In this document: one piece after another, positions 1-64,000 of the stretch
How positions within the stretch are numbered: position 1 is the first letter of the stretch
How the letters are laid out: every line of letters starts with the position of its first letter
NCBI GenBank assembly: GCA_016182385.1
Contig: JACPGV010000002.1
Coordinates: 253,190 to 317,189 of the forward strand
Length of the DNA stretch: 64,000 nucleotides
From: Candidatus Moraniibacteriota bacterium
GTDB lineage: Bacteria > Patescibacteriota > Minisyncoccia > Moranbacterales > UBA1568
Direction: 5' to 3'
Notes under the pieces: model-generated
Databases searched by the model: none
Told to the model about the DNA's origin: nothing
The model's input: only the letters and a program-made list of their open reading frames with translations
Translations under genes and position numbers: made by a program

Positions 1-983
1 TGCGAGGAGCTTTGGCTGTTATTATGGTTCTACTTATTCCCGAAAATCTCTCGTTTCCGATGTGGGAATTTGATTTTACTCCAAAGGAATTTATTACTGC
101 TCTTACCATTGGTTGTATTTATTTCACGCTCTTTGTGAAGGCTATGACCATCGGGCCTCTCATCAAGCGTTTTAAACTTGATGCGCTCACTCCGATAGAG
201 GAGGCTGGTTATCATCAATCACGTTCACTCATTTTTTCTTTTGGTCGTGAGAAGCTTCAAGATTTTTTTGAGAAGCGATATATGAACCAGGCGACACATG
301 AAAAACTAAATACGGTTTTGAATGGTACGTGTGTCGCGGAACGATTGGAATGTGAGAAAATTATTGCCCAAGATTCACACGTTTTTGAAGAGGCTCTTCG
401 GGTGTACGCGATTGGTATCGAAAAACATTTTCTTCATTTGTTGTTTCAGTATAATGAAGTGAGTGAGACAGTGTATAAAAAAATTCTTACAAAATTGGAT
501 GTGCAACTTGATCGCGTGGAGAACAACGCGGTGCAGATTCAGTCTATTGATGAGGTTTTTGAGTTTGACTGGTTTGAGAAAATTGCTCAGAGGGGTAAAC
601 GGTTTTTTTCCGTGACAAAGAAAAAAGAGGAATTGGTAAAGGAACAATACATGTACTATCGTGCCCAAGAGATCATTGCGCGTAAAGTCATCAAAGAGTT
701 CTTAAGATTACAACAGCAACCGTTTTCCGAAACCGCGGCATACCATGCTCTTTTAGAGAAGGTTGTTGCCGCGTATCGCGTATTTTATGAAGATGCTTTG
801 ACACGGAAAGAGTCTTTGGTTTCAGAATACGGGGAGATGCTTGCCAAACTTGATGAAAAATTCGGAAGTGAGAGCTTGCGCAAGGCCTTGGCGGATGGAT
901 TGCAACAACTCACCAGAAAAAACATGTTATCTGGGAAACTCGCTATTTTGCTTCGAGAAGACCTATCATCGGAGCAGATTTAA
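1..983 (+). CDS. C-terminal portion of a putative cation:proton antiporter (NhaP/CPA1-like), 5'-truncated by the window edge
   Basis: The frame is open from the window start. The last hydrophobic helices (…LLIPENLSFPMWEFDFTPKEFITALTIGCIYFTLFVKAMTIGPLIKRFKLD) are followed by a long soluble charged tail. The track ORF begins at a TTG at position 12, so the true start is probably upstream of the window. Confidence 0.3.
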   Translation, partial: RGALAVIMVLLIPENLSFPMWEFDFTPKEFITALTIGCIYFTLFVKAMTIGPLIKRFKLDALTPIEEAGYHQSRSLIFSFGREKLQDFFEKRYMNQATHEKLNTVLNGTCVAERLECEKIIAQDSHVFEEALRVYAIGIEKHFLHLLFQYNEVSETVYKKILTKLDVQLDRVENNAVQIQSIDEVFEFDWFEKIAQRGKRFFSVTKKKEELVKEQYMYYRAQEIIARKVIKEFLRLQQQPFSETAAYHALLEKVVAAYRVFYEDALTRKESLVSEYGEMLAKLDEKFGSESLRKALADGLQQLTRKNMLSGKLAILLREDLSSEQI

Positions 984-1043
984 TCTTTTCTGTAATATAC
1001 GGTATACTGAGAGAGTGTTTTGTTTATCTTTTTCTTTTTGAAC

Positions 1044-1643
1044 ATGTCATTTTTTGGTGTTGATCTCATAACGCTTATTCAGGCGGTTGGATATACGGGG
1101 CTTTTTGCGATTGTTTTTGCTGAGACAGGGTTGTTTTTGGGATTTTTTTTGCCGGGAGATAGCTTGCTTTTTGTGGCTGGTTTTCTTGCCGGACAGAATC
1201 TTTTCTCTTTGCCTGTGCTTATTGGTGGTTTGTGTGTTTCGGCCATACTTGGAAATGTATTGGGGTATGAGTTTGGTCGTCGTATCGGCCCAAAGCTTTT
1301 CAACCGAGAAGATTCTTTTATTTTCAAGAAAGCGCATGCGTTACGGGCACAAAATTTTTATGAAAAACATGGTCCGAAAACCATTGTTTTAGCGCGTTTT
1401 ATGCCTATTGTGCGGACATTTGCACCGATTGTTGCCGGTGTTGCCAATATGCATTACCCGGCTTTTCTTTTGTATAATATTATCGGCGCGATACTTTGGA
1501 CGGTTGGATTGGTGCTTCTCGGTTATTTTCTTGGAAGTGTTATTGATGTTGATCGGTATCTTTTACCGATTATTCTTCTTATCGTTTTTCTTTCTTTTTT
1601 GCCTGGTATTATCGGTTATATCAAAGAAAAACGTTCTCGATGA
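1044..1643 (+). CDS. DedA/VTT-domain (SNARE-associated) family membrane protein
   Basis: Motif GYTGLFAIVFAETGLFLGFFLPGDSLLFVAGFLAG…RFMPIVRTFAPIVAGVANM is typical of DedA/YqjA. The ATG at 1044 (MSFFGVDL) is preferred over the TTG at 1020. Confidence 0.7.
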   Translation: MSFFGVDLITLIQAVGYTGLFAIVFAETGLFLGFFLPGDSLLFVAGFLAGQNLFSLPVLIGGLCVSAILGNVLGYEFGRRIGPKLFNREDSFIFKKAHALRAQNFYEKHGPKTIVLARFMPIVRTFAPIVAGVANMHYPAFLLYNIIGAILWTVGLVLLGYFLGSVIDVDRYLLPIILLIVFLSFLPGIIGYIKEKRSR

Positions 1644-1731
1644 GACGCGATTTCTTGACAGGAGATTTCTTTTTTATTAAGGGGTGCTACAATGGACACC
1701 AAGGGAATCTTCCCTTCTTTTGGAGGTCGTT

Positions 1732-1950
1732 ATGTCTTCCAATACGAGAGTTCTTCTTTCACCTTTTGCATTCCCCTTAGTCGCCGTAGCCCAAGCATCA
1801 TTTTTTTGTGGCTTTTGGCTTCTTTTTTTGGCGGGTGTTCACGAGGAAAAGCAAACGCCTCTTTCGGAAAATGAATCAAAGGATTCTTTTCATGAGGCGA
1901 CCCTTTCCAATCTATTTGATATGCGTGGAAGAAGGATATCACGCGTTTAG
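1732..1950 (+). CDS. small hypothetical protein (72 aa) with hydrophobic N-terminal half
   Basis: An ATG preceded by GGAGG at -7. The ORF is followed by a hairpin plus T-tract. There is no recognisable domain. Confidence 0.3.
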   Translation: MSSNTRVLLSPFAFPLVAVAQASFFCGFWLLFLAGVHEEKQTPLSENESKDSFHEATLSNLFDMRGRRISRV

Positions 1951-1957
1951 AGCCTCC

Positions 1958-1990
1958 CCCCTTATCTTTTCGTGAGATGAGGGGTGATTT
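1958..1990 (+). terminator. hairpin (CCCCTTATC…GATGAGGGG) followed by T7 run; intrinsic terminator-like
   Basis: An imperfect 9-bp stem with a TTTTTTT tract, seen directly in the sequence. Confidence 0.3.
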
Positions 1991-1992
1991 TT

Positions 1993-2793
1993 TTATGCCC
2001 AGCGAAGAAAAAGGAAAATATACACCAAAATCATTACCCAAAAGCTAATGATAAAAAATTTTCGCCCTCGTTTTTTTGTGTTTTCATCGGTACAGATTTC
2101 TTTTGTAGTAAAACCGCAATCCTTGAAAAGAAAAATTGATTCATAGAGTCGCACAATGATAACCCAAGCGAGAAAAAGACTTACGAGCATACCGAGTCCG
2201 GGGAGAAGGGGATTGGCGAGTTCAGCGCTCGGGGTACCGCCTTGCTTGAGCCATTTCATCCAGCCTTGCCATTTCATTACGACGACATGGATAACTGTGA
2301 AGACGATGACGGCTCGTAGACCGAAGCGTTGAAGAAACCACCAGCGTTTTCCGTCCATGAGGTGGATAACTCTTTCGAGTGAAAGAACAAAAAGAAAAAC
2401 AAGGATAAGTGATCCTATAAGACCGGCGAGAAAAGGAATATTTTCAATAGTGAATTTTTCTTGGGGGAATTTTAAGGGAAGAAAGTGGTATGAAAGAATA
2501 CCGTGAGAGAGCGCGAGAAATCCGCCGATAATACCGATTTCTTTGCGATAACCGAGCCATTTATCAAAACGATCAAAATAACGAACAATTGGCCCGATAA
2601 GAAATGTAAGAGCGAGGAGGACGGTGCCGACGCCAATAATCACTTTATTGAAGACAAAAAATGTATCCGCACTTGGTGGGGCATCAAAAAGATATCCGCG
2701 ACGTATCAAAAGATAAGAACTAAAAAGTGTCAGAAGTATGGCGGCTAGAAAAATGGCGATAGCGTAATCTTTGAGACTGGATGGTTTATGCAT
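1993..2793 (-). CDS. polytopic membrane protein, ferric-reductase-like TM domain (MsrQ/YedZ-like) candidate
   Basis: About six TM helices with conserved His residues inside the TM helices (…ALSHGILSYHF…, …FTVIHVVVMKW…). Family assignment rests on the motif only. Confidence 0.35.
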   Translation of the reverse strand: MHKPSSLKDYAIAIFLAAILLTLFSSYLLIRRGYLFDAPPSADTFFVFNKVIIGVGTVLLALTFLIGPIVRYFDRFDKWLGYRKEIGIIGGFLALSHGILSYHFLPLKFPQEKFTIENIPFLAGLIGSLILVFLFVLSLERVIHLMDGKRWWFLQRFGLRAVIVFTVIHVVVMKWQGWMKWLKQGGTPSAELANPLLPGLGMLVSLFLAWVIIVRLYESIFLFKDCGFTTKEICTDENTKKRGRKFFIISFWVMILVYIFLFLRWA

Positions 2794-2801
2794 AAGTGTG
2801 T

Positions 2802-3119
2802 TTAACGAAATTCAAAAAGAATATTAGAGAAATTTTTAATGCGGTTTTGTTTGTCGATGTCGATACCCTCCTTTTTGTAAAGGCGGAGGCGTTCTTTGTG
2901 GTATTTGGCGTTACTCCAGATGCGTCCATTGGCGTAGACAATACGATGAAAAGGAATATCTTTGATGCCGTTTTCCCATGCCTTTCCTAAAATGCCAGTA
3001 ATGCTTCGAGAGGCAAGGGTTCCGCCTCCGGCCGCTTTGGCAATACGTCCATAGGTAGTGACTCGTCCCTTTGGAATTGATCGAGCGATACGTATAACTC
3101 GTTCACTGAAAGTAATCAT
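2802..3119 (-). CDS. MGMT-family DNA-binding domain protein (alkyltransferase-like; active-site Cys replaced by Phe: PFHRIV)
   Basis: …TTYGRIAKAAGGG…ASRSITGILGKAWENGIKDIPFHRIVYANGRIW matches the Ogt/Ada C-terminal domain, but the PCHR motif reads PFHR. Confidence 0.7.
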   Translation of the reverse strand: MITFSERVIRIARSIPKGRVTTYGRIAKAAGGGTLASRSITGILGKAWENGIKDIPFHRIVYANGRIWSNAKYHKERLRLYKKEGIDIDKQNRIKNFSNILFEFR

Positions 3120-3204
3120 ATTTTTTCTTTAGTATAACATTTTTTCGCACAGTTTTGTATTTGTATTAAAAATAAGAGTAATATGGTAAATAAAAAACTC
3201 CTTT

Positions 3205-3236
3205 TTTAAAGGAGGGGTTTTTGTTTAGACCGCAAT
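3205..3236. terminator. A-run / CTCCTTT-TTT-AAAGGAG hairpin / T-run; bidirectional terminator-like
   Basis: Sequence aaaaaaCTCCTTTtttAAAGGAGgggttttt, located downstream of the minus-strand tRNA-Gln. Confidence 0.3.
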
Positions 3237-3498
3237 ACGTTTTTGCGAATTAGGTGTTGGTTCTTTATAAAATCAGTTTTTATTTTTTTGACTTTGTAGT
3301 ACGTAGAAATGGTTTATGATTTTTACGAAACCATGACTAATCACAAAGGTGACTGGCCATGTCTTGAATCACCCTCTAGCCCGGCAAGCCGGTCACCCCA
3401 GACGGGTAAACAGATGTTTTCCCGACATTTTTCCCTTCAATCCCGTCCATCATGGTATAACTAAAAAAGCCCCTGAAGGGACCTTTCGTTTGTATATG

Positions 3499-3570
3499 CT
3501 GGGGAGGAAGGGATCGAACCTTCGTATGGAGGCTTCAAAGGCCCCTGCCTTACCGCTTGGCTACTCCCCA
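3499..3570 (-). tRNA. tRNA-Gln (anticodon UUG)
   Basis: The reverse complement is UGGGGAGUAGCCAAGCGGUAAGGCAGGGGCCUUUGAAGCCUCCAUACGAAGGUUCGAUCCCUUCCUCCCCAG. It has a cloverleaf with a 7-bp acceptor stem, the anticodon loop CUUUGAA and the T-loop UUCGAUC. The U1-A72 pair and GCCAAGCGGUAAGGC D-arm are typical of bacterial tRNA-Gln. CCA is not encoded. Confidence 0.9.
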
Positions 3571-3595
3571 AAATTTTTAGGATCTTGATAAAACG

Positions 3596-5188
3596 TCAAC
3601 TGTTTTCCGGAATTACTCGACCTCCGAGAAGTTCCATCGCTTGATTGACGAGCGGATGAGTAAGAAAGGAATCATTCTTTTTTTCTACTTTCTCGCCATC
3701 AAGGACGATGCGAACAGTTATTTGTGACGTAAGAATGGTATCAAAGGCTTTCTTCAGTGTCAATTGATTGGCTGGTTCTTCGAGGCGTTCTTTATGGAAA
3801 GAATATTTAACGGCAAGAGTAATGGTGTTTCCCTCTACGCGTATCGGGGAGGCTGTTGAAAGAGCGAGCGTGAGTGAGGCATTGAGATTTTTGGCAGTAT
3901 CGAGAATACGTTGCCATTTTTCTAAAATATCGGCAAGGGAGAGAGGGGTAATCTCTTTACTTTCTGTTGTAGAGAGAGTTTTCGTTTCCGGTGAGGATTG
4001 TTCTTTTTGTTCGTACGATGTTTCTGGCGAGGGAGGAATATTTTTTGTTTGTGAGGGAGAGGAAATATCTTGTTTTTTACCTGATGGTGGCGTTTCATGA
4101 TGAGAGGAGAGTGTTTTGACGATGGCTATTTGTAGAGGGAGTTCCGGAATGACGGCATTTTTTGCTGTAGCGTGAGCTGTTTGAAAATATTCGAGCATGC
4201 GGACAATCTCTTCCGGGGAAAAAATGGCGGCGAGCTCAAAAAGAGATGCTTTTTGTTCATCAGTAAGATGGTCAAGCGCGTCGAAAGCTTTTTCGGAGTT
4301 AGCCGATATGAGCAAGAGATCGCGCAAAGAGTAAAGGCACATCCCCGAAAAGAGGGCGAGATCAATACCGTTTTGGGAAAGCTTTGTGACAAAGCTCAGA
4401 CTTGGATAGAGAGCGTGTTTACTTAAGAGATGGAGGAGTTCAAGAACGCTTTCTTTTCTGGTGGTGCCCAGTATCTCGGTAACGTACTCTCCGGTGATTT
4501 TTTTATTTTCTAAGGAGGCAATTTGAGTGAGAAGCGATTCGGCATCACGCATACCGCCTTCGGCTGAAAGGGCAATCATTTCCAAGGCTTCTTTTTCAAT
4601 GGTCATTTTCTCCGCTTTGGCGATTTTTTCAAGTTTCCCCACGATGCTTTTTATGGAAAAACGAGCGAGATCAAATCGCTGACAACGAGAAATAACGGTG
4701 TCGGGTACTTTGTGAAGAGCGGTAGTGGCGAGGATAAAAACAACGTGAGCTGGTGGTTCCTCGAGTGTTTTTAAGAGCGCGTTGAAGGCACCAATAGAAA
4801 GCATATGCACCTCGTCGATGATGTATATTTTATGTGAGCCCAGCGTTGGGGGAAGCGTGACGGTTTCTCTTAGTTCGCGAATATTATCAACACCGGTATG
4901 AGAAGCGGCATCAATTTCGATAATATCAAGAGAGCGGTTTTCGCTCATAAGGACGCAGTGCTCGCACTTTCCGCATGGCTCAAAACCTTTTCGTTTTGAG
5001 CAGTTGATAGCTTTAGCAAAGAGTCGTGCTAAGGTTGTTTTTCCGGTACCGCGGGGACCGGTGAAAAGATAAGCTTGTCCGATACGTCCAAAACGTAAGG
5101 CATTCGTAAGGGTTTGGACAACGTGTTTTTGTTCGACGACATCAGAAAAGGTTTGTGGTCGGTATTTTCTGTAAAGGGTGGTGGACAT
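3596..5188 (-). CDS. dnaX: DNA polymerase III subunit gamma/tau
   Basis: MSTTLYRKYRPQTFSDVVEQKHVVQTLTNALRFGRIGQAYLFTGPRGTGKTTLARLFAKAINC… with the zinc module CGKCEHC. The ATG is at 5188; the upstream in-frame GTG at 5218 is less likely. Confidence 0.9.
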   Translation of the reverse strand: MSTTLYRKYRPQTFSDVVEQKHVVQTLTNALRFGRIGQAYLFTGPRGTGKTTLARLFAKAINCSKRKGFEPCGKCEHCVLMSENRSLDIIEIDAASHTGVDNIRELRETVTLPPTLGSHKIYIIDEVHMLSIGAFNALLKTLEEPPAHVVFILATTALHKVPDTVISRCQRFDLARFSIKSIVGKLEKIAKAEKMTIEKEALEMIALSAEGGMRDAESLLTQIASLENKKITGEYVTEILGTTRKESVLELLHLLSKHALYPSLSFVTKLSQNGIDLALFSGMCLYSLRDLLLISANSEKAFDALDHLTDEQKASLFELAAIFSPEEIVRMLEYFQTAHATAKNAVIPELPLQIAIVKTLSSHHETPPSGKKQDISSPSQTKNIPPSPETSYEQKEQSSPETKTLSTTESKEITPLSLADILEKWQRILDTAKNLNASLTLALSTASPIRVEGNTITLAVKYSFHKERLEEPANQLTLKKAFDTILTSQITVRIVLDGEKVEKKNDSFLTHPLVNQAMELLGGRVIPENS

Positions 5189-5304
5189 AGGGATTTTGGA
5201 AATATCAATGCGGGACACAAGAAAAACAGGAAGGGGTGCTTTTAGTATATATCTTTTTCTTCAACAAAAAAAGTCTCCCGTCGGAGACTTTGTGGCAAAA
5301 AACT

Positions 5305-5910
5305 TTATTTCTTGAAAACAAAAAATTTGTATCCGACAAAGTTCCATGTGAGAACGAGAATGGAGGCGGTGAGTCCGCCAACATTAGCCCAGGCCTTTTC
5401 GGTAATGCCGACTGGAGCACCGATAATATTGACGACAAAAGCCGTAATACCGACATTAAGAAGAAGCCCGGTAAGACTGACAAGGAGAAATTGTGTGAAT
5501 TCTTCTCCAACATTGGCGACATCTTTCTTTTCAAATGACCAAAATTTATTCCATACGTAACTATTGATAATGGCGGTCATAACGGCAAAACTTTTGAAAA
5601 CCGCAATAAGGTACCCGCTTGAAACATCGCTCATGAAAATAAAAAGATTGTAAATACCGAGATCGATGACGGTATTGGTGACACCGACAAGACCGAATTT
5701 GGAAAGTTGAAAGAAAAACGAACGGATTCGTGAAAGGAAATAGCCAAAAGCTACGCCGAGAGCTGATAGAGTGGCGAGAAGAGGTGCAAAAAAAACAACC
5801 GGAACGGGGAGCGTGAGAGTAAGATTAGCGAAAATAAACGGAGCGAGAATACCAATAAATGCTCCATTGATTGCCGCAAATAAGAGATCACGAAGAGAGA
5901 GTTGCTGCAT
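5305..5910 (-). CDS. GtrA-family membrane protein (polysaccharide synthesis-associated)
   Basis: A small four-TM protein with the GtrA-like motif …FGLVGVTNTVIDLGIYNLF… and a C-terminal TWNFVGYKFFVFK. The start at MQQLSLRD (5910) abuts the upstream gene's stop. Confidence 0.55.
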   Translation of the reverse strand: MQQLSLRDLLFAAINGAFIGILAPFIFANLTLTLPVPVVFFAPLLATLSALGVAFGYFLSRIRSFFFQLSKFGLVGVTNTVIDLGIYNLFIFMSDVSSGYLIAVFKSFAVMTAIINSYVWNKFWSFEKKDVANVGEEFTQFLLVSLTGLLLNVGITAFVVNIIGAPVGITEKAWANVGGLTASILVLTWNFVGYKFFVFKK

Positions 5911-5912
5911 GA

Positions 5913-6686
5913 TTATGGTTGTTGTTGATGAGAGATTTCTTTTTCTATTTCTTCCATATCTCGCACCCAATCATCCAAGACGGTGTTTGTATTTTCGTGT
6001 TTATCACTCTGGTGGATGCTTAAGGATTCTTTGGAGACATCTTTGAGTTCTTGTTTCCATTGGTTGATGCTTTCATTTTCTTCGGCGGCTTTAGAAAGCG
6101 TTGTTTGCCAGTCTTGATGAGCGCCTTTTTGGATGATATTCTCAATAGCCGCCCATGTTGCCTCTATATCGTGAGGAACAACGATAGCGACCTCGTCTCC
6201 GGGCACAGCTTTAAAATAGGTAATAGAAGCAAGTAATACTCGGTAAGGCTTGCCATTGGCAATAACGTAATAATTGCCATTTTCGTCTTGCGCGACGACC
6301 GCAATGGCATGCCGTCGTTCGATAGGGCCAATTTGTTTGTAGAGAAAAGCACCATCTTCGGTGATGGTAAGTTTGAGCATATCGCCTTCGACAAGTTTGG
6401 ATTTTGAAGCGTAGTTGGCCGGTACAGGGTATTGTTTTCCATCAGTTCCAAGCATCAACTGACCGTCGAAAGTTCCTTCGACGACAGTTCCTTGGGCGGT
6501 ATCGAGATCCATTTTGCGGGGACGTCCACTCTTCTTTTTTCCTTCAAGTTGCAAGAGCATTGCTTTAGCGCCTTGAATGGTTTTTTCCGCACTCAGTACC
6601 ATTTCGCGCAAGGCCTGAATTTTCATCGTTCGCTCTTGTTCGTTTTGACTGTCCGTTTCTTCTGGAAGTGTATTTTGTGTTGTCAT
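5913..6686 (-). CDS. hypothetical protein (257 aa), acidic termini, GRPRK AT-hook-like motif
   Basis: A clean ATG ORF, apparently co-operonic with the GtrA gene. No recognisable domain. Confidence 0.4.
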   Translation of the reverse strand: MTTQNTLPEETDSQNEQERTMKIQALREMVLSAEKTIQGAKAMLLQLEGKKKSGRPRKMDLDTAQGTVVEGTFDGQLMLGTDGKQYPVPANYASKSKLVEGDMLKLTITEDGAFLYKQIGPIERRHAIAVVAQDENGNYYVIANGKPYRVLLASITYFKAVPGDEVAIVVPHDIEATWAAIENIIQKGAHQDWQTTLSKAAEENESINQWKQELKDVSKESLSIHQSDKHENTNTVLDDWVRDMEEIEKEISHQQQP

Positions 6687-6862
6687 ATTCCTTTATTTTT
6701 ATCGCCAACAAGAAAACCCCCCTGTGGCGAATATTTTTCTTTTGTTTTTCTTTACACTAAAAGTATAAATGATTTTTTTAAGAAGAGCAAACGCATGATA
6801 ACGATGGGAGCGTTGTTTTTTGTCAAGAGGCGATAAACTTGAAGCGACAGATTTGGCACCCT

Positions 6863-6892
6863 TGACAAAAAATAAGAACGTGCGGTAATATT
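6863..6892 (+). promoter_or_regulatory. sigma70-like promoter (TTGACA-18-TAATAT) for the 6939 gene
   Basis: TTGACA at 6863-6868 and TAATAT at 6887-6892. The -35 box lies inside one arm of a 12-bp inverted repeat. Confidence 0.35.
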
Positions 6893-6938
6893 ATTTGACA
6901 GATAGGGAAGGGTTTAAGTATTGATAGGATAAAAAAAT

Positions 6939-8003
6939 ATGTCAAAAGAAGAAAAGGCGTCAATGCGAAAAAACCTTCCAAATAAGGGGTTTTTTGTTTC
7001 GGCTATAGAGGATCTTTTGGGGGATATTTCTCCCCGTTCCTTGGCTATTGTAGAAGCTCGTTTTGGTATTGGGGGAGAGCGACCCAAAACACTTGAAGAA
7101 ATCGGGAAATTTTATCAGATTACGCGTGAGCGAGTACGACAGGTAGTGGTAAGCGTCATGGGGTTTCTTTCTCATCAAAGCACTCGACCGGTATTTGAAG
7201 AGGCTGCTTCACGAGTGCGTGTGTTATTGGAAAAGAACGATGGCATTGTAAAGTCGGAAATACTTCTTGAAACATTGGCGTCCGGTAGCGCCGCTGAACA
7301 CGGTGCGCTGCTTGCGTTCCTGGCAAGTTTTTCTTTTCTTGAGGAAAGCAAAGAAACAAGAGAGTGTGAAACGGTCTTTTTTTTGAAGGGATTTTCTTTT
7401 GATGATTGGAAGAAGGTAAAAAACGAAGCGAAAGAAATTTTGGAATCTGCGGGAACCACCCTTGATGAAAATGTGTTGTATCGTCTTTTTAAAGAGAAAA
7501 ATAAGATGATAGAAAAAGAAAAGTTTTTTCATTTTTTGAGCGTGTCCAAAGAGATTCGGCCGAATGTTTTTGGAAAATGGGGATTGTCAAATTGGAGCGA
7601 TATAAAGCCGCGCGGTACTCGTGAAAAGGCGCACCTTATTTTAAAGATGACCAAGAAACCTTTGCATTTTCGTGAGATTTCATTGCTCATTGATACGTAT
7701 GGTTTGCAGGGCGCGAAGAAGAAAAAGAGCCATCCTCAAACCGTTCATAACGAACTTATTAAAGATGAACGTTTCATTCTCGTCGGGCGAGGTATTTATG
7801 CGCTTGCCGAATGGGGATACACGCGTGGCACTGTCAAAGAAGTTTTGGAAGATATTTTCAAGCATTCTGAGAAACCATTGTCTCGGGAAGAGGTTTTGGT
7901 GGAGATTCTCAAAATTCGTCAAGTAAAAAAGTCGACAGTAATTATCAATCTCAATACATTTTTTCATCGCGTGGATAAAGACATGTATACATTGAAAAAA
8001 TAA
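6939..8003 (+). CDS. sigma-70 region-4-like helix-turn-helix DNA-binding protein
   Basis: The N-terminal region (…LAIVEARFGIGGERPKTLEEIGKFYQITRERVRQVVVSVMGFL) matches sigma70 region 4.2 / LuxR-type HTH. The remainder has no recognisable domain. This architecture is common in CPR genomes. Confidence 0.55.
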   Translation: MSKEEKASMRKNLPNKGFFVSAIEDLLGDISPRSLAIVEARFGIGGERPKTLEEIGKFYQITRERVRQVVVSVMGFLSHQSTRPVFEEAASRVRVLLEKNDGIVKSEILLETLASGSAAEHGALLAFLASFSFLEESKETRECETVFFLKGFSFDDWKKVKNEAKEILESAGTTLDENVLYRLFKEKNKMIEKEKFFHFLSVSKEIRPNVFGKWGLSNWSDIKPRGTREKAHLILKMTKKPLHFREISLLIDTYGLQGAKKKKSHPQTVHNELIKDERFILVGRGIYALAEWGYTRGTVKEVLEDIFKHSEKPLSREEVLVEILKIRQVKKSTVIINLNTFFHRVDKDMYTLKK

Positions 8004-8128
8004 TTTTCAATATGCGGTAGAAAAAAAATGGATTGTACGTTATAATGAAATCAAGAAAATAACCTGTTCGATTTTGAAAGAGGTTTTACCAATCATATCA
8101 AAACACGGGTCAACGCACCCCTACTCCG

Positions 8129-9430
8129 ATGGACACTCTTTTTGCCCCTTTGGGAGATTTCTTTTCAGCTATGGGATCTATGTTCTCAGTCGTTTTGAGC
8201 GTGTGGTTTATTCTTTTTCCACCGATTCTTTTTTTTGTTTTTAAGGTGTTGTGGGTGCCTTACGTGCAGGGGAGATATGCGTCAAAAATCAAATGGATAC
8301 TTCTCGAAATTATTCCGCCACGAGACATTGAGAAGAGTCCATTGCCCATGGAATCTATTTTTTCTGGTTTTGCTGGCGTCATAAAAACTCCCACCACTGC
8401 TGAAGAATGGATCGGGGGAGAGTTTCCCGTATCTTTTTCTTTGGAGATAGCCAGTCATGAAGGTGAAGTGCATTTTTATATTCGTACGCAGGCCGGTTTT
8501 CGAGATCTTGTGGAAGCGCAATTTTATGCGCATTACCCCAATGTCGAGATCGTGGAAGTGCCGGATTATATTACTCGGTTGCCCAAAACCATTCCTAATA
8601 AAGGTTGGGAGTTATGGGGGGCCGATTTGGCTTTGACGAAGGACGACCTTTATCCCATCAAAACATATAAATATTTCGAGGAGAGTGTCACCGGAAAGAT
8701 GATTGATCCATTGGCGAGTCTTGTAGAAACTATGGGCAAAGCTGGTCCCGGGCAATTCATGTGGCTTCAGATGATTACGACGCCTATAAAAGAATCTTGG
8801 GCCAAAGAACATGGTCAGCCGGTCGTTGATACTTTTTTAGGAAGAGTCAAAGAGGAAAAAATGGGTATTTTTGCCCGACTTCTTTTGGATATCAAGGATA
8901 TTCTTTTGAATTTGCATACGGCTCTTCTGGGTAAAGAGGTGGTGTACAGTACCGGTGCCAGCGATGAGAAAAAAGATGAACAGCCGGTGGAGTTTCGTTT
9001 GACTCCTGGAGAAAAGGATGTCTTGAAGGCTCTGCAGTCGCAAATGGGAAAACAACAATTCAAGATGCGCATGCGCTATGTCTATACAGCACGGCGGGAT
9101 ATTTTCAGTAAAACATTCGGTGTAGCGGCTTTCATGGGGAGTATGAAACAGTTTGCTGATCAGAATATGAATGGGTTTAAGCCCGAAGATCATTCCAAAA
9201 CGGACGCAAAATATATATTTGTCGAACCGCGTTTGCGTTTTCGCCAACGGCGTATTTTCAATCGTTATATCAATCGAGATGCTGATCCGCAGAAAACACG
9301 TTTTATTCTGAGTTCTGAAGAACTGGCGACGGTGTTTCATATTCCCGATATGGCTGTCAGTACGCCGACACTTTCGCGAGTCTCCGCTAAACGAGGTTCC
9401 GCGCCTGCTAATTTACCTATACAAGAATAG
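8129..9430 (+). CDS. hypothetical membrane-anchored protein (N-terminal 2 TM), co-operonic partner of the VirD4-like ATPase
   Basis: An N-terminal hydrophobic region (FSVVLSVWFILFPPILFFVFKVLWV) followed by a large soluble domain. Its stop is 7 nt before the next gene's ATG. Confidence 0.45.
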   Translation: MDTLFAPLGDFFSAMGSMFSVVLSVWFILFPPILFFVFKVLWVPYVQGRYASKIKWILLEIIPPRDIEKSPLPMESIFSGFAGVIKTPTTAEEWIGGEFPVSFSLEIASHEGEVHFYIRTQAGFRDLVEAQFYAHYPNVEIVEVPDYITRLPKTIPNKGWELWGADLALTKDDLYPIKTYKYFEESVTGKMIDPLASLVETMGKAGPGQFMWLQMITTPIKESWAKEHGQPVVDTFLGRVKEEKMGIFARLLLDIKDILLNLHTALLGKEVVYSTGASDEKKDEQPVEFRLTPGEKDVLKALQSQMGKQQFKMRMRYVYTARRDIFSKTFGVAAFMGSMKQFADQNMNGFKPEDHSKTDAKYIFVEPRLRFRQRRIFNRYINRDADPQKTRFILSSEELATVFHIPDMAVSTPTLSRVSAKRGSAPANLPIQE

Positions 9431-9436
9431 TGTTTT

Positions 9437-11383
9437 ATGATTCATACTGATCAAAACGACATTACTTTTTTTGCTAAAACGAACTTTCGTAATCAGGATC
9501 GGGTGTTTGGTATCAAGACGGATGATCGACGTCGGCACATGTACGTCATCGGCAAGACTGGTATGGGAAAAACCAATCTTCTCGAGAATTTGGCGATACA
9601 AGATATTCAGAAGGGTCATGGTATTGCTTTTATCGATCCGCACGGTGATACGGCGGAAAAACTTATTCGAGCTATTCCAGCGAATCGTATCAATGACGTC
9701 ATTTATTTCAATCCAGCCGATCAAGATTTCCCCATTGCTTTCAATGTAATGGAAAAAGTCAGTCCCGAGTATCGGCATCTTGTGGCGTCCGGTCTGGTCG
9801 GCGTGTTCAAGAAGATATGGGCGGATTCATGGGGACCGCGTCTTGAATATATTCTCCGCAACGCCATTTTGGCACTCCTTGAATACCCTGGTTCGACACT
9901 TCTCGGCGTGACGCGTATTTTGGTGGATAAATCCTATCGTGACCGTGTTGTGGAAAAAGTGACCGATCCGGTGGTGCGGAGTTTTTGGGTGGATGAATTT
10001 TCCAAGTGGAACGACCGCGTACTTCAAGAAGTCATTTCGCCGATTCAAAACAAGGTGGGACAATTTTTGACGAGTTCGCTTATTCGCAATATCGTTGGTC
10101 AGACGACATCGTCTTTTGATGTGCGTGATGTGATGGATGGTCGCAAGATTCTCATCATGAATCTTTCCAAGGGGCGCATAGGTGAAGACAACAGCGCACT
10201 TCTGGGCGCGATGATCATCACCAAGATCCAACTTGCCGCGATGGCACGGGTGGATATTCCCGAAGATGATCGCAATGATTTTTATTTGTATGTCGACGAA
10301 TTTCAAAATTTTGCGACGGAATCATTTGCTAATATTCTTTCGGAAGCTCGCAAATATCATTTGAATCTTGTTCTCGCTAATCAATATGTGACGCAGATCG
10401 ACGAAAAAGTGCGTGACGCTATTTTCGGTAATGCGGGAAGCATCATTTCTTTCCGTGTCGGTGCGATGGATGCGGAGTTTTTGGAAAAAGAATTTGAGCC
10501 GGTATTTATTGCGAATGATCTTGTCAATTTGGAAAAATATAATATTTATCTCAAATTGATGATTGATGGTATCGCTGGAGATGCGTTTTCCGCCACCACG
10601 TTGCCGCCGATCAAATTGGAAGATGCCGGCAACGAAGAGAAGATTATTCATAGTTCTCGGGAGCGGTATTCGTCGAGTAAGATTGAGGTAGAAGACAAGA
10701 TTCGTCGGTGGAGTGGAATGCTTACGGCGGAAGAACGTCAAGCCTTCGCAGGACAATCATCGCGTGCGAGGGATGTGCAGACGACTGTTGAAAAAAATAC
10801 GTCGCAGAGGAAACAAATTCACTCTCCGTCGCCTATGTTTTCTCGAGGAAAAGAACACAAGCCGGTGTACCCACAAAAAAGAGAGGAGCATGTCGTGGTG
10901 ACACGTGAGACACCGATGGCTGAAATACCCGCGAACGAGATTGTTCCAGCGTCTCTGGAAAAGAAAGAAGAGGGAGAACAAAAAGAAAAAAATATTTCTC
11001 AAGGAGAAGAGAGTGTGGAAAAGAAGATGTATGCCGCTTTGTGTGCGACATGTGGTGTCGATATTGCCGTTCCTTTTGAACCGGATGGAAAACGGCCGAC
11101 TTTTTGCAAGGATTGTTTGCGTGATTATCAACGGGCGACTGCCAAAGTACGAAATGAGACAGTGCCGAAAGAGAATGTGGCATCGAATAACGAGAGAGCA
11201 AAGAAAAAAGATGTTCGCACGATGCAGCCGAAAGCGTATGTTTCTTCTGATGCGCCCATGTCGCTTGGTCAGGTGCAACACGTCGGTCCGAAGAAATTCA
11301 AAACATTACAGCGACGTCCTTCTGTCAATTTGCAAGAGGTGCGATCGCTTATTGATCAGGCGAGAAAAAACACAGAAGAGTGA
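9437..11383 (+). CDS. VirD4/TraG/TraD-like (type IV coupling protein family) P-loop ATPase, TM-less, with C-terminal K/E-rich linker and C4 zinc-ribbon
   Basis: Walker A is VIGKTGMGKTNLLENLA and Walker B is DFYLYVDEFQNF. A TraG-D_C-like region follows: …ARKYHLNLVLANQYVTQIDEKVRDAIFGNAGSIISFRVG. The C-terminal motif is CATCG…VPFEPDGKRPTFCKDC. Confidence 0.7.
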   Translation: MIHTDQNDITFFAKTNFRNQDRVFGIKTDDRRRHMYVIGKTGMGKTNLLENLAIQDIQKGHGIAFIDPHGDTAEKLIRAIPANRINDVIYFNPADQDFPIAFNVMEKVSPEYRHLVASGLVGVFKKIWADSWGPRLEYILRNAILALLEYPGSTLLGVTRILVDKSYRDRVVEKVTDPVVRSFWVDEFSKWNDRVLQEVISPIQNKVGQFLTSSLIRNIVGQTTSSFDVRDVMDGRKILIMNLSKGRIGEDNSALLGAMIITKIQLAAMARVDIPEDDRNDFYLYVDEFQNFATESFANILSEARKYHLNLVLANQYVTQIDEKVRDAIFGNAGSIISFRVGAMDAEFLEKEFEPVFIANDLVNLEKYNIYLKLMIDGIAGDAFSATTLPPIKLEDAGNEEKIIHSSRERYSSSKIEVEDKIRRWSGMLTAEERQAFAGQSSRARDVQTTVEKNTSQRKQIHSPSPMFSRGKEHKPVYPQKREEHVVVTRETPMAEIPANEIVPASLEKKEEGEQKEKNISQGEESVEKKMYAALCATCGVDIAVPFEPDGKRPTFCKDCLRDYQRATAKVRNETVPKENVASNNERAKKKDVRTMQPKAYVSSDAPMSLGQVQHVGPKKFKTLQRRPSVNLQEVRSLIDQARKNTEE

Positions 11384-11593
11384 TGGATCGAGAAAAACGT
11401 TTGTTGATTGGTGGTATTTTTGTTACTATGGAAAAAAGAGTAATAATGAAAGTATGAGTTTTAGAAAATGGCACAAACGGGCATATGCCCTGTGGGTGGT
11501 GGTTTCTGTTCTTGTTGTGGTATCGATGGTGGCCTTTTTGTTTGCCCCGTTCTTTCTCTATTAGTCAATGAAACACTCCTAAAAATTTGCCCT

Positions 11594-11986
11594 ATGATGA
11601 AAAAGAAATGGGGAATCGGCGTGGTTATTATTTTGGGATGTATTGTATTCGGATGGGTAACGACAATAGCGTGGAAACATGTGGAAAGGAATCGGGTCAT
11701 TCAAAAAGAAATCGCTCTTTTACAGACCGAGGCAGATCGTATTCGTTTGGAAAATGAGACATTGAGCGAAAAAATACGGTATTTTGACTCTGAAGAGTTT
11801 CGTGAACAGGAGGCAAAAGAAAAATTGGGATTAAAAAAAGAGGAAGAGACAGTAGTAGCTATTAAACAATTTGCGGAAGAGGGTATCATTGATAAGAGAG
11901 AAACGATTCCGATACCTCATGAGGATGTCGATGAGGCAGGAATTTTTTCTCACCCACTCAAGTGGTGGAAGATGTTTTTTCAGTAA
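11594..11986 (+). CDS. ftsB: septum formation initiator family protein (FtsB/DivIC-like)
   Basis: An N-terminal TM helix, a coiled-coil (IALLQTEADRIRLENETLSEKIRYFDS) and an EEFREQEAKEKLGLKKEEETVV FtsB/DivIC-type signature. Confidence 0.5.
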   Translation: MMKKKWGIGVVIILGCIVFGWVTTIAWKHVERNRVIQKEIALLQTEADRIRLENETLSEKIRYFDSEEFREQEAKEKLGLKKEEETVVAIKQFAEEGIIDKRETIPIPHEDVDEAGIFSHPLKWWKMFFQ

Positions 11987-12009
11987 TAAGATGGTATGCG
12001 TAAAATCGT

Positions 12010-13044
12010 ATGAAAAAAATTAAAATTAGTACACTCGTTTATAGTCTAGGTATCGCGTTGGCGGTGCTTTTGAGCGTTAGTTTGTTTATGGTGTACGGTT
12101 TTTCTTCCTCACATAAGGGGGCTGATCGCTTGAAGGATATGTTTCCGTACCCTATAGCTTTTGTTGGATATGGTCAGGCAGTGACGTACGCGTCTCTTTC
12201 TGAAAATATCGCCTCGGTGAGACGTTTTTATGAAACACAGGATTTTTCAAAAGTTGGTTTACGGGTTGATTTTTCTACCAAGGAAGGTGAAAAGCGTTTC
12301 AAGATACGAGAAAAAGAAATTTTGAATAAAATGATTGAAGACGAGGTGATAGAATCACTTGCTAAAAAACGGGGTATTCGTGTAAGTAAAGAAGAGGTGC
12401 GTCAAAATATAACGCACAAACTTGAAGAGTACGGTAGTGAAAAGGAAGTGCGAGAAAATCTTGATCGTTTGTATGGTTGGACAGTGAATGATTTTGAGGA
12501 AAAAGTGGTGATGCCGGGTTTGTATCAGGAAAAATTGCAAAAAACATTTCTTGAAGAATCGGATACGTCTTCTCGCGCGCGTGAGGTGATCGCGTTGGCG
12601 GAGGAGAAGTTAGGATCAGGAATGAGCTTTTCTGATGTCGCAAAAGAATATTCTGAGGGGAAAACATCTGAACAAGGCGGTGAATTAGGGTGGTTTGTTT
12701 TGGAAGACCTTGCTCCGGAATTACGTTTGGTGGTAGCCAATCAAAAAGTCGGTATTCCAGGAGAGAGTGTCGAAAGCGTTCTGGGTTTCCATGTCGTTTT
12801 GGTGGAAGAGATCAAAAAAGAAGAGGGAAAGCAACTGTATCGTTTGCGACAGATTTTTGCTCGTAAAGCGACGTTTGCTGATTGGCTCACGGAAAAAATG
12901 AAAGAAATGACGATCGTTGTTCTTTCTCCGGAGTATCGTTGGGACAATGAAAGAGCCAGAGTGGAATTTCGTAGTCAAGAAATGCGTGAATTCGAACAAG
13001 ATCTTTTCGAAAATACCGAAGGTGATCCAATGTTTTTCTTCTAA
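12010..13044 (+). CDS. SurA/PrsA-like peptidyl-prolyl cis-trans isomerase (PpiC/parvulin type)
   Basis: An N-terminal signal anchor and a SurA-N-like region, then the parvulin core …SFSDVAKEYSEGKTSEQGGELGWFVLEDLAPEL…GFHVVLV. Confidence 0.65.
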   Translation: MKKIKISTLVYSLGIALAVLLSVSLFMVYGFSSSHKGADRLKDMFPYPIAFVGYGQAVTYASLSENIASVRRFYETQDFSKVGLRVDFSTKEGEKRFKIREKEILNKMIEDEVIESLAKKRGIRVSKEEVRQNITHKLEEYGSEKEVRENLDRLYGWTVNDFEEKVVMPGLYQEKLQKTFLEESDTSSRAREVIALAEEKLGSGMSFSDVAKEYSEGKTSEQGGELGWFVLEDLAPELRLVVANQKVGIPGESVESVLGFHVVLVEEIKKEEGKQLYRLRQIFARKATFADWLTEKMKEMTIVVLSPEYRWDNERARVEFRSQEMREFEQDLFENTEGDPMFFF

Positions 13045-13110
13045 TGGCATCGGAAATGTTTTTTGGACATTTGTTTTTGCGTCCGTTCATATGATGAATT
13101 GTGTAAATAA

Positions 13111-14391
13111 ATGAGTATGGAAACAAACGAATTTCAAGAAGTCGCTTTTTCTCAAGAAAAGAAAAAGTACCATTGTCGGCACGGGAAATATTTCTTTCTT
13201 TTATTTCTCGCGTGTTTTTTTGGTTTCGCCGGAGGACTCGCATCACCTTTTGTTCTCCACTGGTATGAAAAGAGTTTTTTGTCACCAGTAGAAAAAACCG
13301 AATACACAAGAAGCGTAGTACGAGAGCGGGTAGTCGCGGAAGATCAACTCGTTGCTGATTTGGTAGAAAAAAATTCTCCGAGTGTTGTGAGCATCGTCAT
13401 TTCAAGAGATGTACCGAAGGTGCGTGGTTTTTATAATCCCTTTGGAAGTGGATTCCCGTTTTTTTTCGATCCCTTCAATTCGGGAAATCAGGAAGAGGAT
13501 CGGAATGATACTCGTCGAGTGGAGAAGCAACGTGTCGGATCGGGTTCGGGATTTTTTGTTTCGACGGACGGTCTTGTCGTTACCAATAAGCACGTCGTTT
13601 CCAATGAACGAGATGAGTATACGGTGATTACGAGTGATAACAAGGAATATCCGGCAGCCGTATTGGCTCGCGACCCGTATAATGATATTGCTATTTTGAA
13701 AATTGATGTGAGTGATGTTGTGCCGGTGTCGCTTGGTGATTCAGAGAATGTAAAGGTTGGCCAAACGGTACTCGCGATTGGCAATCCTTTGGGTGAATTT
13801 GCTAATTCGGTTTCCCGCGGTATTGTTTCTGGTTTACAGAGAAGTGTTGAGGCGGGATCGGATTTTGGTGATACGGAAAAGCTTTCCAATATCATACAAA
13901 CGGATGCCGCTATCAATCCGGGAAATTCCGGCGGACCACTTTTCAACCTTTCCGGTGAGGTGATCGGGGTGAATGTCGCCATGGCGAGCGGCGCGGAAAA
14001 TATCGCATTCGCTTTGCCAATCAATTCGGTGAAGCGTGTGGTGGAGCAGGTGCGTACAACTGGCAAGATCTCCGTACCGTATATCGGTGTACGATATATT
14101 ATTCTTAGTGAGGGTATAGCCAAGCAAAACAATCTTGATGTTTCTTATGGTGCGCTCATTTTGCGCGGACAAAATATGACTGATTTCGCGGTTATTCCAG
14201 GATCACCGGCAGATAAAGCTGGACTTATGGAAAACGATATTATTTTGGAAATCAATGGTGTAAAAATTGATGGAGATCACCCGATCGCTCTTCTCATCAA
14301 TCAGTATAATGCGGGAGATGAAATAACGCTAAAAGTTTGGCATAAGGGAGATACAAAGGATGTCAAAGTGAGGCTGGAGGAACGGAGGTAG
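13111..14391 (+). CDS. htrA: HtrA/DegP-family serine protease with C-terminal PDZ domain
   Basis: The catalytic His is in GLVVTNKHVV, the Asp in NDIAILKI and the Ser in GNSGGPL. A PDZ segment follows: …ILEINGVKIDGDH…. Confidence 0.9.
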   Translation: MSMETNEFQEVAFSQEKKKYHCRHGKYFFLLFLACFFGFAGGLASPFVLHWYEKSFLSPVEKTEYTRSVVRERVVAEDQLVADLVEKNSPSVVSIVISRDVPKVRGFYNPFGSGFPFFFDPFNSGNQEEDRNDTRRVEKQRVGSGSGFFVSTDGLVVTNKHVVSNERDEYTVITSDNKEYPAAVLARDPYNDIAILKIDVSDVVPVSLGDSENVKVGQTVLAIGNPLGEFANSVSRGIVSGLQRSVEAGSDFGDTEKLSNIIQTDAAINPGNSGGPLFNLSGEVIGVNVAMASGAENIAFALPINSVKRVVEQVRTTGKISVPYIGVRYIILSEGIAKQNNLDVSYGALILRGQNMTDFAVIPGSPADKAGLMENDIILEINGVKIDGDHPIALLINQYNAGDEITLKVWHKGDTKDVKVRLEERR

Positions 14392-14426
14392 ATTGATATC
14401 GAATGTTATATGACAAAAAGTATACA

Positions 14427-14455
14427 AAAAGAGGCTTCAAAAAGCCTCTTTTTCA
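14427..14455 (+). terminator. intrinsic terminator after htrA (AAAGAGGCTT-CAAAA-AAGCCTCTTTTT)
   Basis: A perfect 9-bp stem followed by a T-tract. Confidence 0.5.
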
Positions 14456-14511
14456 GTAAATGAGTGGTGGTATATTTTTCTGAGATAGTGAAAAAAAGTA
14501 TACTTTTCTAA

Positions 14512-14538
14512 TTAGCACTCTCAGTTAGAGATTGCTAA
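14512..14538 (+). promoter_or_regulatory. CIRCE-like operator (TTAGCACTC-N9-GATTGCTAA) upstream of clpB
   Basis: It matches the CIRCE consensus TTAGCACTC-N9-GAGTGCTAA with one mismatch, about 100 nt upstream of the clpB ATG. Confidence 0.6.
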
Positions 14539-14642
14539 TTTTTTGTTTTTTTGATATATTGATGGTGAAGATTTGACCGATAAGAGAAAAGCATTTTCTT
14601 ATCGAGTGACGTCAAAAAAAATTATAAAGTAAAGAGAGGTTT

Positions 14643-17273
14643 ATGAATATACATCGTTTTACTACCAAATCACAAGAAGCGGTGCGAAACGCGCAGGAAA
14701 TCGCACTCTCGCGTGGTAATGAACAAATGGACGTGCCGCATCTTTTGTATGCGCTTTTATTGCAGAAGGATTCGATTGTGCCGGTAGTTTTACAGAAACT
14801 TGACGTGGAGACGGAAAGCCTTAAAGGAGCGGTCCTTGATATGCTTGATCGTTTTTCACGAACGAATATGGGTGGAACGGGACAACTTTCTCTTTCGCCG
14901 ATTCTTGTACAAGTTTTTAATATGGCGGAGAAAGAGATGGTGCGTATGAATGATGGTTTTATTTCTACTGAGCATTTGTTTTTGGCGATATTATCAGTAT
15001 CCGGTGACGCGAAAAAACTTCTAGAAAAATTTGGCGTGTATCATGATGAAGTGCTCAAAACGCTTTCTCTTGTGCGTGGAGGACAACGAGTGGAGAGCGA
15101 AACACCTGAGGCGACGTACCAAGCGCTTGAAAAATATGCTCTCAATTTGACGACTCTCGCGCGTGAGGAAAAGCTTGACCCGGTGATCGGTCGTGATGAA
15201 GAGATTCGACGAGTGATGCAAGTGCTTTCCCGCCGCACCAAGAATAATCCTGTGCTTATTGGAGAGGCAGGGACAGGGAAAACGGCCATTGCCGAGGGCT
15301 TGGCTCAGCGCATTATTTCTGGAGATGTGCCAGAAACCTTGAAAAACAAAGAAATAATTTCGCTTGATCTTGGAGCACTTCTCGCTGGGGCAAAGTTTCG
15401 GGGGGAATTTGAGGAGCGTCTGAAGGCCGTCCTCAAAGAAATCGAATCGGCGCCGGAACGTTTTGTTCTTTTTATCGATGAGCTTCATACGCTTGTGGGG
15501 GCGGGCGCCACTGAGGGAGCGCTTGACGCTTCCAATATGCTGAAACCGGCTCTTGCGCGCGGAAAACTTCGTACAGTGGGGGCGACCACGCTCAAGGAGT
15601 ATCAGAAATATATTGAAAAAGACGCGGCACTTGAACGTCGTTTTCAACCGGTGCTCGTGCAGGAACCATCTGAAGAAGATACGCTTGCCATTTTACGCGG
15701 GATCAAAGAAAAATACGCACTGCATCACGGCGTCAATATTACCGATGATGCGCTTATCGCGGCGGTCAAACTTTCTCGTCGCTATATTACGGATCGATTT
15801 TTACCGGATAAGGCGATTGATCTTATTGACGAGGCGGCATCTTTGCGACGGATGGAAATTGATTCTTTGCCGACAGAGCTTGATCAATTGGCGCGTGCTA
15901 TTCGTCGTTTGGAAATTGAAAAACGCGCGTTAGAAAAAGAAAATAAAAATCAAACGAAAAAGAAGATTGAAGTCATCAACAAGGAATTGTCCGAATTGAA
16001 CGAACGGTCTCGAGCGCTTTCTTTTCAGTGGAAATCAGAACGTGATCTTATTGTGGCGGCGCGCGCGCATAAAGCGGAAATAGAAAAATGGCGATCGCGG
16101 GCGGAAGTAGCGGAGCGCGAGGGACAACTTGATCGTGTGGCGGAAATTCGTTACGGAAAGATTCCAGAGCTTGAAAAAAGTATTCGACTTGAAGAAAAGA
16201 AATTAAGCGCGTTGCAAAAAACCGGTTGTATGCTTCGGGAAGAAATTACCGAGGAAGATATTGCGGCGGTTGTGTCGAAAATGACCGGTGTCCCGATATC
16301 CAAAATGCTTGAAAGAGAAACGGAGAAGCTTGTTCATATGGAGGAAGCACTCGGGAGACGTGTTATCGGTCAGGATGAGGCAATACGATCGGTCGCGAAC
16401 GCTATCAGGCGCTCTCGTGCCGGACTCTCAGAGGAAACTCGTCCAATCGGCTCCTTCATATTTCTTGGTATGACGGGAGTGGGGAAAACGGAGTTGGCCA
16501 AAGCGTTGGCGGAATTTCTTTTTGATGATGAGAAAGCCCTGGTGCGTATTGATATGTCTGAATATATGGAAGCGCATTCGACAGCCAAGCTTATCGGTTC
16601 GCCACCGGGGTATGTGGGCCATGAAGAAGGAGGTCAATTGACGGAAATCATTCGTCGTCGACCGTATAGTGTGCTTTTGCTTGATGAAATAGAAAAGGCG
16701 CATCCGAGTGTGTTTAATATTCTTTTGCAGGTTCTTGATGACGGACGATTGACTGACGCGAAGGGACGGACGGTGAATTTTAAGAATACGGTGATTATTA
16801 TGACATCGAATGTTGGCTCGGAAGTTTTAGTGCGTTCGAAAGATCTTGGTTTTATGGAAAAACGCGGGCAAGAAGGAGTTCTTTCGGAAAAAGAAATCAA
16901 AGAACGAATTTTGCGAAGTTTACGTGAAGCATTTAAACCGGAATTTCTTAATCGTATTGATGACATTGTCATTTTCCATCCGTTGTCGAAAAAAATGCTT
17001 GGGTATATCGTAAAATTGCAACTCGCGCGAGTAAGAGAACGTCTTAAAGAGCGTGGCATCCGAGTTCATTTTTCAGAAACGGTGGAGCAATATTTGGCCA
17101 AAAAAGGTTTTGATCCTTTTTATGGTGCTCGACCCCTCAAACGAAGTATTCAAAGTGAGGTGCTCGATCCTCTCTCTTTTGAAATTTTGGAAAAGAAAGT
17201 TCAAGATGGAGAAAGTATCGATGTAACTCTCAAAAAAGAAAAAATTATTTTTGTAAAGAAAAAGAAAAAATGA
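14643..17273 (+). CDS. clpB: ATP-dependent chaperone ClpB (two AAA+ modules plus M-domain coiled coil)
   Basis: The N-domain begins [18 protein letters not shown]…. D1 has [19 protein letters not shown]2 has [17 protein letters not shown], and there is a long coiled coil between them. Length is 876 aa. Confidence 0.95.
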
Positions 17274-17908
17274 TTTATTGTCGGTTTTTACTGTTTCTCA
17301 TCTGATAGCTTTGTGCATTAAATATTTGAGTATACAGGTGATGCAAAGGCATTGAACCATAACAGAACCCTTTACAAAAATTCTGTATTGTGGTAAAAAT
17401 ATTTCAGTTCATCCAAAAGAAAGGGGTAGCATCGTGTGCCGAAGAAAAAATCCCTATGGCTCGGGGAAAATCGCAAAGAGCCACCACTCCCTCACGTCTT
17501 TTGCCAAAGAGGGGGTGAATTTTCTTGACGGACTTGATGTCGTCAAAAAAATCACGCCGGCGACCATCCGGCAACTTCGCGGAGGAGGAAGAAGAACAAT
17601 AAGAATAATAGAAGGAAAACCTCCCTTGCAGCAAGTTGTGGAGGTTCACTTTTTGAATAACGCCAAGCAAGTGATTTTTGTCGTGGCGTTAAACCGCGAT
17701 GAGGTAGTCGCGGCACTAACAAAGTGGGCGGATGCCCGCGGATTGCCGATCTCCTTTTACGAAAATGGAAAGGGAGGAGAGATTGGATCTGTACAGTAAA
17801 AAGTGACGGGTACGTGAGAGAGATCACGGGCCCGTTTTTCTTTAAATCTCTTTTTGTACTATTATAAAAAAGAAGATTGAGATAAAAAAAAGTAATTAAA
17901 AAAAATTC

Positions 17909-18664
17909 ATGATATTCCATTTTACTATTTTTTTCTGGACGGTTATCTTCTTTTTGGGGTTGGAAGGAATTGCCATGAACCCGGTTGTCCCTTCGTGGGG
18001 ATGGTATTTTTTTTCGACGACGCCGCTTCTTATTATTTCTCTTCTGGCCAGCAAAAAGGTGACGGGACAGTATATTGGTGTTTTTTTGCCAAGTGTTTTG
18101 GCGTTGGTTATTCCTTTGCTTTTGCTTCTCATTGATCATTTTACCCAGCGTCAGATTTTTATTGTTTTGAGCGCGGGTATGTATTATTTTTCACTACTTG
18201 GCATGTATCGTTTGCATCATGCCCGAGAAGACAAAACAGCAAAGTCTTTTTTGTATGCCGCGGCTATGGCGGCTATTTTCTTTTTTTATTCCGGTACGTA
18301 TGGTTTTTATCTTAATTTTACTTTTCCGCTTTGGGGGATGATGTTTTTATATTTTATCGGAACGAGTTTTATCAGCTATGAAACCTTTGTTGGTGTGGAG
18401 CGGGTAGGGAAAGCACGCATGCTTCTTTACAGTGTCATTTTGGGATTCATTATGGGGGAAGGTGCGTGGGTAATGAGTTTCTGGCCCTTTGGATATTTGA
18501 CAGCCGGGGTCATCGCTCTTCTTTTCTTTTTTCTCTTGTGGGATATTGCGCTTGATGGACTTCGAGAAAAACTTTCTTTAAGGAAAACCGTGTGGCGTTT
18601 TTTCTTTTTCTTGGTATTGCTCACTCTTCTTCTTTTGAGTACTCCTTGGCGTATTCTTGTATAA
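17909..18664 (+). CDS. hypothetical polytopic membrane protein
   Basis: Around seven hydrophobic helices with no known motif. Confidence 0.4.
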   Translation: MIFHFTIFFWTVIFFLGLEGIAMNPVVPSWGWYFFSTTPLLIISLLASKKVTGQYIGVFLPSVLALVIPLLLLLIDHFTQRQIFIVLSAGMYYFSLLGMYRLHHAREDKTAKSFLYAAAMAAIFFFYSGTYGFYLNFTFPLWGMMFLYFIGTSFISYETFVGVERVGKARMLLYSVILGFIMGEGAWVMSFWPFGYLTAGVIALLFFFLLWDIALDGLREKLSLRKTVWRFFFFLVLLTLLLLSTPWRILV

Positions 18665-18720
18665 GGTACGTAAAACGGGTTGCCAAATATGAGAAAACGT
18701 GTTAAGAAGGGGTACATCAT

Positions 18721-19878
18721 ATGACGTATAATCGTTATAAAAAATTCTTCTTTTTCTTAAGTGTGGCGCTTGCGGGCTTTGTTTTTTTGGGCATAGTAAA
18801 CGTTTTTTTTAGTTGTTACATTTTTCCCAAGTTGGCAACTATTCCTTTTTTCTCCGATCTGGATGTTTTTCGAAAAATGACGGAACGAGTGACGGTTATC
18901 AATAAGACCGAACAAGTGGTTGTTCGTGAAGATGATTCGCCGGAGAAAATAGCCTCTCAACCGGCAACCGCCATGGTTCGTATGGTGACTCTTTTTGATG
19001 GGCAAAAGGGAACAATTCTGGAGCCGCTTGTGCAAACCGGAGTATTACTGACTAATGATGGAATGTTGGCGATATACGAAGAAAACAGTTCGATACGTGA
19101 AGGGAGTCGTTATCAAGTAATTCTTTTTGATGGCTCTCAGCAAGAGGCAGAGTTTGTGGGGCGTGATTCTTTGATTCGTGTCAATTTTTTTCGTTTACGG
19201 GAACGCATGAATACGCCGGCCATGGCGTTTGCTAATTCTGATGACGTGCGAGTAGGAAAAAAAGTGATGCTTTTGCAATCGACGGAAACGGAATATCAGA
19301 ACCATTTTACTACTGGTATGATTGGCGCGTTTGATAAAACTTTTAATCTTTCTGCTAAAACCGTTTCTTTTTCCGACAACTGGGAGGGGGTTTTTAGAGT
19401 GTATGGGAGTGAGGCGGACTCTTTTGCTGGTGGAGCGGCAATCGGTTTTAATGGGGAAATGATTGGTTTGATCGGATCTTTTGTTGTTGATAATAAAATG
19501 GAAACTTTCATCATTCCCTCGAACATCCTTCGTGACTCTTTACAGCAAGCTATTGATGGCATGCTTGCGGATCGTCCGGTCCTTGGTTTGTATTATTTGC
19601 CTATTACGAAAACGCTCAAGCTTTCTTTGGGGCTTTCTCGTGATCGCGGAGCCCTGGTGTATTCTCCGTCCGGTAAGACAGGACTTGCTTTGCTTGTTGA
19701 TTCCAAGGCGGCACGCGTCGGATTCATGGCGGGTGATATTATTATGGCAATAAATGAGAGTGAAGTTGACGTGGATCACCCTTTGCCAAAACTTCTTCAT
19801 GGGTTAAAAAGAGGAGACAACGTTGTATTTACAATATGGCGTCATGATAAAGAGGAACGAAGAGAGATGATTTGGTAG
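18721..19878 (+). CDS. HtrA-like trypsin-fold protein with PDZ domain, catalytic triad degenerate (pseudoprotease candidate)
   Basis: It aligns to the htrA gene at 13111: GVLLTNDGMLAI versus GLVVTNKHVV (His lost), and SFAGGAAIGFNGEMIGL versus GNSGGPLFNLSGEVIGV (Ser lost). A PDZ-like C-terminus is present: …GDIIMAINESEVDVDHP…. Confidence 0.55.
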   Translation: MTYNRYKKFFFFLSVALAGFVFLGIVNVFFSCYIFPKLATIPFFSDLDVFRKMTERVTVINKTEQVVVREDDSPEKIASQPATAMVRMVTLFDGQKGTILEPLVQTGVLLTNDGMLAIYEENSSIREGSRYQVILFDGSQQEAEFVGRDSLIRVNFFRLRERMNTPAMAFANSDDVRVGKKVMLLQSTETEYQNHFTTGMIGAFDKTFNLSAKTVSFSDNWEGVFRVYGSEADSFAGGAAIGFNGEMIGLIGSFVVDNKMETFIIPSNILRDSLQQAIDGMLADRPVLGLYYLPITKTLKLSLGLSRDRGALVYSPSGKTGLALLVDSKAARVGFMAGDIIMAINESEVDVDHPLPKLLHGLKRGDNVVFTIWRHDKEERREMIW

Positions 19879-19879
19879 C

Positions 19880-19905
19880 CCTCCTTTGACGGAGGGTCTT
19901 TTTTT
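19880..19905 (+). terminator. intrinsic terminator (CCCTCC-TTTGAC-GGAGGG-TCTTTTTTTG)
   Basis: A GC stem followed by a T7 tract directly after the 18721 gene. A TATAAT box for proS follows. Confidence 0.45.
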
Positions 19906-19948
19906 GCTTATAATCAAAGAAATTGTTTGAGTTCTAACTTGATTTTCT

Positions 19949-21184
19949 ATGCGCCAATCACAACTCTTTACCAAAACATCAAAGACCTCACCCAAGGATG
20001 AGGTGAGTAAGAATGCCTTGCTTTTGATTCGCGCTGGTTATACATACAAGGTCATGCCAGGAGTGTATGCTTATACACCACTTGGGTTAATGGTGTTAGA
20101 GAAGATAAAACAGATTGTGCGTGAAGAGATGAATGCGATTGGTGGCCAGGAGCTTATTATGACCAATTTGCAGCGCAAAGACACTTGGGAAAGTACTGGT
20201 CGTTGGAGTGATGAAGCGGTAGATGTCTGGTTTAAAACCAAACTTCAAGATGGTACTGAGCTTGGACTCGCATGGAGTCATGAGGAAGCTATCATGGAAA
20301 TGATACAGCGTTTTGTTGAGAGCTATAAAGATCTTCCAGTGAGCGTATATCAGTTTCAGACTAAGCTGAGGAATGAATTGCGGGCTAAAAGCGGTATTAT
20401 GCGTGGGCGTGAATTTGTCATGAAAGATATGTACTCACTGCATGCTACAGAGGCTGATATGGATCAATACTATGATCAAGTCATTGAGGCCTATAAGAAA
20501 ATTTATGCACGTCTTGGTCTGGGAAATGAGACGTATATTACTTTTGCCAGTGGCGGCGCTTTTACCAAGTTTAGTCATGAATTTCAGACATTGTGTGATG
20601 CGGGTGAGGACGTGCTGTACGTCAATGCCGATAAGACAGTAGCAGTGAATGAAGAGGTACTTGATGATGCGAGTGCTCAGTTGGGGGTTGATAAAAACAC
20701 GCTGGTTCCGATGAAAAGCGCTGAGGTAGGAAATATATTTAAGTTTGGTACCGAGAAAAGTGACAAAATGCATATTGTTTATAAGGATAGAGAAGGAAAA
20801 CAGCAGCCTATATATCTTGCTTCGTATGGTATCGGTATTACTCGTGCGATGGGAGTAATTGTTGAAAAACTGGCCGATGAAAAAGGATTGGTGTGGCCGG
20901 AAAGCGTAGCGCCGTTTCGCGTGCATTTGTTGTCGCTTGATGCGAATGAGCAAGCGGAAGCAATATATGAATCATTGACACGGGCGGGAATTGAAACGAT
21001 TTATGATGATCGGAGCGTGAATGCCGGTGAGAAATTCGCCGATAGTGATTTGTTGGGCATTCCGTATCATGTGGTTATTGGTAAACGGTCGCTCGAATCA
21101 AAAAAGGCCGAGGTTAAACATCGACAAACGAAAAAAACGGAAGAAGTGTCTTTTTCAGAACTTATTGATTATTTGCAACCATAA
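19949..21184 (+). CDS. proS: proline--tRNA ligase (short form lacking INS editing domain)
   Basis: The N-terminus MRQSQLFTKTSKTSPKDEVSKNALLLIRAGY…LGLMVLEKIKQIVREEM matches ProRS. It has class II motifs and a C-terminal anticodon-binding region. Confidence 0.75.
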   Translation: MRQSQLFTKTSKTSPKDEVSKNALLLIRAGYTYKVMPGVYAYTPLGLMVLEKIKQIVREEMNAIGGQELIMTNLQRKDTWESTGRWSDEAVDVWFKTKLQDGTELGLAWSHEEAIMEMIQRFVESYKDLPVSVYQFQTKLRNELRAKSGIMRGREFVMKDMYSLHATEADMDQYYDQVIEAYKKIYARLGLGNETYITFASGGAFTKFSHEFQTLCDAGEDVLYVNADKTVAVNEEVLDDASAQLGVDKNTLVPMKSAEVGNIFKFGTEKSDKMHIVYKDREGKQQPIYLASYGIGITRAMGVIVEKLADEKGLVWPESVAPFRVHLLSLDANEQAEAIYESLTRAGIETIYDDRSVNAGEKFADSDLLGIPYHVVIGKRSLESKKAEVKHRQTKKTEEVSFSELIDYLQP

Positions 21185-21190
21185 ATTTTC

Positions 21191-21895
21191 ATGAAAGAGA
21201 TGTCACGAAAAGAACGTATTCTCATTTCTCTCGGAGGCTCGCTTATTGTTCCTGAGGCGATTGATTGGGAATTTGTAAAGTGTTTCAAGAAATTTATTAC
21301 GCAACATATTCGATTAGGATATTCCTTTATTGTGGTAACAGGTGGTGGTAAGACAGCAAGAAAATATATCGAGGCAGCTGCTAAGGTGACCAATATTACT
21401 GATGATGACAAGGATTGGTTGGGTATTCATGCAACACGTATGAATGCTCATTTTATTCGGACGGTTTTTCGTTCGTATGCTCATCCTCGCATCAATACCA
21501 ATCCTCATAATCTTGAAGATTTTTATGATGTAAAGGAGCCTTTGCTGGTGGCTGCGGGATGGCGACCTGGATGTTCTACCGACTACGATGCTGTTTTGTT
21601 AGGAAAGTATCTTGATGTGAAGCGTATTATCAATCTTTCCAATATTGATTATGTGTATGACAAGGATCCTCGTGAATATGCTGATGCCAAAAAGATTAAA
21701 AAAATCTCTTGGAAAAAGTTTCGTCGGTTGGTTGGTGAAGAGTGGAACCCGGGTATGAATGCACCTTTTGATCCTATTGCTTCAAAATTGGCTGAGGCCG
21801 AAGGTATGGAAGTAGCGATCCTCAATGGGGGAGACATGAAGAATGTAACTCGTTATATTTCCGGAGAAGCGTTTGTGGGAACGGTTATTCGATAA
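21191..21895 (+). CDS. pyrH: UMP kinase, archaeal-type (amino-acid-kinase fold)
   Basis: ILISLGGSLIVPEAIDWEFVK…FIVVTGGGKTARKYIEAA…WLGIHATRMNAHF…DKDPREYADAKKIKKISW closely resembles archaeal UMPK. Confidence 0.8.
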   Translation: MKEMSRKERILISLGGSLIVPEAIDWEFVKCFKKFITQHIRLGYSFIVVTGGGKTARKYIEAAAKVTNITDDDKDWLGIHATRMNAHFIRTVFRSYAHPRINTNPHNLEDFYDVKEPLLVAAGWRPGCSTDYDAVLLGKYLDVKRIINLSNIDYVYDKDPREYADAKKIKKISWKKFRRLVGEEWNPGMNAPFDPIASKLAEAEGMEVAILNGGDMKNVTRYISGEAFVGTVIR

Positions 21896-21901
21896 TCGCG
21901 T

Positions 21902-22858
21902 GTGGATATGGACGTGAAAAAAGTTTTGCTTGCTTCGCCACGAGGGTTTTGTGCTGGTGTGGCACGAGCGGTCAAGGCAGTGGAAGATACGCTCGCGATT
22001 TTTGGTGCACCGGTTTATGTGAAACATGAGATTGTGCATAATAAACATGTGGTCGCTTTACTTGAAGAGAAAGGAGCGAAAACGGTTGAAAACTTACCTG
22101 AAATTCCAGATGGCGCAGTGGTTGTTTTTTCGGCACACGGATCACCACCTGAACATTATATCGAAGCCAGGCGTCGTGGCATGCGACTCATCGATGCGAC
22201 GTGTCCACTTGTTACGAAAGTACATCTTGAGGTGCAGCGTTTTTTTAAAGAAGGATATGAAATTGTATATATTGGACACAGGGGTCATATTGAAGGTATC
22301 GGCGTCCGGGCGGAGGGCGGAGAAAGACACATACCGCTCGTTGAAACAATTGAAGATGTAGCTGCATTGGATATTGGTAATCCGGAAAAAGTCGTGTATC
22401 TCACCCAGACGACGCTTTCTGTTGACGAGACAGCCGAAGTTATTGTGGCTTTGAAGAAAAAATATCCACAGATTGTTGCGCCGCCGCTTGCGGATATTTG
22501 TTTTGCGACAACCAATCGTCAAAGTGCAGTGAAGGAACTTGCTCAGGCATCCGATCTTGTATTTATTCTCGGGTCAAAAACTTCATCCAATTCGACGCGG
22601 CTTATGGAGACGGCACGAGCCATTGGTACGAAGGCTTATCTTATTGATGATGTTTCTGACATTCAAGAAGAGTGGCTACTGGACGTGGCGACGGTCGGTG
22701 TTTCTGCCGGAGCGAGTGCGCCGGAACATGTCGTAGAGGATGTTGTTGCACATTTCGTCGATCACGGTGCAATCGTTGAGGATTTTGCGGTTCTTCCGGA
22801 AAATATGCGTTTTGCTGAGCCGATCGAATTGATGCATTTGCGACAGAATAGCGTATGA
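21902..22858 (+). CDS. ispH: 4-hydroxy-3-methylbut-2-enyl diphosphate reductase (IspH/LytB)
   Basis: LASPRGFCAGVARAV…HNKHVV…SAHGSPP…DATCPLVTKVH…TQTTLS…ICFATTNRQ. The three Cys ligands are present. The start is either the GTG at 21902 or the ATG at 21908. Confidence 0.9.
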   Translation: MDMDVKKVLLASPRGFCAGVARAVKAVEDTLAIFGAPVYVKHEIVHNKHVVALLEEKGAKTVENLPEIPDGAVVVFSAHGSPPEHYIEARRRGMRLIDATCPLVTKVHLEVQRFFKEGYEIVYIGHRGHIEGIGVRAEGGERHIPLVETIEDVAALDIGNPEKVVYLTQTTLSVDETAEVIVALKKKYPQIVAPPLADICFATTNRQSAVKELAQASDLVFILGSKTSSNSTRLMETARAIGTKAYLIDDVSDIQEEWLLDVATVGVSAGASAPEHVVEDVVAHFVDHGAIVEDFAVLPENMRFAEPIELMHLRQNSV

Positions 22859-23982
22859 ATATAGCTATCCAAGCGAGCGATCTTGATGCACAGAGAATTG
22901 ATGGAACGCGCGTATATCTTAAAAATCTTTTGGACCGTTTCGGAGCGCTCGCACCTGAGACGAAATTTTTATTATTTCACAAAGATGTTTTTAATCCGGC
23001 ACTTCTACCACCCGAGCGGTCGAATTATCGTCCAGTGAGTATCCCATTTCCATTTTCGTGGATGCAAACACGATTTGCTTTTGAAATATTTCGCGTAAAG
23101 CCGAATAAGCTTTTTCTGCCAATTCAGGCGTCGCCAATCTTTATTCCGAAAGAGGTGGAAGTAACAGCGACGATTCATGATTTGGCGTTCAAGAAATATC
23201 CGGAAACGTTTCCGAAAAGTCATCGCGCGAAGCTGGATTTTCTGCTTCGGACCGTCCTTTGTCGCGCTGATAAGCTCATCGCCGTATCCGCATCGACAAG
23301 GAAGGATATTCTGGAATATTTTCCAAATATTTTACCGGAAAAAGTACGTGTTATTCATCATGGTTTTGATGCCAAGTTTTTTTCCAAAAAATTTTCTGAA
23401 GGAGAGTTGAAAGAGATGCTTTCGCGGTATCGTTTGCATCCGAAAGGATATATTTTGTATGTGGGAGCGCTCCAGCCGCGGAAAAATCTCATTCGACTGA
23501 TTGAGGCATTCACGCTTGCGAAGCAAAGCGGCTCGCAAGAAATGAAACTCGTGCTCGCCGGCGAAGCAGCATGGCTTTCGGAGGGTATTTTTGGGGCACG
23601 TGAGAAAAGCTCGTATCGTGATGACATCATTTTTACTGATCGCGTATCATTTGATGATTTGCGCGTATTGTATCAAGGAGCGAAATTGTTCGCATTTCCG
23701 TCATTGTATGAAGGGTTTGGATTGCCAATTCTTGAAGCGTTCGCCTCTGGCGTTCCGGTGCTTACCGCGGACAACTCTAGTTTGCCGGAAGTTGGGGGAA
23801 ATGCCGCATTGTATTGCCAAGCGAAAAACGTTTTGGACATCGCTGAAAAACTTAAACAATTGTGGGGCGACGAAATGCTTCGTGCAGAATTAGTAAAACG
23901 TGGTAGTGAACGTTTGCAATATTTTTCGTGGGAGAGATGCGCGCAAGAGACTCTTGGCTGCATTTTCGATTCCACGCATTGA
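22855..23982 (+). CDS. glycosyltransferase family 4 (GT-B, group 1)
   Basis: A C-terminal EX7E-type region: SLYEGFGLPILEAFASGVPVLTADNSSLPEVGGNAA. Its ATG overlaps the ispH stop (ATGA). Confidence 0.8.
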   Translation: MNIAIQASDLDAQRIDGTRVYLKNLLDRFGALAPETKFLLFHKDVFNPALLPPERSNYRPVSIPFPFSWMQTRFAFEIFRVKPNKLFLPIQASPIFIPKEVEVTATIHDLAFKKYPETFPKSHRAKLDFLLRTVLCRADKLIAVSASTRKDILEYFPNILPEKVRVIHHGFDAKFFSKKFSEGELKEMLSRYRLHPKGYILYVGALQPRKNLIRLIEAFTLAKQSGSQEMKLVLAGEAAWLSEGIFGAREKSSYRDDIIFTDRVSFDDLRVLYQGAKLFAFPSLYEGFGLPILEAFASGVPVLTADNSSLPEVGGNAALYCQAKNVLDIAEKLKQLWGDEMLRAELVKRGSERLQYFSWERCAQETLGCIFDSTH

Positions 23983-24051
23983 TACCGTGGATGTTTATAA
24001 TACAAAAATTTTTTCGCTTTTTTTATTAAACTATTTAGAGAAAAATACTCA

Positions 24052-24085
24052 CTATACTTTTCTTGCAATTGCAAGAAAAGTATAG
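24052..24085. repeat. perfect 34-bp palindrome ctatacttttcttgcaattgcaagaaaagtatag (copy 1; extends to 36 bp)
   Basis: Exact self-complementarity seen in the sequence. An identical copy lies at 24794-24827. Confidence 0.8.
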
Positions 24086-24138
24086 TTCACTTAAAGAAAC
24101 AAAAGATAAAATCTCGAGAGTTATAAAAAGGTAAACGT

Positions 24139-24771
24139 ATGAAAAGAAAAAAAATGTCAATGGAAAATATGAGGAAAAGAATAGAGGGTTTTCTTTTTTC
24201 TGATAGCCCTTCTGTGACAGTGACAAAATTTCTTTTGGTGTTTATTGCTATTGGCGGAGTAGCTGTTGTTGGAGCTACTCTTCCGGGTCTTGTAAAAACG
24301 ATTGGTCATTTTTCTCGTATGTCAAAGAAAAGAAAGGAGTATTCGAAAGAGAAAATCTCGGCCTCGTTTGAGTATTTGAAGAAAAAACAGTTTATTAAAA
24401 TAATTAAAGAGAAAAATGGAAAGGTACAGGTAAAGTTGACTAATAAGGGAAAGTCGCGGTTAACGGAGTATTCTCTTGATATGTTGGAAATTCGAAAGCC
24501 GAAACAGTGGGATGGTAAGTGGAGGATTTTTATGTTTGATATTCCAGCGCACCCGAAAATATATCATTCCGCACGTGAGGCTCTACGAAGCAAGATAAAG
24601 AAACTCGGATTTTATCAAATTCAGAAAAGTGTTTGGATTTATCCGTATGAGTGCGAGGATGAGATTCTCTTTATTGCCGAGATGTTCAAGGTACAGAAAT
24701 ATATAGAGATTTTGACTGTTGAAAAATTATTGCATGAAAATTTTGTTCGCGAAAAATTCCCATTTTTATAA
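24139..24771 (+). CDS. membrane-anchored protein with PaaX-family/Cas2-VapD-fold-like C-terminal domain
   Basis: An N-terminal TM helix (FLLVFIAIGGVAVVGATL), then …WDGKWRIFMFDIPAHPKIYHSAREALRSKIKKLGFYQIQKSVWIYPYECEDEI. The pattern WxGxW…FDIP…R..LR..L…GF..LQxSVW is the one I associate with the PaaX middle domain. That assignment is from memory, not from a search. Confidence 0.45.
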   Translation: MKRKKMSMENMRKRIEGFLFSDSPSVTVTKFLLVFIAIGGVAVVGATLPGLVKTIGHFSRMSKKRKEYSKEKISASFEYLKKKQFIKIIKEKNGKVQVKLTNKGKSRLTEYSLDMLEIRKPKQWDGKWRIFMFDIPAHPKIYHSAREALRSKIKKLGFYQIQKSVWIYPYECEDEILFIAEMFKVQKYIEILTVEKLLHENFVREKFPFL

Positions 24772-24793
24772 ATTTTCTGTAAACTATATAAAA

Positions 24794-24827
24794 CTATACT
24801 TTTCTTGCAATTGCAAGAAAAGTATAG
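24794..24827. repeat. perfect 34-bp palindrome, copy 2 (extends to 40 bp, aaactatac…gtatagttt)
   Basis: Identical to the copy at 24052-24085. It sits 23 nt after the stop of the 24139 gene. Confidence 0.8.
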
Positions 24828-25054
24828 TTTGATGATAGGGTGAGGTAGCATGGATAGGGTGCGGTTATTTTTTTGGAGTTGGATGAAACAATAGTGTAAT
24901 TTCCTGATCACATGTTTTATTTTTTGTGATTTTCCGGTTTTATACCCTCCTGCATTCAACCTGTATTGAACCTACATTCAACATTCTATTGCAATAAAGT
25001 GTTTTTTGTGTCAGAATGTATTCGCCGTGTAGCGGCTTTTTTGTTTGTAGAGAT

Positions 25055-26512
25055 ATGGCAAAAGAAAACATAGTATTGAGATTTGAGAATGTATCCTTTG
25101 AGTATGGACACAAAAAACCTATTCTTGATGAGGTGAGTTTTAGCGTGCGTAGTGGAATGAAGGTCACCTTGATGGGACAGAATGGGGCAGGAAAAAGCTC
25201 GCTGTTCAAGTTGATTACCGGTGAAACGCAACCGCAGCATGGGCACATCTCTATTGATTCCTTGGCGACGGTCGCGATTGCACGACAGGTCATTCCACGA
25301 GACGAGCTTGATTTTTCCGTGAAAGAGTTTTTTGTAAAACATTTTTCCGGAAAAGAGTGGGAGTTGGAAATGAATATTCGTGAGGTTTTGGAGATTGTTA
25401 ATATGCCCATGCCACCCCTTGAAAAGAAAATAAGGGAATTTTCTGGTGGACAGCAAGCGCGACTCCTTCTTGCTTCAGCGCTTATTCAGGATCCGGATAT
25501 TTTGCTTCTTGATGAACCGACGAACAATCTGGATTATGCAGGCATTGAACATTTGACGCAGTTTCTTGTGAATTATGAAAAAACTGTTTTAGTCATTTCT
25601 CATGACGCCGAATTTTTGAATGCTTTTACTCATGGAGTGTTGTATTTGGACGTTTTCACTCATAAAATTGAGCAGTACGCCGGTGATTATTATGATGTTG
25701 TTGAAGAAATCAAACGCCGTATTGAAAAAGAGCAAAGTGAAAATGTTCGTTTGGAACGCACTATTCGCGAAAAAAAGGATCAGTCGAATGTTTTTGCCAA
25801 CAAAGGTGGAAAGTTGCGCGCCGTAGCAAAACGAATGCGTGATCTCGCTGAAGAGCTTGAGGAAAATAAAGTGGATATTCGCCGTGAGGATAAAACGCTT
25901 TCACCGTTTACGATAGAGTGCGAAGATATTATTGGCCGAATCGTGCGCATTAAAACTGTGTCACTGGTGACGTCTCTGGGTCCGGCTATAAAGCACGTAG
26001 ATTTGGATTTGAAGCGTAATACGCACCTTCTTGTCTCTGGACCGAATGGCATTGGAAAAAGTACGTTTCTTGAAGCGCTTGCACGTGGTGATGAAGAGCG
26101 TGTCACTATTGCCCCGGGAGTCAAAGTGGGATATTATCGACAAGATTTTTCTACGCTTGATTTTCATAAAACAGTCGCCGAAACACTTCTTCCGGTAACG
26201 TCGGACGGAAGCATGGAAACGGTGTATCGTACGACAGCACGTTTTCTTTTACCAGCTGAGCTTGTGCAGAATAAAATAGAGAGCCTCTCAGAGGGACAGA
26301 AGGGGCTTTTAATGTTCGCGTATTTGTTTTTACAAAAACCGGAGTTGCTCATTCTTGATGAGCCGACCAACCATATCAATTTTCGTCATTTGCCGGTGAT
26401 CGCGGAAGCGCTCGACAAATACAAAGGCACAATGATCTTTGTTTCACATGTTCCGGGTTTCGTTGCTGATATCCGTATTGACGAAGTGCTTGATTTGGAA
26501 TCGCTTGTTTAG
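25055..26512 (+). CDS. ABC-F family ATPase (tandem ABC domains, no TMD)
   Basis: Two Walker A motifs (GQNGAGKSSL and GPNGIGKST) and two signature motifs (FSGGQQARL and LSEGQKGLL) with an inter-domain linker. A start at MAKENIVLRF (25055) is preferred over the upstream ATG at 25016. Confidence 0.85.
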   Translation: MAKENIVLRFENVSFEYGHKKPILDEVSFSVRSGMKVTLMGQNGAGKSSLFKLITGETQPQHGHISIDSLATVAIARQVIPRDELDFSVKEFFVKHFSGKEWELEMNIREVLEIVNMPMPPLEKKIREFSGGQQARLLLASALIQDPDILLLDEPTNNLDYAGIEHLTQFLVNYEKTVLVISHDAEFLNAFTHGVLYLDVFTHKIEQYAGDYYDVVEEIKRRIEKEQSENVRLERTIREKKDQSNVFANKGGKLRAVAKRMRDLAEELEENKVDIRREDKTLSPFTIECEDIIGRIVRIKTVSLVTSLGPAIKHVDLDLKRNTHLLVSGPNGIGKSTFLEALARGDEERVTIAPGVKVGYYRQDFSTLDFHKTVAETLLPVTSDGSMETVYRTTARFLLPAELVQNKIESLSEGQKGLLMFAYLFLQKPELLILDEPTNHINFRHLPVIAEALDKYKGTMIFVSHVPGFVADIRIDEVLDLESLV

Positions 26513-26928
26513 TATTTGACGGGTGTTTTCTGAAGGAGATATCCTGCCAAGAAAAATCCGCCGATAAGAAGAAAAATAATAATGGGAGGAAATTTAAAAA
26601 GAGATACACTCAGGAGTGCGATAGCAAGAAGAAGTCCGAAGGAAAAGAGCGGACTTTTTTTATTGAATGAAAAGGGGAAAGAGAGATGAAGAAAACGTCC
26701 GAGAGCGGCGAGAAAGAAAGAAAAAAAGACAAGAGCGGAGAGCATTTTTGTAAGACTGAAACGTGCGGTGACAAATGTGGGAAGCAGTGTTTCGATGGTA
26801 AAGAGTCCTATGAATCCGAGGTATCCTAAGAGGAGTGCTTCCGCAAGAAGAGCATAGCAGACGGCGAGGAGGCCATTTTCTTTAGCGCGGAGAAGTTTTT
26901 TGTGTATGGTTTGAGAGAGGTGTTTCAT
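26509..26928 (-). CDS. small hypothetical membrane protein (4 TM)
   Basis: A hydrophobic ORF overlapping its neighbours by 4 nt at both ends. Confidence 0.35.
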   Translation of the reverse strand: MKHLSQTIHKKLLRAKENGLLAVCYALLAEALLLGYLGFIGLFTIETLLPTFVTARFSLTKMLSALVFFSFFLAALGRFLHLSFPFSFNKKSPLFSFGLLLAIALLSVSLFKFPPIIIFLLIGGFFLAGYLLQKTPVKY

Positions 26929-28106
26929 AGTCGTTCGGATTGAGAAGAGGTAAGGCCAAATCGCGCGAGCAGGCGTTCTTTGATTTGTGAAAGAACAAAC
27001 AACATATTTTCTTTGTTTTTATTGGTGACAAAAGAAAGTGAAAGGGTGTTGATATCTAGAGCGGAAGAAGTATTGGTGATATGTATTTCGAAATCATTTC
27101 CGGGAGCGTCGCGTAGCGCTTCGAGCGAAGCGTGACAGGAGAAAGAGCGGCCAAAAAAAGAGCGTGTCGGAAGACACGTGGTTGCCACGGTACTCATACG
27201 CGAGGAGGCATTGATCGGGGACTGTTTGCTGAGAAGAAAATCACGGTACGTTGTGTCGATAAGAGAGCGCTTCGTGTTGTGGTCAACGAGAAAATAAGTT
27301 TTTGTTTCTTGATCAAAGAAAAGCGTTCCATCGGGATGAATGTCACCTAAAAGGAAAATTTTTCCGCGTTTGTAAATACCAATTTCTTCTTCACTTGATG
27401 GAATAACGTTTTTGAAATCATAGCCGAGCGCAAGAAAAATATCGGCGCTACCGATAGGGCGCATTTCGGTTTCACTGACAATGACGAATACCCCATCAGC
27501 GAAAGAGACGAGAGACCCAACACGAAAGCCGATCCATTCTTCGGAGCGTGGATAGGAAGCAAGGAATGAAGGCGAAACTTCTGTGGCAAAGTGTTTTGGG
27601 TATCGTGAAAGGTAGGCATTTTCACTGATGAAAGGATAGAGCGTATTGTCACGAAGGGCATAATAGGCAGTATCAGAATAGTAGAGAATTTCTTTGGGAA
27701 AAGATTGTATAGACATGCCGTGAGGAAGAAAAAAACCGCGATAGGAACGATAGAGGGAGACGTTGAATGGATTATCAGAATCAGGGATGGCAGATTTTTT
27801 TTCGAGGGAAAAACTGATAAGAGCGGTGGAAAAATTTCCAACGACACCAACATCGGCAATGAGGGTCCCATTTTTTTCCAGTTGCCCGTTTTTTCTTGTG
27901 ACGTGTTCTGGTGAGCGTGGATGGAGAAGATTGTTTTTACTGGAATCAGGCGCACGGAAATCAAAAGAGAATGTCAGTGTTGGAAACAATACTCGCAGGG
28001 AGAATGCAACAATGATTATACTGGTGACAATATAAAGGAGTATACGAGCAAAACGATAGGTTGATTGCCAGTGTGGCGCGATAACGACAGAGGAAAAAGG
28101 GTTCAT
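26925..28106 (-). CDS. hypothetical secreted/membrane-anchored protein (393 aa)
   Basis: An N-terminal signal anchor (ILLYIVTSIIIVAFSL). It is co-directional and overlapping with the GT-C-like gene. No known domain. Confidence 0.4.
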   Translation of the reverse strand: MNPFSSVVIAPHWQSTYRFARILLYIVTSIIIVAFSLRVLFPTLTFSFDFRAPDSSKNNLLHPRSPEHVTRKNGQLEKNGTLIADVGVVGNFSTALISFSLEKKSAIPDSDNPFNVSLYRSYRGFFLPHGMSIQSFPKEILYYSDTAYYALRDNTLYPFISENAYLSRYPKHFATEVSPSFLASYPRSEEWIGFRVGSLVSFADGVFVIVSETEMRPIGSADIFLALGYDFKNVIPSSEEEIGIYKRGKIFLLGDIHPDGTLFFDQETKTYFLVDHNTKRSLIDTTYRDFLLSKQSPINASSRMSTVATTCLPTRSFFGRSFSCHASLEALRDAPGNDFEIHITNTSSALDINTLSLSFVTNKNKENMLFVLSQIKERLLARFGLTSSQSERL

Positions 28107-28112
28107 AGTATT

Positions 28113-29930
28113 TTAGTGAATCTCGAAAAGAATAGTATTTGTTTCTTGGAGGATCGGTTCTGGTAGTTTGAGAGCAGAACCATCTTCGAGCGAGAGCGAC
28201 TCAAGACCTTCACGAATGAAGAGAATGGATTTTTTGAAAAGTAAACGTTCGCCAAAAATAGACATAAAGCGCTCCTGATCACTTTCGGGAACGAGAAGAT
28301 AGGTGTGTTCGTATGGCGTGAGATTGAGTTTTTCCAGATCATGGGGATTGAAAAAATAGACGGCATTCTTATTGAAGAGATATTGCATTGGACCGGTAAT
28401 CATGGAAAATCCATCGCCGGTCACGTGCCGATCGATGAGAATAAGATCGCGATCAGTGAAGACTTGGCTGAGAGCGGCTGTTTGTTCGATAAGTGACCGA
28501 TTTTCAGAAAAAGTGACGGCTCTTTTCCATGCTGGATACTGAAAGGAAATAAGTAAGAGAAAGATGATGGTGACAGAGAGAAGGCGATGGCCGGTTGGTC
28601 GAGTTATGGGAAAAATTTTTTCTTTCGCGAAGAGAAGGGCAATACCGATGATACTCGAAAAGAGAAGTGTTGGAAAAAGAGAAAAAAGATAGCGCCGAAG
28701 CATCCAAGGATGGTCAAGAGAAATATTTGGATCGAAAAGATACAGAAACGTTGGAAGTGCTATGGCCACCGGAAGGAGCGCCATGAAACGTCGTTCTTTG
28801 ATGATGATGAGTATACCGAAAAGCCCCATGGTAAAGAGTGTGAGGAGTCCATAGAGAAAGAAGACGGATCCGAGAGGAAACGATGTCTCGATCATCTCCA
28901 CACTATTGGCGATATTTCCTTGCTCCGCTTGACCGAGAAACTTCAGGAGTGCCTTGCCAATCATTTTATAATAGGGAAGATTGATGAAAAAATCCCTCAG
29001 AAAAAAGAACCCGAAAATAATACCAGGAAAAACAAGGCTTTTAAAGGGGGAACTTTTCCAAAGAGATATGGCGTGCGTACTGAAAAAAAGTAGAAGGAGA
29101 GAGAGACCGAGAAAGAGGAAGCCTTCAATGCGGGTAAAAGCAAAAAGTCCCCCGGTAAGGAGAATGCTGAAATAGTAAAGACGTTTTCCTTCCCGGAAAA
29201 ATAAAAGAAGATTAAAAACGAGAAATGTGAATAGAAAAAGTGCAAGATTTTCGCTGAGGGTCATTTTGGCAAACCAGAGAGGAAGAAAAGAGAACAGAGA
29301 AACAAGTAGGCCGGCACCGGCATAAAACGGACAAACAAAAAGACGCAAAAGATGATAGAGCGTGATGAAAAAAAGAAAAAGAAGAAGCGCGTTGCTTATG
29401 TTTGGGCCGATGAATCCAAAGACAGAAACGAAGGCGGCGAGCCACGCAGTGTAACCAAGAGGAAACTGTGTCACGAGGTATCCTCCGTCCGTGTAAGCGA
29501 AACCGGGAAAATTGAGTGCTGTACCTTCCCCGTAGATTTCAAAGAAGCTGATCGTGGTTTTATTGGTAAATGCCAGTTCATTGTTCTGAGCGAGACGGAA
29601 GGCGGCTTCGGCGATAGATCCTTGGTCGCGGCCGGAAAAGACGGTTGGTTCCGAAGAAAGGGCGATAAAAATAGCAAAACAGAGAGAGAGAAAAAAAACA
29701 ACGCGAATGTCGTTTTTCGCATGCCAAAGAAGTTTGATACCGATGAGGAGAGGTAATGCCCCGCCTATGAGGAGAGCAAAAACAAGAAGAGGAAAAAAGA
29801 AAAAGCCGCTTATGGCGAGGGAGAGCGTGAACCATCCAAACACCACAAAAAAAAGTCCGAAGAGGACGAAGGAAGTATGATTTTTTTCTGAAAAAGAGGG
29901 AAAAGTGATCATGAGTACAGTATAACGCAA
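28113..29930 (-). CDS. large polytopic membrane protein, GT-C-fold glycosyltransferase-like (ArnT/PMT-type) candidate
   Basis: Ten or more TM helices in the N-terminal 450 aa plus a soluble C-terminal domain. The topology matches GT39/GT83. Assignment is by architecture only. Confidence 0.4.
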   Translation of the reverse strand: MRYTVLMITFPSFSEKNHTSFVLFGLFFVVFGWFTLSLAISGFFFFPLLVFALLIGGALPLLIGIKLLWHAKNDIRVVFFLSLCFAIFIALSSEPTVFSGRDQGSIAEAAFRLAQNNELAFTNKTTISFFEIYGEGTALNFPGFAYTDGGYLVTQFPLGYTAWLAAFVSVFGFIGPNISNALLLFLFFITLYHLLRLFVCPFYAGAGLLVSLFSFLPLWFAKMTLSENLALFLFTFLVFNLLLFFREGKRLYYFSILLTGGLFAFTRIEGFLFLGLSLLLLFFSTHAISLWKSSPFKSLVFPGIIFGFFFLRDFFINLPYYKMIGKALLKFLGQAEQGNIANSVEMIETSFPLGSVFFLYGLLTLFTMGLFGILIIIKERRFMALLPVAIALPTFLYLFDPNISLDHPWMLRRYLFSLFPTLLFSSIIGIALLFAKEKIFPITRPTGHRLLSVTIIFLLLISFQYPAWKRAVTFSENRSLIEQTAALSQVFTDRDLILIDRHVTGDGFSMITGPMQYLFNKNAVYFFNPHDLEKLNLTPYEHTYLLVPESDQERFMSIFGERLLFKKSILFIREGLESLSLEDGSALKLPEPILQETNTILFEIH

Positions 29931-30030
29931 GAATATTATTTTTTCTAGGTTTTTTTGATGAGTGAGTGGTTTGCCAATATGAGGAAATATGTTTACAATA
30001 AAGGAAAAGAACTCGTTTAATAGATGAGGA

Positions 30031-32475
30031 ATGCGATTTCATTTTTTCTTTTGGTACTATACAGACGGTTTGCGTGGAGCGGGAGTGCTCATGTGGAATG
30101 CTTTACGTTTCACCGCTTTACATTTTTCGTTGTTGCCATTGTTACAGACACTTTTTTTTCCATGGAAGCGTGATGTTTCTTTCCGGGCGTGGAGGGGATT
30201 TCATCCCTTGAAATTTTTTGGATTAGCATTCAATAATATTTTTTCTCGATTTTGGGGGGCAATGGTGCGTTTGGTTGTTTTAATGTTTGGCGTTCTGATT
30301 TTTTGCGTTGTTTTTCTTTTCGGGGGAATGTTTTTTTTGCTTTTTTGTTTTGGGCCGCTTCTTTTGGGGAGTAGTGTTGTTTTGTATATTTTTTCTTCTT
30401 CTCTTGGTTTTTGGTTTTCTCTTTTTGGTTTTTTCGGTTGTCTTATTGCTTTTTTGGGATATGTTATGAGAGAGAAAGACATTGTGCCCGTTTTTGACAT
30501 ACGTGTTCTGCGGCGAAAAAGCTTTTTTAAACGTATTTTAGCGAGGTTGGGCCTTCACCACGTGGAGACGGCGCATTTGGAGAACGATGCTTCATTTTCA
30601 GAATTTCTTCAAAAAAATACTCTTGAAAGAACACTTTTTGAAAAGGCTGTCCTTATCGAGTGGGCCGCGGCTGTGAAGCGATCGCGAAAGAAAAAATTTT
30701 GGCTTTGGGATAATTTGAAAAAGACAAGGCCAATCGGTAAGGGATGGTGCTATGCGTATACCCCCAAACTTGATCAATATGTTGTTGATCTTTCATCGCA
30801 TGATCCGACGGAATATCGCGAGATGGAATTAGTCGGTCGCCGCGAAGAGTTTTCCGTTACAGCGCTTGTATTGAAGCGACCAGTGGAGAATAATGTCGTG
30901 ATAGTAGGTGATCCGGGAATCGGTAAAAAAACATTGGTACATTATTTTGGACGCTCCTTGAGGGAAAATGTGTTTCGGGGCGATCGTTTGGGGGATGCCC
31001 GTCTTTTGCTTTTTGATATAGGTGCTGCCATAAGTGACGCCGTGGGTCATGGGCAAGATCCGGAATATTTTTTACGAACGCTTTTTCTTGAAGCCGCGTA
31101 TGCCGGTAACGTTATTTTGGTTATTGAAAATATTGATACGCATTTTTCCGGTAATGGCATGCACTCTTACCTGCCTTCTCTTTTTACCGAGTTTCTACAA
31201 TTACCGACATTTCGCGTTATCGCCACCGCTTCTACCAATCAGTATCATGAGCTCATAAAAAAAGAAGCGCAGGCCTTTAAGTTTTTTGAGACAGTGTATA
31301 TACGTGAGCCCAACGAAGCGGAGACGTTTGATATTCTTCTTCATTTTTTTGAAGAAAGCGAAAGACAAAATGTTGTTTTTACCATTCAAGGTCTTGAGGC
31401 GATTATTGCTTTTGCTAGTCGGTACCATTGGGAAACTCCTTTTCCAGAACGAGCTATCGATCTTGCTCAGGAAATACTTCTGTATTGGCAGGGAACGGAT
31501 GATCAGTATATTACTCCTGGCGTGGCACATGCATTTTTTTCTTTGAAGACTGGAGCGTCAACGGGAGCGGCGGAAGGAGAAGAGCGAGAAAAATTATTGC
31601 ATTTGGAGGAGCTTTTGCATGAGCGAGTCATTGGACAGACGGAAGCTGTTCGTGAAGTGGCGGAGGCTATGCGTAAGGCGCGCGTCGGTTTTTCTGATCC
31701 CAAGCGACCATTGGGAAGTTTTATTTTTTTCGGACCAAGCGGTGTTGGAAAAACAGAAACAGCGAAAGCGTTCGCGGAGAGTTATTTTGGTGATGAAAAA
31801 AAGATGATTCGTTTTGATATGAGCGAGTTTCAAACACCGCAATCGATTGATAGGATGATCGGTTCTCGAATTACTAATGTTCAGGGAGAACTTGTGAATG
31901 CGGCAAAAGAAAAACCGTTTTCTATTCTTTTGCTTGATGAGATAGAAAAGGCATATCCGAGGGTTTTGGATTTATTTTTGCAAATTCTTGATGAGGGATA
32001 TGTGACGGATGGTTTTGGCGAAAAGGTGAGTTTTCGTAATATGATTATTATCGCGACCTCCAACGCTGGAGCGCCACTCATTAAGTCACTTGTTGCAGAG
32101 CAGGCTTCAATGGTGGAAATTCGTAAACAAGTGCTTGATCATATTATCGAAAAAAACATTTTTCGTTTGGAATTTTTGAGTCGTTTTAATGGATTGATTT
32201 TTTTTGAACCGCTCAAACAAACAGAACTTGAAGCAGTGGCAATGCTCAAGCTACAACATTTTGCTGATCGCTTGAAAAAAGAAAAAAACATTACGGTCGT
32301 TTTTGATTCGGATGTCGCTTCTTTGGTGGTAGAACGGGGATTTGAAGCGGAATTTGGTACTCGTTCACTGAATCGTTTCATAGAGAATGCCATTGAGGAT
32401 GTCATGGTAAAAAAAATTATCGCCGGCGAAGTTACCGAAGGAAGTGTTTTTCGGGTATCTGGTAATGAACTGTGA
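30031..32475 (+). CDS. membrane-anchored ClpB/ClpC-like AAA+ protein (N-terminal ~150-aa TM region; degenerate D1; intact D2; no N- or M-domain)
   Basis: D1 has Walker A GDPGIGKKT (Lys at the S/T position) and Walker-B-like ILVIENID. D2 reads LHERVIGQTEAVREVAEAMRKARVGFSDPKRPLGSFIFFGPSGVGKTETAKAFA, with Walker [11 protein letters not shown], sensor 2 and a ClpB_D2-small region. The N-terminus is highly hydrophobic. Confidence 0.75.
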   Translation: MRFHFFFWYYTDGLRGAGVLMWNALRFTALHFSLLPLLQTLFFPWKRDVSFRAWRGFHPLKFFGLAFNNIFSRFWGAMVRLVVLMFGVLIFCVVFLFGGMFFLLFCFGPLLLGSSVVLYIFSSSLGFWFSLFGFFGCLIAFLGYVMREKDIVPVFDIRVLRRKSFFKRILARLGLHHVETAHLENDASFSEFLQKNTLERTLFEKAVLIEWAAAVKRSRKKKFWLWDNLKKTRPIGKGWCYAYTPKLDQYVVDLSSHDPTEYREMELVGRREEFSVTALVLKRPVENNVVIVGDPGIGKKTLVHYFGRSLRENVFRGDRLGDARLLLFDIGAAISDAVGHGQDPEYFLRTLFLEAAYAGNVILVIENIDTHFSGNGMHSYLPSLFTEFLQLPTFRVIATASTNQYHELIKKEAQAFKFFETVYIREPNEAETFDILLHFFEESERQNVVFTIQGLEAIIAFASRYHWETPFPERAIDLAQEILLYWQGTDDQYITPGVAHAFFSLKTGASTGAAEGEEREKLLHLEELLHERVIGQTEAVREVAEAMRKARVGFSDPKRPLGSFIFFGPSGVGKTETAKAFAESYFGDEKKMIRFDMSEFQTPQSIDRMIGSRITNVQGELVNAAKEKPFSILLLDEIEKAYPRVLDLFLQILDEGYVTDGFGEKVSFRNMIIIATSNAGAPLIKSLVAEQASMVEIRKQVLDHIIEKNIFRLEFLSRFNGLIFFEPLKQTELEAVAMLKLQHFADRLKKEKNITVVFDSDVASLVVERGFEAEFGTRSLNRFIENAIEDVMVKKIIAGEVTEGSVFRVSGNEL

Positions 32476-33656
32476 TTATGAATATATTAGTTGTCGCACC
32501 CACGCCGTTTTTTTCTGATCGAGGGACACATATTCGTATTTTGGAAGAAGCGCTCGCGCTTGAAAAGCGTGGACATGAGGTAACAATCGCGACGTATCAC
32601 ATCGGTGCGGATATTCCGAAACACTTGCATTCACGTATTGATGTGCGTCGCATACGGAGACTGCTTTTTTGGTACAAGAAATTGGAGGCCGGTCCGGATT
32701 GGCAGAAAATCATCCTTGATCTTTTACTTATCAAGAAAACGTTTTTTCTCGCTCGTACAAAAAAACCGGATATTATTCACGCGCATTTGCATGAAGGCGC
32801 GCTTATTGGTTGGATTGTCCAGAAGGTGCTTTTTTGGCATCGAATACGTTTAGTGGTGGATTTTCATGGAAGTTTGACGAAAGAAATGGTATCACATCAT
32901 TATCTTCGAATGAGCGGATTATTTTTTCTTTTTCGATGGTTGGAGAAGTGTATTGACAACATGGGTGATGCGGCTGTTACCAGTTCGTGGGAAAATACTG
33001 ACGATATCAACACTTTGCGTCGGAAAAAAGACGCGGAAACGCTTCTTGATGGCACACGTCTTTCAATGTTTGACGGCGTATTGGAGAAATCAGTGCTTCG
33101 GGAACGATATGGCATTTCGCGTGACGCGATCGTTATAACCTATACCGGAGCACTTATTCCGAACAAGGGCGTAGGACTCTTTCTTGAGATGATTCCACTC
33201 GTTTCTGCTCAATACCCAAAAGTGCATTTTATTATCGCCGGATTTCCTCTTAATGAGATAGCGGGTTTTTTACGGCAGGACGTTTTTCGTACACGAGTGA
33301 AGGTTATCAGCCCATTGTCGTATTTTGATCTCCCGAGTGTTTTGAAGATGAGCGATATTGGTGTTGACCCGAAAGAAGCGACAACGCGACAAGCAAGCGG
33401 AAAAATGCTTCAATATATGGGGGCAGGGTTGCCGGTGGCGTGTTTTGATACCGCGAACAATCGTGAATATTTGGGTGAGGGCGGAGTCTATGCTTCTGAA
33501 ACGACCGCTAAGAGTCTTTCTCACGCACTCGGCATACTTATAGAAAATGAAGTGCTTCGACGAGAAAAAGGGGAGATTAATTTCGTTCGTTCAAAACAAT
33601 TTAGTTGGGAAAAATCAGCGGAAATATTGGAAAAAATATACAAAAAATTGTTATGA
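32472..33656 (+). CDS. glycosyltransferase family 4
   Basis: A GT-B protein with C-terminal …GALIPNKGVGLFLEMIPLV…KVHFIIAGFP…. Its ATG overlaps the previous gene's stop. Confidence 0.8.
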   Translation: MIMNILVVAPTPFFSDRGTHIRILEEALALEKRGHEVTIATYHIGADIPKHLHSRIDVRRIRRLLFWYKKLEAGPDWQKIILDLLLIKKTFFLARTKKPDIIHAHLHEGALIGWIVQKVLFWHRIRLVVDFHGSLTKEMVSHHYLRMSGLFFLFRWLEKCIDNMGDAAVTSSWENTDDINTLRRKKDAETLLDGTRLSMFDGVLEKSVLRERYGISRDAIVITYTGALIPNKGVGLFLEMIPLVSAQYPKVHFIIAGFPLNEIAGFLRQDVFRTRVKVISPLSYFDLPSVLKMSDIGVDPKEATTRQASGKMLQYMGAGLPVACFDTANNREYLGEGGVYASETTAKSLSHALGILIENEVLRREKGEINFVRSKQFSWEKSAEILEKIYKKLL

Positions 33657-34831
33657 AACTCTTTCTTATAAAAATCGGAAAAGCGTGGGATGTGCTATGT
33701 CGTGATGGGATAGTAAGGGGTAGCAAGCGAGTAATGTTTGCCTTTTTAAAACTTTTTCGAAGAGTTTTTCCTGGGGATGTTTTGTTTATATCAAATGGTG
33801 TCGGTGACAGTGCCAGATATCGGACAGTGCATATGGCTGAGATGCTAAAGAAGCAGGGTGTTCGCGCGTCGGTTACGGTGCAAGATAATCCCTTTCTTCC
33901 TTCGTATGCCAAGCAATTTTCCGTATTCGTTTTTCACCGAACGTTATTTTCTCGAAACGTGGAGAAACTTCTGGCGCGCGCAAAAACACTGGGAAAAGAA
34001 ATTATTTTTGAAACGGATGACTTGGTATATGATCCCATGTTTTTGCAACACATGGATTATTTCAATCAGATGAATGTTTTTGAGCGTAAATTGTATGAAA
34101 ATGGTGTGGGTGGCGAGATTCTTTCTGATCCGTACGTGAAGGTATGCACGACCTCGACGACTTACCTTGCAGAAAAGTTACGTGAAAAGAAAAAACAGGT
34201 GTTTGTTGTACGTAATTGTTTGTCGCAAGAAGATATTACGAATGCTGAAACGATAATGATGAGAAAAACAAAGCGTGATATGTTTGTGCGATTGGCATAT
34301 TTTTCCGGCACTCCAAGTCACAATAAAGATTTTGCGACCATTACGGACGCGCTCCTTGCCGTGATGGAACGGTACCCGCAAACGAAATTGGTATTGGCAG
34401 GACCGCTTGATGCTGACGATCGGCTGAACATGGTGAAGGATCGTATCGAGCGAGTGTTGTTTTCCCCACGACGGGATCATTTTGGTAACATCGCCACAGT
34501 AGATATAAATCTCGCGCCACTCGAAATAGGTAATCCGTTTTGTGAAGCGAAATCGGAATTGAAGTGGTTTGAGGCGGGACTCCTAGCCATACCCACGGTC
34601 GCCTCGGGAACGCAAACATTTCATGAGGCGATAACGGATGGCGTAGATGGTTTTGTGGCTAGCACAACGGCGGAGTGGATAGAAAAAATATCGTGTTTAG
34701 TGGAAGATACAACCTTTCGACAAATGATGGGAAAGAATGCGCATGAAACGGTGTTGAAAAAATACACGACAGAGCACGGTGATGAAGAATATATTCGGTA
34801 TATAAAGAGTAAATTAGCAAGAAAAATATGA
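33653..34831 (+). CDS. glycosyltransferase, GT-B fold (group 1-like)
   Basis: …KLVLAGPLD…ELKWFEAGLLAIPTVASGTQTFHEAITDGVDGFV… is a GT4-like C-terminal half. Its ATG overlaps the upstream stop (ATGA). Confidence 0.65.
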   Translation: MKLFLIKIGKAWDVLCRDGIVRGSKRVMFAFLKLFRRVFPGDVLFISNGVGDSARYRTVHMAEMLKKQGVRASVTVQDNPFLPSYAKQFSVFVFHRTLFSRNVEKLLARAKTLGKEIIFETDDLVYDPMFLQHMDYFNQMNVFERKLYENGVGGEILSDPYVKVCTTSTTYLAEKLREKKKQVFVVRNCLSQEDITNAETIMMRKTKRDMFVRLAYFSGTPSHNKDFATITDALLAVMERYPQTKLVLAGPLDADDRLNMVKDRIERVLFSPRRDHFGNIATVDINLAPLEIGNPFCEAKSELKWFEAGLLAIPTVASGTQTFHEAITDGVDGFVASTTAEWIEKISCLVEDTTFRQMMGKNAHETVLKKYTTEHGDEEYIRYIKSKLARKI

Positions 34832-35781
34832 AAATACTTATTACGGGTGGCGCGGGATTTATAGGTTCCGCAACGGCAAAGCAGTTGGTAGGTCGTGGTG
34901 ATACGCCGATTCTTATTGATAATTTCAATGATTACTATGATCCGAAATTAAAAAGAGATCGCGTTGCCAAGTTTCTCAAGGAATGTAAAGGAAAATTCAG
35001 GCTCTATAAAGGAGATATTCGTGATCGGAAATTTCTTGAGCGTGTTTTCAAAAAAGAACACCCGGTAAAGGTCATTCATTTGGCGGCGATGGCCGGTGTG
35101 CGGAGTTCACTCGATAATCCGGGACTCTATGTTGATGTCAATATTTTGGGAACAGTCAATCTTCTTGATATGGCGGTCAAATACAAAGTGAAGAATTTTG
35201 TTTACGCCTCTTCCTCATCGGTGTACGGCAATAATACAAAGGTGCCGTTTTCTGAAACTGATTCTGTCGATACTCCGGTATCTCCGTATGCCGCTACCAA
35301 AAAAGCGACGGAGCTTTTGGCACATGTATACAGTCATATCCATGGGCTGAAAACGACTGGACTTCGTTATTTCACGGTCTATGGTCCATGGGGTCGTCCG
35401 GATATGGGAGTGTTCAAATTTATTGAAAATATCATTTGCGGCAAAATGATCGATGTCTACAATTTTGGTAAGATGCGTCGAAATTTTACCTATATTGATG
35501 ATATTGTTTCGGGGACAATCACGACTCTTGACGCTGATTTGCCGTGTGCTGTGATGAATATTGGCGGTGATCGTGACGAGGCGCTTCTTGACTATATCGC
35601 CTTAGTGGAAAAGCATTCTGGCAAGAAAGCAAAAAAACGAATGTTGCCGATGCAACCGGGAGATGTGCCGTCGACGGTCGCTGACATTAAAAAACTTCGT
35701 AAACTTGGCTGGAAACCGACGACTCGTATTGATGTTGGGGTAAAAAACTTTGTAACATGGTATAAAGAATATTATCGATGA
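34828..35781 (+). CDS. NAD-dependent epimerase/dehydratase (UDP-sugar 4-epimerase-like, extended SDR)
   Basis: MKILITGGAGFIGSATAKQL…YASSSSVYG…YAATKKATE. It has a Rossmann GxxGxxG motif and YxxxK. Confidence 0.85.
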   Translation: MKILITGGAGFIGSATAKQLVGRGDTPILIDNFNDYYDPKLKRDRVAKFLKECKGKFRLYKGDIRDRKFLERVFKKEHPVKVIHLAAMAGVRSSLDNPGLYVDVNILGTVNLLDMAVKYKVKNFVYASSSSVYGNNTKVPFSETDSVDTPVSPYAATKKATELLAHVYSHIHGLKTTGLRYFTVYGPWGRPDMGVFKFIENIICGKMIDVYNFGKMRRNFTYIDDIVSGTITTLDADLPCAVMNIGGDRDEALLDYIALVEKHSGKKAKKRMLPMQPGDVPSTVADIKKLRKLGWKPTTRIDVGVKNFVTWYKEYYR

Positions 35782-35793
35782 TAATTTTTCCTT

Positions 35794-36858
35794 ATGGCAT
35801 ACACGCGGCGTGATCATACGGGGATAAGTCTGGTGATACTTGAAGCTTTTGGAGCATTTGCTTTTTGGTATTTCTTTTTTGAGAGTGTTCGGATGTCGAG
35901 TATTGGTGGTATTTGGCAAGTCATCTTTTCGTTTTTTATTTTGGCCGTTTTCTTTTTTATAGGAGCAGTCGTGTGGAAGGGGGCGATAGTGAGAAGCGCG
36001 GGCGTCGCTATGCTTCTTTTTCCCAGTTTTCTTTTTTTACAATCGTGGGAGTTTGTCTTGGCGAATGTCTTGGCTTTTCTTTTCCTTTATAGAAGTGCTT
36101 CTCATATCAGTGGTGAAACGATAGAGAGACTGCGTTTTCATTTTTTGAAAAGTGCGCGGGCCGGAAAATTTCTTTTTGGTTTTTCGTTTGCTCTCCTTTT
36201 GAGTTTTGGTTATTACGTGACCATAAAAGATGTTTCTTTGGAAAATCTCATACCGCGTTTTGTTTTGGGTGACAATACGATGAAGATGGCCTTGAGGGGC
36301 GCTGGTATGCTCCATGAGGATTTTTCCAAAATCCTTGAAGAGGATGGTACGGTTGATGAATTTCTTTTGGGTGTGGCCCAGAAGGAAAAATACTCTTCTG
36401 ATGTTCAGTCACAAGAAGGAATGTTTTCTTTGGAAACGGACGACTTATGGAATGTGTTTTCTGGAATAAGCGCTGATGCCATAACGACTGATTCTGCTTT
36501 TGAACAAAGTGGGCAGGCTTTTGAAAAAGAGATTTTTCTTCATGCAGGCCGTGAGCAGATAGCCCAATTTGTTGGACAGCCGATTACCGGCACGGAGAAG
36601 GTGTCTGATGTTTTGGCGTCTATCTTACGTAATAAGCTTACCGGTTTCGCTCAAAACTCAACAGAGGAACATATTTTTTCTTCTTCCGCGCTTTCTTTTT
36701 TTCTTGCCATGCTTCTTTTTCTCACTCTTCTTTCATTGGTACCGATTATCAATGCGCTGGCTATTTTTGTAGCTTTTCTTCTTTTTCAATTACTTCTGGC
36801 GACAAAATGTCTTTCGTGGGAAGAGGCGACAATACAGTGTGAACGTCTGGCACTCTAA
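35794..36858 (+). CDS. hypothetical membrane protein (354 aa)
   Basis: Multiple TM helices at both ends with an acidic central region. No known motif. Confidence 0.35.
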   Translation: MAYTRRDHTGISLVILEAFGAFAFWYFFFESVRMSSIGGIWQVIFSFFILAVFFFIGAVVWKGAIVRSAGVAMLLFPSFLFLQSWEFVLANVLAFLFLYRSASHISGETIERLRFHFLKSARAGKFLFGFSFALLLSFGYYVTIKDVSLENLIPRFVLGDNTMKMALRGAGMLHEDFSKILEEDGTVDEFLLGVAQKEKYSSDVQSQEGMFSLETDDLWNVFSGISADAITTDSAFEQSGQAFEKEIFLHAGREQIAQFVGQPITGTEKVSDVLASILRNKLTGFAQNSTEEHIFSSSALSFFLAMLLFLTLLSLVPIINALAIFVAFLLFQLLLATKCLSWEEATIQCERLAL

Positions 36859-36869
36859 AGATATTTCTA

Positions 36870-36896
36870 TTAGCACTCATTATTGATGATTGCTAA
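36870..36896 (+). promoter_or_regulatory. CIRCE-like operator (TTAGCACTC-N9-GATTGCTAA) upstream of dnaJ
   Basis: It has the same half-site variant as the clpB copy, about 40 nt upstream of the dnaJ ATG. Confidence 0.6.
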
Positions 36897-36936
36897 TTTT
36901 TGTTTTTTGGTGTATGATCGGAGTGATAAACAGGAA

Positions 36937-38028
36937 ATGTACGCTATGGCCAATTATTACGATATCCTCGGTGTTTCAAAGAGCGCTTCAGAAGACGAAA
37001 TTAAGAAAGCATTTCGCAAGCTTGCTCATAAATATCATCCGGATAAGGGTACGGGTGACGAGAAAAAATTTAAAGAAATCAATGAGGCGTACCAGGTTCT
37101 TTCCCATAAGGAAAAACGACAACAGTACGACCAGTTTGGTCAAACGTTTCATGGGCAGGGTGGGTATGGTAACGGATCGCAACAAGGATTTAGTGGTTTT
37201 GGTTTTAATAATGCGAATGGTTTTGATTTTTCCGGAACAGGTTTTGAAGATATTTTTTCGGATATTTTTGGGGGTGGCGGCGGAGTTCGACGAAAAACAA
37301 GAGCGGGGGAGGATATTCATGTTGATGTGGAAATAGATTTTGAAGAAATGGTGAACGGTGCGAAAAGAGAAATACCTTTGCGGAAATTTGTTTCTTGTGA
37401 TAGTTGTCGTGGTACCGGAGGAAAGCCGGGGTCGCGAGAAGAAAATTGTTCAGAGTGTAGCGGAAGCGGTCAAGTGCGTCGTGTTACACAAACCGTTTTT
37501 GGTGCTTTCGCTCAGGCATCCCTTTGCGATCGTTGTCATGGTAAAGGAAAAATGTTTACGGAACGATGCGTGATGTGTCGTGGAGCCGGACGGCATCAAA
37601 AAGAAGAAACTGTTTCTGTTGAGATACCGGCCGGTATACATGATGGGCAAACAGTTTCTCTTTCTGGTGGTGGCGCGGTCGGGGAAAACGGTGTGATGTC
37701 GGGAGATTTGTTTATCAATGTTCATGTGCGGCCACATACATTTTTGAAGCGACGCGGTGATGATATTGTGTCTGAGTTTCAAATTACTTTTTCGCAAGCT
37801 ACCCTTGGTGATAAAGTTCTTCTTAAAACCATTGATGGTGATGTGACTATGAAGATTCCTTCCGGTACAAAGTCTGGAGAAGTGTTTCGCATTCGAGGAA
37901 AGGGCGTTCCTCACTTGGGAGAACGAGGCCGGGGCGATCATTTGGTGACGGTAACGGTTATTATTCCTCAAAAGGTATCTCGTGATGCTCGTGTGCTTAT
38001 AGAAAAGTTGCGAGAATATGGGCTATAG
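36937..38028 (+). CDS. dnaJ: molecular chaperone DnaJ (J-domain, G/F region, 4xCxxCxGxG zinc finger, C-terminal domains)
   Basis: [32 protein letters not shown], plus CDSCRGTG…CSECSGSG…CDRCHGKG…CVMCRGAG. Confidence 0.9.
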
Positions 38029-38090
38029 TACGCGTTGCTTTGGGTGGTATTTTCTTATACAATGCAGATGACCACTTTTAAAATATTTTT

Positions 38091-38648
38091 ATGGAAAAAA
38101 CTACAAAAGTTCTTATTGTGGACGATGATGTCGATACGCGTTCTTTATATGCTGAGGCTTTGCGGGCGGTAAACTTTGATGTGCGAGAGGGTGGTGATGG
38201 CTTAGAGGGTCTTGAGCTTGCGACGAACGATACCCCACATGTTATCGTGACGGGTATTATTATGCCGCGGATGGATGGTTTTCAATTTTTTGAGGCGTTA
38301 AAGAAAAATGTACCGACCGCATCGGTACCAGTCATTTTTCTTTCCCATCTTGGTCGTGAAGAAGATGAACGACGAGCGAAAGAAATCGGCGCAGCCGCAT
38401 TTTTAATGCGAGATATGACATCGCCGAACGATATGATTCAGTGTCTTAATACGATACTAACGACCAAAGAATACGTTGTTGGTATTGATCCATTTAATTT
38501 TGATGCAGCTCTTCTGGCAGAAGACCTTGATATCAACCCGGATTTTGTTTGCGTTTCCGAGGGAAAGGTAAATGGGCGGGTGGTGCTTAAGTTGCGCTCT
38601 CGTGACGGGAGTGATAAGCACTTTGACGCAGAAATTTCTTGCGTTTGA
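38091..38648 (+). CDS. stand-alone response-regulator receiver (REC) domain protein
   Basis: KVLIVDDDVDTRSLYAEAL…HVIVTGIIMPRMDGFQFFEALKK has CheY-like Asp pocket residues. No output domain is recognised. Confidence 0.7.
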   Translation: MEKTTKVLIVDDDVDTRSLYAEALRAVNFDVREGGDGLEGLELATNDTPHVIVTGIIMPRMDGFQFFEALKKNVPTASVPVIFLSHLGREEDERRAKEIGAAAFLMRDMTSPNDMIQCLNTILTTKEYVVGIDPFNFDAALLAEDLDINPDFVCVSEGKVNGRVVLKLRSRDGSDKHFDAEISCV

Positions 38649-38659
38649 CGTGTGTGGTT

Positions 38660-40363
38660 ATGATGAATTGGAATTATAGGATAGCGAACGTCGACGCATG
38701 CGAAAAAAAAAGTTCATACCATCCCGTTCTTTCCGCCTTGCTTGCCGATCGCGGTTGTGTGACTGATGAAGAGAGTGAACGTTTTCTGTTTCCTCAATTT
38801 GATCGTGATATACACGATCCTTTCTTGTTTCATTTTATGGAACGAGTAGTGAAGCGTCTCGGAGAGGCGAGGAAACACGGTGAAACAATAGGTATTTTCG
38901 GTGACTATGATGCCGATGGCGTGACAGCTTCCGTCATAATGCGTGAAGCTTTGACCGCGCTTGGTATAGCGGTGGTGGTGTACATTCCGGAAAAGCTCTC
39001 CGAAGGGCACGGCTTAAATATGAAGGCGGTTAATTTTTTTGTTGAGCAAAATATTGGTCTCATAGTAACGCTTGACTGTGGAATGACCAATCATGATGAA
39101 ATTGATAGTGCCAAAAAACAAGGGGTGGATGTGATTATTATCGATCATCATCACACGCCGGAGATTCTACCGAACGCGTATGCCATTATCAATCCTAAAC
39201 TACCCGGTGAGACTTATCCTTTTTCTGATTTGTGTGGAGCGGGAACGGCTTTCAAAGTGGCGCAAGCTTTGTATCGACGTTTTTTACCGGAAAAAATAGA
39301 TCAATTAAAGTGGATACTTGATGTGGTGGCCATCGGTACGGTGGCTGATGTTATGCCACTGATCGGTGAAAATCGCGTGTTGGTGAAGTATGGTCTCATC
39401 GTTCTTTCTAAAACAAGACGTACTGGACTACAACAGTTGTTTGCCGTGGCCGGTATACGCATTGACGAGAATAACAAACCGGACGCGCGGATGATAGGTT
39501 TTCAAATTGCTCCTCGTATTAATGCCGCTTCGCGGATGGCTCATGCTATGCTCGCGCATGAGTTGCTTATGGAGGAAGATCCGGCGCATGCCAGAGTGCT
39601 TGCTTTAGAGCTTGACGCTCATAATGTCGCTCGACAAAAAACGAGCACCTTGATTACCGAACAGGTGCGTGCCATTGTTAAGGAGCGGTACGAGAACAAA
39701 AAGTTTATTTTTGCTGTTGAAAAACATTTCCCCTTTGGGATAGTCGGACTTATTGCCGGTCGTATCGCTCATGAGTTTCATAAACCGACGTGTGTTTTGA
39801 CGAAAGGAAAAGAGACAAGTCAGGGATCATTTCGCAGCATACCGGAACTTGATATTATATCCCTTATAAATCAGTGTGGCGATCTTTTAGAAAAATTCGG
39901 TGGACACGCGCAGGCGGCTGGTATGACCATTCGCAATGATCGATTGGATACTTTTTATGAACGTTTTAATGCTTTGGTTGAAGAAAAACTAAAAAATATT
40001 ATAACTGAACCGAAATTTATCATTGACGTTCGAATACAGCCCGAACATATAACGCCGGAGCTTGTTCGTGGCATGGAACTTTTGGCGCCTTTTGGTGAGG
40101 GTAATCCAGAACCGGTTTTTTCTCTTGCGCGTATGCGGGTAAAAGAAGCCCGTCTTGTCGGAAATGGTCAAAAACATTTGAAAATGTGTTTGACAAACCA
40201 GGAGGGAACGAGACAGTATGACGCGATTGGTTTTTCTCTTGGAGAGAGGGCTTCGTCTTTGACCGTTGATACCTTGCTTGACGCGGCGTTTCAGTTGAGT
40301 GAAAATACCTGGAACGGCAATACAACCGTTCAGTTAAAACTTCTTGACATGAGAGTTCTTTGA
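38660..40363 (+). CDS. recJ: single-stranded-DNA-specific exonuclease RecJ (DHH/DHHA1)
   Basis: IGIFGDYDADGVTASVIM…LIVTLDCGMTNHDEI…VIIIDHHH…GGHAQAAGMT. ATG at 38660. Confidence 0.85.
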   Translation: MMNWNYRIANVDACEKKSSYHPVLSALLADRGCVTDEESERFLFPQFDRDIHDPFLFHFMERVVKRLGEARKHGETIGIFGDYDADGVTASVIMREALTALGIAVVVYIPEKLSEGHGLNMKAVNFFVEQNIGLIVTLDCGMTNHDEIDSAKKQGVDVIIIDHHHTPEILPNAYAIINPKLPGETYPFSDLCGAGTAFKVAQALYRRFLPEKIDQLKWILDVVAIGTVADVMPLIGENRVLVKYGLIVLSKTRRTGLQQLFAVAGIRIDENNKPDARMIGFQIAPRINAASRMAHAMLAHELLMEEDPAHARVLALELDAHNVARQKTSTLITEQVRAIVKERYENKKFIFAVEKHFPFGIVGLIAGRIAHEFHKPTCVLTKGKETSQGSFRSIPELDIISLINQCGDLLEKFGGHAQAAGMTIRNDRLDTFYERFNALVEEKLKNIITEPKFIIDVRIQPEHITPELVRGMELLAPFGEGNPEPVFSLARMRVKEARLVGNGQKHLKMCLTNQEGTRQYDAIGFSLGERASSLTVDTLLDAAFQLSENTWNGNTTVQLKLLDMRVL

Positions 40364-40375
40364 AAGGAGAACAAA

Positions 40376-40732
40376 ATGGAGTATAAGGAAGGGCAGCTTG
40401 TTTGTGCGCTTGTACCTCGCGCATGGCATGGATCTCCCGAGAAATGGTATTTCGCCAAGGTTTTCAAAATATGTTCTGATCCAAAAAAGATAGGCTTGGT
40501 AGAAGTATATTTGTACCGTTTTGTCGAACAGGCGTCTCACGACCCGACGAATCGTTTCGAGGGACTTTATCCCGGTGTAGAATTTGGTCGGGAGACGGTT
40601 ATGCTCGCTCGTTTAGCGGCCGGTATGTTTCCGAAAGAAGAGGACTGCCAGGGTCAGCGTATTACGGTACGATTGACAGATATTTGTCCGGCGACGCAGG
40701 AGCATTTTTTGAAGCGGATTTTGTTACGCTGA
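40376..40732 (+). CDS. hypothetical small protein with Tudor/Agenet-like N-terminal motif
   Basis: A strong RBS (AAAGGAG). EGQLVCALVPRAWHGSPEKWYFAKVFKI resembles the Tudor-knot pattern G.lC.A…WYRA.I. No other similarity is evident. Confidence 0.4.
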   Translation: MEYKEGQLVCALVPRAWHGSPEKWYFAKVFKICSDPKKIGLVEVYLYRFVEQASHDPTNRFEGLYPGVEFGRETVMLARLAAGMFPKEEDCQGQRITVRLTDICPATQEHFLKRILLR

Positions 40733-40827
40733 GGAGCTTAAAAAACAATTTAGGCTCTTTTTTATTGGATAAAAAGAAAAAAACATGATATTCTCGAGAG
40801 AGATGTTGGTGATATTAATGAGATGAT

Positions 40828-41256
40828 ATGGAAACGATCGTCATGTATAGTGACGGTGGCTCACGGGGAAATCCCGGACCGGCGGCACTGGGAGTGTATA
40901 TTGAGACACTTGAAAAACGTTACGGAGAATTTCTCGGAACGAAAACGAACAATGAGGCTGAATACGCCGCGATTGTTTTTGGTCTCAAAAAAATAAAATC
41001 TTTGATTGGTAAAGAACGGGCAAAACAAACAATGGTGGAGTGTCGAATGGATAGCGAGCTTGCTTGTCGGCAACTGAATCATGAATATAAGATAGAAAAT
41101 GAGAAGCTCCAACCACTTTTTTTGACAGCATGGAACTTGATGCTTGATTTTTATGAAGTGCGCTTTATTCATGTGCCGCGCGAACAAAATACTGTCGCCG
41201 ATGTGGAGGCCAATAAGGCTATGGATGAAGAGTATAAGAAAAGAGGAATGTTGTGA
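40828..41256 (+). CDS. rnhA: ribonuclease HI
   Basis: YSDGGSRGNPGPAALGVYI…NNEAEYAAIVFGLKK…VPREQNTVADVEANKA, with the DEDD catalytic residues. Confidence 0.85.
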   Translation: METIVMYSDGGSRGNPGPAALGVYIETLEKRYGEFLGTKTNNEAEYAAIVFGLKKIKSLIGKERAKQTMVECRMDSELACRQLNHEYKIENEKLQPLFLTAWNLMLDFYEVRFIHVPREQNTVADVEANKAMDEEYKKRGML

Positions 41257-41265
41257 TTATTTAAA

Positions 41266-42261
41266 ATGTTTACGAAAAAAACCGTTATTATTGTTATTTT
41301 ATTGCTCGTCATGATTGTCGGGTGGTTTGTGTTTCGTTCGGGAAAAGAGGAAGAAACAGTACAAACAGAAACGGTGAAACGCGATACGGTAGTGGAAACG
41401 GTAAGTATCAGCGGGGAATTTGTTCCTCAAAAATATGCCGACATAGCATTTGCTGGTATAGGAACGTTAGAAAATATTTTTGTGCAAGAAGGGGAAGTTG
41501 TAGAAAAGGGAGATATTTTAGCGACACTTGATCGATCGGTGATTCGTTCACAGCTAGCGGATGCTCGTATAGCTTTGGCTATTGTTGTAGAAAATGAAAA
41601 ATTAGCGCGGCGTGACTGGAATGATTTAAAACCAGAAGAACGCGCCGCTAAGAAGCTTGCGAGTGAACAGGCACGAGAAAAAGTACGTACAATTGAAGCG
41701 CAATTGAGAGAAAGCGTTTTGCATGCGCCATTTTCCGGACAGGTATCAAAAATTGATATGCGAGCGAATGAAATTGCTGGCGCGGGGAAGCGAGTACTCC
41801 GTCTTGTAGAAGGAAATGATTTTGTTATTGAAGCGCGCGTTCCGGAATCGGATATTGTTAAAGTAGTGACGGGTATGGGCGCGAAGGTGACCTTTGATGC
41901 TCTTTCTTCAGACGATATATTTCAAGCAGAGGTCATTGAAATTGATCCTTCGGCAACGGTGGTACAAGACGTTGTTTCTTATGTGGTGACATTTCGTCTT
42001 ATTCAGAATGATGAGCGTCTCAAAGAAGGAATGACGGCTGACATAGATATCGAGACCGTCAAAAAAGAAAATGTTCTCTCTGTGCCATTTCGGGCGCTTG
42101 CCAAAGAAAAAGGTGTGTATTATGTGGAGGTGAAGCAGGGTGAGGAATTCGTGCGTGTACCGGTAACAATCGGTCTTGAGGGCGATGAAGGTCTTGTGGA
42201 GATAACGAGCGGGCTACAAGAAGGTGATATGGTCACTATCGGTGCCAAGCAAAAGAAGTAG
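41266..42261 (+). CDS. efflux transporter periplasmic adaptor subunit (HlyD/MacA family)
   Basis: A signal anchor, a coiled coil (ADARIALAIVVENEKLARRDWNDL…AREKVRTIEAQLRE) and beta-barrel segments. It precedes an ABC ATPase. Confidence 0.7.
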   Translation: MFTKKTVIIVILLLVMIVGWFVFRSGKEEETVQTETVKRDTVVETVSISGEFVPQKYADIAFAGIGTLENIFVQEGEVVEKGDILATLDRSVIRSQLADARIALAIVVENEKLARRDWNDLKPEERAAKKLASEQAREKVRTIEAQLRESVLHAPFSGQVSKIDMRANEIAGAGKRVLRLVEGNDFVIEARVPESDIVKVVTGMGAKVTFDALSSDDIFQAEVIEIDPSATVVQDVVSYVVTFRLIQNDERLKEGMTADIDIETVKKENVLSVPFRALAKEKGVYYVEVKQGEEFVRVPVTIGLEGDEGLVEITSGLQEGDMVTIGAKQKK

Positions 42262-42263
42262 GT

Positions 42264-42986
42264 ATGTCTCTTATTGTCGCAGAACATCTTTCCAAAGTGT
42301 ATGACAACGATGGTGTAAAAACACGCGCCCTTGACGACGCTACTTTTAGAATTGAAAAAGGAGAATTTGTTTCTATTATGGGACCGTCCGGGTCTGGCAA
42401 ATCAACGCTTATGCAAGTGCTGGGATTGCTTGATCGGGCGACTGATGGGGTATATACCCTTGAAGGAAAAGACATCAGTCAGTTTTCTGATGATGAATTG
42501 GCGATATTACGTAACAAGAAGATCGGTTTTGTCTTTCAAGCGTTCAATCTTCTCCCAAAGACAACGGTGTACGAAAATGTTGAGTTGCCGCTTTTGTATG
42601 ATGATCTTGTAATGGAAGATAATGATAGTCGGGTGAAAGCGGCACTTGAGGCTGTCAGTATGTCACATCGTATCAAATATTTTTCTAATCAGCTTTCTGG
42701 TGGTGAAAAACAACGTGTGGCCATCGCGCGCGCCTTGGTAAATGATCCGGAAATTATTTTTGCTGATGAGCCGACCGGCAATCTTGACTCCAAATCTGGA
42801 TTGCAGGTGATGCGTATTCTTCAAAATCTCAATGAGGCCGGCCGAACTATTATTTTGGTGACACATGAAACGTATACGGCCGAGCACGCCAAAAGAATTT
42901 TACGCATGAAAGACGGGCGTATTGTGGGCGATGAAAGAGTCGCTGCTCGCCGCTTTGCCTCCGCCGAACACCATCTCTTAAAATAA
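42264..42986 (+). CDS. ABC transporter ATP-binding protein (MacB/LolD/FtsE-like)
   Basis: Walker [12 protein letters not shown]-loop, signature [15 protein letters not shown], and Walker [13 protein letters not shown]. Confidence 0.9.
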
Positions 42987-42989
42987 CCA

Positions 42990-43010
42990 CTTAGAGGCTA
43001 AACCTCCAAG
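42990..43010. repeat. REP-like imperfect palindrome CTTAGAGGCTAAACCTCCAAG (copy A; reverse complement of copies B and C)
   Basis: An 8-bp stem, CTTRGAGG/CCTCYAAG, separated by three A or T. It lies 41 nt upstream of the Y1 transposase ATG. Confidence 0.7.
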
Positions 43011-43050
43011 TGCGCACATTACGGATCTATGGTAAAAATGAAAAAAACAT

Positions 43051-43719
43051 ATGAGAAAAACATCATTTGTCAATAACGGGATTTACCATATTTATAATCG
43101 TGGTATAGACAAGAGAGCGATAATCATGGATCGTGATGATGCAAAGAGATTTTTTCAGAGTATGGTTGAATTTAATACGATTAATCCAATAGGAAGTATT
43201 TTTCAGAATTCTTTCCGTAAGCAGAAGAAAAAACTTGGAGGTTTAGCCTCTAAGGAGGACTTTGAAGAGGGTAAAAAACTTGTTGATATTATTTGTTATT
43301 GTGTTAACGTAAATCATTTTCATTTTATATTAAGACAGGTAGAAACGAGGGGGATTGAAAAGTTTATGCAGCGTCTTGGCACGGGATATACGATGTATTT
43401 TAATGAGCGATACGAGAGAAGTGGCTCCTTGTTTCAAGGAACATTTAAATCAATTTTTGTTGGAACTAACGAATATCTTCTGCGTTTAAGTGCTTATGTA
43501 AATTTGAATTTCCGTGTTCATGGATACGATAAGGATGCAATGCTACTCATTCATTCCAGTTGGGATGAGTATATTGGTAAGAGTAAAGAAAAGTATTGCG
43601 AAAAAGATGATGTGCTCGGGCAATTTCGTAAAAAAGAAGATTATGTAGACTTTGCAAAGGATGCATTGGTTGGGATTCTTGAAAGGAAACAGTTAGCGAA
43701 AGATTTGTTGATGGAATAA
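43051..43719 (+). CDS. Y1 (HUH) transposase-like protein, IS200/IS605 TnpA / RAYT-like
   Basis: N-terminal GIYHIYNRGIDKRAIIMD, the HuH motif NHFHFIL and a downstream Tyr-containing helix (…GTGYTMYFNERYERSG…). About 220 aa, typical of this family. Confidence 0.6.
   Translation: MRKTSFVNNGIYHIYNRGIDKRAIIMDRDDAKRFFQSMVEFNTINPIGSIFQNSFRKQKKKLGGLASKEDFEEGKKLVDIICYCVNVNHFHFILRQVETRGIEKFMQRLGTGYTMYFNERYERSGSLFQGTFKSIFVGTNEYLLRLSAYVNLNFRVHGYDKDAMLLIHSSWDEYIGKSKEKYCEKDDVLGQFRKKEDYVDFAKDALVGILERKQLAKDLLME
43234..43254. repeat. REP-like palindrome CTTGGAGGTTTAGCCTCTAAG (copy B, inside the transposase CDS)
   Basis: Identical to copy C. In frame it encodes …LGGLASKED…. Confidence 0.7.
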
Positions 43720-43723
43720 AATC

Positions 43724-43744
43724 CTTGGAGGTTTAGCCTCTAAG
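43724..43744. repeat. REP-like palindrome CTTGGAGGTTTAGCCTCTAAG (copy C, 5 nt after transposase stop)
   Basis: The exact inverted partner of copy A. Confidence 0.7.
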
Positions 43745-43760
43745 TAATGGAGTTGAAAGT

Positions 43761-45002
43761 ATGAAAATATCTGATCCGATAAAAATTTCTTATCGTTCCC
43801 TCACGGCTTCTAAAATGCGGTTTTTTCTCACGGTGCTGGGTATCGTGATCGGTGTCGCGGCGGTTATTATGGTGATGGCTATTGGTGCAAGCGCTCAACA
43901 ATTGGTATTGGCGCAAGTTGAAAAAGTTGGATCACATCTTATTGGTATTTTACCGGGCGCTTCAGAGGAGGACGGTCCGCCGGCCGCTGCTTTTGGTGTT
44001 GTTACGACAACTTTCATTAACGATGATCTGAAAGCGCTTCGCGAACGACGCAATATTCCTCATTTGGTAGCGATTTCTGGTTATGTTTCTGGATCAGCGA
44101 CTATTGAATCGGGTGCGGAATCTTTGGAAGTGAGCTATCAAGGCGTTTCTCCGGATATGATTGAGGTGGAATCGATTGAGGTAGCAGAGGGACGATTCTT
44201 TTTTCCTGAAGAAGAATCAAATTTGGCACGAGTAATTGTTCTTGGCGCGATTCGTGCTAAAGAATTTTTTCCTGATCGTAATCCGATCGGAGAAACGGTC
44301 AAAGTGAAAGATATTCCTTTTCGAGTCGTTGGTGTTTTGAAGGAGCGTGGTTCAACGGCGTTTTCCAACCCTGATACGCTTGTCTTTGTGCCGCTTGAGA
44401 CAGCGCAAAAGCTTTTGCTTGGTATTGATTATCTTAATTTTGCCCGCGGAAAAGTTGATACATCGGAAAACGTTGATCGCACAGTAGAAGACATCAATAT
44501 TCTTTTGCGCGATCGACACGATATTGAGGAAGGAGAAGAAGCAGATTTTTCTGTTCGTAACACAGCGTCGGCACTGGAAGTACTGACGCGTATCACTAAT
44601 ATTTTGAAATATTTTTTGACGGCTATCGCGTCTATTTCGCTTGTGGTGGGCGGCGTGGGAATTATGAACTCCATGCTTATTGCTGTTTCTCAGCGGATAC
44701 GAGAGATCGGTTTGCGCAAAGCTGTCGGTGCGCGACCACAACACATCCTGACACAGTTTCTTATTGAATCTTCCTTTGTGACACTCTTGGGAGGGTTCTT
44801 GGGCATAGTACTCGGTATCACGCTTTCTTTTTTGGCGGCAGTCATTATTCCGCGATTGGGATATGAATGGGAATTTATTGTGCCGATCTCGTCTCTTGGC
44901 ATCGGTTTTGGTGTTTCATTTGCTATTGGCATCGTGTTTGGTTTGTATCCCGCCTTTACCGCGGCTAAAGTGAGTCCTATGGAAGCTCTTCGTTATGAAT
45001 AA
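43761..45002 (+). CDS. ABC transporter permease, MacB-like (MacB periplasmic core domain + FtsX 4-TM)
   Basis: N-terminal TM, a large periplasmic domain, then the FtsX-family C-terminus (…SISLVVGGVGIMNSMLIAVSQRIREIGLRKAVGAR…). GGAG RBS. Confidence 0.8.
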   Translation: MKISDPIKISYRSLTASKMRFFLTVLGIVIGVAAVIMVMAIGASAQQLVLAQVEKVGSHLIGILPGASEEDGPPAAAFGVVTTTFINDDLKALRERRNIPHLVAISGYVSGSATIESGAESLEVSYQGVSPDMIEVESIEVAEGRFFFPEEESNLARVIVLGAIRAKEFFPDRNPIGETVKVKDIPFRVVGVLKERGSTAFSNPDTLVFVPLETAQKLLLGIDYLNFARGKVDTSENVDRTVEDINILLRDRHDIEEGEEADFSVRNTASALEVLTRITNILKYFLTAIASISLVVGGVGIMNSMLIAVSQRIREIGLRKAVGARPQHILTQFLIESSFVTLLGGFLGIVLGITLSFLAAVIIPRLGYEWEFIVPISSLGIGFGVSFAIGIVFGLYPAFTAAKVSPMEALRYE

Positions 45003-46260
45003 TATCATCAAGAAAAAATACACGGCGTTTCTTTTTGCCGTACGCACCATCCGTACTCATAAGGTTCGAACGACTTTGGCGTTGCTTGGTGTGGTCATTG
45101 GCGTGTTTGCTGTCGTTGTGGTGACGGCGCTTGGAGATGGTGTCAAAGGTTATATTTTGGGCCAAGTGGAGAGTTTTGGTTCCAGTCTTATTCAGGTAGA
45201 AGTGAAGGTACCTAATACCGGTACGATGTCGAGCGAAAATGCCTCGGGACGTACGCAAGGAACACAAATTACAACCCTCGTTCTTGATGATCGTGAGGCG
45301 ATAGGAAAATTACCCAACGTAGAGGCGACCTACGCCGGAACTATTGGTCAAGAAAAAGCTTCTTTTGGCTCTGTCAACAAACGAATATTGCTTTTTGGTG
45401 TCAGTGCCGATGCGCCGCGCGTTGATGAGAGACTGACATTACAGGCGGGCAGATTTTTTACTGATGATGAGGATGATAACATGGATCGCGTGGCGGTTTT
45501 GGGTGCGGAAATTAAAGAAAAATTTTTTGGTCTAGGGAATGCTTTGGGAGAGACTATAACGATCAAGGGAGAAAAATATCGTGTGATTGGTGTTGTAGAA
45601 CCACGTGGAACAGTGGCCTTTTTCAATCTTGATTCTATGGTATACGTGCCCGTACAGACATTATTGACCAATATTCTCGGTATCGACTATGTGCAGATGA
45701 TATCCGTCAAAATGAGTGACGGCACAAAGGATAAGGAGACTGTTGCCGACATGGTTGCTTTGCTGCGAATGCGACATGATATCGATGACCCTCAAAAAGA
45801 TGATTTTGCTGTGACATCGACGAAAGAAGCGCAAGAAACTCTTGCTGATGTATTGGGGGCGGTGAGCATTCTTTTGCTTGCTCTTACTTCTATTTCGCTG
45901 GTGGTGGGTGGCGTGGGAATTATGAACGTGATGTATGTTTCGGTTGCCGAGCGAACCAGTGAAATTGGTTTACGCAAAGCTCTCGGCGCCAGATCGGGGA
46001 ATATTTTGGCCCAATTTTTGACTGAAGCGATGATCATTACCGGTATAGGAGGGATAGTAGGAATTCTTCTTGGGGTTGTCGTCGTCATTTTATTGACGAA
46101 TATTTTTATTTCTTTTGGATTTGACGTGCGACTTTCTTTTAGCGCCCGGTCTCTTTTTCTTGGCGCCGGTTTTTCCATGGCGGTGGGATTGTTGTTTGGT
46201 ATTGCTCCGGCGCTCAAGGCCGCGCGACTTTCACCTATGGAGGCATTACGACGTGATTAA
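44995..46260 (+). CDS. ABC transporter permease, MacB/FtsX family (paralog)
   Basis: The same architecture as the gene at 43761, with …SISLVVGGVGIMNVMYVSVAERTSEIGLRKALGAR…. Confidence 0.8.
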   Translation: MNNIIKKKYTAFLFAVRTIRTHKVRTTLALLGVVIGVFAVVVVTALGDGVKGYILGQVESFGSSLIQVEVKVPNTGTMSSENASGRTQGTQITTLVLDDREAIGKLPNVEATYAGTIGQEKASFGSVNKRILLFGVSADAPRVDERLTLQAGRFFTDDEDDNMDRVAVLGAEIKEKFFGLGNALGETITIKGEKYRVIGVVEPRGTVAFFNLDSMVYVPVQTLLTNILGIDYVQMISVKMSDGTKDKETVADMVALLRMRHDIDDPQKDDFAVTSTKEAQETLADVLGAVSILLLALTSISLVVGGVGIMNVMYVSVAERTSEIGLRKALGARSGNILAQFLTEAMIITGIGGIVGILLGVVVVILLTNIFISFGFDVRLSFSARSLFLGAGFSMAVGLLFGIAPALKAARLSPMEALRRD

Positions 46261-48398
46261 TTTTTCGCCTCGTTTGGCTCAACATAGAGTGGTCGAATTT
46301 TTTCAAAAAGAATAAGGGGATGTTGTTCGTCTTCATCATCGTCCGATGAAGGATCGAAACCGCCCGTGGAAAACTCATCAATAGAATATTTTTCTACACG
46401 ATCCTTTTTTAGTTTTTTTGCCTCCTTCTTAGAAATCTCTTTTCCTGTTTTTTTATCAAAATAAATAGTTTTTCCGTTTCCGAGTTTGATTTGAAGTTGT
46501 AAAGAGGGATCGAGGGGCTGATAAGGTGTGAATCCGGTTTCCGGAAAATGGACAAGAGCGGTATTCATAAATGCTCGCCAAATGGGAGCGGCGACATAAA
46601 TACCATCAGACCCTGTTTTCATGGGTTGGTTATCATTATTACCGACCCATACGGCAACCGCTATTGATGGTGTATAGCCGACAGTCCAAGCATCACGAAA
46701 ATTTTGTGTTGTTCCGGTTTTGGCGGCAACGGTGACGCCTCCTTTGAAAGCAAGAGGGCTATTCGATCCAAAGGTAGGTATACGGGCAACGTTATCGGAG
46801 AGTATGGAATTTATTTTGCGCGCAATTTCCGGATCAAGCACGCGGACAGTATCGGTATCCTCAAAGACGGTTTCATTGTTCTGGCGATCGGTAATTTTTA
46901 TTATAGGTTTGATTGGGTGACGCATACCTTCTTGCGAAAAAACGGAAAAAGCGCTGGCCATATCGATTGGCTTGACTTCCGCTCCGCCCAAGACCAAGGC
47001 GAGTCCATAACGGTGGGGATCGGTAAGTGTGGTGATACCCATACGCGTAGCGAGCGCAATCGTGTCAGTGACGCCAGCAAGGGCAACTGTTTGTACGGCG
47101 GGAATATTGAGCGACATGGAAAGGGATTGACGCATCGTGAGTAGACCATGGAAACGGCCGTCGTAGTTATTGGGAATATAATGTTCCCCACTCCCGTCGG
47201 CACCAAAATCCATAGGAATGTCGTACAGCGGTGTTTCTGGTTGGAATCCTTTTTCGAAAGCGGCCGCATACGCGAAAGGTTTGAAGGATGATCCGGGTTG
47301 GCGGGTACGAACGGTAACATTGACATTGCCATCGATTGTTTTGTCAAAGTAGTCCTTGGAACCAACCATGGCGAGCACCTCACCGTTTTTGGCGTCGAGC
47401 GCGACCAGTGCCGCGTTGTTGGCTCCGCGGGTGATATTTTTTGCGGCGCCATCACGAACAGCTTTTTCAGCGGCGAGTTGGAGTTCATAATCAAGCGTGG
47501 AAGAGATTTTCAATCCTTCCGTTTGCAATCTTTTTTTGCCGTAGATTTTTGCCAATTCATCGAGAACATAAAAAACAAAGTGGGGGGCGAGAATACGGCG
47601 CTCGAGAGGTTGTACTTTGGCGAGCGTATCACCGTTTATGACGGCGATTGATTCTTCCTCAGAAATGAAATCAAGTTCGGCCATTTTTTGAGCGATGTTG
47701 TGTTGACGATTGATAAGCGCTTCGGTGTTTCCGCCATAGGGTGAAAATCCGCTTGGTGAGTTGGGAAGGGCGGCAAGGAGAATACTTTCATCAAGTGTCA
47801 GTTCATGAGCGCTTTTATGGAAAAAAGTTTGGGCAGCCGCTTCGATACCATAAGCATTGGAACCATACGGTATGGCATTGAGATAGAGATCAAGAATTTG
47901 ATCTTTATCAAAATTGGCGTCTATTTTCACGGCAAGGAAGGCTTCACGAATTTTTCGTTCCCATGAGCGTTGACGATTCAGAAAAAGGCTTCGGGCCAAT
48001 TGTTGGGTGATGGTTGAGGCTCCCTGTTCGATATCCCCACTCACGAGGTTGATTTTGAGAGCTCTTAAAATAGCGAGAGGATCGACGCCGTTGTGAGAAT
48101 AAAAGTGAATATCCTCAGCGGCAATCGTCGCTTGACGGACAGTATTCGGAATGGCATCGTGGGGAATCACAATGCGATTTTCTTCATCATAAAAACGATA
48201 GAGTTCATACGTGCCGGTACGATCATAGAGAATGGAGGTTTCGTTGAGAGAGGCCGTGGATATTTCCTCGACCTCCGGCGTAAGAAAAAAATACGCCCAA
48301 AAAAGCGCTCCCATGAAACAGGCAGCGATGACACTTCCGGAAAAAAGAAACCAGTGTCGGAGAAAAAAATTATTTGTTTTTTGTCGTCTTCGCATCAT
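46257..48398 (-). CDS. class A penicillin-binding protein (transglycosylase GT51 + transpeptidase)
   Basis: The GT51 region reads …EDIHFYSHNGVDPLAILRA…GASTITQQLARSLFL. The transpeptidase has SxxK (GSSFKPF), SxN and KTG(T) (KTGTT). Confidence 0.9.
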   Translation of the reverse strand: MMRRRQKTNNFFLRHWFLFSGSVIAACFMGALFWAYFFLTPEVEEISTASLNETSILYDRTGTYELYRFYDEENRIVIPHDAIPNTVRQATIAAEDIHFYSHNGVDPLAILRALKINLVSGDIEQGASTITQQLARSLFLNRQRSWERKIREAFLAVKIDANFDKDQILDLYLNAIPYGSNAYGIEAAAQTFFHKSAHELTLDESILLAALPNSPSGFSPYGGNTEALINRQHNIAQKMAELDFISEEESIAVINGDTLAKVQPLERRILAPHFVFYVLDELAKIYGKKRLQTEGLKISSTLDYELQLAAEKAVRDGAAKNITRGANNAALVALDAKNGEVLAMVGSKDYFDKTIDGNVNVTVRTRQPGSSFKPFAYAAAFEKGFQPETPLYDIPMDFGADGSGEHYIPNNYDGRFHGLLTMRQSLSMSLNIPAVQTVALAGVTDTIALATRMGITTLTDPHRYGLALVLGGAEVKPIDMASAFSVFSQEGMRHPIKPIIKITDRQNNETVFEDTDTVRVLDPEIARKINSILSDNVARIPTFGSNSPLAFKGGVTVAAKTGTTQNFRDAWTVGYTPSIAVAVWVGNNDNQPMKTGSDGIYVAAPIWRAFMNTALVHFPETGFTPYQPLDPSLQLQIKLGNGKTIYFDKKTGKEISKKEAKKLKKDRVEKYSIDEFSTGGFDPSSDDDEDEQHPLILFEKIRPLYVEPNEAKN

Positions 48399-48495
48399 AA
48401 ATCAATAATAGAACGTTATTGGCAAGTCGTCACTTCTATTTGGTTTTAAGTCTTTTTTGGTGTAATCTGGAAATATCCTTTGTAGCACATATTGT

Positions 48496-49002
48496 ATGAT
48501 ATTGCCAGTCTCACGACCTGTATTCGTTTTTTTGAAGATGATCGGATGTCCGGTGGTTTGGGAGGTTTCGGTCGGTGCCGTTGTTTTTCGTATGGAAGAT
48601 AAAAGACGATTATATCTTCTTCTGCGCTATCCAAGCGGTCATTTTGATTTTGTCAAAGGACATATGGAAGAGGGAGAGACCGAGGAAATAACCCTTCGTC
48701 GGGAAACCATGGAAGAGACGGGTATAGAAGATTTGATTATTTATAAAAAAAGGACGAGTATTCGTTATTTTTATAGAGCGAAAGGAACCGAACGCGAGAA
48801 ACGTTTACGGCAAGGTCGCGGTACGTGGATATTCAAACAAGTGCATTTTTATCCGGCAGAAACAAAAGTGGAAAACGTGCGTATCTCCGAGGAGCATACC
48901 GGTGCGTTATGGTTGCCATATGAAGAAGCATTGGCGCAGGTGACCTTTGAGAATGCTCGGCGCGTTCTTTCCGAAACGGAAAACCATCTTGTTAAAAAGT
49001 GA
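48496..49002 (+). CDS. Nudix hydrolase
   Basis: The Nudix box is GHMEEGETEEITLRRETMEETGIE. The start is uncertain; an internal ATG at 48538 is also possible. Confidence 0.75.
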   Translation: MILPVSRPVFVFLKMIGCPVVWEVSVGAVVFRMEDKRRLYLLLRYPSGHFDFVKGHMEEGETEEITLRRETMEETGIEDLIIYKKRTSIRYFYRAKGTEREKRLRQGRGTWIFKQVHFYPAETKVENVRISEEHTGALWLPYEEALAQVTFENARRVLSETENHLVKK

Positions 49003-49107
49003 ATATTTTCTCAGGTGCTTTACAAAAACTAATTTTTGTAGTATAATTATACACTGGTTGGGCGTGTTTTTTTTGTTTAAAAAATCGATTTTTGGAAAAG
49101 CGTTTTT

Positions 49108-50760
49108 ATGTTGACACTGAAAAATATTCGAAAAATATATGGTACGAGACGAGTTCTCGAGAGAATTTCTTTTTCTCTTGGTGAAGGACAGAAGGTGGCC
49201 TTGGTCGGTCAAAATGGCGCCGGCAAATCAACTTTGCTTCGTATTATCGCTGGCAATGAATCACCTGATCGGGGAGAGGTGCAAAAACCAAACCGGGTTC
49301 TTATCGGATATCTTCCGCAAGAAATGATGGGTGAGTCTCGGGAAACACTATTGGATTATTTGCGTCGCGCGGCCGGTCTTATCGATTTGGAAGAAAAAAT
49401 GACGACCTTGGAATCGCGGCTTGAGAAGAGCGATGCTTTGACGATATATGAGGCGTATCAGGAAGAGTATCGACGTTTGGGAGGATATGACTTTGTACGT
49501 AAAGCGAAACGCGTTCTTACGGGACTGCGATTATCTTCTCTTGGACTCGATCGCCACGTAGACACTCTTTCTGGAGGAGAGAAGCGGAAAGCGGCGCTTG
49601 CCGGAGTATTGTTGCGTGGTGTTGATGTTTTGCTTCTTGACGAGCCGACCAACAATCTTGATTTGCCGGCGCTTTTGTGGCTGGAACGATATTTGAAGCG
49701 TTCCAAGGCAACCGTGATCATTGCATCGCACGATCGACGTTTTCTTGATCGTGTCGTAGAGAAAATTATTGAGATTGATTGGTACAAGCGTGAGGCGATA
49801 ATGTATGCTGGCAACTGGAGCGCTTATGCGGAAACGAAAGCACGCCTTTTCCGTAAGCTGAAAGAAGAGTATCGTTTGCAAGAAGAGGAACGATCTCGAC
49901 TGTTTGTTTCTATGGAGCAAAAAATGGATTGGGTGGAGCGTACAAAAAATAGCCGAGCGCCCGATAGAGACAAGCTTACTTCCAATTTCAAAAAAGAACG
50001 AGCGACGAAAAAATTCACCGCTTCCGCCAAAGCACTTGAAAGCAGAGAAAAACGTTTGCGCGCTGTCGACCGTCCGTTGGAGCGGCCGCCACTTATCATG
50101 CCGTTAACATTGAAAAACAAAGAGGGCGGTCGTATTGTTTTGCAAAAAGCGCGTTGTGGCTATCCGGGAGGATTTGTTTCTCAATTGATTGATCTCAAAA
50201 TTCCTTTTGGCACTCGAATAGCCTTTTTGGGCGATAATGGAGCGGGAAAATCCACGCTTCTTCAGACTGTTGCCGGTACGCTCCCTCTTGTACAAGGAAA
50301 AAGAACGTGTGGCAAAGAAGTTGTTTTCGGTTATTTGATGCAAGAACATGAGAACGTTCCATTGAAGGCCACGGTTTTTTCGTTTTTTCGTGAACGTACC
50401 GGAATGTTTGATCGGGATGTTTTTGTTGATTATTTGACACGTTACCAGTTTGCGCCGGACGTTTTGGATGATAAGGTGTGTACTTTCAGCCCCGGAGAGC
50501 GCGTGCGTTTGGTACTTTGTCTTTTGGCAATACTTGGCATGAATACGCTTCTTCTTGATGAACCGACCAATCATCTTGATCTTGAAGCGATTGAGGCGCT
50601 TGAGGAAGCACTGGAATATTTTCCTGGAACGGTTTTGCTTGTGACGCACGATCGACTTTTTCTTGAGCGTTTACGTATCGATACCTATTATTGTTTGGAA
50701 AATGGAGCGCTTTCCGTGATCGCTGATTATGCGACGTATGAAAAATCTTTTAAAATATAA
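49108..50760 (+). CDS. ABC-F family ATPase (second paralog)
   Basis: GQNGAGKSTLLRI…LSGGEKRKAALAGVL…LLLDEPTNNLD and GDNGAGKSTLLQT…FSPGERVRL…LLLDEPTNHLD, with a linker between. Confidence 0.85.
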   Translation: MLTLKNIRKIYGTRRVLERISFSLGEGQKVALVGQNGAGKSTLLRIIAGNESPDRGEVQKPNRVLIGYLPQEMMGESRETLLDYLRRAAGLIDLEEKMTTLESRLEKSDALTIYEAYQEEYRRLGGYDFVRKAKRVLTGLRLSSLGLDRHVDTLSGGEKRKAALAGVLLRGVDVLLLDEPTNNLDLPALLWLERYLKRSKATVIIASHDRRFLDRVVEKIIEIDWYKREAIMYAGNWSAYAETKARLFRKLKEEYRLQEEERSRLFVSMEQKMDWVERTKNSRAPDRDKLTSNFKKERATKKFTASAKALESREKRLRAVDRPLERPPLIMPLTLKNKEGGRIVLQKARCGYPGGFVSQLIDLKIPFGTRIAFLGDNGAGKSTLLQTVAGTLPLVQGKRTCGKEVVFGYLMQEHENVPLKATVFSFFRERTGMFDRDVFVDYLTRYQFAPDVLDDKVCTFSPGERVRLVLCLLAILGMNTLLLDEPTNHLDLEAIEALEEALEYFPGTVLLVTHDRLFLERLRIDTYYCLENGALSVIADYATYEKSFKI

Positions 50761-50886
50761 AAACATTCAAGGCAGAGTCAGCGTGTTGAAAATATTTTTT
50801 CATAATCGGGAAGTAAAAAGGTGAGATTGACAGGAGAGGTATTTTTTTGTACGCTTTATTGCACCAGATCAACGAGGAGAAGTGAG

Positions 50887-51372
50887 ATGAGGGCAAAGAC
50901 GGGTGTCGGGTTTATTCTTTCGTCCGTTGTTGACAAAGAAACGAAGTTTTTGGTTATCGAAGAACTTCGTGATAATGAAGAAATCTTTAAAAAAAGTGGA
51001 ATGATTTCATTTCCGCTTGAGACGATGGAGGAAGGAGAGTCGCCAAAGGAAACAATCTTTCGGCTTTTGGAAGAGGAGTTGGGGATTGCTTCACACGAAG
51101 TGGAAATTTCCGAAATACCAGGACAAAAATTTCGATTTTTTCCCGGAAAAAATATTGTTACGCGGTACGGATATGGTTTTTTGTTGGGCGACCCGTATCG
51201 GGCATTCACCCCCAAAGATACGGATATTCGTATTCGGGGATGGATGTCTATCGAAGAATTGAGGGGGTATGGCAATGTGCGAGTGGAAACACTCCCCATA
51301 CTCAATCATTTTGTAGCGTCTTATCGGGCGCGCTATATCGAAGGAAGACTTAGAGAGGTCTTTTTCGTATAG
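50887..51372 (+). CDS. Nudix hydrolase (second paralog)
   Basis: Nudix-box-like ETMEEGESPKETIFRLLEEELGI. GAGGAGA RBS 6 nt upstream of the ATG at 50887. Confidence 0.65.
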   Translation: MRAKTGVGFILSSVVDKETKFLVIEELRDNEEIFKKSGMISFPLETMEEGESPKETIFRLLEEELGIASHEVEISEIPGQKFRFFPGKNIVTRYGYGFLLGDPYRAFTPKDTDIRIRGWMSIEELRGYGNVRVETLPILNHFVASYRARYIEGRLREVFFV

Positions 51373-51384
51373 TAACGTCAAGAG

Positions 51385-52227
51385 CTATACAGCGTGCTTT
51401 GAAGCGCGCTGTTTTTTCTTTAAAGAAAGAGTTGTGTGGGGAAAGTATTTTTCTAAGAAAATGTTTGAATAATTTTTTGGTGCAAATCCATTAAAGATTT
51501 CAATATTTTTGAGAGTATTTTGACGAAGAGAAAGACAGGACTGTATTTTTCCGAGGAGACCTCCGGTGACATCGACATTATGTGATGAGGAAAGTTCGCT
51601 TTGATTTTTTACATCGAAAATATTGATGTGTTCGATGAGAGCGGCGTTTTTGTGGCGGTGAGGGTCACGCGTAAAGAGACCATCGATATCGGAAGCAAAA
51701 AATATTTTTTGTGCCTTGTATTTTTGAGAAAGAAAAGCGGCGATGGTATCACCCGAACAAACGGACATACCGAGAGTCGTATCAAAAACCATTTCACCGT
51801 AGAGGAGGGGAATGCAATTCTTTTCAAGGGCAGCGGTGATGGTGTTTGTTTGAAAATTTTTTATGTTTCCGTTTTTTTGTACAATGACGGAGGCGGTGTG
51901 GCATGGTGTTAGAGGGAGTCCGCTTTTTATAAAGATACGAGCGATAATATGGTTGAGTTTTTGATTGGCTTGTTGCGACAAAAAGGCCGCGTGCCATTTT
52001 TCTTTGTCGTTTCGCGTTCCTGCGTGGAGAGCGTATCGTTTGGCAAGATGATGTCCTGCAGCGCCTGATCCGTGAAGGAGAATGAGATGAAAAGGCTTTT
52101 TGGTGCGAGCAAAAGCGAGCGAACGCGCTATTTTTTCAAGAAGCGTCTGCCGTACGGTGAGTAATTCACGGTTTTTATAGGTGACCACGCTACCGCCAAT
52201 TTTGAGTATATAGAGTGGGAGTTTCAT
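51385..52227 (-). CDS. isopentenyl phosphate kinase / FomA-like amino-acid-kinase-family protein
   Basis: YILKIGGSVVTYK…HLILLHGSGAAGHHLAKRY… matches the IPK signature (G-G-S at the N-terminus, a His-rich glycine loop) and …IFFASDIDGLFTRDP…. IPK and FomA cannot be separated by eye. The start could also be the ATG at 52284. Confidence 0.6.
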   Translation of the reverse strand: MKLPLYILKIGGSVVTYKNRELLTVRQTLLEKIARSLAFARTKKPFHLILLHGSGAAGHHLAKRYALHAGTRNDKEKWHAAFLSQQANQKLNHIIARIFIKSGLPLTPCHTASVIVQKNGNIKNFQTNTITAALEKNCIPLLYGEMVFDTTLGMSVCSGDTIAAFLSQKYKAQKIFFASDIDGLFTRDPHRHKNAALIEHINIFDVKNQSELSSSHNVDVTGGLLGKIQSCLSLRQNTLKNIEIFNGFAPKNYSNIFLEKYFPHTTLSLKKKQRASKHAV

Positions 52228-52313
52228 GATATTACCATACCTCTTTTTCTTATTATGTCCAAAAAAGGCTTTGGCTTGCCTCATTTATTGCTTTCCGATA
52301 TACTATCTCGTAT

Positions 52314-53993
52314 ATGAAACAGCATATCAAAATTCGTTGGCATTTTGCCCTAGTTCTTTTGTTGGGACTTGTTTCTGGATTGATCGCTTATCCGCAGGTG
52401 GTATCGTTCTTTCCTTCTTTTTATGACGCGCTCAATGTTTTTCAGGTGCACAAAGGGCTTGATTTACAAGGCGGTATTCATCTTGAGTATAAGGCGGATA
52501 CATCGAATATTGCTGATGAAAAAGTTGAAGACGCTCTTTCCGCGGCGGAAGCGGTTATTGAACGACGCGTGAACGCGTTCGGTGTTGGTGAACCGCTCGT
52601 GCAGTTATCACGTTCCGGGTCAGAGCGACGAATCATTGTTGAATTGCCGGGAATAAAAGATATTGAACAGGCGAAAAAAATGATTAAAGAGACTCCTTTT
52701 TTAGATTTTCGCGAATCGGGCAACGAAGAACAGGGGCAGCAGTTTGATGATCTTAACAAGCAAACCAAAGAAAACGCTGAAAAAATATTGCTCGCGGCGC
52801 AATTGGCGGGAAGTGATTTTTCTGCGCTTGCTAAGGAACAAAGTCAGGATCCCGGATCAAAGGAAAATGGCGGTGATCTCGGTTTTGCCAAAAGGGGAGC
52901 ATACGTTCAGGCCTTTGACGATGTTGTTTTTGGTGATGCTTTGAAGGTTGGTGAAGTGTCTCCCAATCTTGTGGAAAGTCAGTTTGGCTGGCATATCATC
53001 AAGAAACTTGAAGAGCGGGGCGAGGGTGATGATCGAGAAGTGCGGGCGGCGCATATTCTCTTTGCCAAATATTCTTTGGATCAGTTTCCGGAATTGAAAT
53101 TTTCCCCGACGGGATTATCGGGCAAACATTTGAAAGACGCCTATGTCGACTATCAAAGTCAGGGTATTGGCTCTCCGCAGATCGCTCTCCGTTTTGATGA
53201 TGAAGGAACAAGACTGTTCGCTGAAATTACCAAGCGGAATATTGGCAAACCGGTAGCTATTTTTTTGGATAAGGAAATTATCAGTCAGCCGACGGTACAA
53301 AATGAAATTGTTGCCGGTCAAGCAGTGATTACCGGGAATTTTACGATGGCGGAAGCGAATGATCTTGTGAAGCGTCTTAATGAGGGCGCGCTTCCTGTGC
53401 CGATCACACTCGTCGGTCAACAATCGGTTGATGCGTCACTTGGTGAAGTCGCGTTACAAAAAAGTCTTCTGGCCGGTCTGGTCGGACTTGGGGCGGTGGC
53501 GGTTTTTATGATGCTCTACTATCGTTTACTAGGTATCGTAGCGGTGTTTGCCCTTCTTTTGTATACGGCGATGCTTCTTGCTTTGTTCAAACTTTCCATT
53601 TTTACGCCGTTTGCTATCACCGTAACACTCTCTGGTATAGCCGGATTCATTCTTTCTATTGGTATTGCGGTAGATGCCAACGTACTTATTTTTGAGCGTA
53701 CGCGTGAAGAGCTTTCTTATGGCAAAGGGGTGATCAAATCTATTCGCGAAGGCTTTCGTCGCGCGTGGCCGAGTATTCGTGATGGACACGTCTCGACACT
53801 TATCACGACGGTTATTCTTATGGGATTTGGCACCGGCTTTGTGAAAGGTTTTGCTGTCATTCTTTCGCTTGGTGTGTTGTTGTCGCTTTTTACAGCTGTT
53901 GTTCTTGTGCGTATCACGACCACGTTTCTCGCAGGAGAGTGGATGGAACGTCACGCCGCCTTGCTTGTTTCTCCTAAAAAACCCCTTGAATAA
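52314..53993 (+). CDS. secD: protein translocase subunit SecD, with inserted parvulin-type PPIase-like segment in the periplasmic domain
   Basis: N-terminal …VHKGLDLQGGIHLEYKAD…IERRVNAFGVGEPLVQLSRSGSERRIIVELPG and the C-terminal 6-TM SecD region (…FILSIGIAVDANVLIFERTREEL…). The internal segment …SDFSALAKEQSQDPGSKENGGDLGFAKRGAYVQAFDDVVFGDALKVGEVSPNLVESQFGWHIIKKL…VRAAHILF matches the PpiC rotamase consensus. Confidence 0.85.
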   Translation: MKQHIKIRWHFALVLLLGLVSGLIAYPQVVSFFPSFYDALNVFQVHKGLDLQGGIHLEYKADTSNIADEKVEDALSAAEAVIERRVNAFGVGEPLVQLSRSGSERRIIVELPGIKDIEQAKKMIKETPFLDFRESGNEEQGQQFDDLNKQTKENAEKILLAAQLAGSDFSALAKEQSQDPGSKENGGDLGFAKRGAYVQAFDDVVFGDALKVGEVSPNLVESQFGWHIIKKLEERGEGDDREVRAAHILFAKYSLDQFPELKFSPTGLSGKHLKDAYVDYQSQGIGSPQIALRFDDEGTRLFAEITKRNIGKPVAIFLDKEIISQPTVQNEIVAGQAVITGNFTMAEANDLVKRLNEGALPVPITLVGQQSVDASLGEVALQKSLLAGLVGLGAVAVFMMLYYRLLGIVAVFALLLYTAMLLALFKLSIFTPFAITVTLSGIAGFILSIGIAVDANVLIFERTREELSYGKGVIKSIREGFRRAWPSIRDGHVSTLITTVILMGFGTGFVKGFAVILSLGVLLSLFTAVVLVRITTTFLAGEWMERHAALLVSPKKPLE

Positions 53994-53999
53994 AAATTT

Positions 54000-54896
54000 A
54001 TGCTTCAGATTATTCAAAAAAGGATATACGCATACTGGTTTTCCGGCATCCTTACCGGTGCTAGTGTAGTTGCTCTTCTTTTTTTTGGATTGAATTTTGG
54101 TATTGACTTTAAAGGGGGAACACTCATGGAAGTGCAATTTACTCTTGAAACTATACCTTCGGTAGCAGAAGTAGAACAGCGTCTTACCGATCTTTCTTTG
54201 CAGAGTCTCACTATTCAACCGACCGATGACAATGGAATGTTACTTCGGTATCTTGCTTCCGATGAAGCCGCGAATGATAACGTACTTTCCAAGTTACGAG
54301 AGCTTGACGCTGGTATCATACAGCTTCGAACGGATTTTATTGGGGGATCAGTTTCCGATCAAATCAAGAAAAACGCTCTTTCTGGAATTATCCTCTCTAT
54401 TGTCGGTATCGCTTTGTATATCGCGTGGGCGTTTCGTCGCGTATCGGGCATAGTGACTTCGTGGGAGTACGGGATGGGTGCGATTATTGCCCTCGCACAC
54501 GACATCATTATCGTCATCGGCATTTTTGTTCTTTTGGGAAAGTATTCTGGCGTTGAGATTGGTGTACCGTTTATTGCGGCGCTTCTTACTATTCTTGGTT
54601 ATTCCGTCAACGATACCATCGTCGTTTATGATCGTGTACGCGAAAACCTCCTTCGCTCGGCGAGGAAAGAAGATTTTGAAGTCATCGTTAATCGTTCTCT
54701 CAATGAGACGCTTGGGCGTTCCATCAACACATCGCTTACTGTTATTATTACTCTTGTCGCCATTGTTCTTTTTGGTGGAGAAAGTATCAAGTGGTTTGGT
54801 GTCGCTTTGCTCGCCGGAGTGACCTTTGGTACCTATTCATCTATTTATATCGCGTCCGCTCTTTTGGTGACGCGCTACAAGATGAAGACGAAATAA
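54000..54896 (+). CDS. secF: protein translocase subunit SecF
   Basis: …LNFGIDFKGGTLMEVQF… with the C-terminal 6-TM region …LSIVGIALYIAWAFRR…, directly after secD. Confidence 0.85.
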   Translation: MLQIIQKRIYAYWFSGILTGASVVALLFFGLNFGIDFKGGTLMEVQFTLETIPSVAEVEQRLTDLSLQSLTIQPTDDNGMLLRYLASDEAANDNVLSKLRELDAGIIQLRTDFIGGSVSDQIKKNALSGIILSIVGIALYIAWAFRRVSGIVTSWEYGMGAIIALAHDIIIVIGIFVLLGKYSGVEIGVPFIAALLTILGYSVNDTIVVYDRVRENLLRSARKEDFEVIVNRSLNETLGRSINTSLTVIITLVAIVLFGGESIKWFGVALLAGVTFGTYSSIYIASALLVTRYKMKTK

Positions 54897-54915
54897 CGTA
54901 TAATAGAATAAAAGT

Positions 54916-55203
54916 ATGAAATGGAATCCATTTAAGAAAAAAGAAGAAGAGGTTGAATCAGTGCCCAATGTTCCCGGTATGCCCGATCCGAGCAAGATGG
55001 GAATGTTTGAGCGGATGGCGTATAAACGTTTTCTCAAGATGAGTCCCACGGAACGTGAAAAAGTGATGAAAAAAGCGCTAACGCCCAAAAATGTCGAGAA
55101 ACACAAAGGGGAGATACTGGCTTCTCTTGAGGCGATGCGCAAGAACAAACAAATTTCTGATGATCAGTATCGCTTGGCGAAAGCGAAATTCGGATTGAAA
55201 TAA
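54916..55203 (+). CDS. small hypothetical basic protein (95 aa)
   Basis: An ORF between secF and tyrS. Weak RBS, no domain. Confidence 0.3.
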   Translation: MKWNPFKKKEEEVESVPNVPGMPDPSKMGMFERMAYKRFLKMSPTEREKVMKKALTPKNVEKHKGEILASLEAMRKNKQISDDQYRLAKAKFGLK

Positions 55204-55208
55204 ATCAT

Positions 55209-56405
55209 ATGACACAGAGAGAACAACAAATAGAAGAACTTCTCACGCGTGGTGTTGTCGAAGTGATTGATCGTGAACATTTGCGAGCACGTCTTTTGAA
55301 GGGGGATACACTTCGTGTGAAGCTTGGCATTGATCCTACAAGCCCTAATATCCATTTGGGTCGTTCCATCCCGCTTCTGAAGTTACGCGATTTTCAGGAA
55401 CTTGGATGCCAAATCGTTTTGATCGTTGGTGATTTTACCGGAGTTATCGGTGATACGAGCGATAAAGAAAGTGAACGACCAATGCTTTCTCCTGATGTGA
55501 TCGAGAAGAATATGCAGACGTATACTGAACAGGTAGGAAAATTGATCAATCTTGAAAAGGCTGAGGTGCATTATAATTCCACGTGGTTGGAGAAGCTTCG
55601 TTATGAGGATATTGGTACGCAGGCGGACGCTTTTTCGCTCGCGGAGTTTATTGCGCGCGATAATATTCGTCGACGTCTTGACGACGGCAAACGCGTATCG
55701 CTTCGTGAAGTACTGTATCCTTTGATGCAGGGATTTGACAGTATCGCGGTAAACGCTGATGTGGAGATTGGCGGAACGGATCAACGCTTCAATTTACTCG
55801 CTGGACGAACGCTCCAGGCTCAACACGGACAAGCGCCACAAGATATTCTCATGACGAACTTAATTTTGGGTACGGATGGACGAAAAATGAGCTCAAGTTG
55901 GGGAAATACCATCAATCTTTTTGACACCCCTCAAGAGATGTTTGGTAAAGTGATGAGTATTCCCGACGAACTTATTATGGAATATCTTGTTCAGTGTACG
56001 CGCGTCTCGATGGCCGATATAGCCACGATGGCCGAAGAGATTGTTACCGGTGGTAATCCGCGTGATACCAAGGTGCGTCTTGCCAAAGAAATCGTTACAC
56101 TCTATCACGGCCAAGAAGCGGCCATGACAGCAGAAACGTATTTTGTCGAGACCTTTTCTCGAGGAGTGCTTCCGGAAAATGTTCGCGAGGTAGAAATTGA
56201 AGAAGGAATGAAAATTGTTGACGCGCTTGCGAGTGTCATGCTTGCCGCAAGCAAGTCTGATGCTCGTCGAAAAATAGAACAGGGCGGCGTCACGATTGCT
56301 GATGAAAAAATAACGGATGTGAATCAAGTGATGGAAAAACGTTTTGAGGGTAATGTGATGCGTGTCGGGAAAAAAGATTTTGTAAAAATTGTGATGAAAA
56401 AGTAA
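55209..56405 (+). CDS. tyrS: tyrosine--tRNA ligase (with C-terminal S4-like domain)
   Basis: GIDPTSPNIHLGRSIPLL (HIGH-type) … GRKMSSSWGN (KMSKS-type), and C-terminal …KSDARRKIEQGGVTIADEKI. Confidence 0.85.
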   Translation: MTQREQQIEELLTRGVVEVIDREHLRARLLKGDTLRVKLGIDPTSPNIHLGRSIPLLKLRDFQELGCQIVLIVGDFTGVIGDTSDKESERPMLSPDVIEKNMQTYTEQVGKLINLEKAEVHYNSTWLEKLRYEDIGTQADAFSLAEFIARDNIRRRLDDGKRVSLREVLYPLMQGFDSIAVNADVEIGGTDQRFNLLAGRTLQAQHGQAPQDILMTNLILGTDGRKMSSSWGNTINLFDTPQEMFGKVMSIPDELIMEYLVQCTRVSMADIATMAEEIVTGGNPRDTKVRLAKEIVTLYHGQEAAMTAETYFVETFSRGVLPENVREVEIEEGMKIVDALASVMLAASKSDARRKIEQGGVTIADEKITDVNQVMEKRFEGNVMRVGKKDFVKIVMKK

Positions 56406-56423
56406 AACTGTTACAATGGTATC

Positions 56424-57485
56424 ATGTTGCAAAAACGCATTATCGATATAGAGACGGAGGCCAAACAGGCACTTACCATTATCAAAACACTCCCACAGCT
56501 TGAAGAGTGGGAAGTGACGTATCTTGGTCGTAAAAGCGCCTTAAATGAGATTCTCAAAAATCTCAAAAATCTTACCACCGAAGAAAAACGTATCGTCGGA
56601 CCGCTTGGGAATGCCGTGAAACAAAGACTCTTCCAATCTCTTGCCACCGCCCGGGAAGCTTTTATGGAGCAGAGTATCGATTGGGATGCGCAGGCGATTG
56701 ACGTGACGGCTCCCGGTGTTTTTTGTCGTGATGGTCATCTGCATCCGATCACTCGTCTCACGTATGAGATCGAAGATATTTTTTCTTCACTCGGTTTTTC
56801 TCTTGCGGATGGTCCGGAAGTGGAGAGTGAGTGGTATAATTTTGACGCGCTCAATGTTCCAGCCGATCATCCGGCGCGCGACATGCAAGACACTTTTTGG
56901 CTTGCCTCATCCGAGAGTAAACAAAAAACAAGAAACAAAAAACAAGAACGGTATCTTTTGCGCACACAGACGTCGGCAGTACAGGTGCGTTATATGGAGA
57001 CACACAAGCCACCATTCCGTATTATTATTCCGGGACGTATTTTCAGAAATGAAGCGACGGACGTTTCGCATGAGCATACGTTTCATCAGTTTGAGTGTTT
57101 GATGGTGGATGAACCAGGTAAGGTATCCGTGGCAACTTTCAAGTATATCGCTGAAACATTTTTCAGTTCATTTTTCGGAAAAAAGGTGAATGTCCGCTTA
57201 CGTCCGAGTTTTTTTCCTTTTACGGAGCCGTCGTTTGAGTTTGATATCAGCTGTGTTTTGTGTGGGGCTTCGGGGTGTCCTGTTTGCAAACAATCCGGAT
57301 GGTTGGAAATAGGTGGCGCAGGTATGGTACATCAGAAAGTTTTTGAGGCGGCAGGATACAAGCGTGGTCAGTATCAGGGATTTGCTTGGGGATTCGGATT
57401 GACGCGCTTAGCGATGATGAAGTACAAGATTACCGATATTCGTCTTTTGATGAGTGGCGATTTGCGGTTTATCAGACAGTTTTAA
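56424..57485 (+). CDS. pheS: phenylalanine--tRNA ligase alpha subunit
   Basis: …HPARDMQDTFW…RTQTSAVQVR…FRPSFFPFTEPSFEFDI…GWLEIGGAGMVH…. Confidence 0.9.
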   Translation: MLQKRIIDIETEAKQALTIIKTLPQLEEWEVTYLGRKSALNEILKNLKNLTTEEKRIVGPLGNAVKQRLFQSLATAREAFMEQSIDWDAQAIDVTAPGVFCRDGHLHPITRLTYEIEDIFSSLGFSLADGPEVESEWYNFDALNVPADHPARDMQDTFWLASSESKQKTRNKKQERYLLRTQTSAVQVRYMETHKPPFRIIIPGRIFRNEATDVSHEHTFHQFECLMVDEPGKVSVATFKYIAETFFSSFFGKKVNVRLRPSFFPFTEPSFEFDISCVLCGASGCPVCKQSGWLEIGGAGMVHQKVFEAAGYKRGQYQGFAWGFGLTRLAMMKYKITDIRLLMSGDLRFIRQF

Positions 57486-57524
57486 TACTTTTCATGAATA
57501 GACGTTGAAAGTAAGTGATTTTCT

Positions 57525-59927
57525 ATGAAATATTCCTACCATTGGCTCAAAGAACTTTCCGGTACCAAGAAATCTGCTGACGCATTGGCGAAGCTTTTGA
57601 TGACGCATGCTTTTGAGGTGGAGGGAATCGAAAAGTGTTCTCTTGTGCCGGCGAGTGTTATTGTAGGCAAAGTTGTGAAATTGGAGCGACACAAAAATGC
57701 CGATACGTTGCGTGTGGCGCGTGTCGAGTGTGGAAAGAAAGATACGCGAACGATTGTGTGTGGCGCGCCAAATATTGCTTTAGAACAAAAAGTTGCCGTA
57801 GCGATGCCGGGGACGGTATTGCCTGGCGGCGTTGAAATCAAAGAAGCGACTATTCGTGGAGTGGTGTCGAAAGGAATGATTTGTTCTGCCAAAGAACTTG
57901 GTTTGGGTGATGATCATAGCGGTATTCTCGTGCTCCCGGAACATACTCCGGTCGGCGCCTTGTTTGGGAAGTATTTCGGTTTGGATGACAGTCTTATTGA
58001 GGTAAAAATTTTACCCGATCGTGGCTCGGATGCTCTTTCTTATCAGGGCTTGGCTCGTGAGATAGCCGCCCTGGATGGTCATGCGCCACATTTTGTAAAA
58101 GTGATTCCAAAAATCGCGAAGGTGCCGTCTTACAACCGTTGTCCAAAAATAAAGGTAACGTACAAAAACGGATGTCGACGATACATGGGTATGTTGTTTT
58201 CCGATATTTCCGTGGGGGAGTCGCCACTGTGGCTCAAGATAAAACTTTTGCTTTCCGGTTTACGCCCTATCAATAGCGTGGTGGATGTCACCAATTATTT
58301 GATGTTGCTTACCGGACAGCCGATGCATGCCTTTGACGCGGATACGCTTCATGGAGGAGTGACGGTGCGTCCCGCCAAGAAAAAAGAAAAATTGATGTTA
58401 CTGAATGGCGTGACATACATCTTATCTCCAGATGATATGGTGATTGCCGATGAGAAACGAGCGCTTGCTTTAGCGGGTATTATGGGGGGATCGACTTCAT
58501 CCGTTACGGAAAAAACAAAGAATGTTTTTTTGGAAATTGCTCATTTTCACGGACCGACGATTCGTCGCACGAGGACGCGACATGCTTTGCTGACAGACGC
58601 CAGTTATCGTTTTGAGCGAAATCTTGACCCTCATAGAGTAAAAGAAGTCGCCAGAGAGGCCGCGCTTCTCATGACGACGATAAATGCCGGAAAAATGATG
58701 GGGATGCGCGATGTCTATCCAAAAGAACAAAAAGAATGGAAGATAACACTTTCCCTGCAACGTATCGAAGATGTTCTCGGGGAGAAAGTGCCTCTTTTTG
58801 AGGCAGTGCAATATTTGGCACTTCTGGGTCTGGGCGTGAAGAAGGTTTCTGGAAAAAATGCTTTGGATGTTACCGTACCAACACGTCGTCCCGATCTTAT
58901 GGATGAGTGGGATCTGATTGAAGAGATTGGGCGTATGCGCGGATATGAAAAAATAAAAGCCTGTCCGCCCTTTTTGCCGCTTGTTGCCGGAGAAGAGAAT
59001 CAGTCAAAGCGTTTTGAGCGTTTTCTCAAAGAAACTTTGGTTGCGTCCGGCTTTGATGAGGTGATGACGTATTCTTTTTATGGAGAAAAAGAATATTCTT
59101 TGGCGCGTTTACCCAAAGAGCGTCATTGTGAGTTGGAAAATCCGATGAGCCCGGAACAACGTTTCCTTCGACTCTCACTTTTGCCGGGGCTTTTACGTAA
59201 AACGCGCGACAATCTTCGATATTTTGATGCGCTTGATTGTTTTGAATACGAGAGTGTTTTTTCGCGTGGTGCGAAGAAAGGGAGTATTGAAGAGAAGAAA
59301 AAATTGTCACTCGTGACCGTTTTACCGAAAAAGAACAAAGAACAAAGCCCGTTTTTCGTCCTTAAAGGAAAGATACAATCTTTGCGTGCGCTTCTTGATA
59401 TCTCGGATATTTCTTTTGTTCTTCCGGAAGAACAGAGTGAGAAGAGCGCGATACAGGATATGCTTCATCCGACGAGAAGGGCTCTGCTTGTGATTGAGGG
59501 TGATGTGGTGGGAATGATAGGGGAGTTGCACCCGTTTGTTGCTCAAGGGTTTGGTTTGGATAGTCGCGTGGCGGTGGCGGAACTTGATTATGAAAAACTT
59601 TTTGCCCACCGCTTGAAAGAGGCTTTTTATGTACCACTCCAAAAATTCCCTTATGCTTTACGGGATTTATCGTTGACTTTTCCTGCTTCCTTTCGAAAAA
59701 GGGTCACTGTGGCGATAGTGGAAAAATTTCTTTTGGATGTTGGAGCGCCTCTTCTTCGTCGTGTCGAATTATTCGATATTTATGAACATGACGACGAAAA
59801 AAGCATGGCCTTTCATCTTTCTTTTGGCGCCGCTGATCGGACCATCATGAGTGAAGAAATGGACAGAGCTTTTGATGCAATTGTCATGGAAGCAAAGGAA
59901 CGATTTGAGGCTCGTTTGAGGCTTTAA
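57525..59927 (+). CDS. pheT: phenylalanine--tRNA ligase beta subunit
   Basis: The N-terminus MKYSYHWLKEL is the hallmark PheT start. It has a tRNA-binding domain, B3/4, B5 and a C-terminal FDX-ACB region. 800 aa. Confidence 0.9.
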   Translation: MKYSYHWLKELSGTKKSADALAKLLMTHAFEVEGIEKCSLVPASVIVGKVVKLERHKNADTLRVARVECGKKDTRTIVCGAPNIALEQKVAVAMPGTVLPGGVEIKEATIRGVVSKGMICSAKELGLGDDHSGILVLPEHTPVGALFGKYFGLDDSLIEVKILPDRGSDALSYQGLAREIAALDGHAPHFVKVIPKIAKVPSYNRCPKIKVTYKNGCRRYMGMLFSDISVGESPLWLKIKLLLSGLRPINSVVDVTNYLMLLTGQPMHAFDADTLHGGVTVRPAKKKEKLMLLNGVTYILSPDDMVIADEKRALALAGIMGGSTSSVTEKTKNVFLEIAHFHGPTIRRTRTRHALLTDASYRFERNLDPHRVKEVAREAALLMTTINAGKMMGMRDVYPKEQKEWKITLSLQRIEDVLGEKVPLFEAVQYLALLGLGVKKVSGKNALDVTVPTRRPDLMDEWDLIEEIGRMRGYEKIKACPPFLPLVAGEENQSKRFERFLKETLVASGFDEVMTYSFYGEKEYSLARLPKERHCELENPMSPEQRFLRLSLLPGLLRKTRDNLRYFDALDCFEYESVFSRGAKKGSIEEKKKLSLVTVLPKKNKEQSPFFVLKGKIQSLRALLDISDISFVLPEEQSEKSAIQDMLHPTRRALLVIEGDVVGMIGELHPFVAQGFGLDSRVAVAELDYEKLFAHRLKEAFYVPLQKFPYALRDLSLTFPASFRKRVTVAIVEKFLLDVGAPLLRRVELFDIYEHDDEKSMAFHLSFGAADRTIMSEEMDRAFDAIVMEAKERFEARLRL

Positions 59928-59940
59928 TCTGACTTTAGGC

Positions 59941-59969
59941 TTGTCAAAAACGTATTTTTGTGCTATAAT
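59941..59969 (+). promoter_or_regulatory. consensus-like sigma70 promoter TTGTCA-17-TATAAT driving rnpB
   Basis: TTGTCA at 59941-46 and TATAAT at 59964-69, with an exact 17-bp spacer. The predicted TSS is about 59976, just 5' of the P1 stem. Confidence 0.6.
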
Positions 59970-59983
59970 AGAAAGGTTTCTTG

Positions 59984-60487
59984 TTTTTTTCCAAAACAGA
60001 TCGGATCATTACGCGACCGAGCACTTCATTTGCGTATGCGTTTGTGACGCAGAAGACAAGTGTTTTATTGAGACAAGGCTTTAAAATAACTTGTTGCGAA
60101 ACGGCCACAAGCCTGTTGTGGCACAAATGAAGTGCTGGGAGTGAGGAAAGTCCGGACACTCGCCGATTTTGTCTGCTGAGAATGGAAATATTCTTTTTTG
60201 AGCAGACAAAATTGGCAGCAAGTAGCGGGTAATTCCCGCACGCCGCGAGGCGCGAGGTGCGAACAGAGATGCCATGTGACGAAAGAAACATGGGCGCTTC
60301 TGAGAAATTGGAAGCGTAGTCCAGCAGACGCTGGGGTGAAACAGCCAAATCCTTACTTGAGTGCAAGATCGTGCTCCGCGAGGAGAGAATCGCCAGGATC
60401 TTTGCGGTAACGCAAGGGCAAGAGAAATGATGATCATTTGCCGCAAGGTAAATACAGAATCCGGCTTACAGATCTGTTTTGGAAAAA
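59984..60487 (+). ncRNA. rnpB: RNase P RNA, bacterial type A
   Basis: The P4 halves are GAGGAAAGUCCGGAC (about 60144) and ACAGAAUCCGGCUUA (about 60454). A 17-bp P1 pairs UUUUUCCAAAACAGAUC at 59986-60002 with GAUCUGUUUUGGAAAAA at 60471-60487. An additional helix pairs GAGCACUUCAUUUG with CAAAUGAAGUGCU near the 5' end. Confidence 0.85.
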
Positions 60488-60521
60488 TATTGGAAATCTT
60501 GATATGAGTCGCAAAGTGTAA

Positions 60522-61964
60522 ATGGAGAGTTCTTCTTTTATGAAACGTTCAGAAATATTTTTTAGCGCCATTCAAGTTCCCGTCGATTTTATTATGATTG
60601 TGCTTGCCGCTACGTCGGCGTATTTTTTGCGTGGATTGCCGATGTTTGAGGGGTATGTATCACACGTTTTTAGTATTGAATTTGCGGATTATTTGGATTT
60701 CGTTCTGATTATTACGCCATTTTTCATCGTTATTTTAGCTATTGAGGGTTTGTATAGAATACGAGCGACACGGCGCTTTGTACAAGAAGCGTATGGTGTG
60801 ACCAAGGCGATTACCTTTGGTCTCATTATACTTATCATCGCGGTTTTTCTTAATCGGGAATGGTTTTCGTCGCGTTTTGTCATTTTGGTCGGATGGATGT
60901 TTGCGATCGCGTTTGTTGTCATAGCACGATACGGTATTCAGCGTATTCAGAATTTTGTTCTTGTGCATCGTGGCATGGGCGTGCATCGAGTGCTCCTTAT
61001 CGGGTACAACGAAAAAATGAAGAAATTGCGCAATCAGTTTGTAAAAAACAAGTCGCTGGGATACCGGGTGGTGGATCAGATTGATACCGCGAGTATCAAA
61101 TATATCAAAACAATTCGTGAGACAAAAGGTGTCGATGAAATTATTGTCGGCGATCCCTCGCTTACGGATGATGAACAGGAAAAATTGTTTGATTATTGTC
61201 AGATTCATAATATTACGTATCGATATTTTCCTACGACGCTTCAGACGCAGCGTTTCAGCATGCATATATGGGGCGGGGAACCGATCATTGAATTTCAACA
61301 CACACCGCTTGATGGATGGGGAAAGCTGCTCAAGCGCCTGTATGATATTGTGGCTGGTACAGTATTGTTTATTCTTTTTTTTCCGATCATGCTTTGTATC
61401 GCCGCGTGTATCAAGCTGGAAGATCCCAAGGGTCCCGTTATTTATAAAAATGAACGAATCGGAGAAAATGGACGAAAATTCTTTGTTTATAAGTTTCGTT
61501 ATATGCAATGGAAATACTGCATAACCAAAGAAAATCCCGCCATGAAGGAAGCGATAGCGTTTGAGAAAAAATTAATCGAAGAGCGTAATGTGCGTCAGGG
61601 CGGTGTATTGTATAAAATTAAAGATGATCCGCGACGCATGCGAGTTGGTACGTTTATTGAGCGATATTCGCTTGATGAATTCCCGCAATTTTGGAATGTT
61701 CTCAAAGGTGATATGAGTTTGGTTGGCCCGCGACCACATCAGGAACGTGAAGTGGAACGTTATTCCGAATATCACCGTCGCTTACTCACTATTCGGCCGG
61801 GGGTTACGGGAATGGCGCAAGTATCCGGTCGATCGGATCTTTCATTTGAAGACGAATACCGTTTGGATGTATTTTATATTGAAAATTGGTCGCTCTGGCT
61901 TGATGTTCTTATTTGCCTCAAAACAGCCGGCGCTCTCATCAAACACCGAAAAAACGGAAAATAG
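60522..61964 (+). CDS. polyprenyl-phosphate sugar phosphotransferase (bacterial sugar transferase, WbaP/PssA-like)
   Basis: Four or five N-terminal TM helices and the C-terminal catalytic domain …GPVIYKNERIGENGRKFFVYKFRYM…MSLVGPRPHQEREV…IRPGVTGMAQVSGRSDL…WSLWLDVLICLKT. The start may be the ATG at 60540. Confidence 0.85.
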   Translation: MESSSFMKRSEIFFSAIQVPVDFIMIVLAATSAYFLRGLPMFEGYVSHVFSIEFADYLDFVLIITPFFIVILAIEGLYRIRATRRFVQEAYGVTKAITFGLIILIIAVFLNREWFSSRFVILVGWMFAIAFVVIARYGIQRIQNFVLVHRGMGVHRVLLIGYNEKMKKLRNQFVKNKSLGYRVVDQIDTASIKYIKTIRETKGVDEIIVGDPSLTDDEQEKLFDYCQIHNITYRYFPTTLQTQRFSMHIWGGEPIIEFQHTPLDGWGKLLKRLYDIVAGTVLFILFFPIMLCIAACIKLEDPKGPVIYKNERIGENGRKFFVYKFRYMQWKYCITKENPAMKEAIAFEKKLIEERNVRQGGVLYKIKDDPRRMRVGTFIERYSLDEFPQFWNVLKGDMSLVGPRPHQEREVERYSEYHRRLLTIRPGVTGMAQVSGRSDLSFEDEYRLDVFYIENWSLWLDVLICLKTAGALIKHRKNGK

Positions 61965-62042
61965 TTGACAAGAAGGGAGTTGCATCCCTTTTTGTTTTTG
62001 TTACACTGAAAACAAGATTAACAAAAGTTCGGTATGTCACTC

Positions 62043-64000
62043 CGCAAGGATATTTTTCGAGTAGTTTTCTTCTCATGTTTTTTGTTTTTTGCTTGTTTTG
62101 ATCACGCGTTGGCCGATACGGAGATTTCCCACGTGACTCTCTATGAAGATACGACGTGGACACCCGCAGGCAATCCTTACATCGTGAATAATGTCACGAT
62201 TCCCGCTGGTATCACTCTCACCCTTACTCCAGGTGTCATCGTCAAAGTACCACAATACGGCGCCCCTCTCATTGTTTCCGGAGGGACGCTTTTTTTGAAT
62301 GGGACAGAGGAGAATCCGGTCGTTATCACTTCCATCCATGATGATATTGGTGGTGATACGAATGGGAGTCCGATGCTTCCCAATACAGGCAACTGGTGTG
62401 CCATAGAAGCGCAAGGTGGTACGGTGACCATGACGAATACCAAGATTCGCTATGGCGGTTGTGACGCCGAACGAGGCATGCTCTACAATATCGGCGCCAC
62501 GCTTTCCCTCTCTTCATCAGAAATCTCGTATGCTCGCTCCGGCGTCGTTCTCAAAGGAGGGGAGAGTGAAATCACGGAAAGTTCTTTTCATCACCACGCT
62601 TCTCATGGTATCTACAAAAAACAAGGAGGGACGCTTCGTTTCGGTCACAATACCTTTTCCGATAATGCTTCGGCTGTTACCCTCTCCGACAACGCCTTCC
62701 AAAACGATGGCGGCAATACCGGAGAGAGGGAACGGATCAGCATAAGTAGTTTCTCGGTAAGTGGGGAAATGACGCTTTCTAAAGATGGCCTTCCCTATGT
62801 GTTGTTTGCTCTCACTCTTCCAAGCGGTGCGACTCTTCGCGTACTTCCCGGTGTCGTTGTCAAAACAAACTATCATACGTTTCCTCTTGTTTCTTCCGGT
62901 AGGGTCATTTTGGGTGGACAGAGTAATGAACCGGTCATTTTTACTTCTCTCCGAGACGATTCGATACTGGGTGATACCAATCGGGATGGGAATGCGACCA
63001 TTCCCCAAAAAGGCGACTGGATAGGACTGAGTTTTTCTCAAGGGACCGTTACTATTGCCAACACCGAAATTCGCTATGGTGGGTACAATAACAACGCTCA
63101 GATAGGGAATCATGGCGCTACGATCACCGCAAACAATCTTCTTTTGAAAGAAAGTTCGTGGCAACACCTCTTTCAAGACAGTGGCTCCTTCATTGCTACA
63201 GAGAGCGACTTTTCTCTCGCTTATGATGGTCTGGTTGTTCAGGGTGGCATGGCAGAAGTGCATCAGAGTCGTTTCTCCGATATCAGTCGTTTTGGCATTC
63301 TCAATTTGGCAAACGGGCTCACTCTTGATGCCACGAACAATTGGTGGGGTGATATGTCCGGTCCGAAACATCCCATCAACAATCCAAACGGTCTTGGTGT
63401 GCTTGTTTCCGATCATGTTCTCTTTGATCCGTGGAGCACCTGCTATGGCGACACCTGTCATTCAAGCGTGCTTTTTTTGCCGGGACTTGAAGCGAGTCGG
63501 TTGTATGAAGGTAATGAAGAGCGATGGGAACCATATGGAAATGCTGATGTGGAGAGATTACATCTGAATGAAGACGGCGAGAGTGAACACAATATCCGTG
63601 TCGGAGACGTCATCGACAATGCCTACATTCCGATCAAGGGGAATATATATGAGTCCTTTCTTGAGGATATGGACGAGATGAAGACAGAGCGTCTTATCAA
63701 GGATTTCAAGACGGTTCCGTATGATTGGCGCCTCTCATTTGATATGCTCTTGGTTGATGGTTCGATAGAGGACACGCTCAAATCTTTGGCAGGAAATTCG
63801 AATACCGGAAAAGTGACCATCATCGCCCATTCGAACGGTGGATTACTAGCCAAGGCCCTCATAAAGAAACTCGGTGACAGCGAAGCATCGAGACTCATCG
63901 ATAATCTCGTCTTAGTCGCGGCACCGCAGGTGGGGACACCCCAGGCGATCGGTGCGCTTCTCCACGGATATGATCAGGGATTGCCGGTGAACTGGATGCC
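62043..64000 (+). CDS. large secreted protein: signal peptide + parallel beta-helix repeats + C-terminal LCAT-like alpha/beta-hydrolase domain; 3'-truncated by window
   Basis: The frame was checked codon by codon and is open from the ATG at 62043 to the window end; a stop lies in the same frame at 62028. The signal peptide is MSLRKDIFRVVFFSCFLFFACFDHALA|DT. Repeats of type …GGTVTMTNTKIRYGG… and …QGTVTIANTEIRYGG… are present. The C-terminus reads …VLFLPGLEASRLY…VPYDWRLSF…GKVTIIAHSNGGLLAKAL…. The YDWR and GxSxG motifs are as in LCAT/PGAP1-like lipases. The long antisense ORF at 62517..63461 is rejected. Confidence 0.6.

Follow-up and report, generated by a model that had tools for sequence, protein, structure and literature searches.

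We consider it rather probable that the two genes at positions 8129-11383 of the window (the whole 64-kb stretch of DNA analysed here) encode one machine, a coupling protein of the VirD4/TrwB family carried by two polypeptides and most likely serving the type IV secretion system (T4SS) of the Patescibacteria. Both genes lie on the + strand: a partner open reading frame of 433 aa (8129-9430) and an ATPase open reading frame of 648 aa (9437-11383). The TAG stop of the partner gene ends at 9430 and is followed by TGTTTT, the intergenic spacer (9431-9436, + strand), and then by the ATG of the ATPase gene at 9437; the tight coupling with a 6-nt stop-to-ATG gap claimed in the initial annotation is thus present. 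The spacer indicates translational and transcriptional coupling, and since it is too short for a promoter it implies that the two genes are co-transcribed. A consensus scan, in itself weak evidence, returned a promoter-like site (TAGAAA-17-TATAAT; 8018-8046, + strand) in the 125-nt gap 5' of the partner gene.

A divergent coupling ATPase without a membrane anchor

By Pfam, NCBIfam, PDB sequence search and fold, the product of the downstream gene (9437-11383, + strand) is a TM-less, T4CP-like P-loop ATPase of the VirD4/TrwB family; its NCBI name is 'type IV secretion system DNA-binding domain-containing protein'. Three Pfam families matched over their cut-offs: TrwB_AAD_bind (PF10412; 40.9 bits, cut-off 20.5; aa 28-323), DUF87 (26.8 bits) and TraG-D_C (PF12696; 24.2 bits, cut-off 22; aa 283-348). 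Against PDB sequences, TrwB (35.8 bits) and DotL (32.7 bits) scored above HerA (16.5 bits), and the fold comparison placed DotL (E 3e-5), TrwB (2e-4) and Cagβ ahead of HerA 4d2i (6.5e-3). There was no Pfam match to FtsK_SpoIIIE on the ATPase, and HerA_C gave an E of 0.15. With TrwB and DotL outscoring HerA and FtsK_SpoIIIE unmatched, these searches support a VirD4/TrwB-type rather than a HerA/FtsK-type enzyme, as had been proposed. The NCBIfam equivalog models TraD, VirD4 and CD1115 all scored far under their cut-offs, from which we take the protein to be a divergent T4CP member.

The P-loop and TraG-D_C motifs are where the initial annotation had read them. Walker A (GKTGMGKT; aa 39-46; 9551-9574, + strand) and Walker B (FYLYVDEFQNF; aa 282-292) align to their counterparts in TrwB, and the LANQY sensor motif (aa 313-317) lies with Walker B in the TraG-D_C region (10280-10387, + strand). 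Between the two Walker motifs, the AF2 secondary structure gives an all-alpha insertion (aa ~110-234; 9764-10138, + strand) of 8 predicted helices (pLDDT about 66-87, within a whole-ATPase model that is only moderate), which in the model resembles the all-alpha domain of T4CPs. The Walker A/B nucleotide-binding domain and the TraG-D_C region, and perhaps the predicted all-alpha insertion, are shared with TrwB (R388), VirD4, DotL and Cagβ. Canonical T4CPs, however, have their own 2-TM N-terminus, lack a DUF8128/VirB4-NTD-like domain and are encoded with a relaxase or a T4SS, whereas the window ATPase, whose likeness to them is weak (the 35.8 bits to TrwB), would receive its anchor in trans from the upstream gene. 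It has no TM-like segment of its own, as claimed (highest Kyte-Doolittle mean over 19 residues, 1.52).

C-terminal to the core, a variable and, by its composition, probably disordered linker (aa 431-528; 10727-11020, + strand) leads to a zinc finger and a basic tail. The linker had been described as ~150 aa of Lys/Glu sequence; here it is ~98 aa long and its charge is no more than moderate (35% KERD, with E 17, K 9 and R 7), and in 60 orthologues it varies from 31 to 202 aa (median 139) and is rich in P/A/E/V/S. What had been called a C4 zinc ribbon was recovered as a CxxC-x17-CxxC treble-clef zinc finger (aa 529-562; 11021-11122, + strand) with cysteines C536-x2-C539 and C557-x2-C560, which matches PF23477 zf_Tbcl_2 (43.5 bits, cut-off 27) and TIGR04272 (47.3, cut-off 36) and is present, with its 17-residue spacer unchanged, in 60/64 orthologues. 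The remaining 86 aa form a tail that is basic in composition (net charge +9; aa 563-648; 11123-11380, + strand), detectable in 69 of the 80 loci at about 43% identity.

The DUF8128 partner and its fused relatives

The partner had been presented as a domain of unknown function but belongs to a named Pfam family, DUF8128 (PF26449), a match recorded for it and for every listed homologue. This assignment is the precomputed annotation of the identical protein (P0001) and of the listed homologues; our local Pfam copy, presumably without the PF26449 model, returned no family for the partner. A profile search with the partner gave 2399 clusters at 50% identity, and its AF2 model had a pLDDT of 85.9 and a pTM of 0.80.

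Hydropathy and AF2 indicate one or more N-terminal hydrophobic helices, the presumed membrane anchor (aa 11-46; 8159-8266, + strand). The '2-TM anchor' of the initial annotation was not supported; the sequence has a single continuous hydrophobic stretch, modelled either as one long helix (2-53) or as two contiguous ones (2-24 and 26-53). Across the family ~14-20 columns within this stretch are uncharged, with an amphipathic helix before them, and in 16/49 homologues no sliding window rose above the TM threshold. The basic residues after the helix (by the positive-inside rule) and the fusions to a cytoplasmic ATPase described below predict that the globular domain is cytoplasmic.

That globular alpha/beta domain (aa 56-402; 8294-9334, + strand) appears, by Foldseek, to have a fold like that of the VirB4 N-terminal domain. 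Its best 14 matches in the PDB were all TrwK/VirB4 of R388 (E 2e-5 to 5e-3), with a probability of 1.0 yet low TM-scores of 0.33-0.38; TrwK is thus effectively the sole independent PDB match for the VirB4-like fold, and the VirB4-type gp155 of phage G, found in BFVD (E 6.5e-7), is a second. A model of the partner and ATPase concatenated (pTM 0.53, with the C-terminal half of the ATPase core poorly predicted) followed full-length VirB4 colinearly through some 800-840 columns (E 2e-6). At the sequence level no similarity was found when the DUF8128 profile was aligned to three VirB4 proteins (hhalign probability 0.2%), and the AAA_10, CagE_TrbE_VirB and TraC_F_IV profiles had no Pfam match on partner or ATPase. 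The likeness of the DUF8128 model to the VirB4 N-terminal domain is then one of fold only. In the models the pair shares with VirB4 (TrwK of R388) an overall two-domain architecture and a colinear fold alignment, but the P-loop domain of the window ATPase is nearer to VirD4 than to VirB4.

The partner ends in a conserved motif (SSEELATVFHIPDM..P..RV.AKRG.AP.NLP; 9311-9427, + strand) defined from conserved columns, with a pLDDT of 50-67, in which E398, A400, H404, P406, P426, L429 and P430 are invariant or near-invariant. It can be aligned in fused homologues from Bacillus, Embleya and Haladaptatus; because in such proteins it directly precedes the P-loop domain, it probably serves to dock or link the partner to the ATPase.

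The DUF8128 profile matched the N-terminal half of two plasmid-encoded proteins, one of 885 aa from Bacillus subtilis (probability 98.5%, E 2e-15) and one of 812 aa from Embleya, annotated T4SS-DNA_transf/TrwB (85.7%, E 5.5e-6); the match to a 1193-aa protein on a plasmid of the haloarchaeon Haladaptatus was weaker (63%), and from these sequences the fusion is probably present in haloarchaea as well. The coupling proteins of Bacillus NZ_CP154917 (885 aa, 'DUF87 domain-containing protein') and NZ_OX419581 (913 aa) and of Embleya NZ_CP108778 (812 aa) have, like the window pair, a DUF8128-like N-half with the EELA..H.P motif and then a TrwB-like ATPase (28-34% identity). Unlike the pair, they are single, plasmid-borne polypeptides without a zinc-finger tail and with conjugation genes as neighbours, whereas the window version is split, chromosomal, set among housekeeping genes and far more conserved. 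The plasmid fusions adjoin Replic_Relax relaxase-type genes, VirB4 (AAA_10, 387 bits), PrgI/VirB3, TcpD/TcpE and a cell-wall hydrolase. In phages, phage G gp156 matches the partner (BLASTP E 4e-9; hhalign with DUF8128, 95.6%; Foldseek E 4e-20), and phrog_5156 spans the partner (positions 27-361) and then the ATPase (407-812; E 3e-61) in the same order. Both modules are likewise fused in phrog_5156 members from Bacillus phage G (gp156) and from SPO1-like, CP-51 and JL phages; gp156, unlike the window pair, is phage-encoded and adjoins the VirB4-type ATPase gp155. Every fused relative with informative context lies in an export or conjugation cluster.

Since DUF8128 is fused ahead of the same ATPase in these plasmid and phage homologues, we read the window pair as a split coupling protein. 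The earlier proposal that the upstream gene supplies the N-terminus of a canonical T4CP was essentially right, the two being one polypeptide on conjugative plasmids and in phages; the accompanying claim that the arrangement is specific to Patescibacteria does not hold, given the fusions in conjugation clusters of Bacillota and Actinomycetota, probably in haloarchaea, and in Bacillus phages. Nor is a TM-less ATPase with a membrane partner a departure from known systems, as 'T4CP lacking TMD' is a recognised subclass with an adjacent membrane partner, e.g. TraI/TraJ of pIP501 (PMC7434980). As in the window, the TM-less coupling ATPase of pIP501 (pRE25) follows a tightly coupled, in that case overlapping, membrane-protein gene. 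TraI is small (143 aa) and has no similarity to DUF8128 (hhalign probability 0.6%), while TraJ has marginal similarity to the window ATPase (BLASTP E 0.19); judged by sequence, the likeness is one of analogy, not orthology.

Conservation and genomic setting

The ATPase gene is immediately 3' of the partner gene in 79/80 Moranbacteria loci, the exception being a contig end. Among 80 divergent metagenome loci the two adjoin in 56 and are separated by one inserted gene in another (57/80); about 13 of those without an ATPase call have no downstream sequence. Gaps between the two genes in orthologous loci are mostly -4 to +15 nt. Co-occurrence across related genomes is therefore as had been expected, and both outcomes that would speak against the initial annotation turned out the other way, as T4CP families outscore HerA/FtsK and the partner accompanies the ATPase. 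In about 10 divergent loci DUF8128 occurs without an adjoining ATPase, which we count against the split-machine reading. We also count against it the result of the proposed co-evolution check: the mirror-tree r of 0.905 for partner and ATPase is not above that with a neighbouring gene (r 0.90). The models weigh on the same side: for the proposed docking, the pTM of 0.53 and the poorly predicted part of the concatenated model; for the likeness to the VirB4 N-terminal domain, the low TM-scores together with the negative sequence comparisons.

The ATPase core has the highest local conservation, with a median identity of 86.6%, compared with 77% for ClpB, 59% for HtrA, 58.5% for the partner and 53% for DnaX; the ATPase and the partner have mean pairwise distances of 0.23 and 0.52, respectively. 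The surroundings are housekeeping genes (dnaX, ftsB, a SurA-like gene, htrA, clpB), with ftsB/divIC directly 3' of the pair in the window and ftsB downstream in 43/80 Moranbacteria loci. Upstream lies a 354-aa gene (6939-8003, + strand) with Pfam matches to Sigma70_r4 (aa 27-70) and HARE-HTH (aa 229-292). It keeps this position in 79/80 Moranbacteria loci, is found in 34 of the 65 metagenome loci with enough upstream sequence and also occurs in divergent loci L083, L084, L088, L146, L162 and L168; it may be functionally linked to the pair. Pfam annotation covered nearly every large ORF of the window and, as the initial annotation had stated for relaxase and T4SS genes, turned up none for a relaxase, a T4SS component, a pilus protein or ComEC. 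No integrase was found among the neighbours of the pair, and GC is 0.41-0.44 throughout with no composition shift. The pair is a set of vertically inherited, strongly constrained chromosomal Patescibacteria genes and no mobile-element remnant.

A 2025 survey reported 5,713 T4CP homologues in 2,918 Patescibacteria genomes, 148 of them near virB4 (PMC12102498). Like the conjugative clusters that hold the fused proteins, the T4SS of these bacteria is of monoderm type, and its gene clusters mostly have no T4CP nearby (PMC12102498), which we count in favour of a link between the pair and the T4SS. According to Table S3 of that study, Moranbacteria genomes have a VirB3-TrsD-VirB4 cluster plus distant t4cp1 matches, the Patescibacterial VirB4 is itself two adjoining genes (TrsD and a P-loop part), and there are separate FtsK-like 't4cp2' matches. 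We count against coupling to the T4SS that the 64-kb window has no T4SS gene and that t4cp1 matches also occur in genomes scored VirB4-negative (Table S3, PMC12102498). Two reports on Southlakia are counted likewise: in S. epibionticum a T4CP homologue, which may or may not be an orthologue of the window ATPase, is reported as non-essential while T4SS genes are essential (PMC12102498), and Wang et al. recognised no coupling protein in its T4SS (PMC10633639).

Alternative readings and the proposed machine

We regard as unlikely a T4SS-independent import motor, the reading put forward in the initial annotation, in which a membrane-tethered ring pulls in DNA or RNA, e.g. at ComEC behind a type IV pilus. 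The absence of T4SS genes nearby, the housekeeping context and the very strong conservation would suit it, as would the zinc finger and basic tail of the ATPase and the two HTH domains of the upstream neighbour. Patescibacteria need a route of nucleotide/RNA acquisition yet to be identified (PMC11665869; bioRxiv 10.64898/2026.06.21.733656), and both the T4CP homologue (PMC12102498) and comEC (PMC12857230) are reported as dispensable for Southlakia growth. The sole direct hint comes from divergent loci L143 and L172, where the DUF8128 gene is followed directly by comEC (DUF4131 + Competence), an MBL domain, pilM and pilin; these are only 2 of 160 loci (2/80 divergent), however, and the ATPase is absent from both. 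The survey of neighbours thus upheld the conservation of the pair but found comEC/pilM beside DUF8128 in just those 2 of 80 divergent loci. We know of no T4CP that acts with ComEC; comEC and pilus genes were not found in the window, and the informative fused relatives all point to export or conjugation.

A HerA/FtsK-type genome-maintenance ATPase with a membrane adaptor, acting in DNA end resection or septal chromosome segregation, seems very improbable: the DUF87 match (the HerA central domain) is just over its cut-off, HerA 4d2i is a weaker fold match and ftsB/divIC lies directly downstream, but T4CP families score higher by both sequence and fold, neither an FtsK_SpoIIIE match nor a NurA-like neighbour was found, Patescibacteria have separate FtsK-like t4cp2 matches (Table S3, PMC12102498) and ftsB is downstream in just 43/80 loci. 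The ATPase was accordingly rejected as a HerA/FtsK translocase (DUF87 at 26.8 bits, below TrwB_AAD_bind at 40.9; HerA at 16.5 bits in the PDB; NurA not found nearby). It is extremely improbable that the pair belongs to an anti-phage defence system, MADS-like (mad8) or HerA-associated. PADLOC did return mad8 over ATPase aa 22-371 (63 bits, E 8e-18) along with weak HerA matches, but mad8 belongs to the same ATPase superfamily, so this probably reflects shared ancestry; no methyltransferase, nuclease or other MADS gene was found within ±10 kb, and the fixed synteny and very strong purifying selection are unlike defence islands. We give equally little credence to the degenerating remains of a conjugative element or prophage once integrated here: the nearest fused relatives are indeed on plasmids and phages, and one IMG/VR contig has a truncated copy, but neither reading frame is broken, every catalytic motif is preserved, housekeeping synteny extends across 80 or more genomes with the ATPase as the top local conservation, and integrase, relaxase and a composition shift (GC 0.41-0.44) were not found.

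That a TM-less T4CP can form a subclass with a membrane partner was already known, as were Patescibacterial T4CP homologues far from virB4 (2025); what is new here is how the split pair relates to the fused proteins, its suggested likeness to the VirB4 fold and how strongly it is conserved. In the split coupling protein that we favour, the N-terminal hydrophobic helix of the partner would place DUF8128 at the cytoplasmic membrane, with its alpha/beta domain of VirB4-N-terminal-domain-like fold in the cytoplasm, and the conserved C-terminal peptide would dock the ATPase polypeptide. By analogy with TrwB, the ATPase, a RecA-like P-loop enzyme, may assemble into a hexameric ring and drive a substrate into a membrane channel at the expense of ATP. 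Its C-terminal region, from the variable linker through the treble-clef zinc finger to the basic tail, could be an arm that binds substrates or adaptors, as the C-terminal extensions of TraD/VirD4 do. As channel partner the most likely candidate would be the monoderm-type T4SS of the phylum (VirB3-TrsD-VirB4-VirB6), whose genes would lie at another place in the genome.

The gene pair and the identity of its ATPase

Two genes on the same, forward strand make up the module: a 433-aa partner protein (8129-9430) and a 648-aa ATPase (9437-11383), with 6 nt between the partner stop codon and the ATPase ATG, exactly as placed by the initial annotation. Identical copies of both proteins are recorded for a Candidatus Moranbacteria MAG, under the names 'hypothetical protein' and 'type IV secretion system DNA-binding domain-containing protein', respectively. 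The motifs quoted earlier for the ATPase are all found in its sequence: Walker A (GKTGMGKT, aa 39-46), Walker B (FYLYVDEFQNF, aa 282-292), LANQY (aa 313-317) and a CxxC-x17-CxxC zinc finger (aa 529-562), which scores above cut-off with both PF23477 (Pfam) and TIGR04272 (NCBIfam). The protein also lacks a TM-like segment, as claimed. Other details needed correction. The linker before the zinc finger, described as ~150 aa and K/E-rich, measures ~98 aa with moderate charge, and in orthologues is rich in P/A/E/V/S. In place of the two TM segments assigned to the partner there is a single continuous hydrophobic stretch (aa 11-46), represented across the family by ~14-20 uncharged columns with an amphipathic helix before them. 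The partner does have the large domain ascribed to it, but this is not unknown, being Pfam DUF8128 (PF26449); the assignment came from precomputed annotation, our local Pfam and NCBIfam scans returning zero matches to the partner, and a literature search for DUF8128 by name found no papers.

To place the ATPase, we compared profile, sequence and fold matches. The Pfam scan gave TrwB_AAD_bind (40.9 bits), then DUF87/HerA (26.8) and TraG-D_C (24.2). By sequence, the best-scoring solved structures were TrwB (35.8 bits) and DotL (32.7), with HerA at 16.5, and a fold search with the ATPase part retrieved DotL, TrwB and Cagβ ahead of HerA. An AF2 model has eight helices inserted between the Walker motifs, and this modelled insertion resembles the all-alpha domain of type IV coupling proteins (T4CPs). 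The NCBIfam equivalog models for TraD and VirD4 scored far under threshold. Because T4CP matches lead by both sequence and fold, with the equivalogs so far below threshold, the ATPase is a divergent member of the VirD4/TrwB superfamily. A HerA/FtsK-type enzyme, the assignment that the initial annotation had set against its own, is unlikely, since TrwB and DotL outscore HerA and the Pfam scan found no FtsK_SpoIIIE match.

Such homologues have been surveyed previously: Quiñonero-Coronel et al. 2025 counted 5,713 VirD4-type homologues across 2,918 Patescibacteria genomes, with just 148 lying near virB4, and raised the possibility of exaptation (PMC12102498). Table S3 of that study lists matches to t4cp1, a class of T4CP homologue, in Moranbacteria and also in genomes scored VirB4-negative; the partner gene is not mentioned (PMC12102498). 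Also recognised as a subclass are T4CPs that lack TM segments and depend on a neighbouring membrane protein, TraI/TraJ of pIP501 being an example (PMC7434980). We examined TraI/TraJ on pRE25 and found them analogous to the window pair, not detectably homologous; DUF8128 showed no similarity to TraI of pIP501 by hhalign. A split, TM-less T4CP is a known kind of protein, the ATPase a surveyed T4CP homologue and the partner a catalogued DUF. The feature is nonetheless real, and the structural intuition behind its first description was good.

Fused homologues and the fold of the partner

The relationship between the two proteins is revealed by homologues in which they are fused. PHROG family 5156 (824 positions) is matched by the partner at 27-361 and by the ATPase at 407-812. 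In gp156 of Bacillus phage G (825 aa), the N-half is DUF8128-like (BLASTP E 4e-9, hhalign 95.6%, Foldseek E 4e-20) and the C-half corresponds to the ATPase (28% identity, E 1e-42). tblastn of the partner against phage genomes gave no match; the phage link emerged from the PHROG profile and from the searches with the ATPase and by fold. With the ATPase, tblastn against plasmids returned 515 records. In B. subtilis, a 27.5-kb plasmid encodes an 885-aa protein whose N-half matches the DUF8128 profile (98.5%, E 2e-15), with a Replic_Relax protein, conjugal transfer proteins and VirB4 encoded after it; on another plasmid, of 63.6 kb, this layout recurs alongside TcpD, TcpE and a TcpF-like ATPase. 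An Embleya plasmid carries, in order, PrgI/VirB3 and a VirB4-like ATPase, an 812-aa T4SS-DNA_transf/TrwB protein whose N-half matches DUF8128 (85.7%, E 5.5e-6), and Replic_Relax and an NlpC/P60 hydrolase. A haloarchaeal 1193-aa protein gave a weaker DUF8128 match. The C-terminal motif of the partner (EELATxFHxPD...AKRGxAPxNLP), which is conserved and of low model confidence, aligns across all these fused homologues directly ahead of the P-loop domain. Judged by homology, the plasmid and phage fusions and this shared motif identify the window genes as the N- and C-modules of one coupling-protein subtype, used by monoderm conjugation systems. That DUF8128 is the detached N-module of this subtype is new.

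The fused protein is encoded by the lytic Bacillus phages G, SPO1-like, CP-51, JL and Slash, for example within 1220-5362 of our phage G locus (L081, JN638751), where it adjoins the VirB4-type ATPase gp155 to make a T4SS-like ATPase pair, and at 2753-5488 of the CP-51 locus (L082). Outside the Patescibacteria, the ATPase core has its nearest relative (41% identity, E 7e-98) in a solo protein of 395 aa encoded on a plasmid of the alphaproteobacterium Sulfitobacter mediterraneus (L091, NZ_CP081110, 6986-8173). This protein lacks both a partner gene and a TM segment and has transposase genes downstream, which suggests horizontal transfer of the bare ATPase. An IMG/VR 'viral' contig (L090, IMGVR_UViG_3300009537_000513) holds a fragment of the pair at its end (81-461), comprising the C-terminal 40 aa of the partner (50% identity) and then no more than the ~95 N-terminal aa of the ATPase; the contig may be chimeric or mis-binned.

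An AF2 model of the partner built from 49 diverse homologues was confident (pLDDT 85.9, pTM 0.80). The best 14 Foldseek matches in the PDB were all TrwK/VirB4 of the R388 T4SS (E 2e-5 to 5e-3), and in a viral structure library the partner matched phage G gp155 (E 6.5e-7), itself a VirB4-type ATPase carrying P-loop_TraG and AAA_10 domains. Modelled as one chain, partner and ATPase core were colinear with full-length VirB4 over ~800-840 columns (E 2e-6), the partner falling opposite the VirB4 N-terminal domain (NTD); the pTM of this model (0.53) is too weak for any interface claim. TM-scores for the VirB4-like matches were low (0.33-0.38), hhalign of the DUF8128 profile with three VirB4 proteins showed no similarity, and searching the PDB with a sequence profile from the DUF8128 alignment returned nothing meaningful. 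The modelled partner probably resembles the VirB4 NTD, a likeness of fold and not of sequence that is likewise new. Patescibacterial VirB4 is itself encoded by two adjacent genes, TrsD with PF11130 and then a P-loop VirB4 with ~55% profile coverage (Table S3 of PMC12102498), paralleling the split of the window coupling protein.

Linkage, conservation and neighbouring genes

Across 80 species-representative genomes, every one Moranbacteria-like, 79 have the ATPase gene immediately after the partner gene, mostly with gaps of -4 to +15 nt; the exception is cut by a contig end. A divergent-profile search gave 80 metagenome loci, in which the partner is 28-38% and the ATPase 60-72% identical to the window proteins. 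Here the ATPase is adjacent in 56/80 and one gene away in 1 more; of the rest, ~13 have no downstream sequence and other genes occupy the position in ~10. As taxonomic labels reached Moranbacteria only, breadth across Patescibacterial classes is judged from sequence divergence and the literature. Locally no gene is as well conserved as the ATPase core, whose median identity is 86.6% (ClpB, 77%; HtrA, 59%; partner, 58.5%; DnaX, 53%), and this unusually strong constraint is also new. The co-evolution proposed as a check in the initial annotation proved uninformative: mirror-tree r was 0.90 for every gene pair tried, with no signal above phylogeny.

A further new feature is a conserved HTH-protein neighbour. 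Directly upstream of the pair, a 354-aa protein (6939-8003, forward strand) combines an N-terminal Sigma70 region 4 (Sigma70_r4) with a C-terminal HARE-HTH; its gene precedes the pair in 79/80 close and 34/65 divergent loci. The protein may serve the module as a DNA-binding adaptor or regulator, or be simply the product of a syntenic housekeeping gene. In divergent orientation to it is a 257-aa ORF (5913-6686, reverse strand) with no Pfam family and only a sub-threshold TT1_Tal match, kept in 52/80 related loci at ~67% identity. In divergent loci L118, L126, L154, L172 and L083, SecD-SecF directly precedes the DUF8128 gene or nearly does so; the window secDF (52314-54896) is ~43 kb from the pair.

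The remainder of the window holds housekeeping genes, and no T4SS, relaxase, pilus or comEC genes were found in its 64 kb. Alongside a canonical ClpB (14643-17273) there is a second ClpB-like AAA+ protein of 814 aa (30031-32475, forward strand), matching mainly AAA_2 and ClpB_D2-small in its C-terminal part. No Pfam family matches either of two adjacent reverse-strand ORFs (26925-28106, 392 aa; 28113-29930, 604 aa) at E <= 1e-5. Every 2-kb bin (1-64000) has a positive GC skew and long ORFs are mostly on the forward strand, consistent with the whole window being on the leading strand of one replichore.

Proposed function and alternatives

With the gene structure, homology, fusions, linkage and constraint documented here, the best-supported reading of the pair is a two-polypeptide coupling protein. 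The DUF8128 partner would tether a TrwB-like ATPase ring at the membrane; the C-terminal linker, zinc finger and basic tail of the ATPase would recruit substrate; and the ring would most likely serve the monoderm-type T4SS of the phylum, encoded elsewhere. We infer the topology, docking, hexamer formation and ATPase activity of this assembly, as well as its substrate and channel partner.

The main rival, close to the Patescibacteria-specific uptake or translocation motor first proposed, is a phylum-wide nucleic-acid import motor independent of any T4SS. Host-derived DNA or RNA would be drawn into the patescibacterial cell by a VirD4-like hexamer tethered to the membrane and acting behind ComEC and the type IV pilus, for example, or another conduit, the polynucleotide being handled by the zinc finger, the basic tail and perhaps the upstream HTH protein. 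We consider this unlikely. It draws on two divergent loci in which a DUF8128 gene is followed by comEC (DUF4131 and Competence), a separate MBL-domain gene, pilM and a pilin (L172, 3987-9115; L143, 1539-6846); other support is circumstantial. The Pfam scan covered L172, where a prepilin-like ORF follows and SecD/SecF is upstream, and gene identities in L143 were judged from similar ORF starts. No ATPase was found within 5 kb of the DUF8128 gene in either locus. In Southlakia, comEC is required for transformation and dispensable for growth (PMC12857230). We also considered a defence function (mad8) and a mobile remnant, and rejected both as unlikely.

Patescibacteria account for a large part of bacterial diversity, are unable to synthesise nucleotides, amino acids or lipids, and depend on envelope machines. 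In the one species tested, the Southlakia of Wang et al. 2023, the T4SS is essential and its cluster has no recognisable coupling protein or relaxase (PMC10633639). The pair is the best candidate for this missing coupling protein, or for a separate nucleic-acid translocase. Treating DUF8128 and the ATPase as one split protein assigns a role to a Pfam DUF with ~2,400 clusters at 50% identity, and gives knock-out, pull-down and structural studies a defined pair of proteins to work on. Should the VirB4-like fold of the N-module prove correct, this T4CP subfamily would keep an ancestral two-domain layout common to VirB4, which would bear on the divergence of the two T4SS ATPases. Were the import-motor reading true instead, the pair would be the missing motor of the nucleotide-acquisition route that these bacteria, given their biosynthetic deficiencies, must have.

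Follow-up and report, generated by a model that had tools for sequence, protein, structure and literature searches.

A palindrome-bracketed gene for a PaaX-like, Cas2-fold protein with a predicted membrane anchor in Moranbacteria, and its putative cognate sites

PaaX-type repressors (E. coli PaaX, structure 8a39; Thermus TTHA0973) carry a winged helix followed by a Cas2-fold middle domain, the latter being regarded as non-catalytic. The PaaX-type protein TTHA0973 binds palindromic operators (PMC6651687). The protein described here has the same succession of winged helix and Cas2-fold domain, but differs from PaaX in lacking the PaaX_C domain, in having no paa genes nearby and in carrying an N-terminal hydrophobic anchor; its sites are perfect palindromes of 34–48 bp and lie on both sides of the gene. 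Cas2 and VapD share the fold, and the beta1-alpha1-beta2 motifs of the protein (hhhhFDIP ... QKSVW) align with those of Cas2, but the protein falls below the cas2 cut-off, is accompanied by no CRISPR array in the window, and has its Cas2-like domain joined to a winged helix and to a membrane anchor.

In arrangement the locus resembles the REP/RAYT pairs, in which one gene is enclosed by a palindromic repeat on either side, further copies of that repeat lie scattered intergenically, the repeat sequence is specific to the protein lineage, and presence among relatives is patchy. A gene flanked in this manner was found in the window, at loci L011, L012, L098, L099 and L107 and at many more, and dispersed repeats were found as about nine solo copies in the MAG MFSB01. 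The protein is nevertheless unrelated to RAYT and has no HUH/Y1 domain, and any catalysis here is hypothetical; the palindromes are perfect with zero loop, where REPs are imperfect hairpins with a conserved 5' tetranucleotide, and there are about a dozen copies as against tens to hundreds.

Partition and nucleoid-organizing systems (ParB/parS, ParR/parC, Noc/NBS) also have palindromic sites that adjoin the gene of the binding protein and recur a few times, and Noc is likewise membrane-associated. In partition systems the sites typically flank the binder's own gene. Here, however, the fold is unrelated, no ParA is present, and related genomes do not share the sites. As in lox/FRT, two identical 34-bp sites with inverted arms bracket a gene, the cassette is inverted in one relative (L107), and the symmetric centre would permit both inversion and deletion, but the cassette and its surroundings encode no recombinase, and no single site is left behind where the cassette is missing. 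Insertion sequences and MITEs are set apart by the lack of direct duplication at solo copies and of any transposase domain, and integron attC sites by the perfect palindromes here in place of imperfect hairpins with extrahelical bases, and by the lack of an integrase-like gene that recurs among the neighbors. The palindromes differ from intrinsic terminators in their A/T-rich stem, zero-length loop, lack of a consistent T-tract and lack of G·U pairs. Literature searches yielded no paper that connects PaaX-like proteins and palindromes with CPR bacteria, and none that deals with this family or with palindromes of this kind in CPR.

Palindromes, promoter and protein in the window

The window is the whole stretch of DNA analyzed, 64,000 nucleotides (64 kb) in length. 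The 34-nt sequence CTATACTTTTCTTGCAATTGCAAGAAAAGTATAG, itself a perfect palindrome, occurs in it exactly twice (24052–24085 and 24794–24827), with no third copy even at ≤3 mismatches and no occurrence in 100 dinucleotide-preserving shuffles. The initial annotation had reported two identical and perfect copies flanking a gene for a 210-aa protein, and both the coordinates and the sequence identity were confirmed. Features of the locus are collected in Table 1. The 26-bp core of the upstream palindrome (ACTTTTCTTGCAA joined to TTGCAAGAAAAGT) is kept in five other MAGs. The upstream palindrome ends 52 nt before the ATG and is a putative operator of the enclosed gene; on the other side, the stop codon is followed after 19 nt by the 40-bp downstream palindrome and after 22 nt by the 34-nt copy within it.

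Table 1. Coordinates of features at the palindrome-bracketed locus, numbered from the first nucleotide of the window.
Feature	Position	Strand	Description
Window-only segment	23983..24989		Missing from the GT/ABC-F spacer of four syntenic relatives
Upstream palindrome	24051..24086		36 bp, perfect, zero loop, flanking A/T pairs counted
Putative promoter of the gene	24069..24097	+	Predicted from sequence only
Gene for the 210-aa protein	24139..24771	+	ORF between the palindromes
Hydrophobic anchor, residues 31–52	24229..24294	+	FLLVFIAIGGVAVVGATLPGLV; 22 aa, mean Kyte-Doolittle 2.2
Winged-helix part	24337..24483	+	HTH_34 (weak), AF2 secondary structure, Foldseek
Cas2-fold (PaaX_M) domain	24502..24729	+	beta-alpha-beta-beta-alpha-beta; Pfam, AF2, Foldseek, PADLOC
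Downstream palindrome	24791..24830		40 bp, perfect, zero loop; contains the same 34-nt sequence as the upstream copy

The stem is A/T-rich, with 5 G-C pairs in the 16–18 counted. On the + strand the upstream and downstream palindromes are followed by TTCACTT and TTTGATG, respectively, neither of which is a proper T-tract, in agreement with the earlier remark that a canonical U-tract is absent at both copies. A simple terminator scan scored both copies as terminator-like on the - strand, although no gene ends there. An ordinary hairpin with a GC stem and T-tract is found nearby at 25024–25046. The - strand of the downstream copy also holds a candidate antisense promoter (TTGCAA-16-TATAGT), which is not conserved in L011 or L012 and was set aside. 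An Rfam scan of the window returned nothing at the palindromes, its sole match above the gathering threshold being one tRNA, and no CRISPR repeat array was found in the 64 kb.

The putative promoter consists of a -35-like TTGCAA (24069–24074) inside the right arm of the upstream palindrome, a 17-nt spacer and a -10-like TAAAGA (24092–24097). The -10 of the window itself is weak (3/6); at related loci, a -10 hexamer scoring 5/6 was found exactly 17 nt after TTGCxx in five of six. In close relatives the -35 (TTGCxx) of the predicted promoter of the gene is thus part of the upstream copy, and a dyad-symmetric site lies over that promoter, an arrangement that is weaker in the window. The pattern TTGCAA-17-CAGAAT is also that of the ABC-F promoter, in the window and in relatives.

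From its N-terminus, the 210-aa protein comprises a K/R-rich tail, a conserved FLxSDSxSAT motif, the hydrophobic anchor, the winged-helix part and the Cas2-fold domain. Pfam PaaX_M (PF20803) matched residues 122–197 with an E-value of 2.4e-20 (72.8 bits against a cut-off of 24). With the 22-residue uncharged segment of the anchor, this upholds the description of the product as a PaaX_M/Cas2-fold protein with a hydrophobic N-terminal anchor. The anchor has conserved residues (G39, G45, A46, P49, G50), and none of 95 homologues has a charged residue inside it. Within 15 residues of the anchor, K+R average 4.3 on the C-side and 1.2 on the N-side, and the C-side is higher in 90 of the 95, so the DNA-binding part is placed, by inference, in the cytoplasm; the membrane topology is not settled by this count, since K and R are abundant in the N-terminal tail overall (8.3 per sequence). 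The initial annotation implied that the membrane helix stands in place of the winged helix, which does not hold: a recognition helix and wing persist at residues ~67–115, between the anchor and the Cas2-fold domain, as indicated by a weak Pfam HTH_34 match (residues 67–113), by the AF2 model (recognition helix 70–82, beta-hairpin wing 86–100, next helix 102–115) and by structural matches. AF2 confidence is low over residues 1–65, and block-mean pLDDT over the Cas2-fold domain is 84–92.

Searching Foldseek with the AF2 model returned E. coli PaaX (8a39) as the best match and Cas2 structures at ranks 2–19, with further matches to PadR- and MarR-type regulators. The likeness to PaaX and Cas2 is at the level of fold only; a PDB sequence search with the 210-aa protein gave nothing significant. 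Invariant residues of the Cas2-fold domain are W124, D125, W128, D134, Q162, K163, S164 and W166. HMM searches had been proposed as a check, and of PaaX_M, PaaX_C and cas2 only PaaX_M was matched above its cut-off: PaaX_C gave no match even at E ≤ 10, the protein stopping 13 aa past PaaX_M, and the NCBIfam cas2 model TIGR01573 scored 17.6 bits on residues 129–167, below its cut-off of 24.5. The PaaX equivalog model TIGR02277 gave a partial match (residues 89–187) of 23.5 bits against a cut-off of 264.55 (E 3.5e-05). A true PaaX was ruled out on the TIGR02277 score, the missing PaaX_C and the absence of paa-operon context (no paa genes among ORFs called in 20000–29000), and a true Cas2 on the TIGR01573 score and the absence of a CRISPR array in the window. 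PADLOC yielded weak Cas2 matches only, including Cas2_II on residues 127–168, and membership of a defense system was rejected. The only Pfam matches were PaaX_M and the weak HTH_34; no HUH, DDE, tyrosine- or serine-recombinase signature was found, nor any H-hydrophobic-H motif among the conserved columns.

Palindromes across the protein family

The family is very large and uncharacterized, occurs in ultra-small (CPR) bacteria and is annotated at present only as 'hypothetical' or 'PaaX-like'; clustered at 50% identity, it has 4,281 representatives at E ≤ 0.001, and 2,450 of them reach E ≤ 1e-10. No conserved neighbor or operon partner was found, one neighbor family occurring in at most 7 of 85 loci, and no ParA-like partner or integrase-like gene recurs beside family genes. 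In the window the neighbors are genes for a glycosyltransferase (GT) and an ABC-F protein. A phage or plasmid origin was rejected, since IMG/VR gave one distant match, PLSDB gave none and PHROGs no meaningful one.

Across the 85 loci, the density of zero-loop palindromes (score ≥ 14) is 1.28/kb in the flanks of family genes and 0.014/kb elsewhere, a ~90-fold difference. Orthologues at 59–74% identity (L011, L012, L098, L099, L107) have the same geometry and the same or related palindromes, and in many family members the downstream palindrome lies between -9 and about +50 nt of the stop codon. Upstream copies are present independently of the orientation of the upstream gene. A palindrome was not detected at roughly one third of family loci, but at least two of the apparent negatives (L096 and L102) do in fact have imperfect copies. 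The imperfect flanking copies are mutually inverted in L091 and L102 and direct in L096. AAA...TTT ends were observed on several palindrome copies.

Arms are about 17–19 nt long family-wide, and their sequences, which differ from lineage to lineage, follow a common plan (W-N-G-C-A...A/T-rich). Counted from the dyad, the half-site reads W-N-G-C-A-N-N-A-W-W; among 38 distinct palindromes, position 1 is W in all 38, position 3 is G in 37 and position 4 is C in 27, and positions 8–10 are A/T. The palindrome type follows the sequence of the recognition helix and wing. The window, L098 and L099 differ from one another at three positions per arm, and in each genome all four half-sites have changed in concert. 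Paralogues sharing a MAG have different palindromes (P0001 and P0060; P0016 and P0034), a paralogue's palindromic site being TCTTACTATTTTCGCGATTGCGTAAATAGTAAGA. Opposed arm positions pair in 92.5% of cells, as against 37–44% in slid controls, with a covariation score of 0.892 against 0.12–0.17. Because both arms change together with almost no G·U pairs, the symmetry is the dyad symmetry of DNA and not that of an RNA fold. The outer arms (positions 11–18) have no conserved sequence and vary between the sites of one genome, yet are about 90–100% complementary.

Solo copies and variation at the syntenic site

In MFSB01, 12 exact-core sites are spread over 10 contigs, and 9 of these sites lie apart from the gene. 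All are intergenic, their neighbors including genes for NUDIX, YqeY, UvrB, DedA, glycosyltransferase and LysM-CHAP proteins; solo-site neighbors are functionally mixed, none is orthologous between the solo sites of five MAGs, and no conserved regulon was apparent. No target-site or other direct duplication flanks the solo copies. The solo site of L009 is missing from the orthologous spacer in the window. The concern that the palindrome might be a common genome-wide terminator with no link to this gene family was not borne out: there are few copies of the motif (2 in 64 kb; 12 exact-core matches in one MAG), and it is tightly linked to the family.

The gene order ProS-UMPK-IspH-GT-ABCF-...-ClpB is conserved among relatives, and orthologous loci were compared as had been proposed. 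Four syntenic relatives (L104, L105, L106, L111) have no cassette, L104 being the sister of the window in the ABC-F tree, and in L107 a family member lies in the same GT/ABC-F spacer in inverted orientation. The cassette has no fixed place on the chromosome; related Moranbacteria have acquired it, lost it or inverted it. The window-only segment (Table 1) consists of the cassette with 68 nt to its left and 159 nt to its right, and no homologue of either flank was found in any fetched locus. The difference between these genomes is not due to simple excision between the two copies, because no leftover palindrome was found at the empty syntenic sites and the segment exceeds the palindrome-bounded unit. 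A 187-nt indel between L099 and L100, upstream of nusA, is unrelated to the palindromes.

Proposed model and competing explanations

The preferred reading, to which a probability of roughly 0.55 is given, is that the palindromes are cognate sites of the protein encoded between them, gene and sites forming one self-contained cassette. The ~210-aa DNA-binding protein would be held at the membrane by its 22-aa hydrophobic segment and would most likely dimerize through the Cas2-fold domain, as in PaaX, the dimer reading the inner palindrome (here the 26-bp core). Binding at the upstream copy would autorepress the gene, as is expected from the overlap of this copy with the -35 of the gene's own promoter, and the downstream copy past the stop codon may close the unit as a second operator or as a roadblock or insulator. 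In some genomes the palindrome appears to have spread by copying to further intergenic positions, where it stands alone, and by analogy the cassette would behave like a REP/RAYT pair in its mobility, on an unrelated protein. Of the roles originally offered for the palindromes, operator sites and the terminal structures of a small mobile cassette are supported by the family-wide association, the co-variation with protein lineage, the -35 overlap in relatives and the presence, absence and inversion of the cassette; terminators are disfavored. The complementarity of the outer arms is not explained by a dimer reading ~26 bp and needs an added assumption, either hairpin or cruciform formation or templated correction of quasi-palindromes. 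That the cassette is a new palindromic element of CPR/Patescibacteria, whose protein itself recognizes lineage-specific palindromes and propagates or processes them as hairpins or cruciforms, is put forward only tentatively.

An enzyme that mobilizes the palindromes would share site binding with the preferred reading and add catalysis: a Cas2-fold nuclease or recombinase acting on extruded hairpins or cruciforms would relocate the cassette and give rise to the solo copies, as an analogue of RAYT/REP or IS200/IS605. Such an enzyme would account for the identical 26-nt cores at non-orthologous intergenic solo sites, which must have been copied, for the presence, absence or inversion of the cassette at the syntenic site, and for outer arms that pair whatever their sequence, as expected of a hairpin or cruciform substrate. 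The solo copies of MFSB01 bear outer-arm variants of both cassette ends, and site 1060 of L012 is a hybrid of the two. The inverted imperfect copies of L091 and L102 are arranged like terminal inverted repeats, but those of L096 are direct. The invariant D134 immediately follows beta-1, at what we take to be the position of the Cas2 catalytic Asp; the corresponding domain of PaaX is nevertheless taken as non-catalytic, no known transposase or recombinase signature was detected, and a membrane anchor would be odd for a transposase. With no target-site duplication at the solo copies, low copy numbers, no footprint at empty sites, and a family not found in plasmids and hardly at all in viral contigs, this explanation is considered unlikely.

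It is quite improbable that the palindromes act only as RNA hairpins, that is as bidirectional intrinsic terminators, insulators or mRNA-stabilizing stem-loops with no specific protein binding. The predicted hairpins are highly stable (-21.9 to -27.4 kcal/mol, z -6 to -11), the downstream copy lies directly 3' of the stop codon family-wide, several copies end in AAA...TTT, some solo copies lie between convergent genes (L009, L010), and both window copies look terminator-like on the - strand. Downstream palindromes are somewhat commoner where the next gene is co-directional (22/45, against 5/20 otherwise), a difference that is not significant. Against this, a hairpin needs no self-complementary centre, whereas 42 of 50 strong inverted repeats near family genes have a zero loop as compared with 11 of 50 elsewhere; G·U pairs are almost absent and no consistent T-tract accompanies the family palindromes; and the sequence near the dyad is conserved across lineages, with 26 nt identical in five MAGs. 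Upstream copies also occur between divergent genes (e.g., L098, L099) and overlap a -35. A general terminator of the genome would be far more frequent than this motif, an ordinary hairpin with GC stem and T-tract exists nearby at 25024–25046, and a genome-wide terminator was rejected on this rarity together with the zero loop, the lack of G·U pairs and the lack of a T-tract. An architectural role, in which the membrane-anchored protein tethers the chromosome at a few palindromic sites in a centromere-like or Noc/RacA-like manner, is likewise given little credence. It would fit a membrane anchor and DNA-binding domain in one protein, sites that flank the binder's own gene as in ParB/parS, and about a dozen MFSB01 sites that are all intergenic with no coherent functional regulon. 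It fits poorly with solo sites that are not conserved between related genomes, with a window that has no sites besides the gene's two within 64 kb, with the occurrence of two or more paralogues per genome that have different sites, with a cassette dispensable in four close relatives, and with neighborhoods that hold no ParA-like partner.

To our knowledge, CPR/Patescibacteria have very few recognizable regulators, and almost nothing is known of their gene control and DNA organization. For this family the likely DNA target can be read from the genome, where it brackets the gene in each lineage, and with dozens of natural protein/site pairs a recognition code could be worked out. The family also offers a ready means of studying how ultra-small cells bind DNA through a membrane-tethered protein. 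Should the protein prove to move the palindromes, it would represent a new kind of system that propagates repeats by means of a Cas2-fold protein: functionally the equivalent of REP/RAYT without an HUH domain, and a free-standing Cas2-fold relative that acts on palindromic DNA outside CRISPR.

Palindrome pair and encoded protein

The 34-nt perfect palindrome CTATACTTTTCTTGCAATTGCAAGAAAAGTATAG occurred twice in the window (24052-24085 and 24794-24827), bracketing a single ORF as the initial annotation had described. No further copy was found within the 64 kb with up to 3 mismatches allowed, and shuffled sequence gave no match. The window derives from a Candidatus Moranbacteria MAG, and the identical protein is on record as HYV45_01560 (318-kb contig).

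Coordinates of the cassette and of neighbouring features in the window
Feature	Coordinates	Strand	Remarks
Upstream palindrome with flanking A/T pairs	24051-24086		36-bp perfect
ORF	24139-24771	+	210 aa; between both palindromes
Downstream palindrome with flanking A/T pairs	24791-24830		40-bp perfect
Downstream palindrome to ABC-F promoter	24831-24989		159 nt; no counterpart in relatives or any fetched locus; holds a short hairpin, ATCACA...TGTGAT
Spaced repeats	~24946-24985		three copies of CATTCAAC/TATTGAAC
ABC-F 5' region	24990-25054		TTGCAA-17-CAGAAT, then GC-stem hairpin and T-tract (25024-25046), ending directly before the ATG
ABC-F gene start	25055		ATG here, not at 25016
Imperfect inverted repeat	60162-60216		26-nt arms, 81% complementary, 3-nt loop; sequence unrelated to the palindromes

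In Pfam searches residues 122-197 matched PaaX_M (E 2.4e-20), the Cas2-like domain from the middle of PaaX, and residues 67-113 gave a weak match to the winged-helix model HTH_34. An AlphaFold2 model built with 95 homologues (mean pLDDT 73; block means of 84-92 over the Cas2-fold domain, ~residues 121-210; low confidence over residues 1-65) contained a helix at 70-82, a beta-hairpin wing at 86-100, a helix at 102-115 and a beta-alpha-beta-beta-alpha-beta domain at 128-194. The top Foldseek match in the PDB was E. coli PaaX (8a39; 203 alignment columns), followed by many Cas2 chains and, further down, by PadR/MarR-type regulators. Since the HTH_34 match, the modelled helix and wing and the structural matches agree, the winged helix is still there, against the earlier reading. 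The part missing relative to PaaX is the PaaX_C ligand domain. Scores were far under the cut-offs of both the NCBIfam PaaX and cas2 models, and the protein is neither a PaaX equivalog nor a Cas2.

Residues 31-52 form a 22-residue hydrophobic segment (mean hydropathy 2.2) with conserved Gly and Pro positions and zero charged residues across all 95 homologues. Lysine and arginine within 15 residues of it averaged 4.3 on the C-terminal side vs 1.2 on the N-terminal side (C > N in 90 of 95), which favours a cytoplasmic location for the putative DNA-binding part; the far N-terminal tail is likewise K/R-rich, counter to a simple topology call. At E <= 0.001 the family comprised 4,281 representatives of 50%-identity clusters, of which 2,450 reached E <= 1e-10. 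Most members are 180-235 aa long, and those with a name come nearly all from Moranbacteria, Patescibacteria or Parcubacteria; the family was essentially absent among viral contigs and plasmids.

Dyad symmetry across the family

A metagenome scan with the family alignment yielded 80 homologous loci (35-61% identity). Very many of the family genes at these loci were accompanied by a long perfect palindrome, which lay 7-108 nt ahead of the start codon, between -9 and ~+50 nt from the stop codon, or at both ends of the gene; its sequence differed from lineage to lineage. Palindromes with a self-complementary centre (zero-loop; score >= 14) occurred at 1.28/kb in the flanks of family genes vs 0.014/kb across the other 420 kb of these loci. 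Strong inverted repeats lacked a loop in 42/50 cases near family genes vs 11/50 elsewhere, the others elsewhere having loops spread over 1-8 nt as in ordinary hairpins. At two loci (P0004 and P0060) the flanking copies had an asymmetric centre and were overlooked by the palindrome detector; loci that seem to lack a palindrome can have such imperfect copies.

Counted outward from the centre, the 38 distinct palindromes had A/T at position 1 (38/38), G at position 3 (37/38), C at position 4 (27/38), A at position 5 (25/38) and A/T at positions 8-10, with 87-100% complementarity out to position 17, down to ~34% by position 20. Over 63 aligned sites, 92.5% of cells were paired vs 37-44% after the partners had been shifted by 1-3 columns, covariation scored 0.892 vs 0.12-0.17 in these shifted controls, double-sided changes were present in 20/20 pairs, and G·U pairs were nearly nil. 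The self-complementary centre and the missing wobble pairs therefore point to a symmetry of duplex DNA rather than of an RNA fold.

Palindrome type varied in step with the recognition-helix and wing sequence. Orthologues at L099 and L098 (72-74% identity) had ...TTTTTCCGCAATTGCGGAAAAA... and ...TTTTATCGCAATTGCGATAAAA... on both gene sides, differing from the window at 3 positions per arm with all four half-sites altered together; paralogues within one genome (P0001 and P0060 in the window's MAG, P0016 and P0034 in H32) had different palindromes. Two long zero-loop perfect palindromes lay distant from a family gene (L051 985-1038, 54 bp; L073 7198-7235, 38 bp); their centres are AGCGCT and AACGTT, and they may belong to another system.

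Presence, absence and spread

The window's gene order (ProS, UMP kinase, IspH, glycosyltransferase, cassette, ABC-F, three reverse-strand genes) recurred in relatives, running on into ClpB. As the initial annotation had suggested looking for, syntenic loci without the cassette were found: it was absent from the glycosyltransferase/ABC-F spacer in four relatives, namely L104 (ABC-F 87% identical; grouped by neighbour joining as the window's sister), L105 and L106, with spacers of 66-74 nt, and L111, with 375 nt and no called gene. In L107 (79%) the same spacer held family member P0034 on the opposite strand, flanked by TCTTACTTTTTACGCAATTGCGTAAAAAGTAAGA and TCTTACTATTTATGCAATTGCATAAATAGTAAGA, with two differences per arm, each compensated. 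Read in a single frame, the N-terminal third of this P0034-type gene (3818-4435) does not yield the conserved FLxSDS...hydrophobic motif; a frameshift, pseudogene decay or misassembly could be the cause. The remaining family members lay in unrelated contexts, with no neighbour family common to more than 7/85 loci. Because the window's excess segment (23983-24989) exceeds the unit bounded by the palindromes and empty sites had no leftover palindrome, simple excision between the two copies was ruled out.

An exact search with the 22-nt core, one genome per species, gave 18 sites in five other MAGs, answering the earlier question about copies in related genomes. The searched core was identical in 18/18 and the full 26-nt core ACTTTTCTTGCAATTGCAAGAAAAGT in 17/18, L009 having a single substitution at its edge. 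The outer arms varied (ATAGTAC, ATATTAC, TCTTAC, CCTTAC; CTATAC in the window), the partner arm being altered to match in nearly every site. In two of the five MAGs (L011, L012) a site pair bracketed the orthologue with the window's geometry. In the MAG MFSB01 the exact core occurred at 12 sites, spread over 10 contigs, and 9 of these were solo copies lying away from the gene; by crude gene calls all were intergenic, upstream of starts, directly after stops or between convergent genes, beside functionally unrelated genes. Except for the family gene itself, solo-site neighbours of the five MAGs had no orthologues in common, and the window spacer orthologous to the L009 site had no palindrome. 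Identical 26-nt cores in non-homologous places are beyond the reach of point mutation, so the palindrome has been copied to new places.

Several further observations were made at these loci. A third copy in L012 (1044-1077), at a distance of 295 nt from the downstream copy of the cassette, had hybrid outer arms, the left as in the upstream copy (ATATTAC) and the right as in the downstream copy (GTACTAC), and could be a recombination product of the two. Two short contigs labelled uncultured Bdellovibrionales (L001 and L014, CAYGEA01) with the Moranbacteria-type core are probably mis-binned. In H32 the P0016 cassette is preceded by a gene (L011 1258-3744) for an 828-aa VirD4/TrwB-like coupling protein, and the P0002 and P0003 cassettes (L098, L099) adjoin a cluster of T4SS-pilin genes; a loose tie to DNA-transfer genes, not seen in the window, may exist. 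The ABC-F promoter and hairpin recurred in L104-L108 and look like a leader or attenuator of a type known from resistance and regulatory ABC-F genes. Contigs with identical ABC-F proteins (L109 2723-3760 vs L108 and L110) differed by an insertion with a 288-aa ORF, ~27 bp inverted repeats (GGTTTAATTAAAAATATGTAAGGAT...) as bounds and GAAAAATT duplicated, which looks like an IS element. Contigs with identical family proteins (L100 ~6950-7140 vs L099) differed by a 187-nt indel upstream of nusA, unrelated to the palindromes.

Rival readings and the proposed cassette

The palindromes might act as RNA terminators or insulators, and termination was among the initial proposals. Upstream palindromes also lay in divergent intergenic regions (L098, L099), and their presence was independent of the upstream gene's orientation; they are therefore not upstream-gene terminators, and the palindromes do not have the form of intrinsic terminators. 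In the CAATTG group the right arm contained a hexamer TTGCxx, separated by a 17-nt spacer from a good -10 hexamer in 5/6 loci (AATAAT, AATAAT, TAAAAT, AATAAT, TATACT), the window having only TAAAGA at the matching position. Because TTGCAA-17-CAGAAT also precedes the neighbouring ABC-F gene, in the window and in relatives, TTGCAA looks like a local -35. Another reading makes the protein a membrane tether for the chromosome, and a third makes the cassette a mobile element whose movement the protein would catalyse, as a true counterpart of REP/RAYT. The copied cores recall REP/RAYT; no HUH protein was found, however, nor the target duplication of an IS or MITE, and the palindromes are not attC sites.

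Taken together, the sequence data fit best a self-contained cassette of a putative membrane-anchored winged-helix/Cas2-fold protein and its bracketing sites. The protein would most likely dimerise via its Cas2-fold domain, as in PaaX, and the dimer would bind the inner part of the palindromes around its own gene; the upstream palindrome, overlapping the promoter, would allow autorepression, and the downstream one would close the unit. That the protein binds these sites, its oligomeric state and membrane topology, the repression and the way in which copies spread are all inferred from sequence comparison. Simple dimer binding does not account for the outer arms, which stay complementary although their sequence is not conserved and varies among the sites within a genome; either hairpin/cruciform extrusion may matter here, or templated quasi-palindrome correction may keep them perfect. 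A literature search found no description of the system, and there is a modest but real chance that it is something categorically new. In the way it works it would most resemble a winged-helix repressor that controls its own gene through a dyad operator; in genomic behaviour it most resembles REP/RAYT.

Follow-up and report, generated by a model that had tools for sequence, protein, structure and literature searches.

The window, by which the whole 64,000-nucleotide stretch analysed is meant, comes from a Candidatus Moraniibacteriota genome and harbours an 814-aa Clp/Hsp100-like protein, which the initial annotation had recognised and which the ORF, Pfam and phmmer matches against the PDB confirmed (Table 1). 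Its gene opens a plus-strand run that continues with a GT4 glycosyltransferase, a GT1-family glycosyltransferase and an NDP-sugar epimerase. Within this run, the GT4 start and the ATPase stop share 4 nt (by ORF coordinates), the GT1 ATG at 33653 overlaps the GT4 stop by 4 nt (ATGA), and the epimerase start and the GT1 stop likewise share 4 nt. On the minus strand lie, divergently, the genes for a GT-C-fold glycosyltransferase, a 393-aa protein with a carbohydrate-binding-module (CBM)-like ectodomain (p393) and a 139-aa membrane protein (p139), the last two overlapping by 4 nt; these three are hereafter the triad. The 118-bp intergenic region carries a promoter-like TTGCCA-17-TACAAT (29971-29999, plus strand), which was found by consensus scan only and is no proof of function.

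Table 1. Coordinates in the window of the ATPase gene, its domains and neighbouring features, with the basis of each assignment.
Feature	Position	Strand	Basis or remark
Membrane-anchored two-ring Clp/Hsp100-like AAA+ ATPase, 814 aa	30031..32475	+	ORF, translation, Pfam/NCBIfam/PDB alignments, 29-sequence alignment A1
Conserved juxtamembrane N-module, aa 1-76	30031..30258	+	Alignments A1/A5, pairwise identity
Hydrophobic membrane anchor (predicted), aa 77-147	30259..30471	+	Kyte-Doolittle scan; family-wide hydropathy and K/R distribution
Basic soluble linker into D1, aa 148-262	30472..30816	+	Alignments A1 and A5
Degenerate D1 ring, aa 263-505	30817..31545	+	E. coli ClpB alignment; motif statistics, 191 members
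Catalytically intact D2 ring and ClpB_D2-small domain, aa 531-814	31621..32472	+	Pfam, ClpB alignment, invariant columns, motif statistics
Divergent intergenic region, GT-C start to ATPase start, 118 bp	29913..30030	.	
GT-C-fold polytopic membrane glycosyltransferase	28113..29912	-	599 aa from ATG 29912; 605 aa from TTG 29930
p393, N-terminal TM helix and beta-rich ectodomain with CBM-like beta-sandwich, 393 aa	26925..28106	-	
p139, small membrane protein with about four hydrophobic segments, 139 aa	26509..26928	-	Hydropathy, alignment A4
GT4 (GT-B) glycosyltransferase	32472..33656	+	Pfam Glyco_transf_4 and Glycos_transf_1
GT1-family (GT-B) glycosyltransferase	33653..34831	+	Pfam; gene call in locus L001
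NAD-dependent NDP-sugar epimerase/dehydratase	34828..35781	+	Pfam Epimerase 2e-54
Third GT4 glycosyltransferase	22855..23982	+	Pfam; co-occurs with triad
Canonical ClpB	14643-17273		13 kb upstream of ATPase gene

The complement of glycan enzymes differs somewhat from that first described, in which three GT4 enzymes were placed within 28113-35781: only two GT-B enzymes are encoded there, the third GT4 lying outside, and the ORFs at 26509-26928, 26925-28106 and 35794-36858 are not glycosyltransferases. The epimerase call was borne out by Pfam, and since its score against NCBIfam GalE (176 bits) is under the cut-off of 262, its substrate specificity was left unassigned. The GT-C protein matched no Pfam family; it harbours an invariant R101-D102-Q103-G104 after the third helix and a predicted C-terminal soluble alpha/beta domain. 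For p139, neither a Pfam match nor similarity to GtrA or SMR was found. An initiating Bac_transf is encoded elsewhere in the window, and within the cluster no GT2 polyprenyl-phosphate glycosyltransferase, Wzx or ABC flippase was recognised.

In the 814-aa ATPase, Pfam recognised AAA_2 (aa 559-720; 8e-41) and ClpB_D2-small (aa 728-809), while phmmer against the PDB aligned D1 (aa 247-482) with residues 161-397 of E. coli ClpB and D2 (aa 507-813) with residues 544-850. Between the two modules 25 aa (482 to 507) stand where ClpB has 147 aa (397 to 544), and the M-domain is thus absent; Clp_N was not detected by Pfam or by phmmer against the PDB, and direct reading found no IGF/IGL ClpP-docking tripeptide. 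Both domains had been described as replaced by about 150 aa of TM helices. Their absence stands, yet the hydrophobic block covers only aa 81-145, being preceded by a conserved module of its own and followed by a soluble linker.

Like ClpB and Hsp104, the protein has two AAA+ modules per chain with a homologous D2 and D2-small (235 bits to E. coli ClpB D2), and no ClpP-docking loop exists in either. Unlike them, it is without Clp_N, M-domain, active D1 and both pore-loop tyrosines, and bears a membrane anchor and a novel module at its N-terminus; with Clp_N and M-domain missing, it has no coupling site for Hsp70/DnaK. With ClpA, ClpC and ClpE it shares the two rings and the lack of a full M-domain, and the NCBIfam ClpA model extends end to end over aa 233-809, but the ClpP tripeptide, Clp_N and aromatic pore loops of that group are missing, D1 is dead and the protein is membrane-anchored. 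It falls far below the cut-offs of both models, with 359 bits for ClpB (equivalog cut-off 1232) and 314 bits for ClpA (cut-off 993). As the window encodes a separate canonical ClpB, to which D2 plus D2-small is 37% identical, the 814-aa protein is an additional paralogue.

The N-module matched no Pfam family even at E<=1, but its mean pairwise identity (51%) matches the conservation of D1; its invariant residues include F32, P44, W45, D48, G56, N69 and G76, and in its SPW[KR][KR]D motif the PW[KR][KR]D part is invariant. The anchor that follows contains a charge-free hydrophobic block of ~65 aa, flanked on both sides by K/R-rich stretches (6.1 and 7.3 K+R per sequence, as opposed to 0.3 in the internal dip), a pattern that favours a 2-TM hairpin. 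Thus hydropathy and charge distribution agree with the membrane tethering first proposed: the anchor is most likely such a hairpin with both ends cytoplasmic, which would place the AAA+ rings at the cytoplasmic membrane face. Identity in the TM block is only 27% across the family, so that what is conserved here is the hydrophobic character and not the sequence. The linker carries the conserved motifs RLGL, E210, RFWxWENL and YAYTPHLDxY, and its homology to Clp_N is not supported, as hhalign against the N-domain of the window's ClpB gave a probability of 0.3%.

The two rings have diverged from ClpB to very different degrees. In D1, the P-loop GDPGIGKKT (nt 30907-30933) aligned to ClpB GEPGVGKTA and the Walker B VILVIENID (nt 31111-31137) placed VIENID opposite FIDELH, leaving the ring without the Mg-binding P-loop Thr and the catalytic Walker B Glu; moreover, the pore-loop Tyr is gone (KYRG in ClpB, VGHG here) and the Arg fingers are replaced (RR by KF). 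The loss of hydrolytic residues, already suspected from the two motifs, extends across the family: among 191 members, 86% have K/R/H at position 300 and 3% have S/T, the second Walker B position is occupied by N/D/H/S/G and only in 5% by Glu, 81% carry Lys at the Arg-finger site, and the pore-loop aromatic is missing in all 191. D1 is therefore non-catalytic family-wide as judged from these motifs. The unusual P-loop G-x-x-G-x-G-K-[KRH]-[TS] is nonetheless itself conserved, and a D1 identity of 49-53%, like the 51% of the N-module, indicates purifying selection.

D2 was first described as intact, which applies to its catalytic motifs but not to its pore loop. Across 29 homologues no change was seen in the Walker A and B motifs, in sensor-1 N678 or in R712/R718 and R778/R782, and GKT and DE are found in 100% and 99.5% of the 191 members, respectively. 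With every catalytic motif kept, D2 is the only candidate motor ring, in line with the single active ring originally postulated. Its pore loop (aa 609-621, nt 31855-31893), however, reads IGSRITNV-QGE where ClpB has GAPPGYVGYEEGG, being 4 aa shorter and without Tyr or any other aromatic residue; at positions 612-619, aromatics are never among the six commonest residues of the 191 members. The pore-loop-2 region LDEGYVTDGFG is conserved.

A search for the same fusion in other CPR (Patescibacteria) genomes, which the initial annotation had suggested, yielded >190 full-length homologues of this architecture, and the protein itself is identical on three independent contigs; the ORF is thus neither chance nor chimeric. 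The N-module family falls into 1451 clusters at 50% identity, with more than one architecture represented (several in all), and all members with a source organism name are from Patescibacteria. In one lineage the N-module is a stand-alone ~130-aa protein whose gene directly precedes and overlaps the ATPase gene. At the one such split locus that is fully sequenced (L006), the gene that follows with an overlap codes for a 2-TM Clp-like ATPase, and on two short contigs the downstream overlapping ORF begins alike and is truncated ahead of the ATPase domains. Such gene order suggests that the N-module is a functional unit of the ATPase. The protein belongs to a large Patescibacteria family of membrane-anchored class-I Clp/Hsp100 ATPases that has apparently not been described before; in agreement with the novelty first claimed for it, no account of this architecture was found in the full-text literature searched, Pfam and NCBIfam, and the statement holds for those sources only.

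The glycan neighbourhood noted in the single window recurs across Moranbacteria. The ATPase is paired divergently with the triad in 58 of 69 GTDB species loci (84%), and the pairing holds with N-terminal identity down to ~32%; the conserved triad partners had not been singled out in the initial annotation. Among 40 loci with full flanks, each of the glycan genes (GT-C, p393, upstream GT4, GT4, GT1 and epimerase) is present in 27-32, the upstream GT4 (22855..23982 in the window) in 32, whereas housekeeping neighbours turn up far less often (ABC-F in 14, LytB in 15 and DnaJ in 4). In 41 of 50 loci a same-strand GT4 orthologue is found within -30 to 150 nt of the ATPase stop, and reverse sampling from two distant GT-C homologues found an adjacent AAA+ gene in both. 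The Moranbacteria locus is therefore a conserved glycan-assembly locus and not a chance neighbourhood.

In the remaining 11 of the 69 species loci, at the split locus L006 and at that of an 888-aa variant (L093), the neighbours are unrelated (NrdR/ComEC, MFS plus LCP, a MASE3 sensor, an amidohydrolase and Map/MetK). The glycan link may thus be lineage-specific rather than family-defining, and because the family extends well beyond the glycan cluster, into other Patescibacteria lineages where these neighbours are missing, its ancestral role was probably not glycan-specific. As much synteny is kept in CPR genomes, part of the conservation could also be inertia.

The window genes fit the general logic of the lipid-carrier systems ArnT with ArnE/F, GtrA/GtrB/GtrC, YfhO/CsbB/GtcA, PglB and PMT, sharing with these a GT-C-fold enzyme, a small polytopic membrane protein, cytoplasmic GT-B enzymes, an NDP-sugar epimerase and a Bac_transf. 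They differ in that p139 resembles neither GtrA nor SMR proteins, the GT-C enzyme is outside any Pfam family, and a GT2 polyprenyl-phosphate glycosyltransferase or flippase was not recognised. We know of no AAA+ ATPase in the ArnT, GtrA/GtrB/GtrC, YfhO/CsbB/GtcA, PglB or PMT systems.

From gene order and motif conservation we tentatively propose, with somewhat less than even confidence, a D2-driven, non-proteolytic membrane-face remodelling ATPase that in Moranbacteria was recruited to envelope-glycan assembly. By analogy with other AAA+ proteins it would form a hexamer, with D1 serving as a nucleotide-binding or structural ring. ATP hydrolysis by D2 would remodel, assemble or extract membrane-embedded clients, which would be engaged by the N-module and TM hairpin and not threaded in the way that ClpB threads aggregates. 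In Moranbacteria, such clients or partners would most probably be the products of the divergent operon (GT-C, CBM-like ectoprotein and small membrane protein) and of the ATPase's own run (GT4, GT1 and epimerase), which together may build an envelope glycoconjugate from lipid-linked sugars. The earlier suggestion of a motor that extracts or unfolds envelope glycoproteins or S-layer components is weakened, as a motor of this kind presumes canonical threading, whereas pore-loop aromatics are missing from both rings in all 191 family members; nor was any gene for an S-layer or glycoprotein substrate identified.

A serious though somewhat unlikely alternative is that the ATPase carries out quality control or extraction of membrane proteins in general and serves many membrane clients, similar to Msp1/ATAD1 or a protease-less FtsH; the glycan neighbourhood would then reflect envelope-gene co-regulation or retained synteny and not a dedicated partnership. 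FtsH, Msp1/ATAD1 and Bcs1 also have an N-terminal TM anchor that sets the AAA+ ring at the membrane face and, presumably, membrane-embedded clients. The breadth and varied architectures of the family, the unrelated neighbours outside the core Moranbacteria clade and the poorly conserved anchor are consistent with such a role, and a single membrane-face remodeller would be plausible in reduced Patescibacteria genomes. However, those three have a single ring, belong to the classical AAA clade and carry aromatic pore loops, on which both Msp1 and FtsH depend, and FtsH has an M41 protease domain, whereas the present protein is a two-ring Hsp100 without protease domain or aromatic loops. The tight same-strand spacing and 4-nt overlaps with glycan genes, the triad pairing kept across deep divergence, and an invariant N-module suggestive of a specific ligand or partner all argue against such a general role.

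The absence of aromatic pore loops recalls Torsins, which are set apart by membrane association, a Clp/Hsp100 D2-type module and no aromatic or hydrophobic pore loops (PMC5425593), the aromatic loops that they lack being needed for processive unfolding (PMC5425593). The likeness is one of analogy and extends to the N-terminal hydrophobic membrane association. It raises the improbable case of an ATP-dependent switch that translocates no substrate, in which the D2 cycle would control oligomerisation or the state of the N-module and TM hairpin and so gate or activate a membrane partner, for example the GT-C complex; reduction of D1 to a conserved non-catalytic scaffold would suit such a switch. 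But Torsins are one-ring and lumenal and lack an Arg finger, which membrane-bound LAP1/LULL1 supply, whereas this ATPase is two-ring, predicted to be cytoplasmic, and retains in D2 both sensor-2 and Arg residues of its own (R712/R718), so that no external activator is needed. Two rings and a conserved pore-loop-2 region are, moreover, typical of working translocases.

Slightly more doubtful still is a self-contained export machine, in which a membrane pore made of six TM hairpins (at least 12 helices) would sit on top of the AAA+ channel, with D2 pushing a polymer through it, either an envelope protein bound for glycosylation or a lipid-linked glycan. Bcs1 and the Plasmodium PTEX translocon (HSP101-EXP2) offer the concept, the latter coupling a ClpB-type hexamer to a membrane-spanning assembly, and HSP101 (6e10/6e11) was among the D2 matches from phmmer against the PDB. 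The fusion of TM helices to the ring, the lack of a recognisable Wzx or ABC flippase in the cluster and the action of the GT-C enzyme and CBM-like ectoprotein outside the membrane, as expected from their folds, would fit export. Yet HSP101 is a soluble protein that has active rings, retains its pore-loop tyrosines and binds to a pore formed by another protein, whereas in the present family the TM segment is either fused to the ATPase or encoded in its operon, and the pore loops have degenerated. The TM block is also the least conserved part of the protein, which is unexpected for a pore lining, and to our knowledge glycolipid flipping driven by an AAA+ protein is without precedent.

Finally, that the gene is a ClpB paralogue in decay and without function, or an artefact of gene fusion or assembly, as the lost D1 motifs and pore loops might suggest, is effectively refuted by the many full-length homologues of like architecture, the near-complete conservation of D2 catalytic residues, the conserved D1 P-loop, the invariant N-module residues and the identical protein on independent contigs.

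The window is densely coded at ~43% GC, and translation of the AAA+ ORF (coordinates of this and other features in the table below) gave a product of 814 aa. Looked up among contigs by exact sequence, the 814-aa product gave no match. The public gene call of this protein starts at Met21 (794 aa; P0001), while the family alignment supports the longer start. Proteins identical to the products of two neighbouring genes are recorded as HYV45_01580 and HYV45_01575 from a Candidatus Moranbacteria MAG. Pfam matched AAA_2 at aa 559-720 (8e-41) and ClpB_D2-small at aa 728-809 (1e-16), only a faint AAA_16 to the first ATPase module (D1), and nothing in the first 260 residues. By phmmer against the PDB, D1 (aa 247-482) aligned to E. 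coli ClpB 161-397 (70 bits) and D2 (aa 507-813) to ClpB 544-850 (235 bits). The two tandem AAA+ modules and the C-terminal D2-small domain of class-I Clp/Hsp100 proteins were thus found by both methods, and by homology the protein belongs to this class. The ClpB M-domain is a coiled coil inserted in the D1 small domain that serves in Hsp70 coupling; here it is missing, as 25 aa (482 to 507) stand in place of the 147 aa (397 to 544) that include it in ClpB.

Residue-level alignment to the established ClpB motifs bore out the initial annotation in its claim that the D1 Walker motifs are degenerate. The P-loop reads GDPGIGKKT against GEPGVGKTA in ClpB, retaining the Lys and replacing the Mg-binding Thr by Lys; Walker B reads VILVIENID against VILFIDELH (DE to EN); the pore loop AKYRGEFE is replaced by DAVGHGQD (KYRG to VGHG), and the Arg-finger segment ERRF by FKFF (RR to KF). 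D2 retains its catalytic motifs together with sensor-1 N678, R712/R718 and R778/R782, so that its description as intact holds for catalysis yet fails for the pore loop, which reads GSRITNV-QGE versus GAPPGYVGYEEGG in ClpB and is four residues shorter and without the tyrosine. No [ILV]G[FL] tripeptide was found between SNAGA (aa 677-681) and FRLEF (aa 711-715), nor any insertion relative to ClpB, and therefore a ClpP-docking loop is missing.

Motif statistics were compiled for 191 full-length family members. In the D1 P-loop, position 299 is K (84%) or R (16%), position 300 is K (53%), R (24%), H (9%) or, in only 3%, S/T, and position 301 is T/S in 83%; the unusual pattern G-x-x-G-x-G-K-[KRH]-[TS] is itself kept across the family. 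The first acidic residue of D1 Walker B is E/D in 86%, the catalytic position is N in 55% (D 14%, H 11%, E 5%), and the Arg-finger site is K in 81% and R in 3%. In D2, GKT is found in 100% and DE in 99.5%, and at none of the pore-loop positions 612-619 is an aromatic among the six commonest residues. Given these frequencies, the degeneracy of D1 and of the pore loops is, as read from the alignment, old, family-wide and selected.

A single hydrophobic block was located at ~aa 77-147 by Kyte-Doolittle scan. Across 29 homologues the charge-free stretch spans aa 81-145 with a dip at aa 121-125, and K+R per sequence is 6.1 (aa 44-80) and 7.3 (aa 148-180) in the flanks versus 0.3 in the internal segment. 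Because of these K/R-rich flanks, the positive-inside rule favours a predicted two-TM hairpin whose two ends, and with them the AAA+ rings, would be cytoplasmic. The family alignment revealed invariant F32, P44, W45, D48, G56, N69 and G76 in the N-module (aa 1-76), which form an SPW[KR][KR]D motif, and R80 just past it. Mean pairwise identity is 51% in the N-module, 27% in the hydrophobic block (aa 77-147), 49-53% in D1 and 68% in the D2 large domain. Judged by their sequences, D1 and the N-module are under purifying selection, and aa 1-76 are more than an anchor. No Pfam family matched the N-module even at E<=1.

Compared with known AAA+ systems, the protein fails all tested defining features of ClpB, ClpA/ClpC, ClpV, FtsH and Torsin. 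NCBIfam models of ClpB, ClpA, ClpK, ClpG and TssH matched it, all far under their cut-offs: 358.9 versus 1232.1 bits for TIGR03346 and 312.8 versus 1417 for PRK10865 (ClpB), 314 versus 993 for ClpA, and 281.9 versus 884.95 bits for ClpV/TssH, and no T6SS genes were found among the window ORFs scanned. Clp_N, present twice in the ClpB of the window, was detected neither by Pfam nor by hhalign of the N-terminal alignment (probability 0.3% against the window ClpB N-domain), and the reading of the linker at aa 148-262 as a remnant Clp_N repeat was rejected. The catalytic D1 of ClpB (GxxxxGK[ST], hhhhDE, Arg fingers) is not retained, the aromatic-hydrophobic pore-loop-1 of ClpB, ClpA, ClpC and ClpX (KYRG in D1, GYVG in D2) is replaced by VGHG and ITNV-Q, and the IGF/IGL/VGF loop of ClpA/ClpC after D2 sensor-1 is absent. 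FtsH combines a TM anchor with one AAA ring and an M41 zinc protease, whereas this protein is a two-ring Hsp100 with no Peptidase_M41 match. A replacement of the organism's ClpB is ruled out, as a canonical ClpB (37% identical in D2 and 26% in D1) is encoded 13 kb upstream. Genes for two HtrA-like proteases and one SurA/PpiC-like protein flank that gene, and the envelope-proteostasis neighbourhood that they form was also seen at two other loci (L087, L088). A defence-system reading (Dodola) was rejected: the PADLOC match to DolB (7.8e-31) covers only aa 398-678, the DolB and PDC-M37B matches together only aa 398-681, and no PADLOC model matched the neighbouring proteins, leaving no DolA partner gene.

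A search with aa 1-516 retrieved over 120 proteins of ~816 aa, 36-53% identical over the entire N-terminal half, which were labelled only 'AAA family ATPase' or 'ClpA/ClpC' and came from the Patescibacteria group, Minisyncoccota or Moranbacteria. When a profile of residues 1-262 was searched exhaustively, 1451 clusters (50% identity) matched at E<=1e-3 and 697 at E<=1e-10, and all members bearing a source organism name are Patescibacteria. Many GTDB representative MAGs with a Moranbacteria-type locus have record titles reading 'uncultured Bdellovibrionales' (TPA_asm; for example L008, L011, L015, L017 and L023); this looks like a labelling problem, as the loci agree with those of Moranbacteria in both gene content and synteny. 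Three architectures were distinguished: (i) proteins of ~800-830 aa, as in the window; (ii) proteins of ~885-897 aa with a longer insert ahead of D1; (iii) many stand-alone proteins of ~125-136 aa with only the motif and two TM helices (seven of ~130 aa, with a PW[KR]R motif, being P0329, P0340, P0346, P0353, P0366, P0375 and P0381). The stand-alone gene of P0375 runs into the beginning of a gene for an 856-aa protein (positions 6001-6399 and 6377-8947 of locus L006), which carries two TM helices, a weak Clp_N match, a D1 with GEPGTGRVS and Walker B DD, and then a D2 with pore loop GSEGVEG. For two more stand-alone genes the overlapping next gene opens with two TM helices, and the contigs stop before the ATPase domains. 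By sequence, the L006 pair corresponds to the fused protein of the window, split over two genes, and the occurrence of both split and fused forms shows, at this level, the N-module to be functionally part of the ATPase. In the literature searched, in Pfam and in NCBIfam, neither the N-module nor an Hsp100 integral to the membrane was found described, though an earlier description may exist.

On the forward strand, the AAA+ gene and the following GT4, GT1-family and epimerase genes overlap successively, which suggests co-transcription and translational coupling. A second run of three genes (the triad of GT-C, p393 and p139) begins 118 bp upstream of the AAA+ start on the opposite strand, and the intergenic region contains a promoter-like TTGCCA-17-TACAAT that is a consensus match alone. 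The three triad proteins had no usable Pfam, NCBIfam or PDB sequence match; structure prediction with fold search resolved two of them. The modelled 605-aa protein has the GT-C polytopic fold, which bears out its initial description as GT-C-like, and its invariant R101-D102-Q103-G104 directly follows a predicted helix (73-92) and opens a long loop with two short helices. For p139, a GtrA-/SMR-like or ArnE-F type flippase has no sequence support: only its size and segment count agree, and neither GtrA (PF04138) nor SMR/DMT matched any of four orthologues even at E<=10. Three GT4 enzymes had been listed for the cluster; two GT-B genes lie in the range described, and the third (the upstream GT4) lies outside it.

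Features of the window and their occurrence among the 40 loci with full 10-kb flanks
Feature	Position	Strand	Description	Loci
433-aa ORF	8129-9430	+	no Pfam match	
TrwB/VirD4-like coupling ATPase	9437-11383	+	treble-clef zinc finger	
SurA/PpiC-like protein	12010-13044	+		
HtrA-like protease	13111-14391	+	Trypsin_2+PDZ	
Canonical ClpB	14643-17273	+	876 aa; two Clp_N repeats, intact D1 and D2, M-domain, GYVG pore loops	
HtrA-like protease	18721-19878	+	Trypsin_2+PDZ	
Upstream GT4	22855-23982	+	weak secondary match to PF20706 'GT4-conflict' (30 bits)	32/40
p139	26509-26928	-	139 aa, ~four hydrophobic segments; 4-nt overlap with p393 gene	31/40
p393	26925-28106	-	393 aa, one N-terminal TM helix; CBM-like ectoprotein	32/40
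GT-C	28113-29912	-	599/605 aa, polytopic	32/40
AAA+ protein	30031-32475	+	814 aa	
AAA+ stop/GT4 start overlap	32472-32475	+	4 nt	
Downstream GT4		+		27/40
GT4 stop/GT1 start overlap	33653-33656	+	ATGA	
GT1		+		28/40
GT1 stop/epimerase start overlap	34828	+		
Epimerase		+		27/40
354-aa membrane protein	35794-36858	+	TM helices at both ends, soluble middle, no Pfam match	4/40
SecD-like protein	52314-53993	+	PpiC-type peptidyl-prolyl isomerase domain (Rotamase_3 6e-22, aa 148-234)	
Bac_transf	60522-61964	+	polyprenyl-phosphate sugar-1-phosphate transferase (initiating enzyme)	

All five look-ups of homologues (43-100% identity) returned the divergent three-gene set. One genome per GTDB species was then scanned; 121 loci were confirmed and 80 of them retained, with partners detected by HMMs for the triad proteins and by phmmer for other neighbours. 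A GT-C gene lies upstream on the opposite strand in 58 of the 69 loci with >=3.6 kb of upstream sequence, and at least 54 of these 58 have the complete triad. Downstream sequence was sufficient in 64 loci, of which 49 have a GT4 or GT1 gene within 3 kb and 45 have the epimerase, and the GT4 orthologue starts -30 to 150 nt from the AAA+ stop in 41 of 50 loci. Sampled in reverse from two distant GT-C homologues, the AAA+ gene was adjacent in both cases, once over a 100-N gap. On the neighbour counts (table), the conserved unit is an eight-gene module of the AAA+ gene, the triad, the upstream GT4, and the downstream GT4, GT1 and epimerase; the upstream GT4 is probably a member, since it accompanies the GT-C triad in the tabulated loci. 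The 354-aa ORF is not a core member, being found only in close relatives. ABC-F and LytB genes occurred in 14/40 and 15/40 loci, respectively, and the adjacency of DnaJ is incidental as a chaperone link, DnaJ being downstream in only 4/40. Located 24 kb downstream of the cluster, the Bac_transf gene of the window could feed the same glycan pathway; on the P0093 contig, a homologue is located upstream of the module.

The reading to which we tentatively lean is that of a D2-driven ATPase at the membrane face, the clients or partners of which, in Moranbacteria, would be the co-encoded envelope-glycan machinery. The protein would assemble as a hexamer on the inner side of the membrane, with D2 as the sole motor and D1 as a nucleotide-binding or structural ring, by likeness to other known AAA+ proteins with one non-hydrolysing ring. 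Clients would be engaged via the TM hairpin together with the N-module, rather than threaded by means of tyrosines. For a function in glycan assembly, the argument is one of gene order.

In 11 of the 69 loci the triad is missing within 10 kb, and the neighbours are unrelated (NrdR/ComEC/MBL; MFS plus LytR-CpsA-Psr; a MASE3-PAS sensor; an amidohydrolase). At one of them (L063), the AAA+ homologue is divergent from an MFS transporter (7057-8559, -) and a LytR-CpsA-Psr glycopolymer ligase (8629-9789, -) instead of the GT-C triad, which, as a single case, is a further pointer to the cell envelope. Glycan genes are likewise missing from the split-gene locus L006 and from an 888-aa variant locus (L093), and neither there nor at the 11 exception loci did an alternative conserved partner emerge. 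Given these loci, the ATPase family is wider than the glycan module: either its ancestral role was general and was recruited by Moranbacteria, or the partners are encoded elsewhere in the exception genomes. A general membrane-protein quality-control ATPase, for which the synteny would reflect co-regulation only, is possible on this distribution, if somewhat unlikely.

A Torsin-like ATP switch without translocation is considerably less likely. Torsins are also membrane-associated Clp/Hsp100 relatives without aromatic pore loops (PMC5425593), a likeness that is analogy only: Torsin has one ring, no intrinsic Arg finger and a lumenal location, whereas this protein has two rings, invariant R712/R718 in D2, and rings predicted to be cytoplasmic from the positive-inside pattern. 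Slightly more doubtful still is a self-contained translocon, and no better placed is a bolder reading, in which the hexamer, the PW[KR][KR]D module and the TM hairpins would form with GT-C, the CBM-like ectoprotein and p139 a new ATP-driven envelope-assembly machine, D2 hydrolysis driving translocation or hand-over of a lipid-linked glycan or nascent glycosylated envelope polymer. Such a machine, powered by an AAA+ protein, would stand in for Wzx or ABC flippases; this would account for the lack of a recognisable flippase in the cluster and for the dispensable protein-gripping tyrosines. A decaying ClpB paralogue is highly improbable, being contradicted by the conservation.

In textbooks, Hsp100 machines are soluble motors that thread their substrates. 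A membrane-integrated bacterial Hsp100, with one running ring and no aromatic pore loops, would widen the known repertoire of the fold and be a prokaryotic equivalent of the Torsins, themselves poorly understood. For specialists in AAA+ proteins the architecture is surprising, and the large family is limited to a poorly understood bacterial radiation in which cell-envelope biology is almost unknown. In Moranbacteria, the conserved link to an unclassified GT-C enzyme delimits an eight-gene envelope-glycan module that can be put to the test. The N-module is absent from Pfam, and public labels are generic or mistaken. The minimum outcome is a correction of annotation: estimates of the chaperone or protease capacity of CPR genomes should leave family members out of the ClpB, ClpA and ClpC counts.

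Two further features of the window were noted. In the SecD-like protein, the PpiC-type domain lies within the periplasmic P1 region, with the SecD_1st segment on one side and SecDF_P1_head on the other, an unusual fusion. The 433-aa ORF and the TrwB/VirD4-like ATPase that follows it have a matching pair on the P0093 contig, where a 433-aa DUF8128 protein and a TrwB-like ATPase lie a few kb from the AAA+ homologue.
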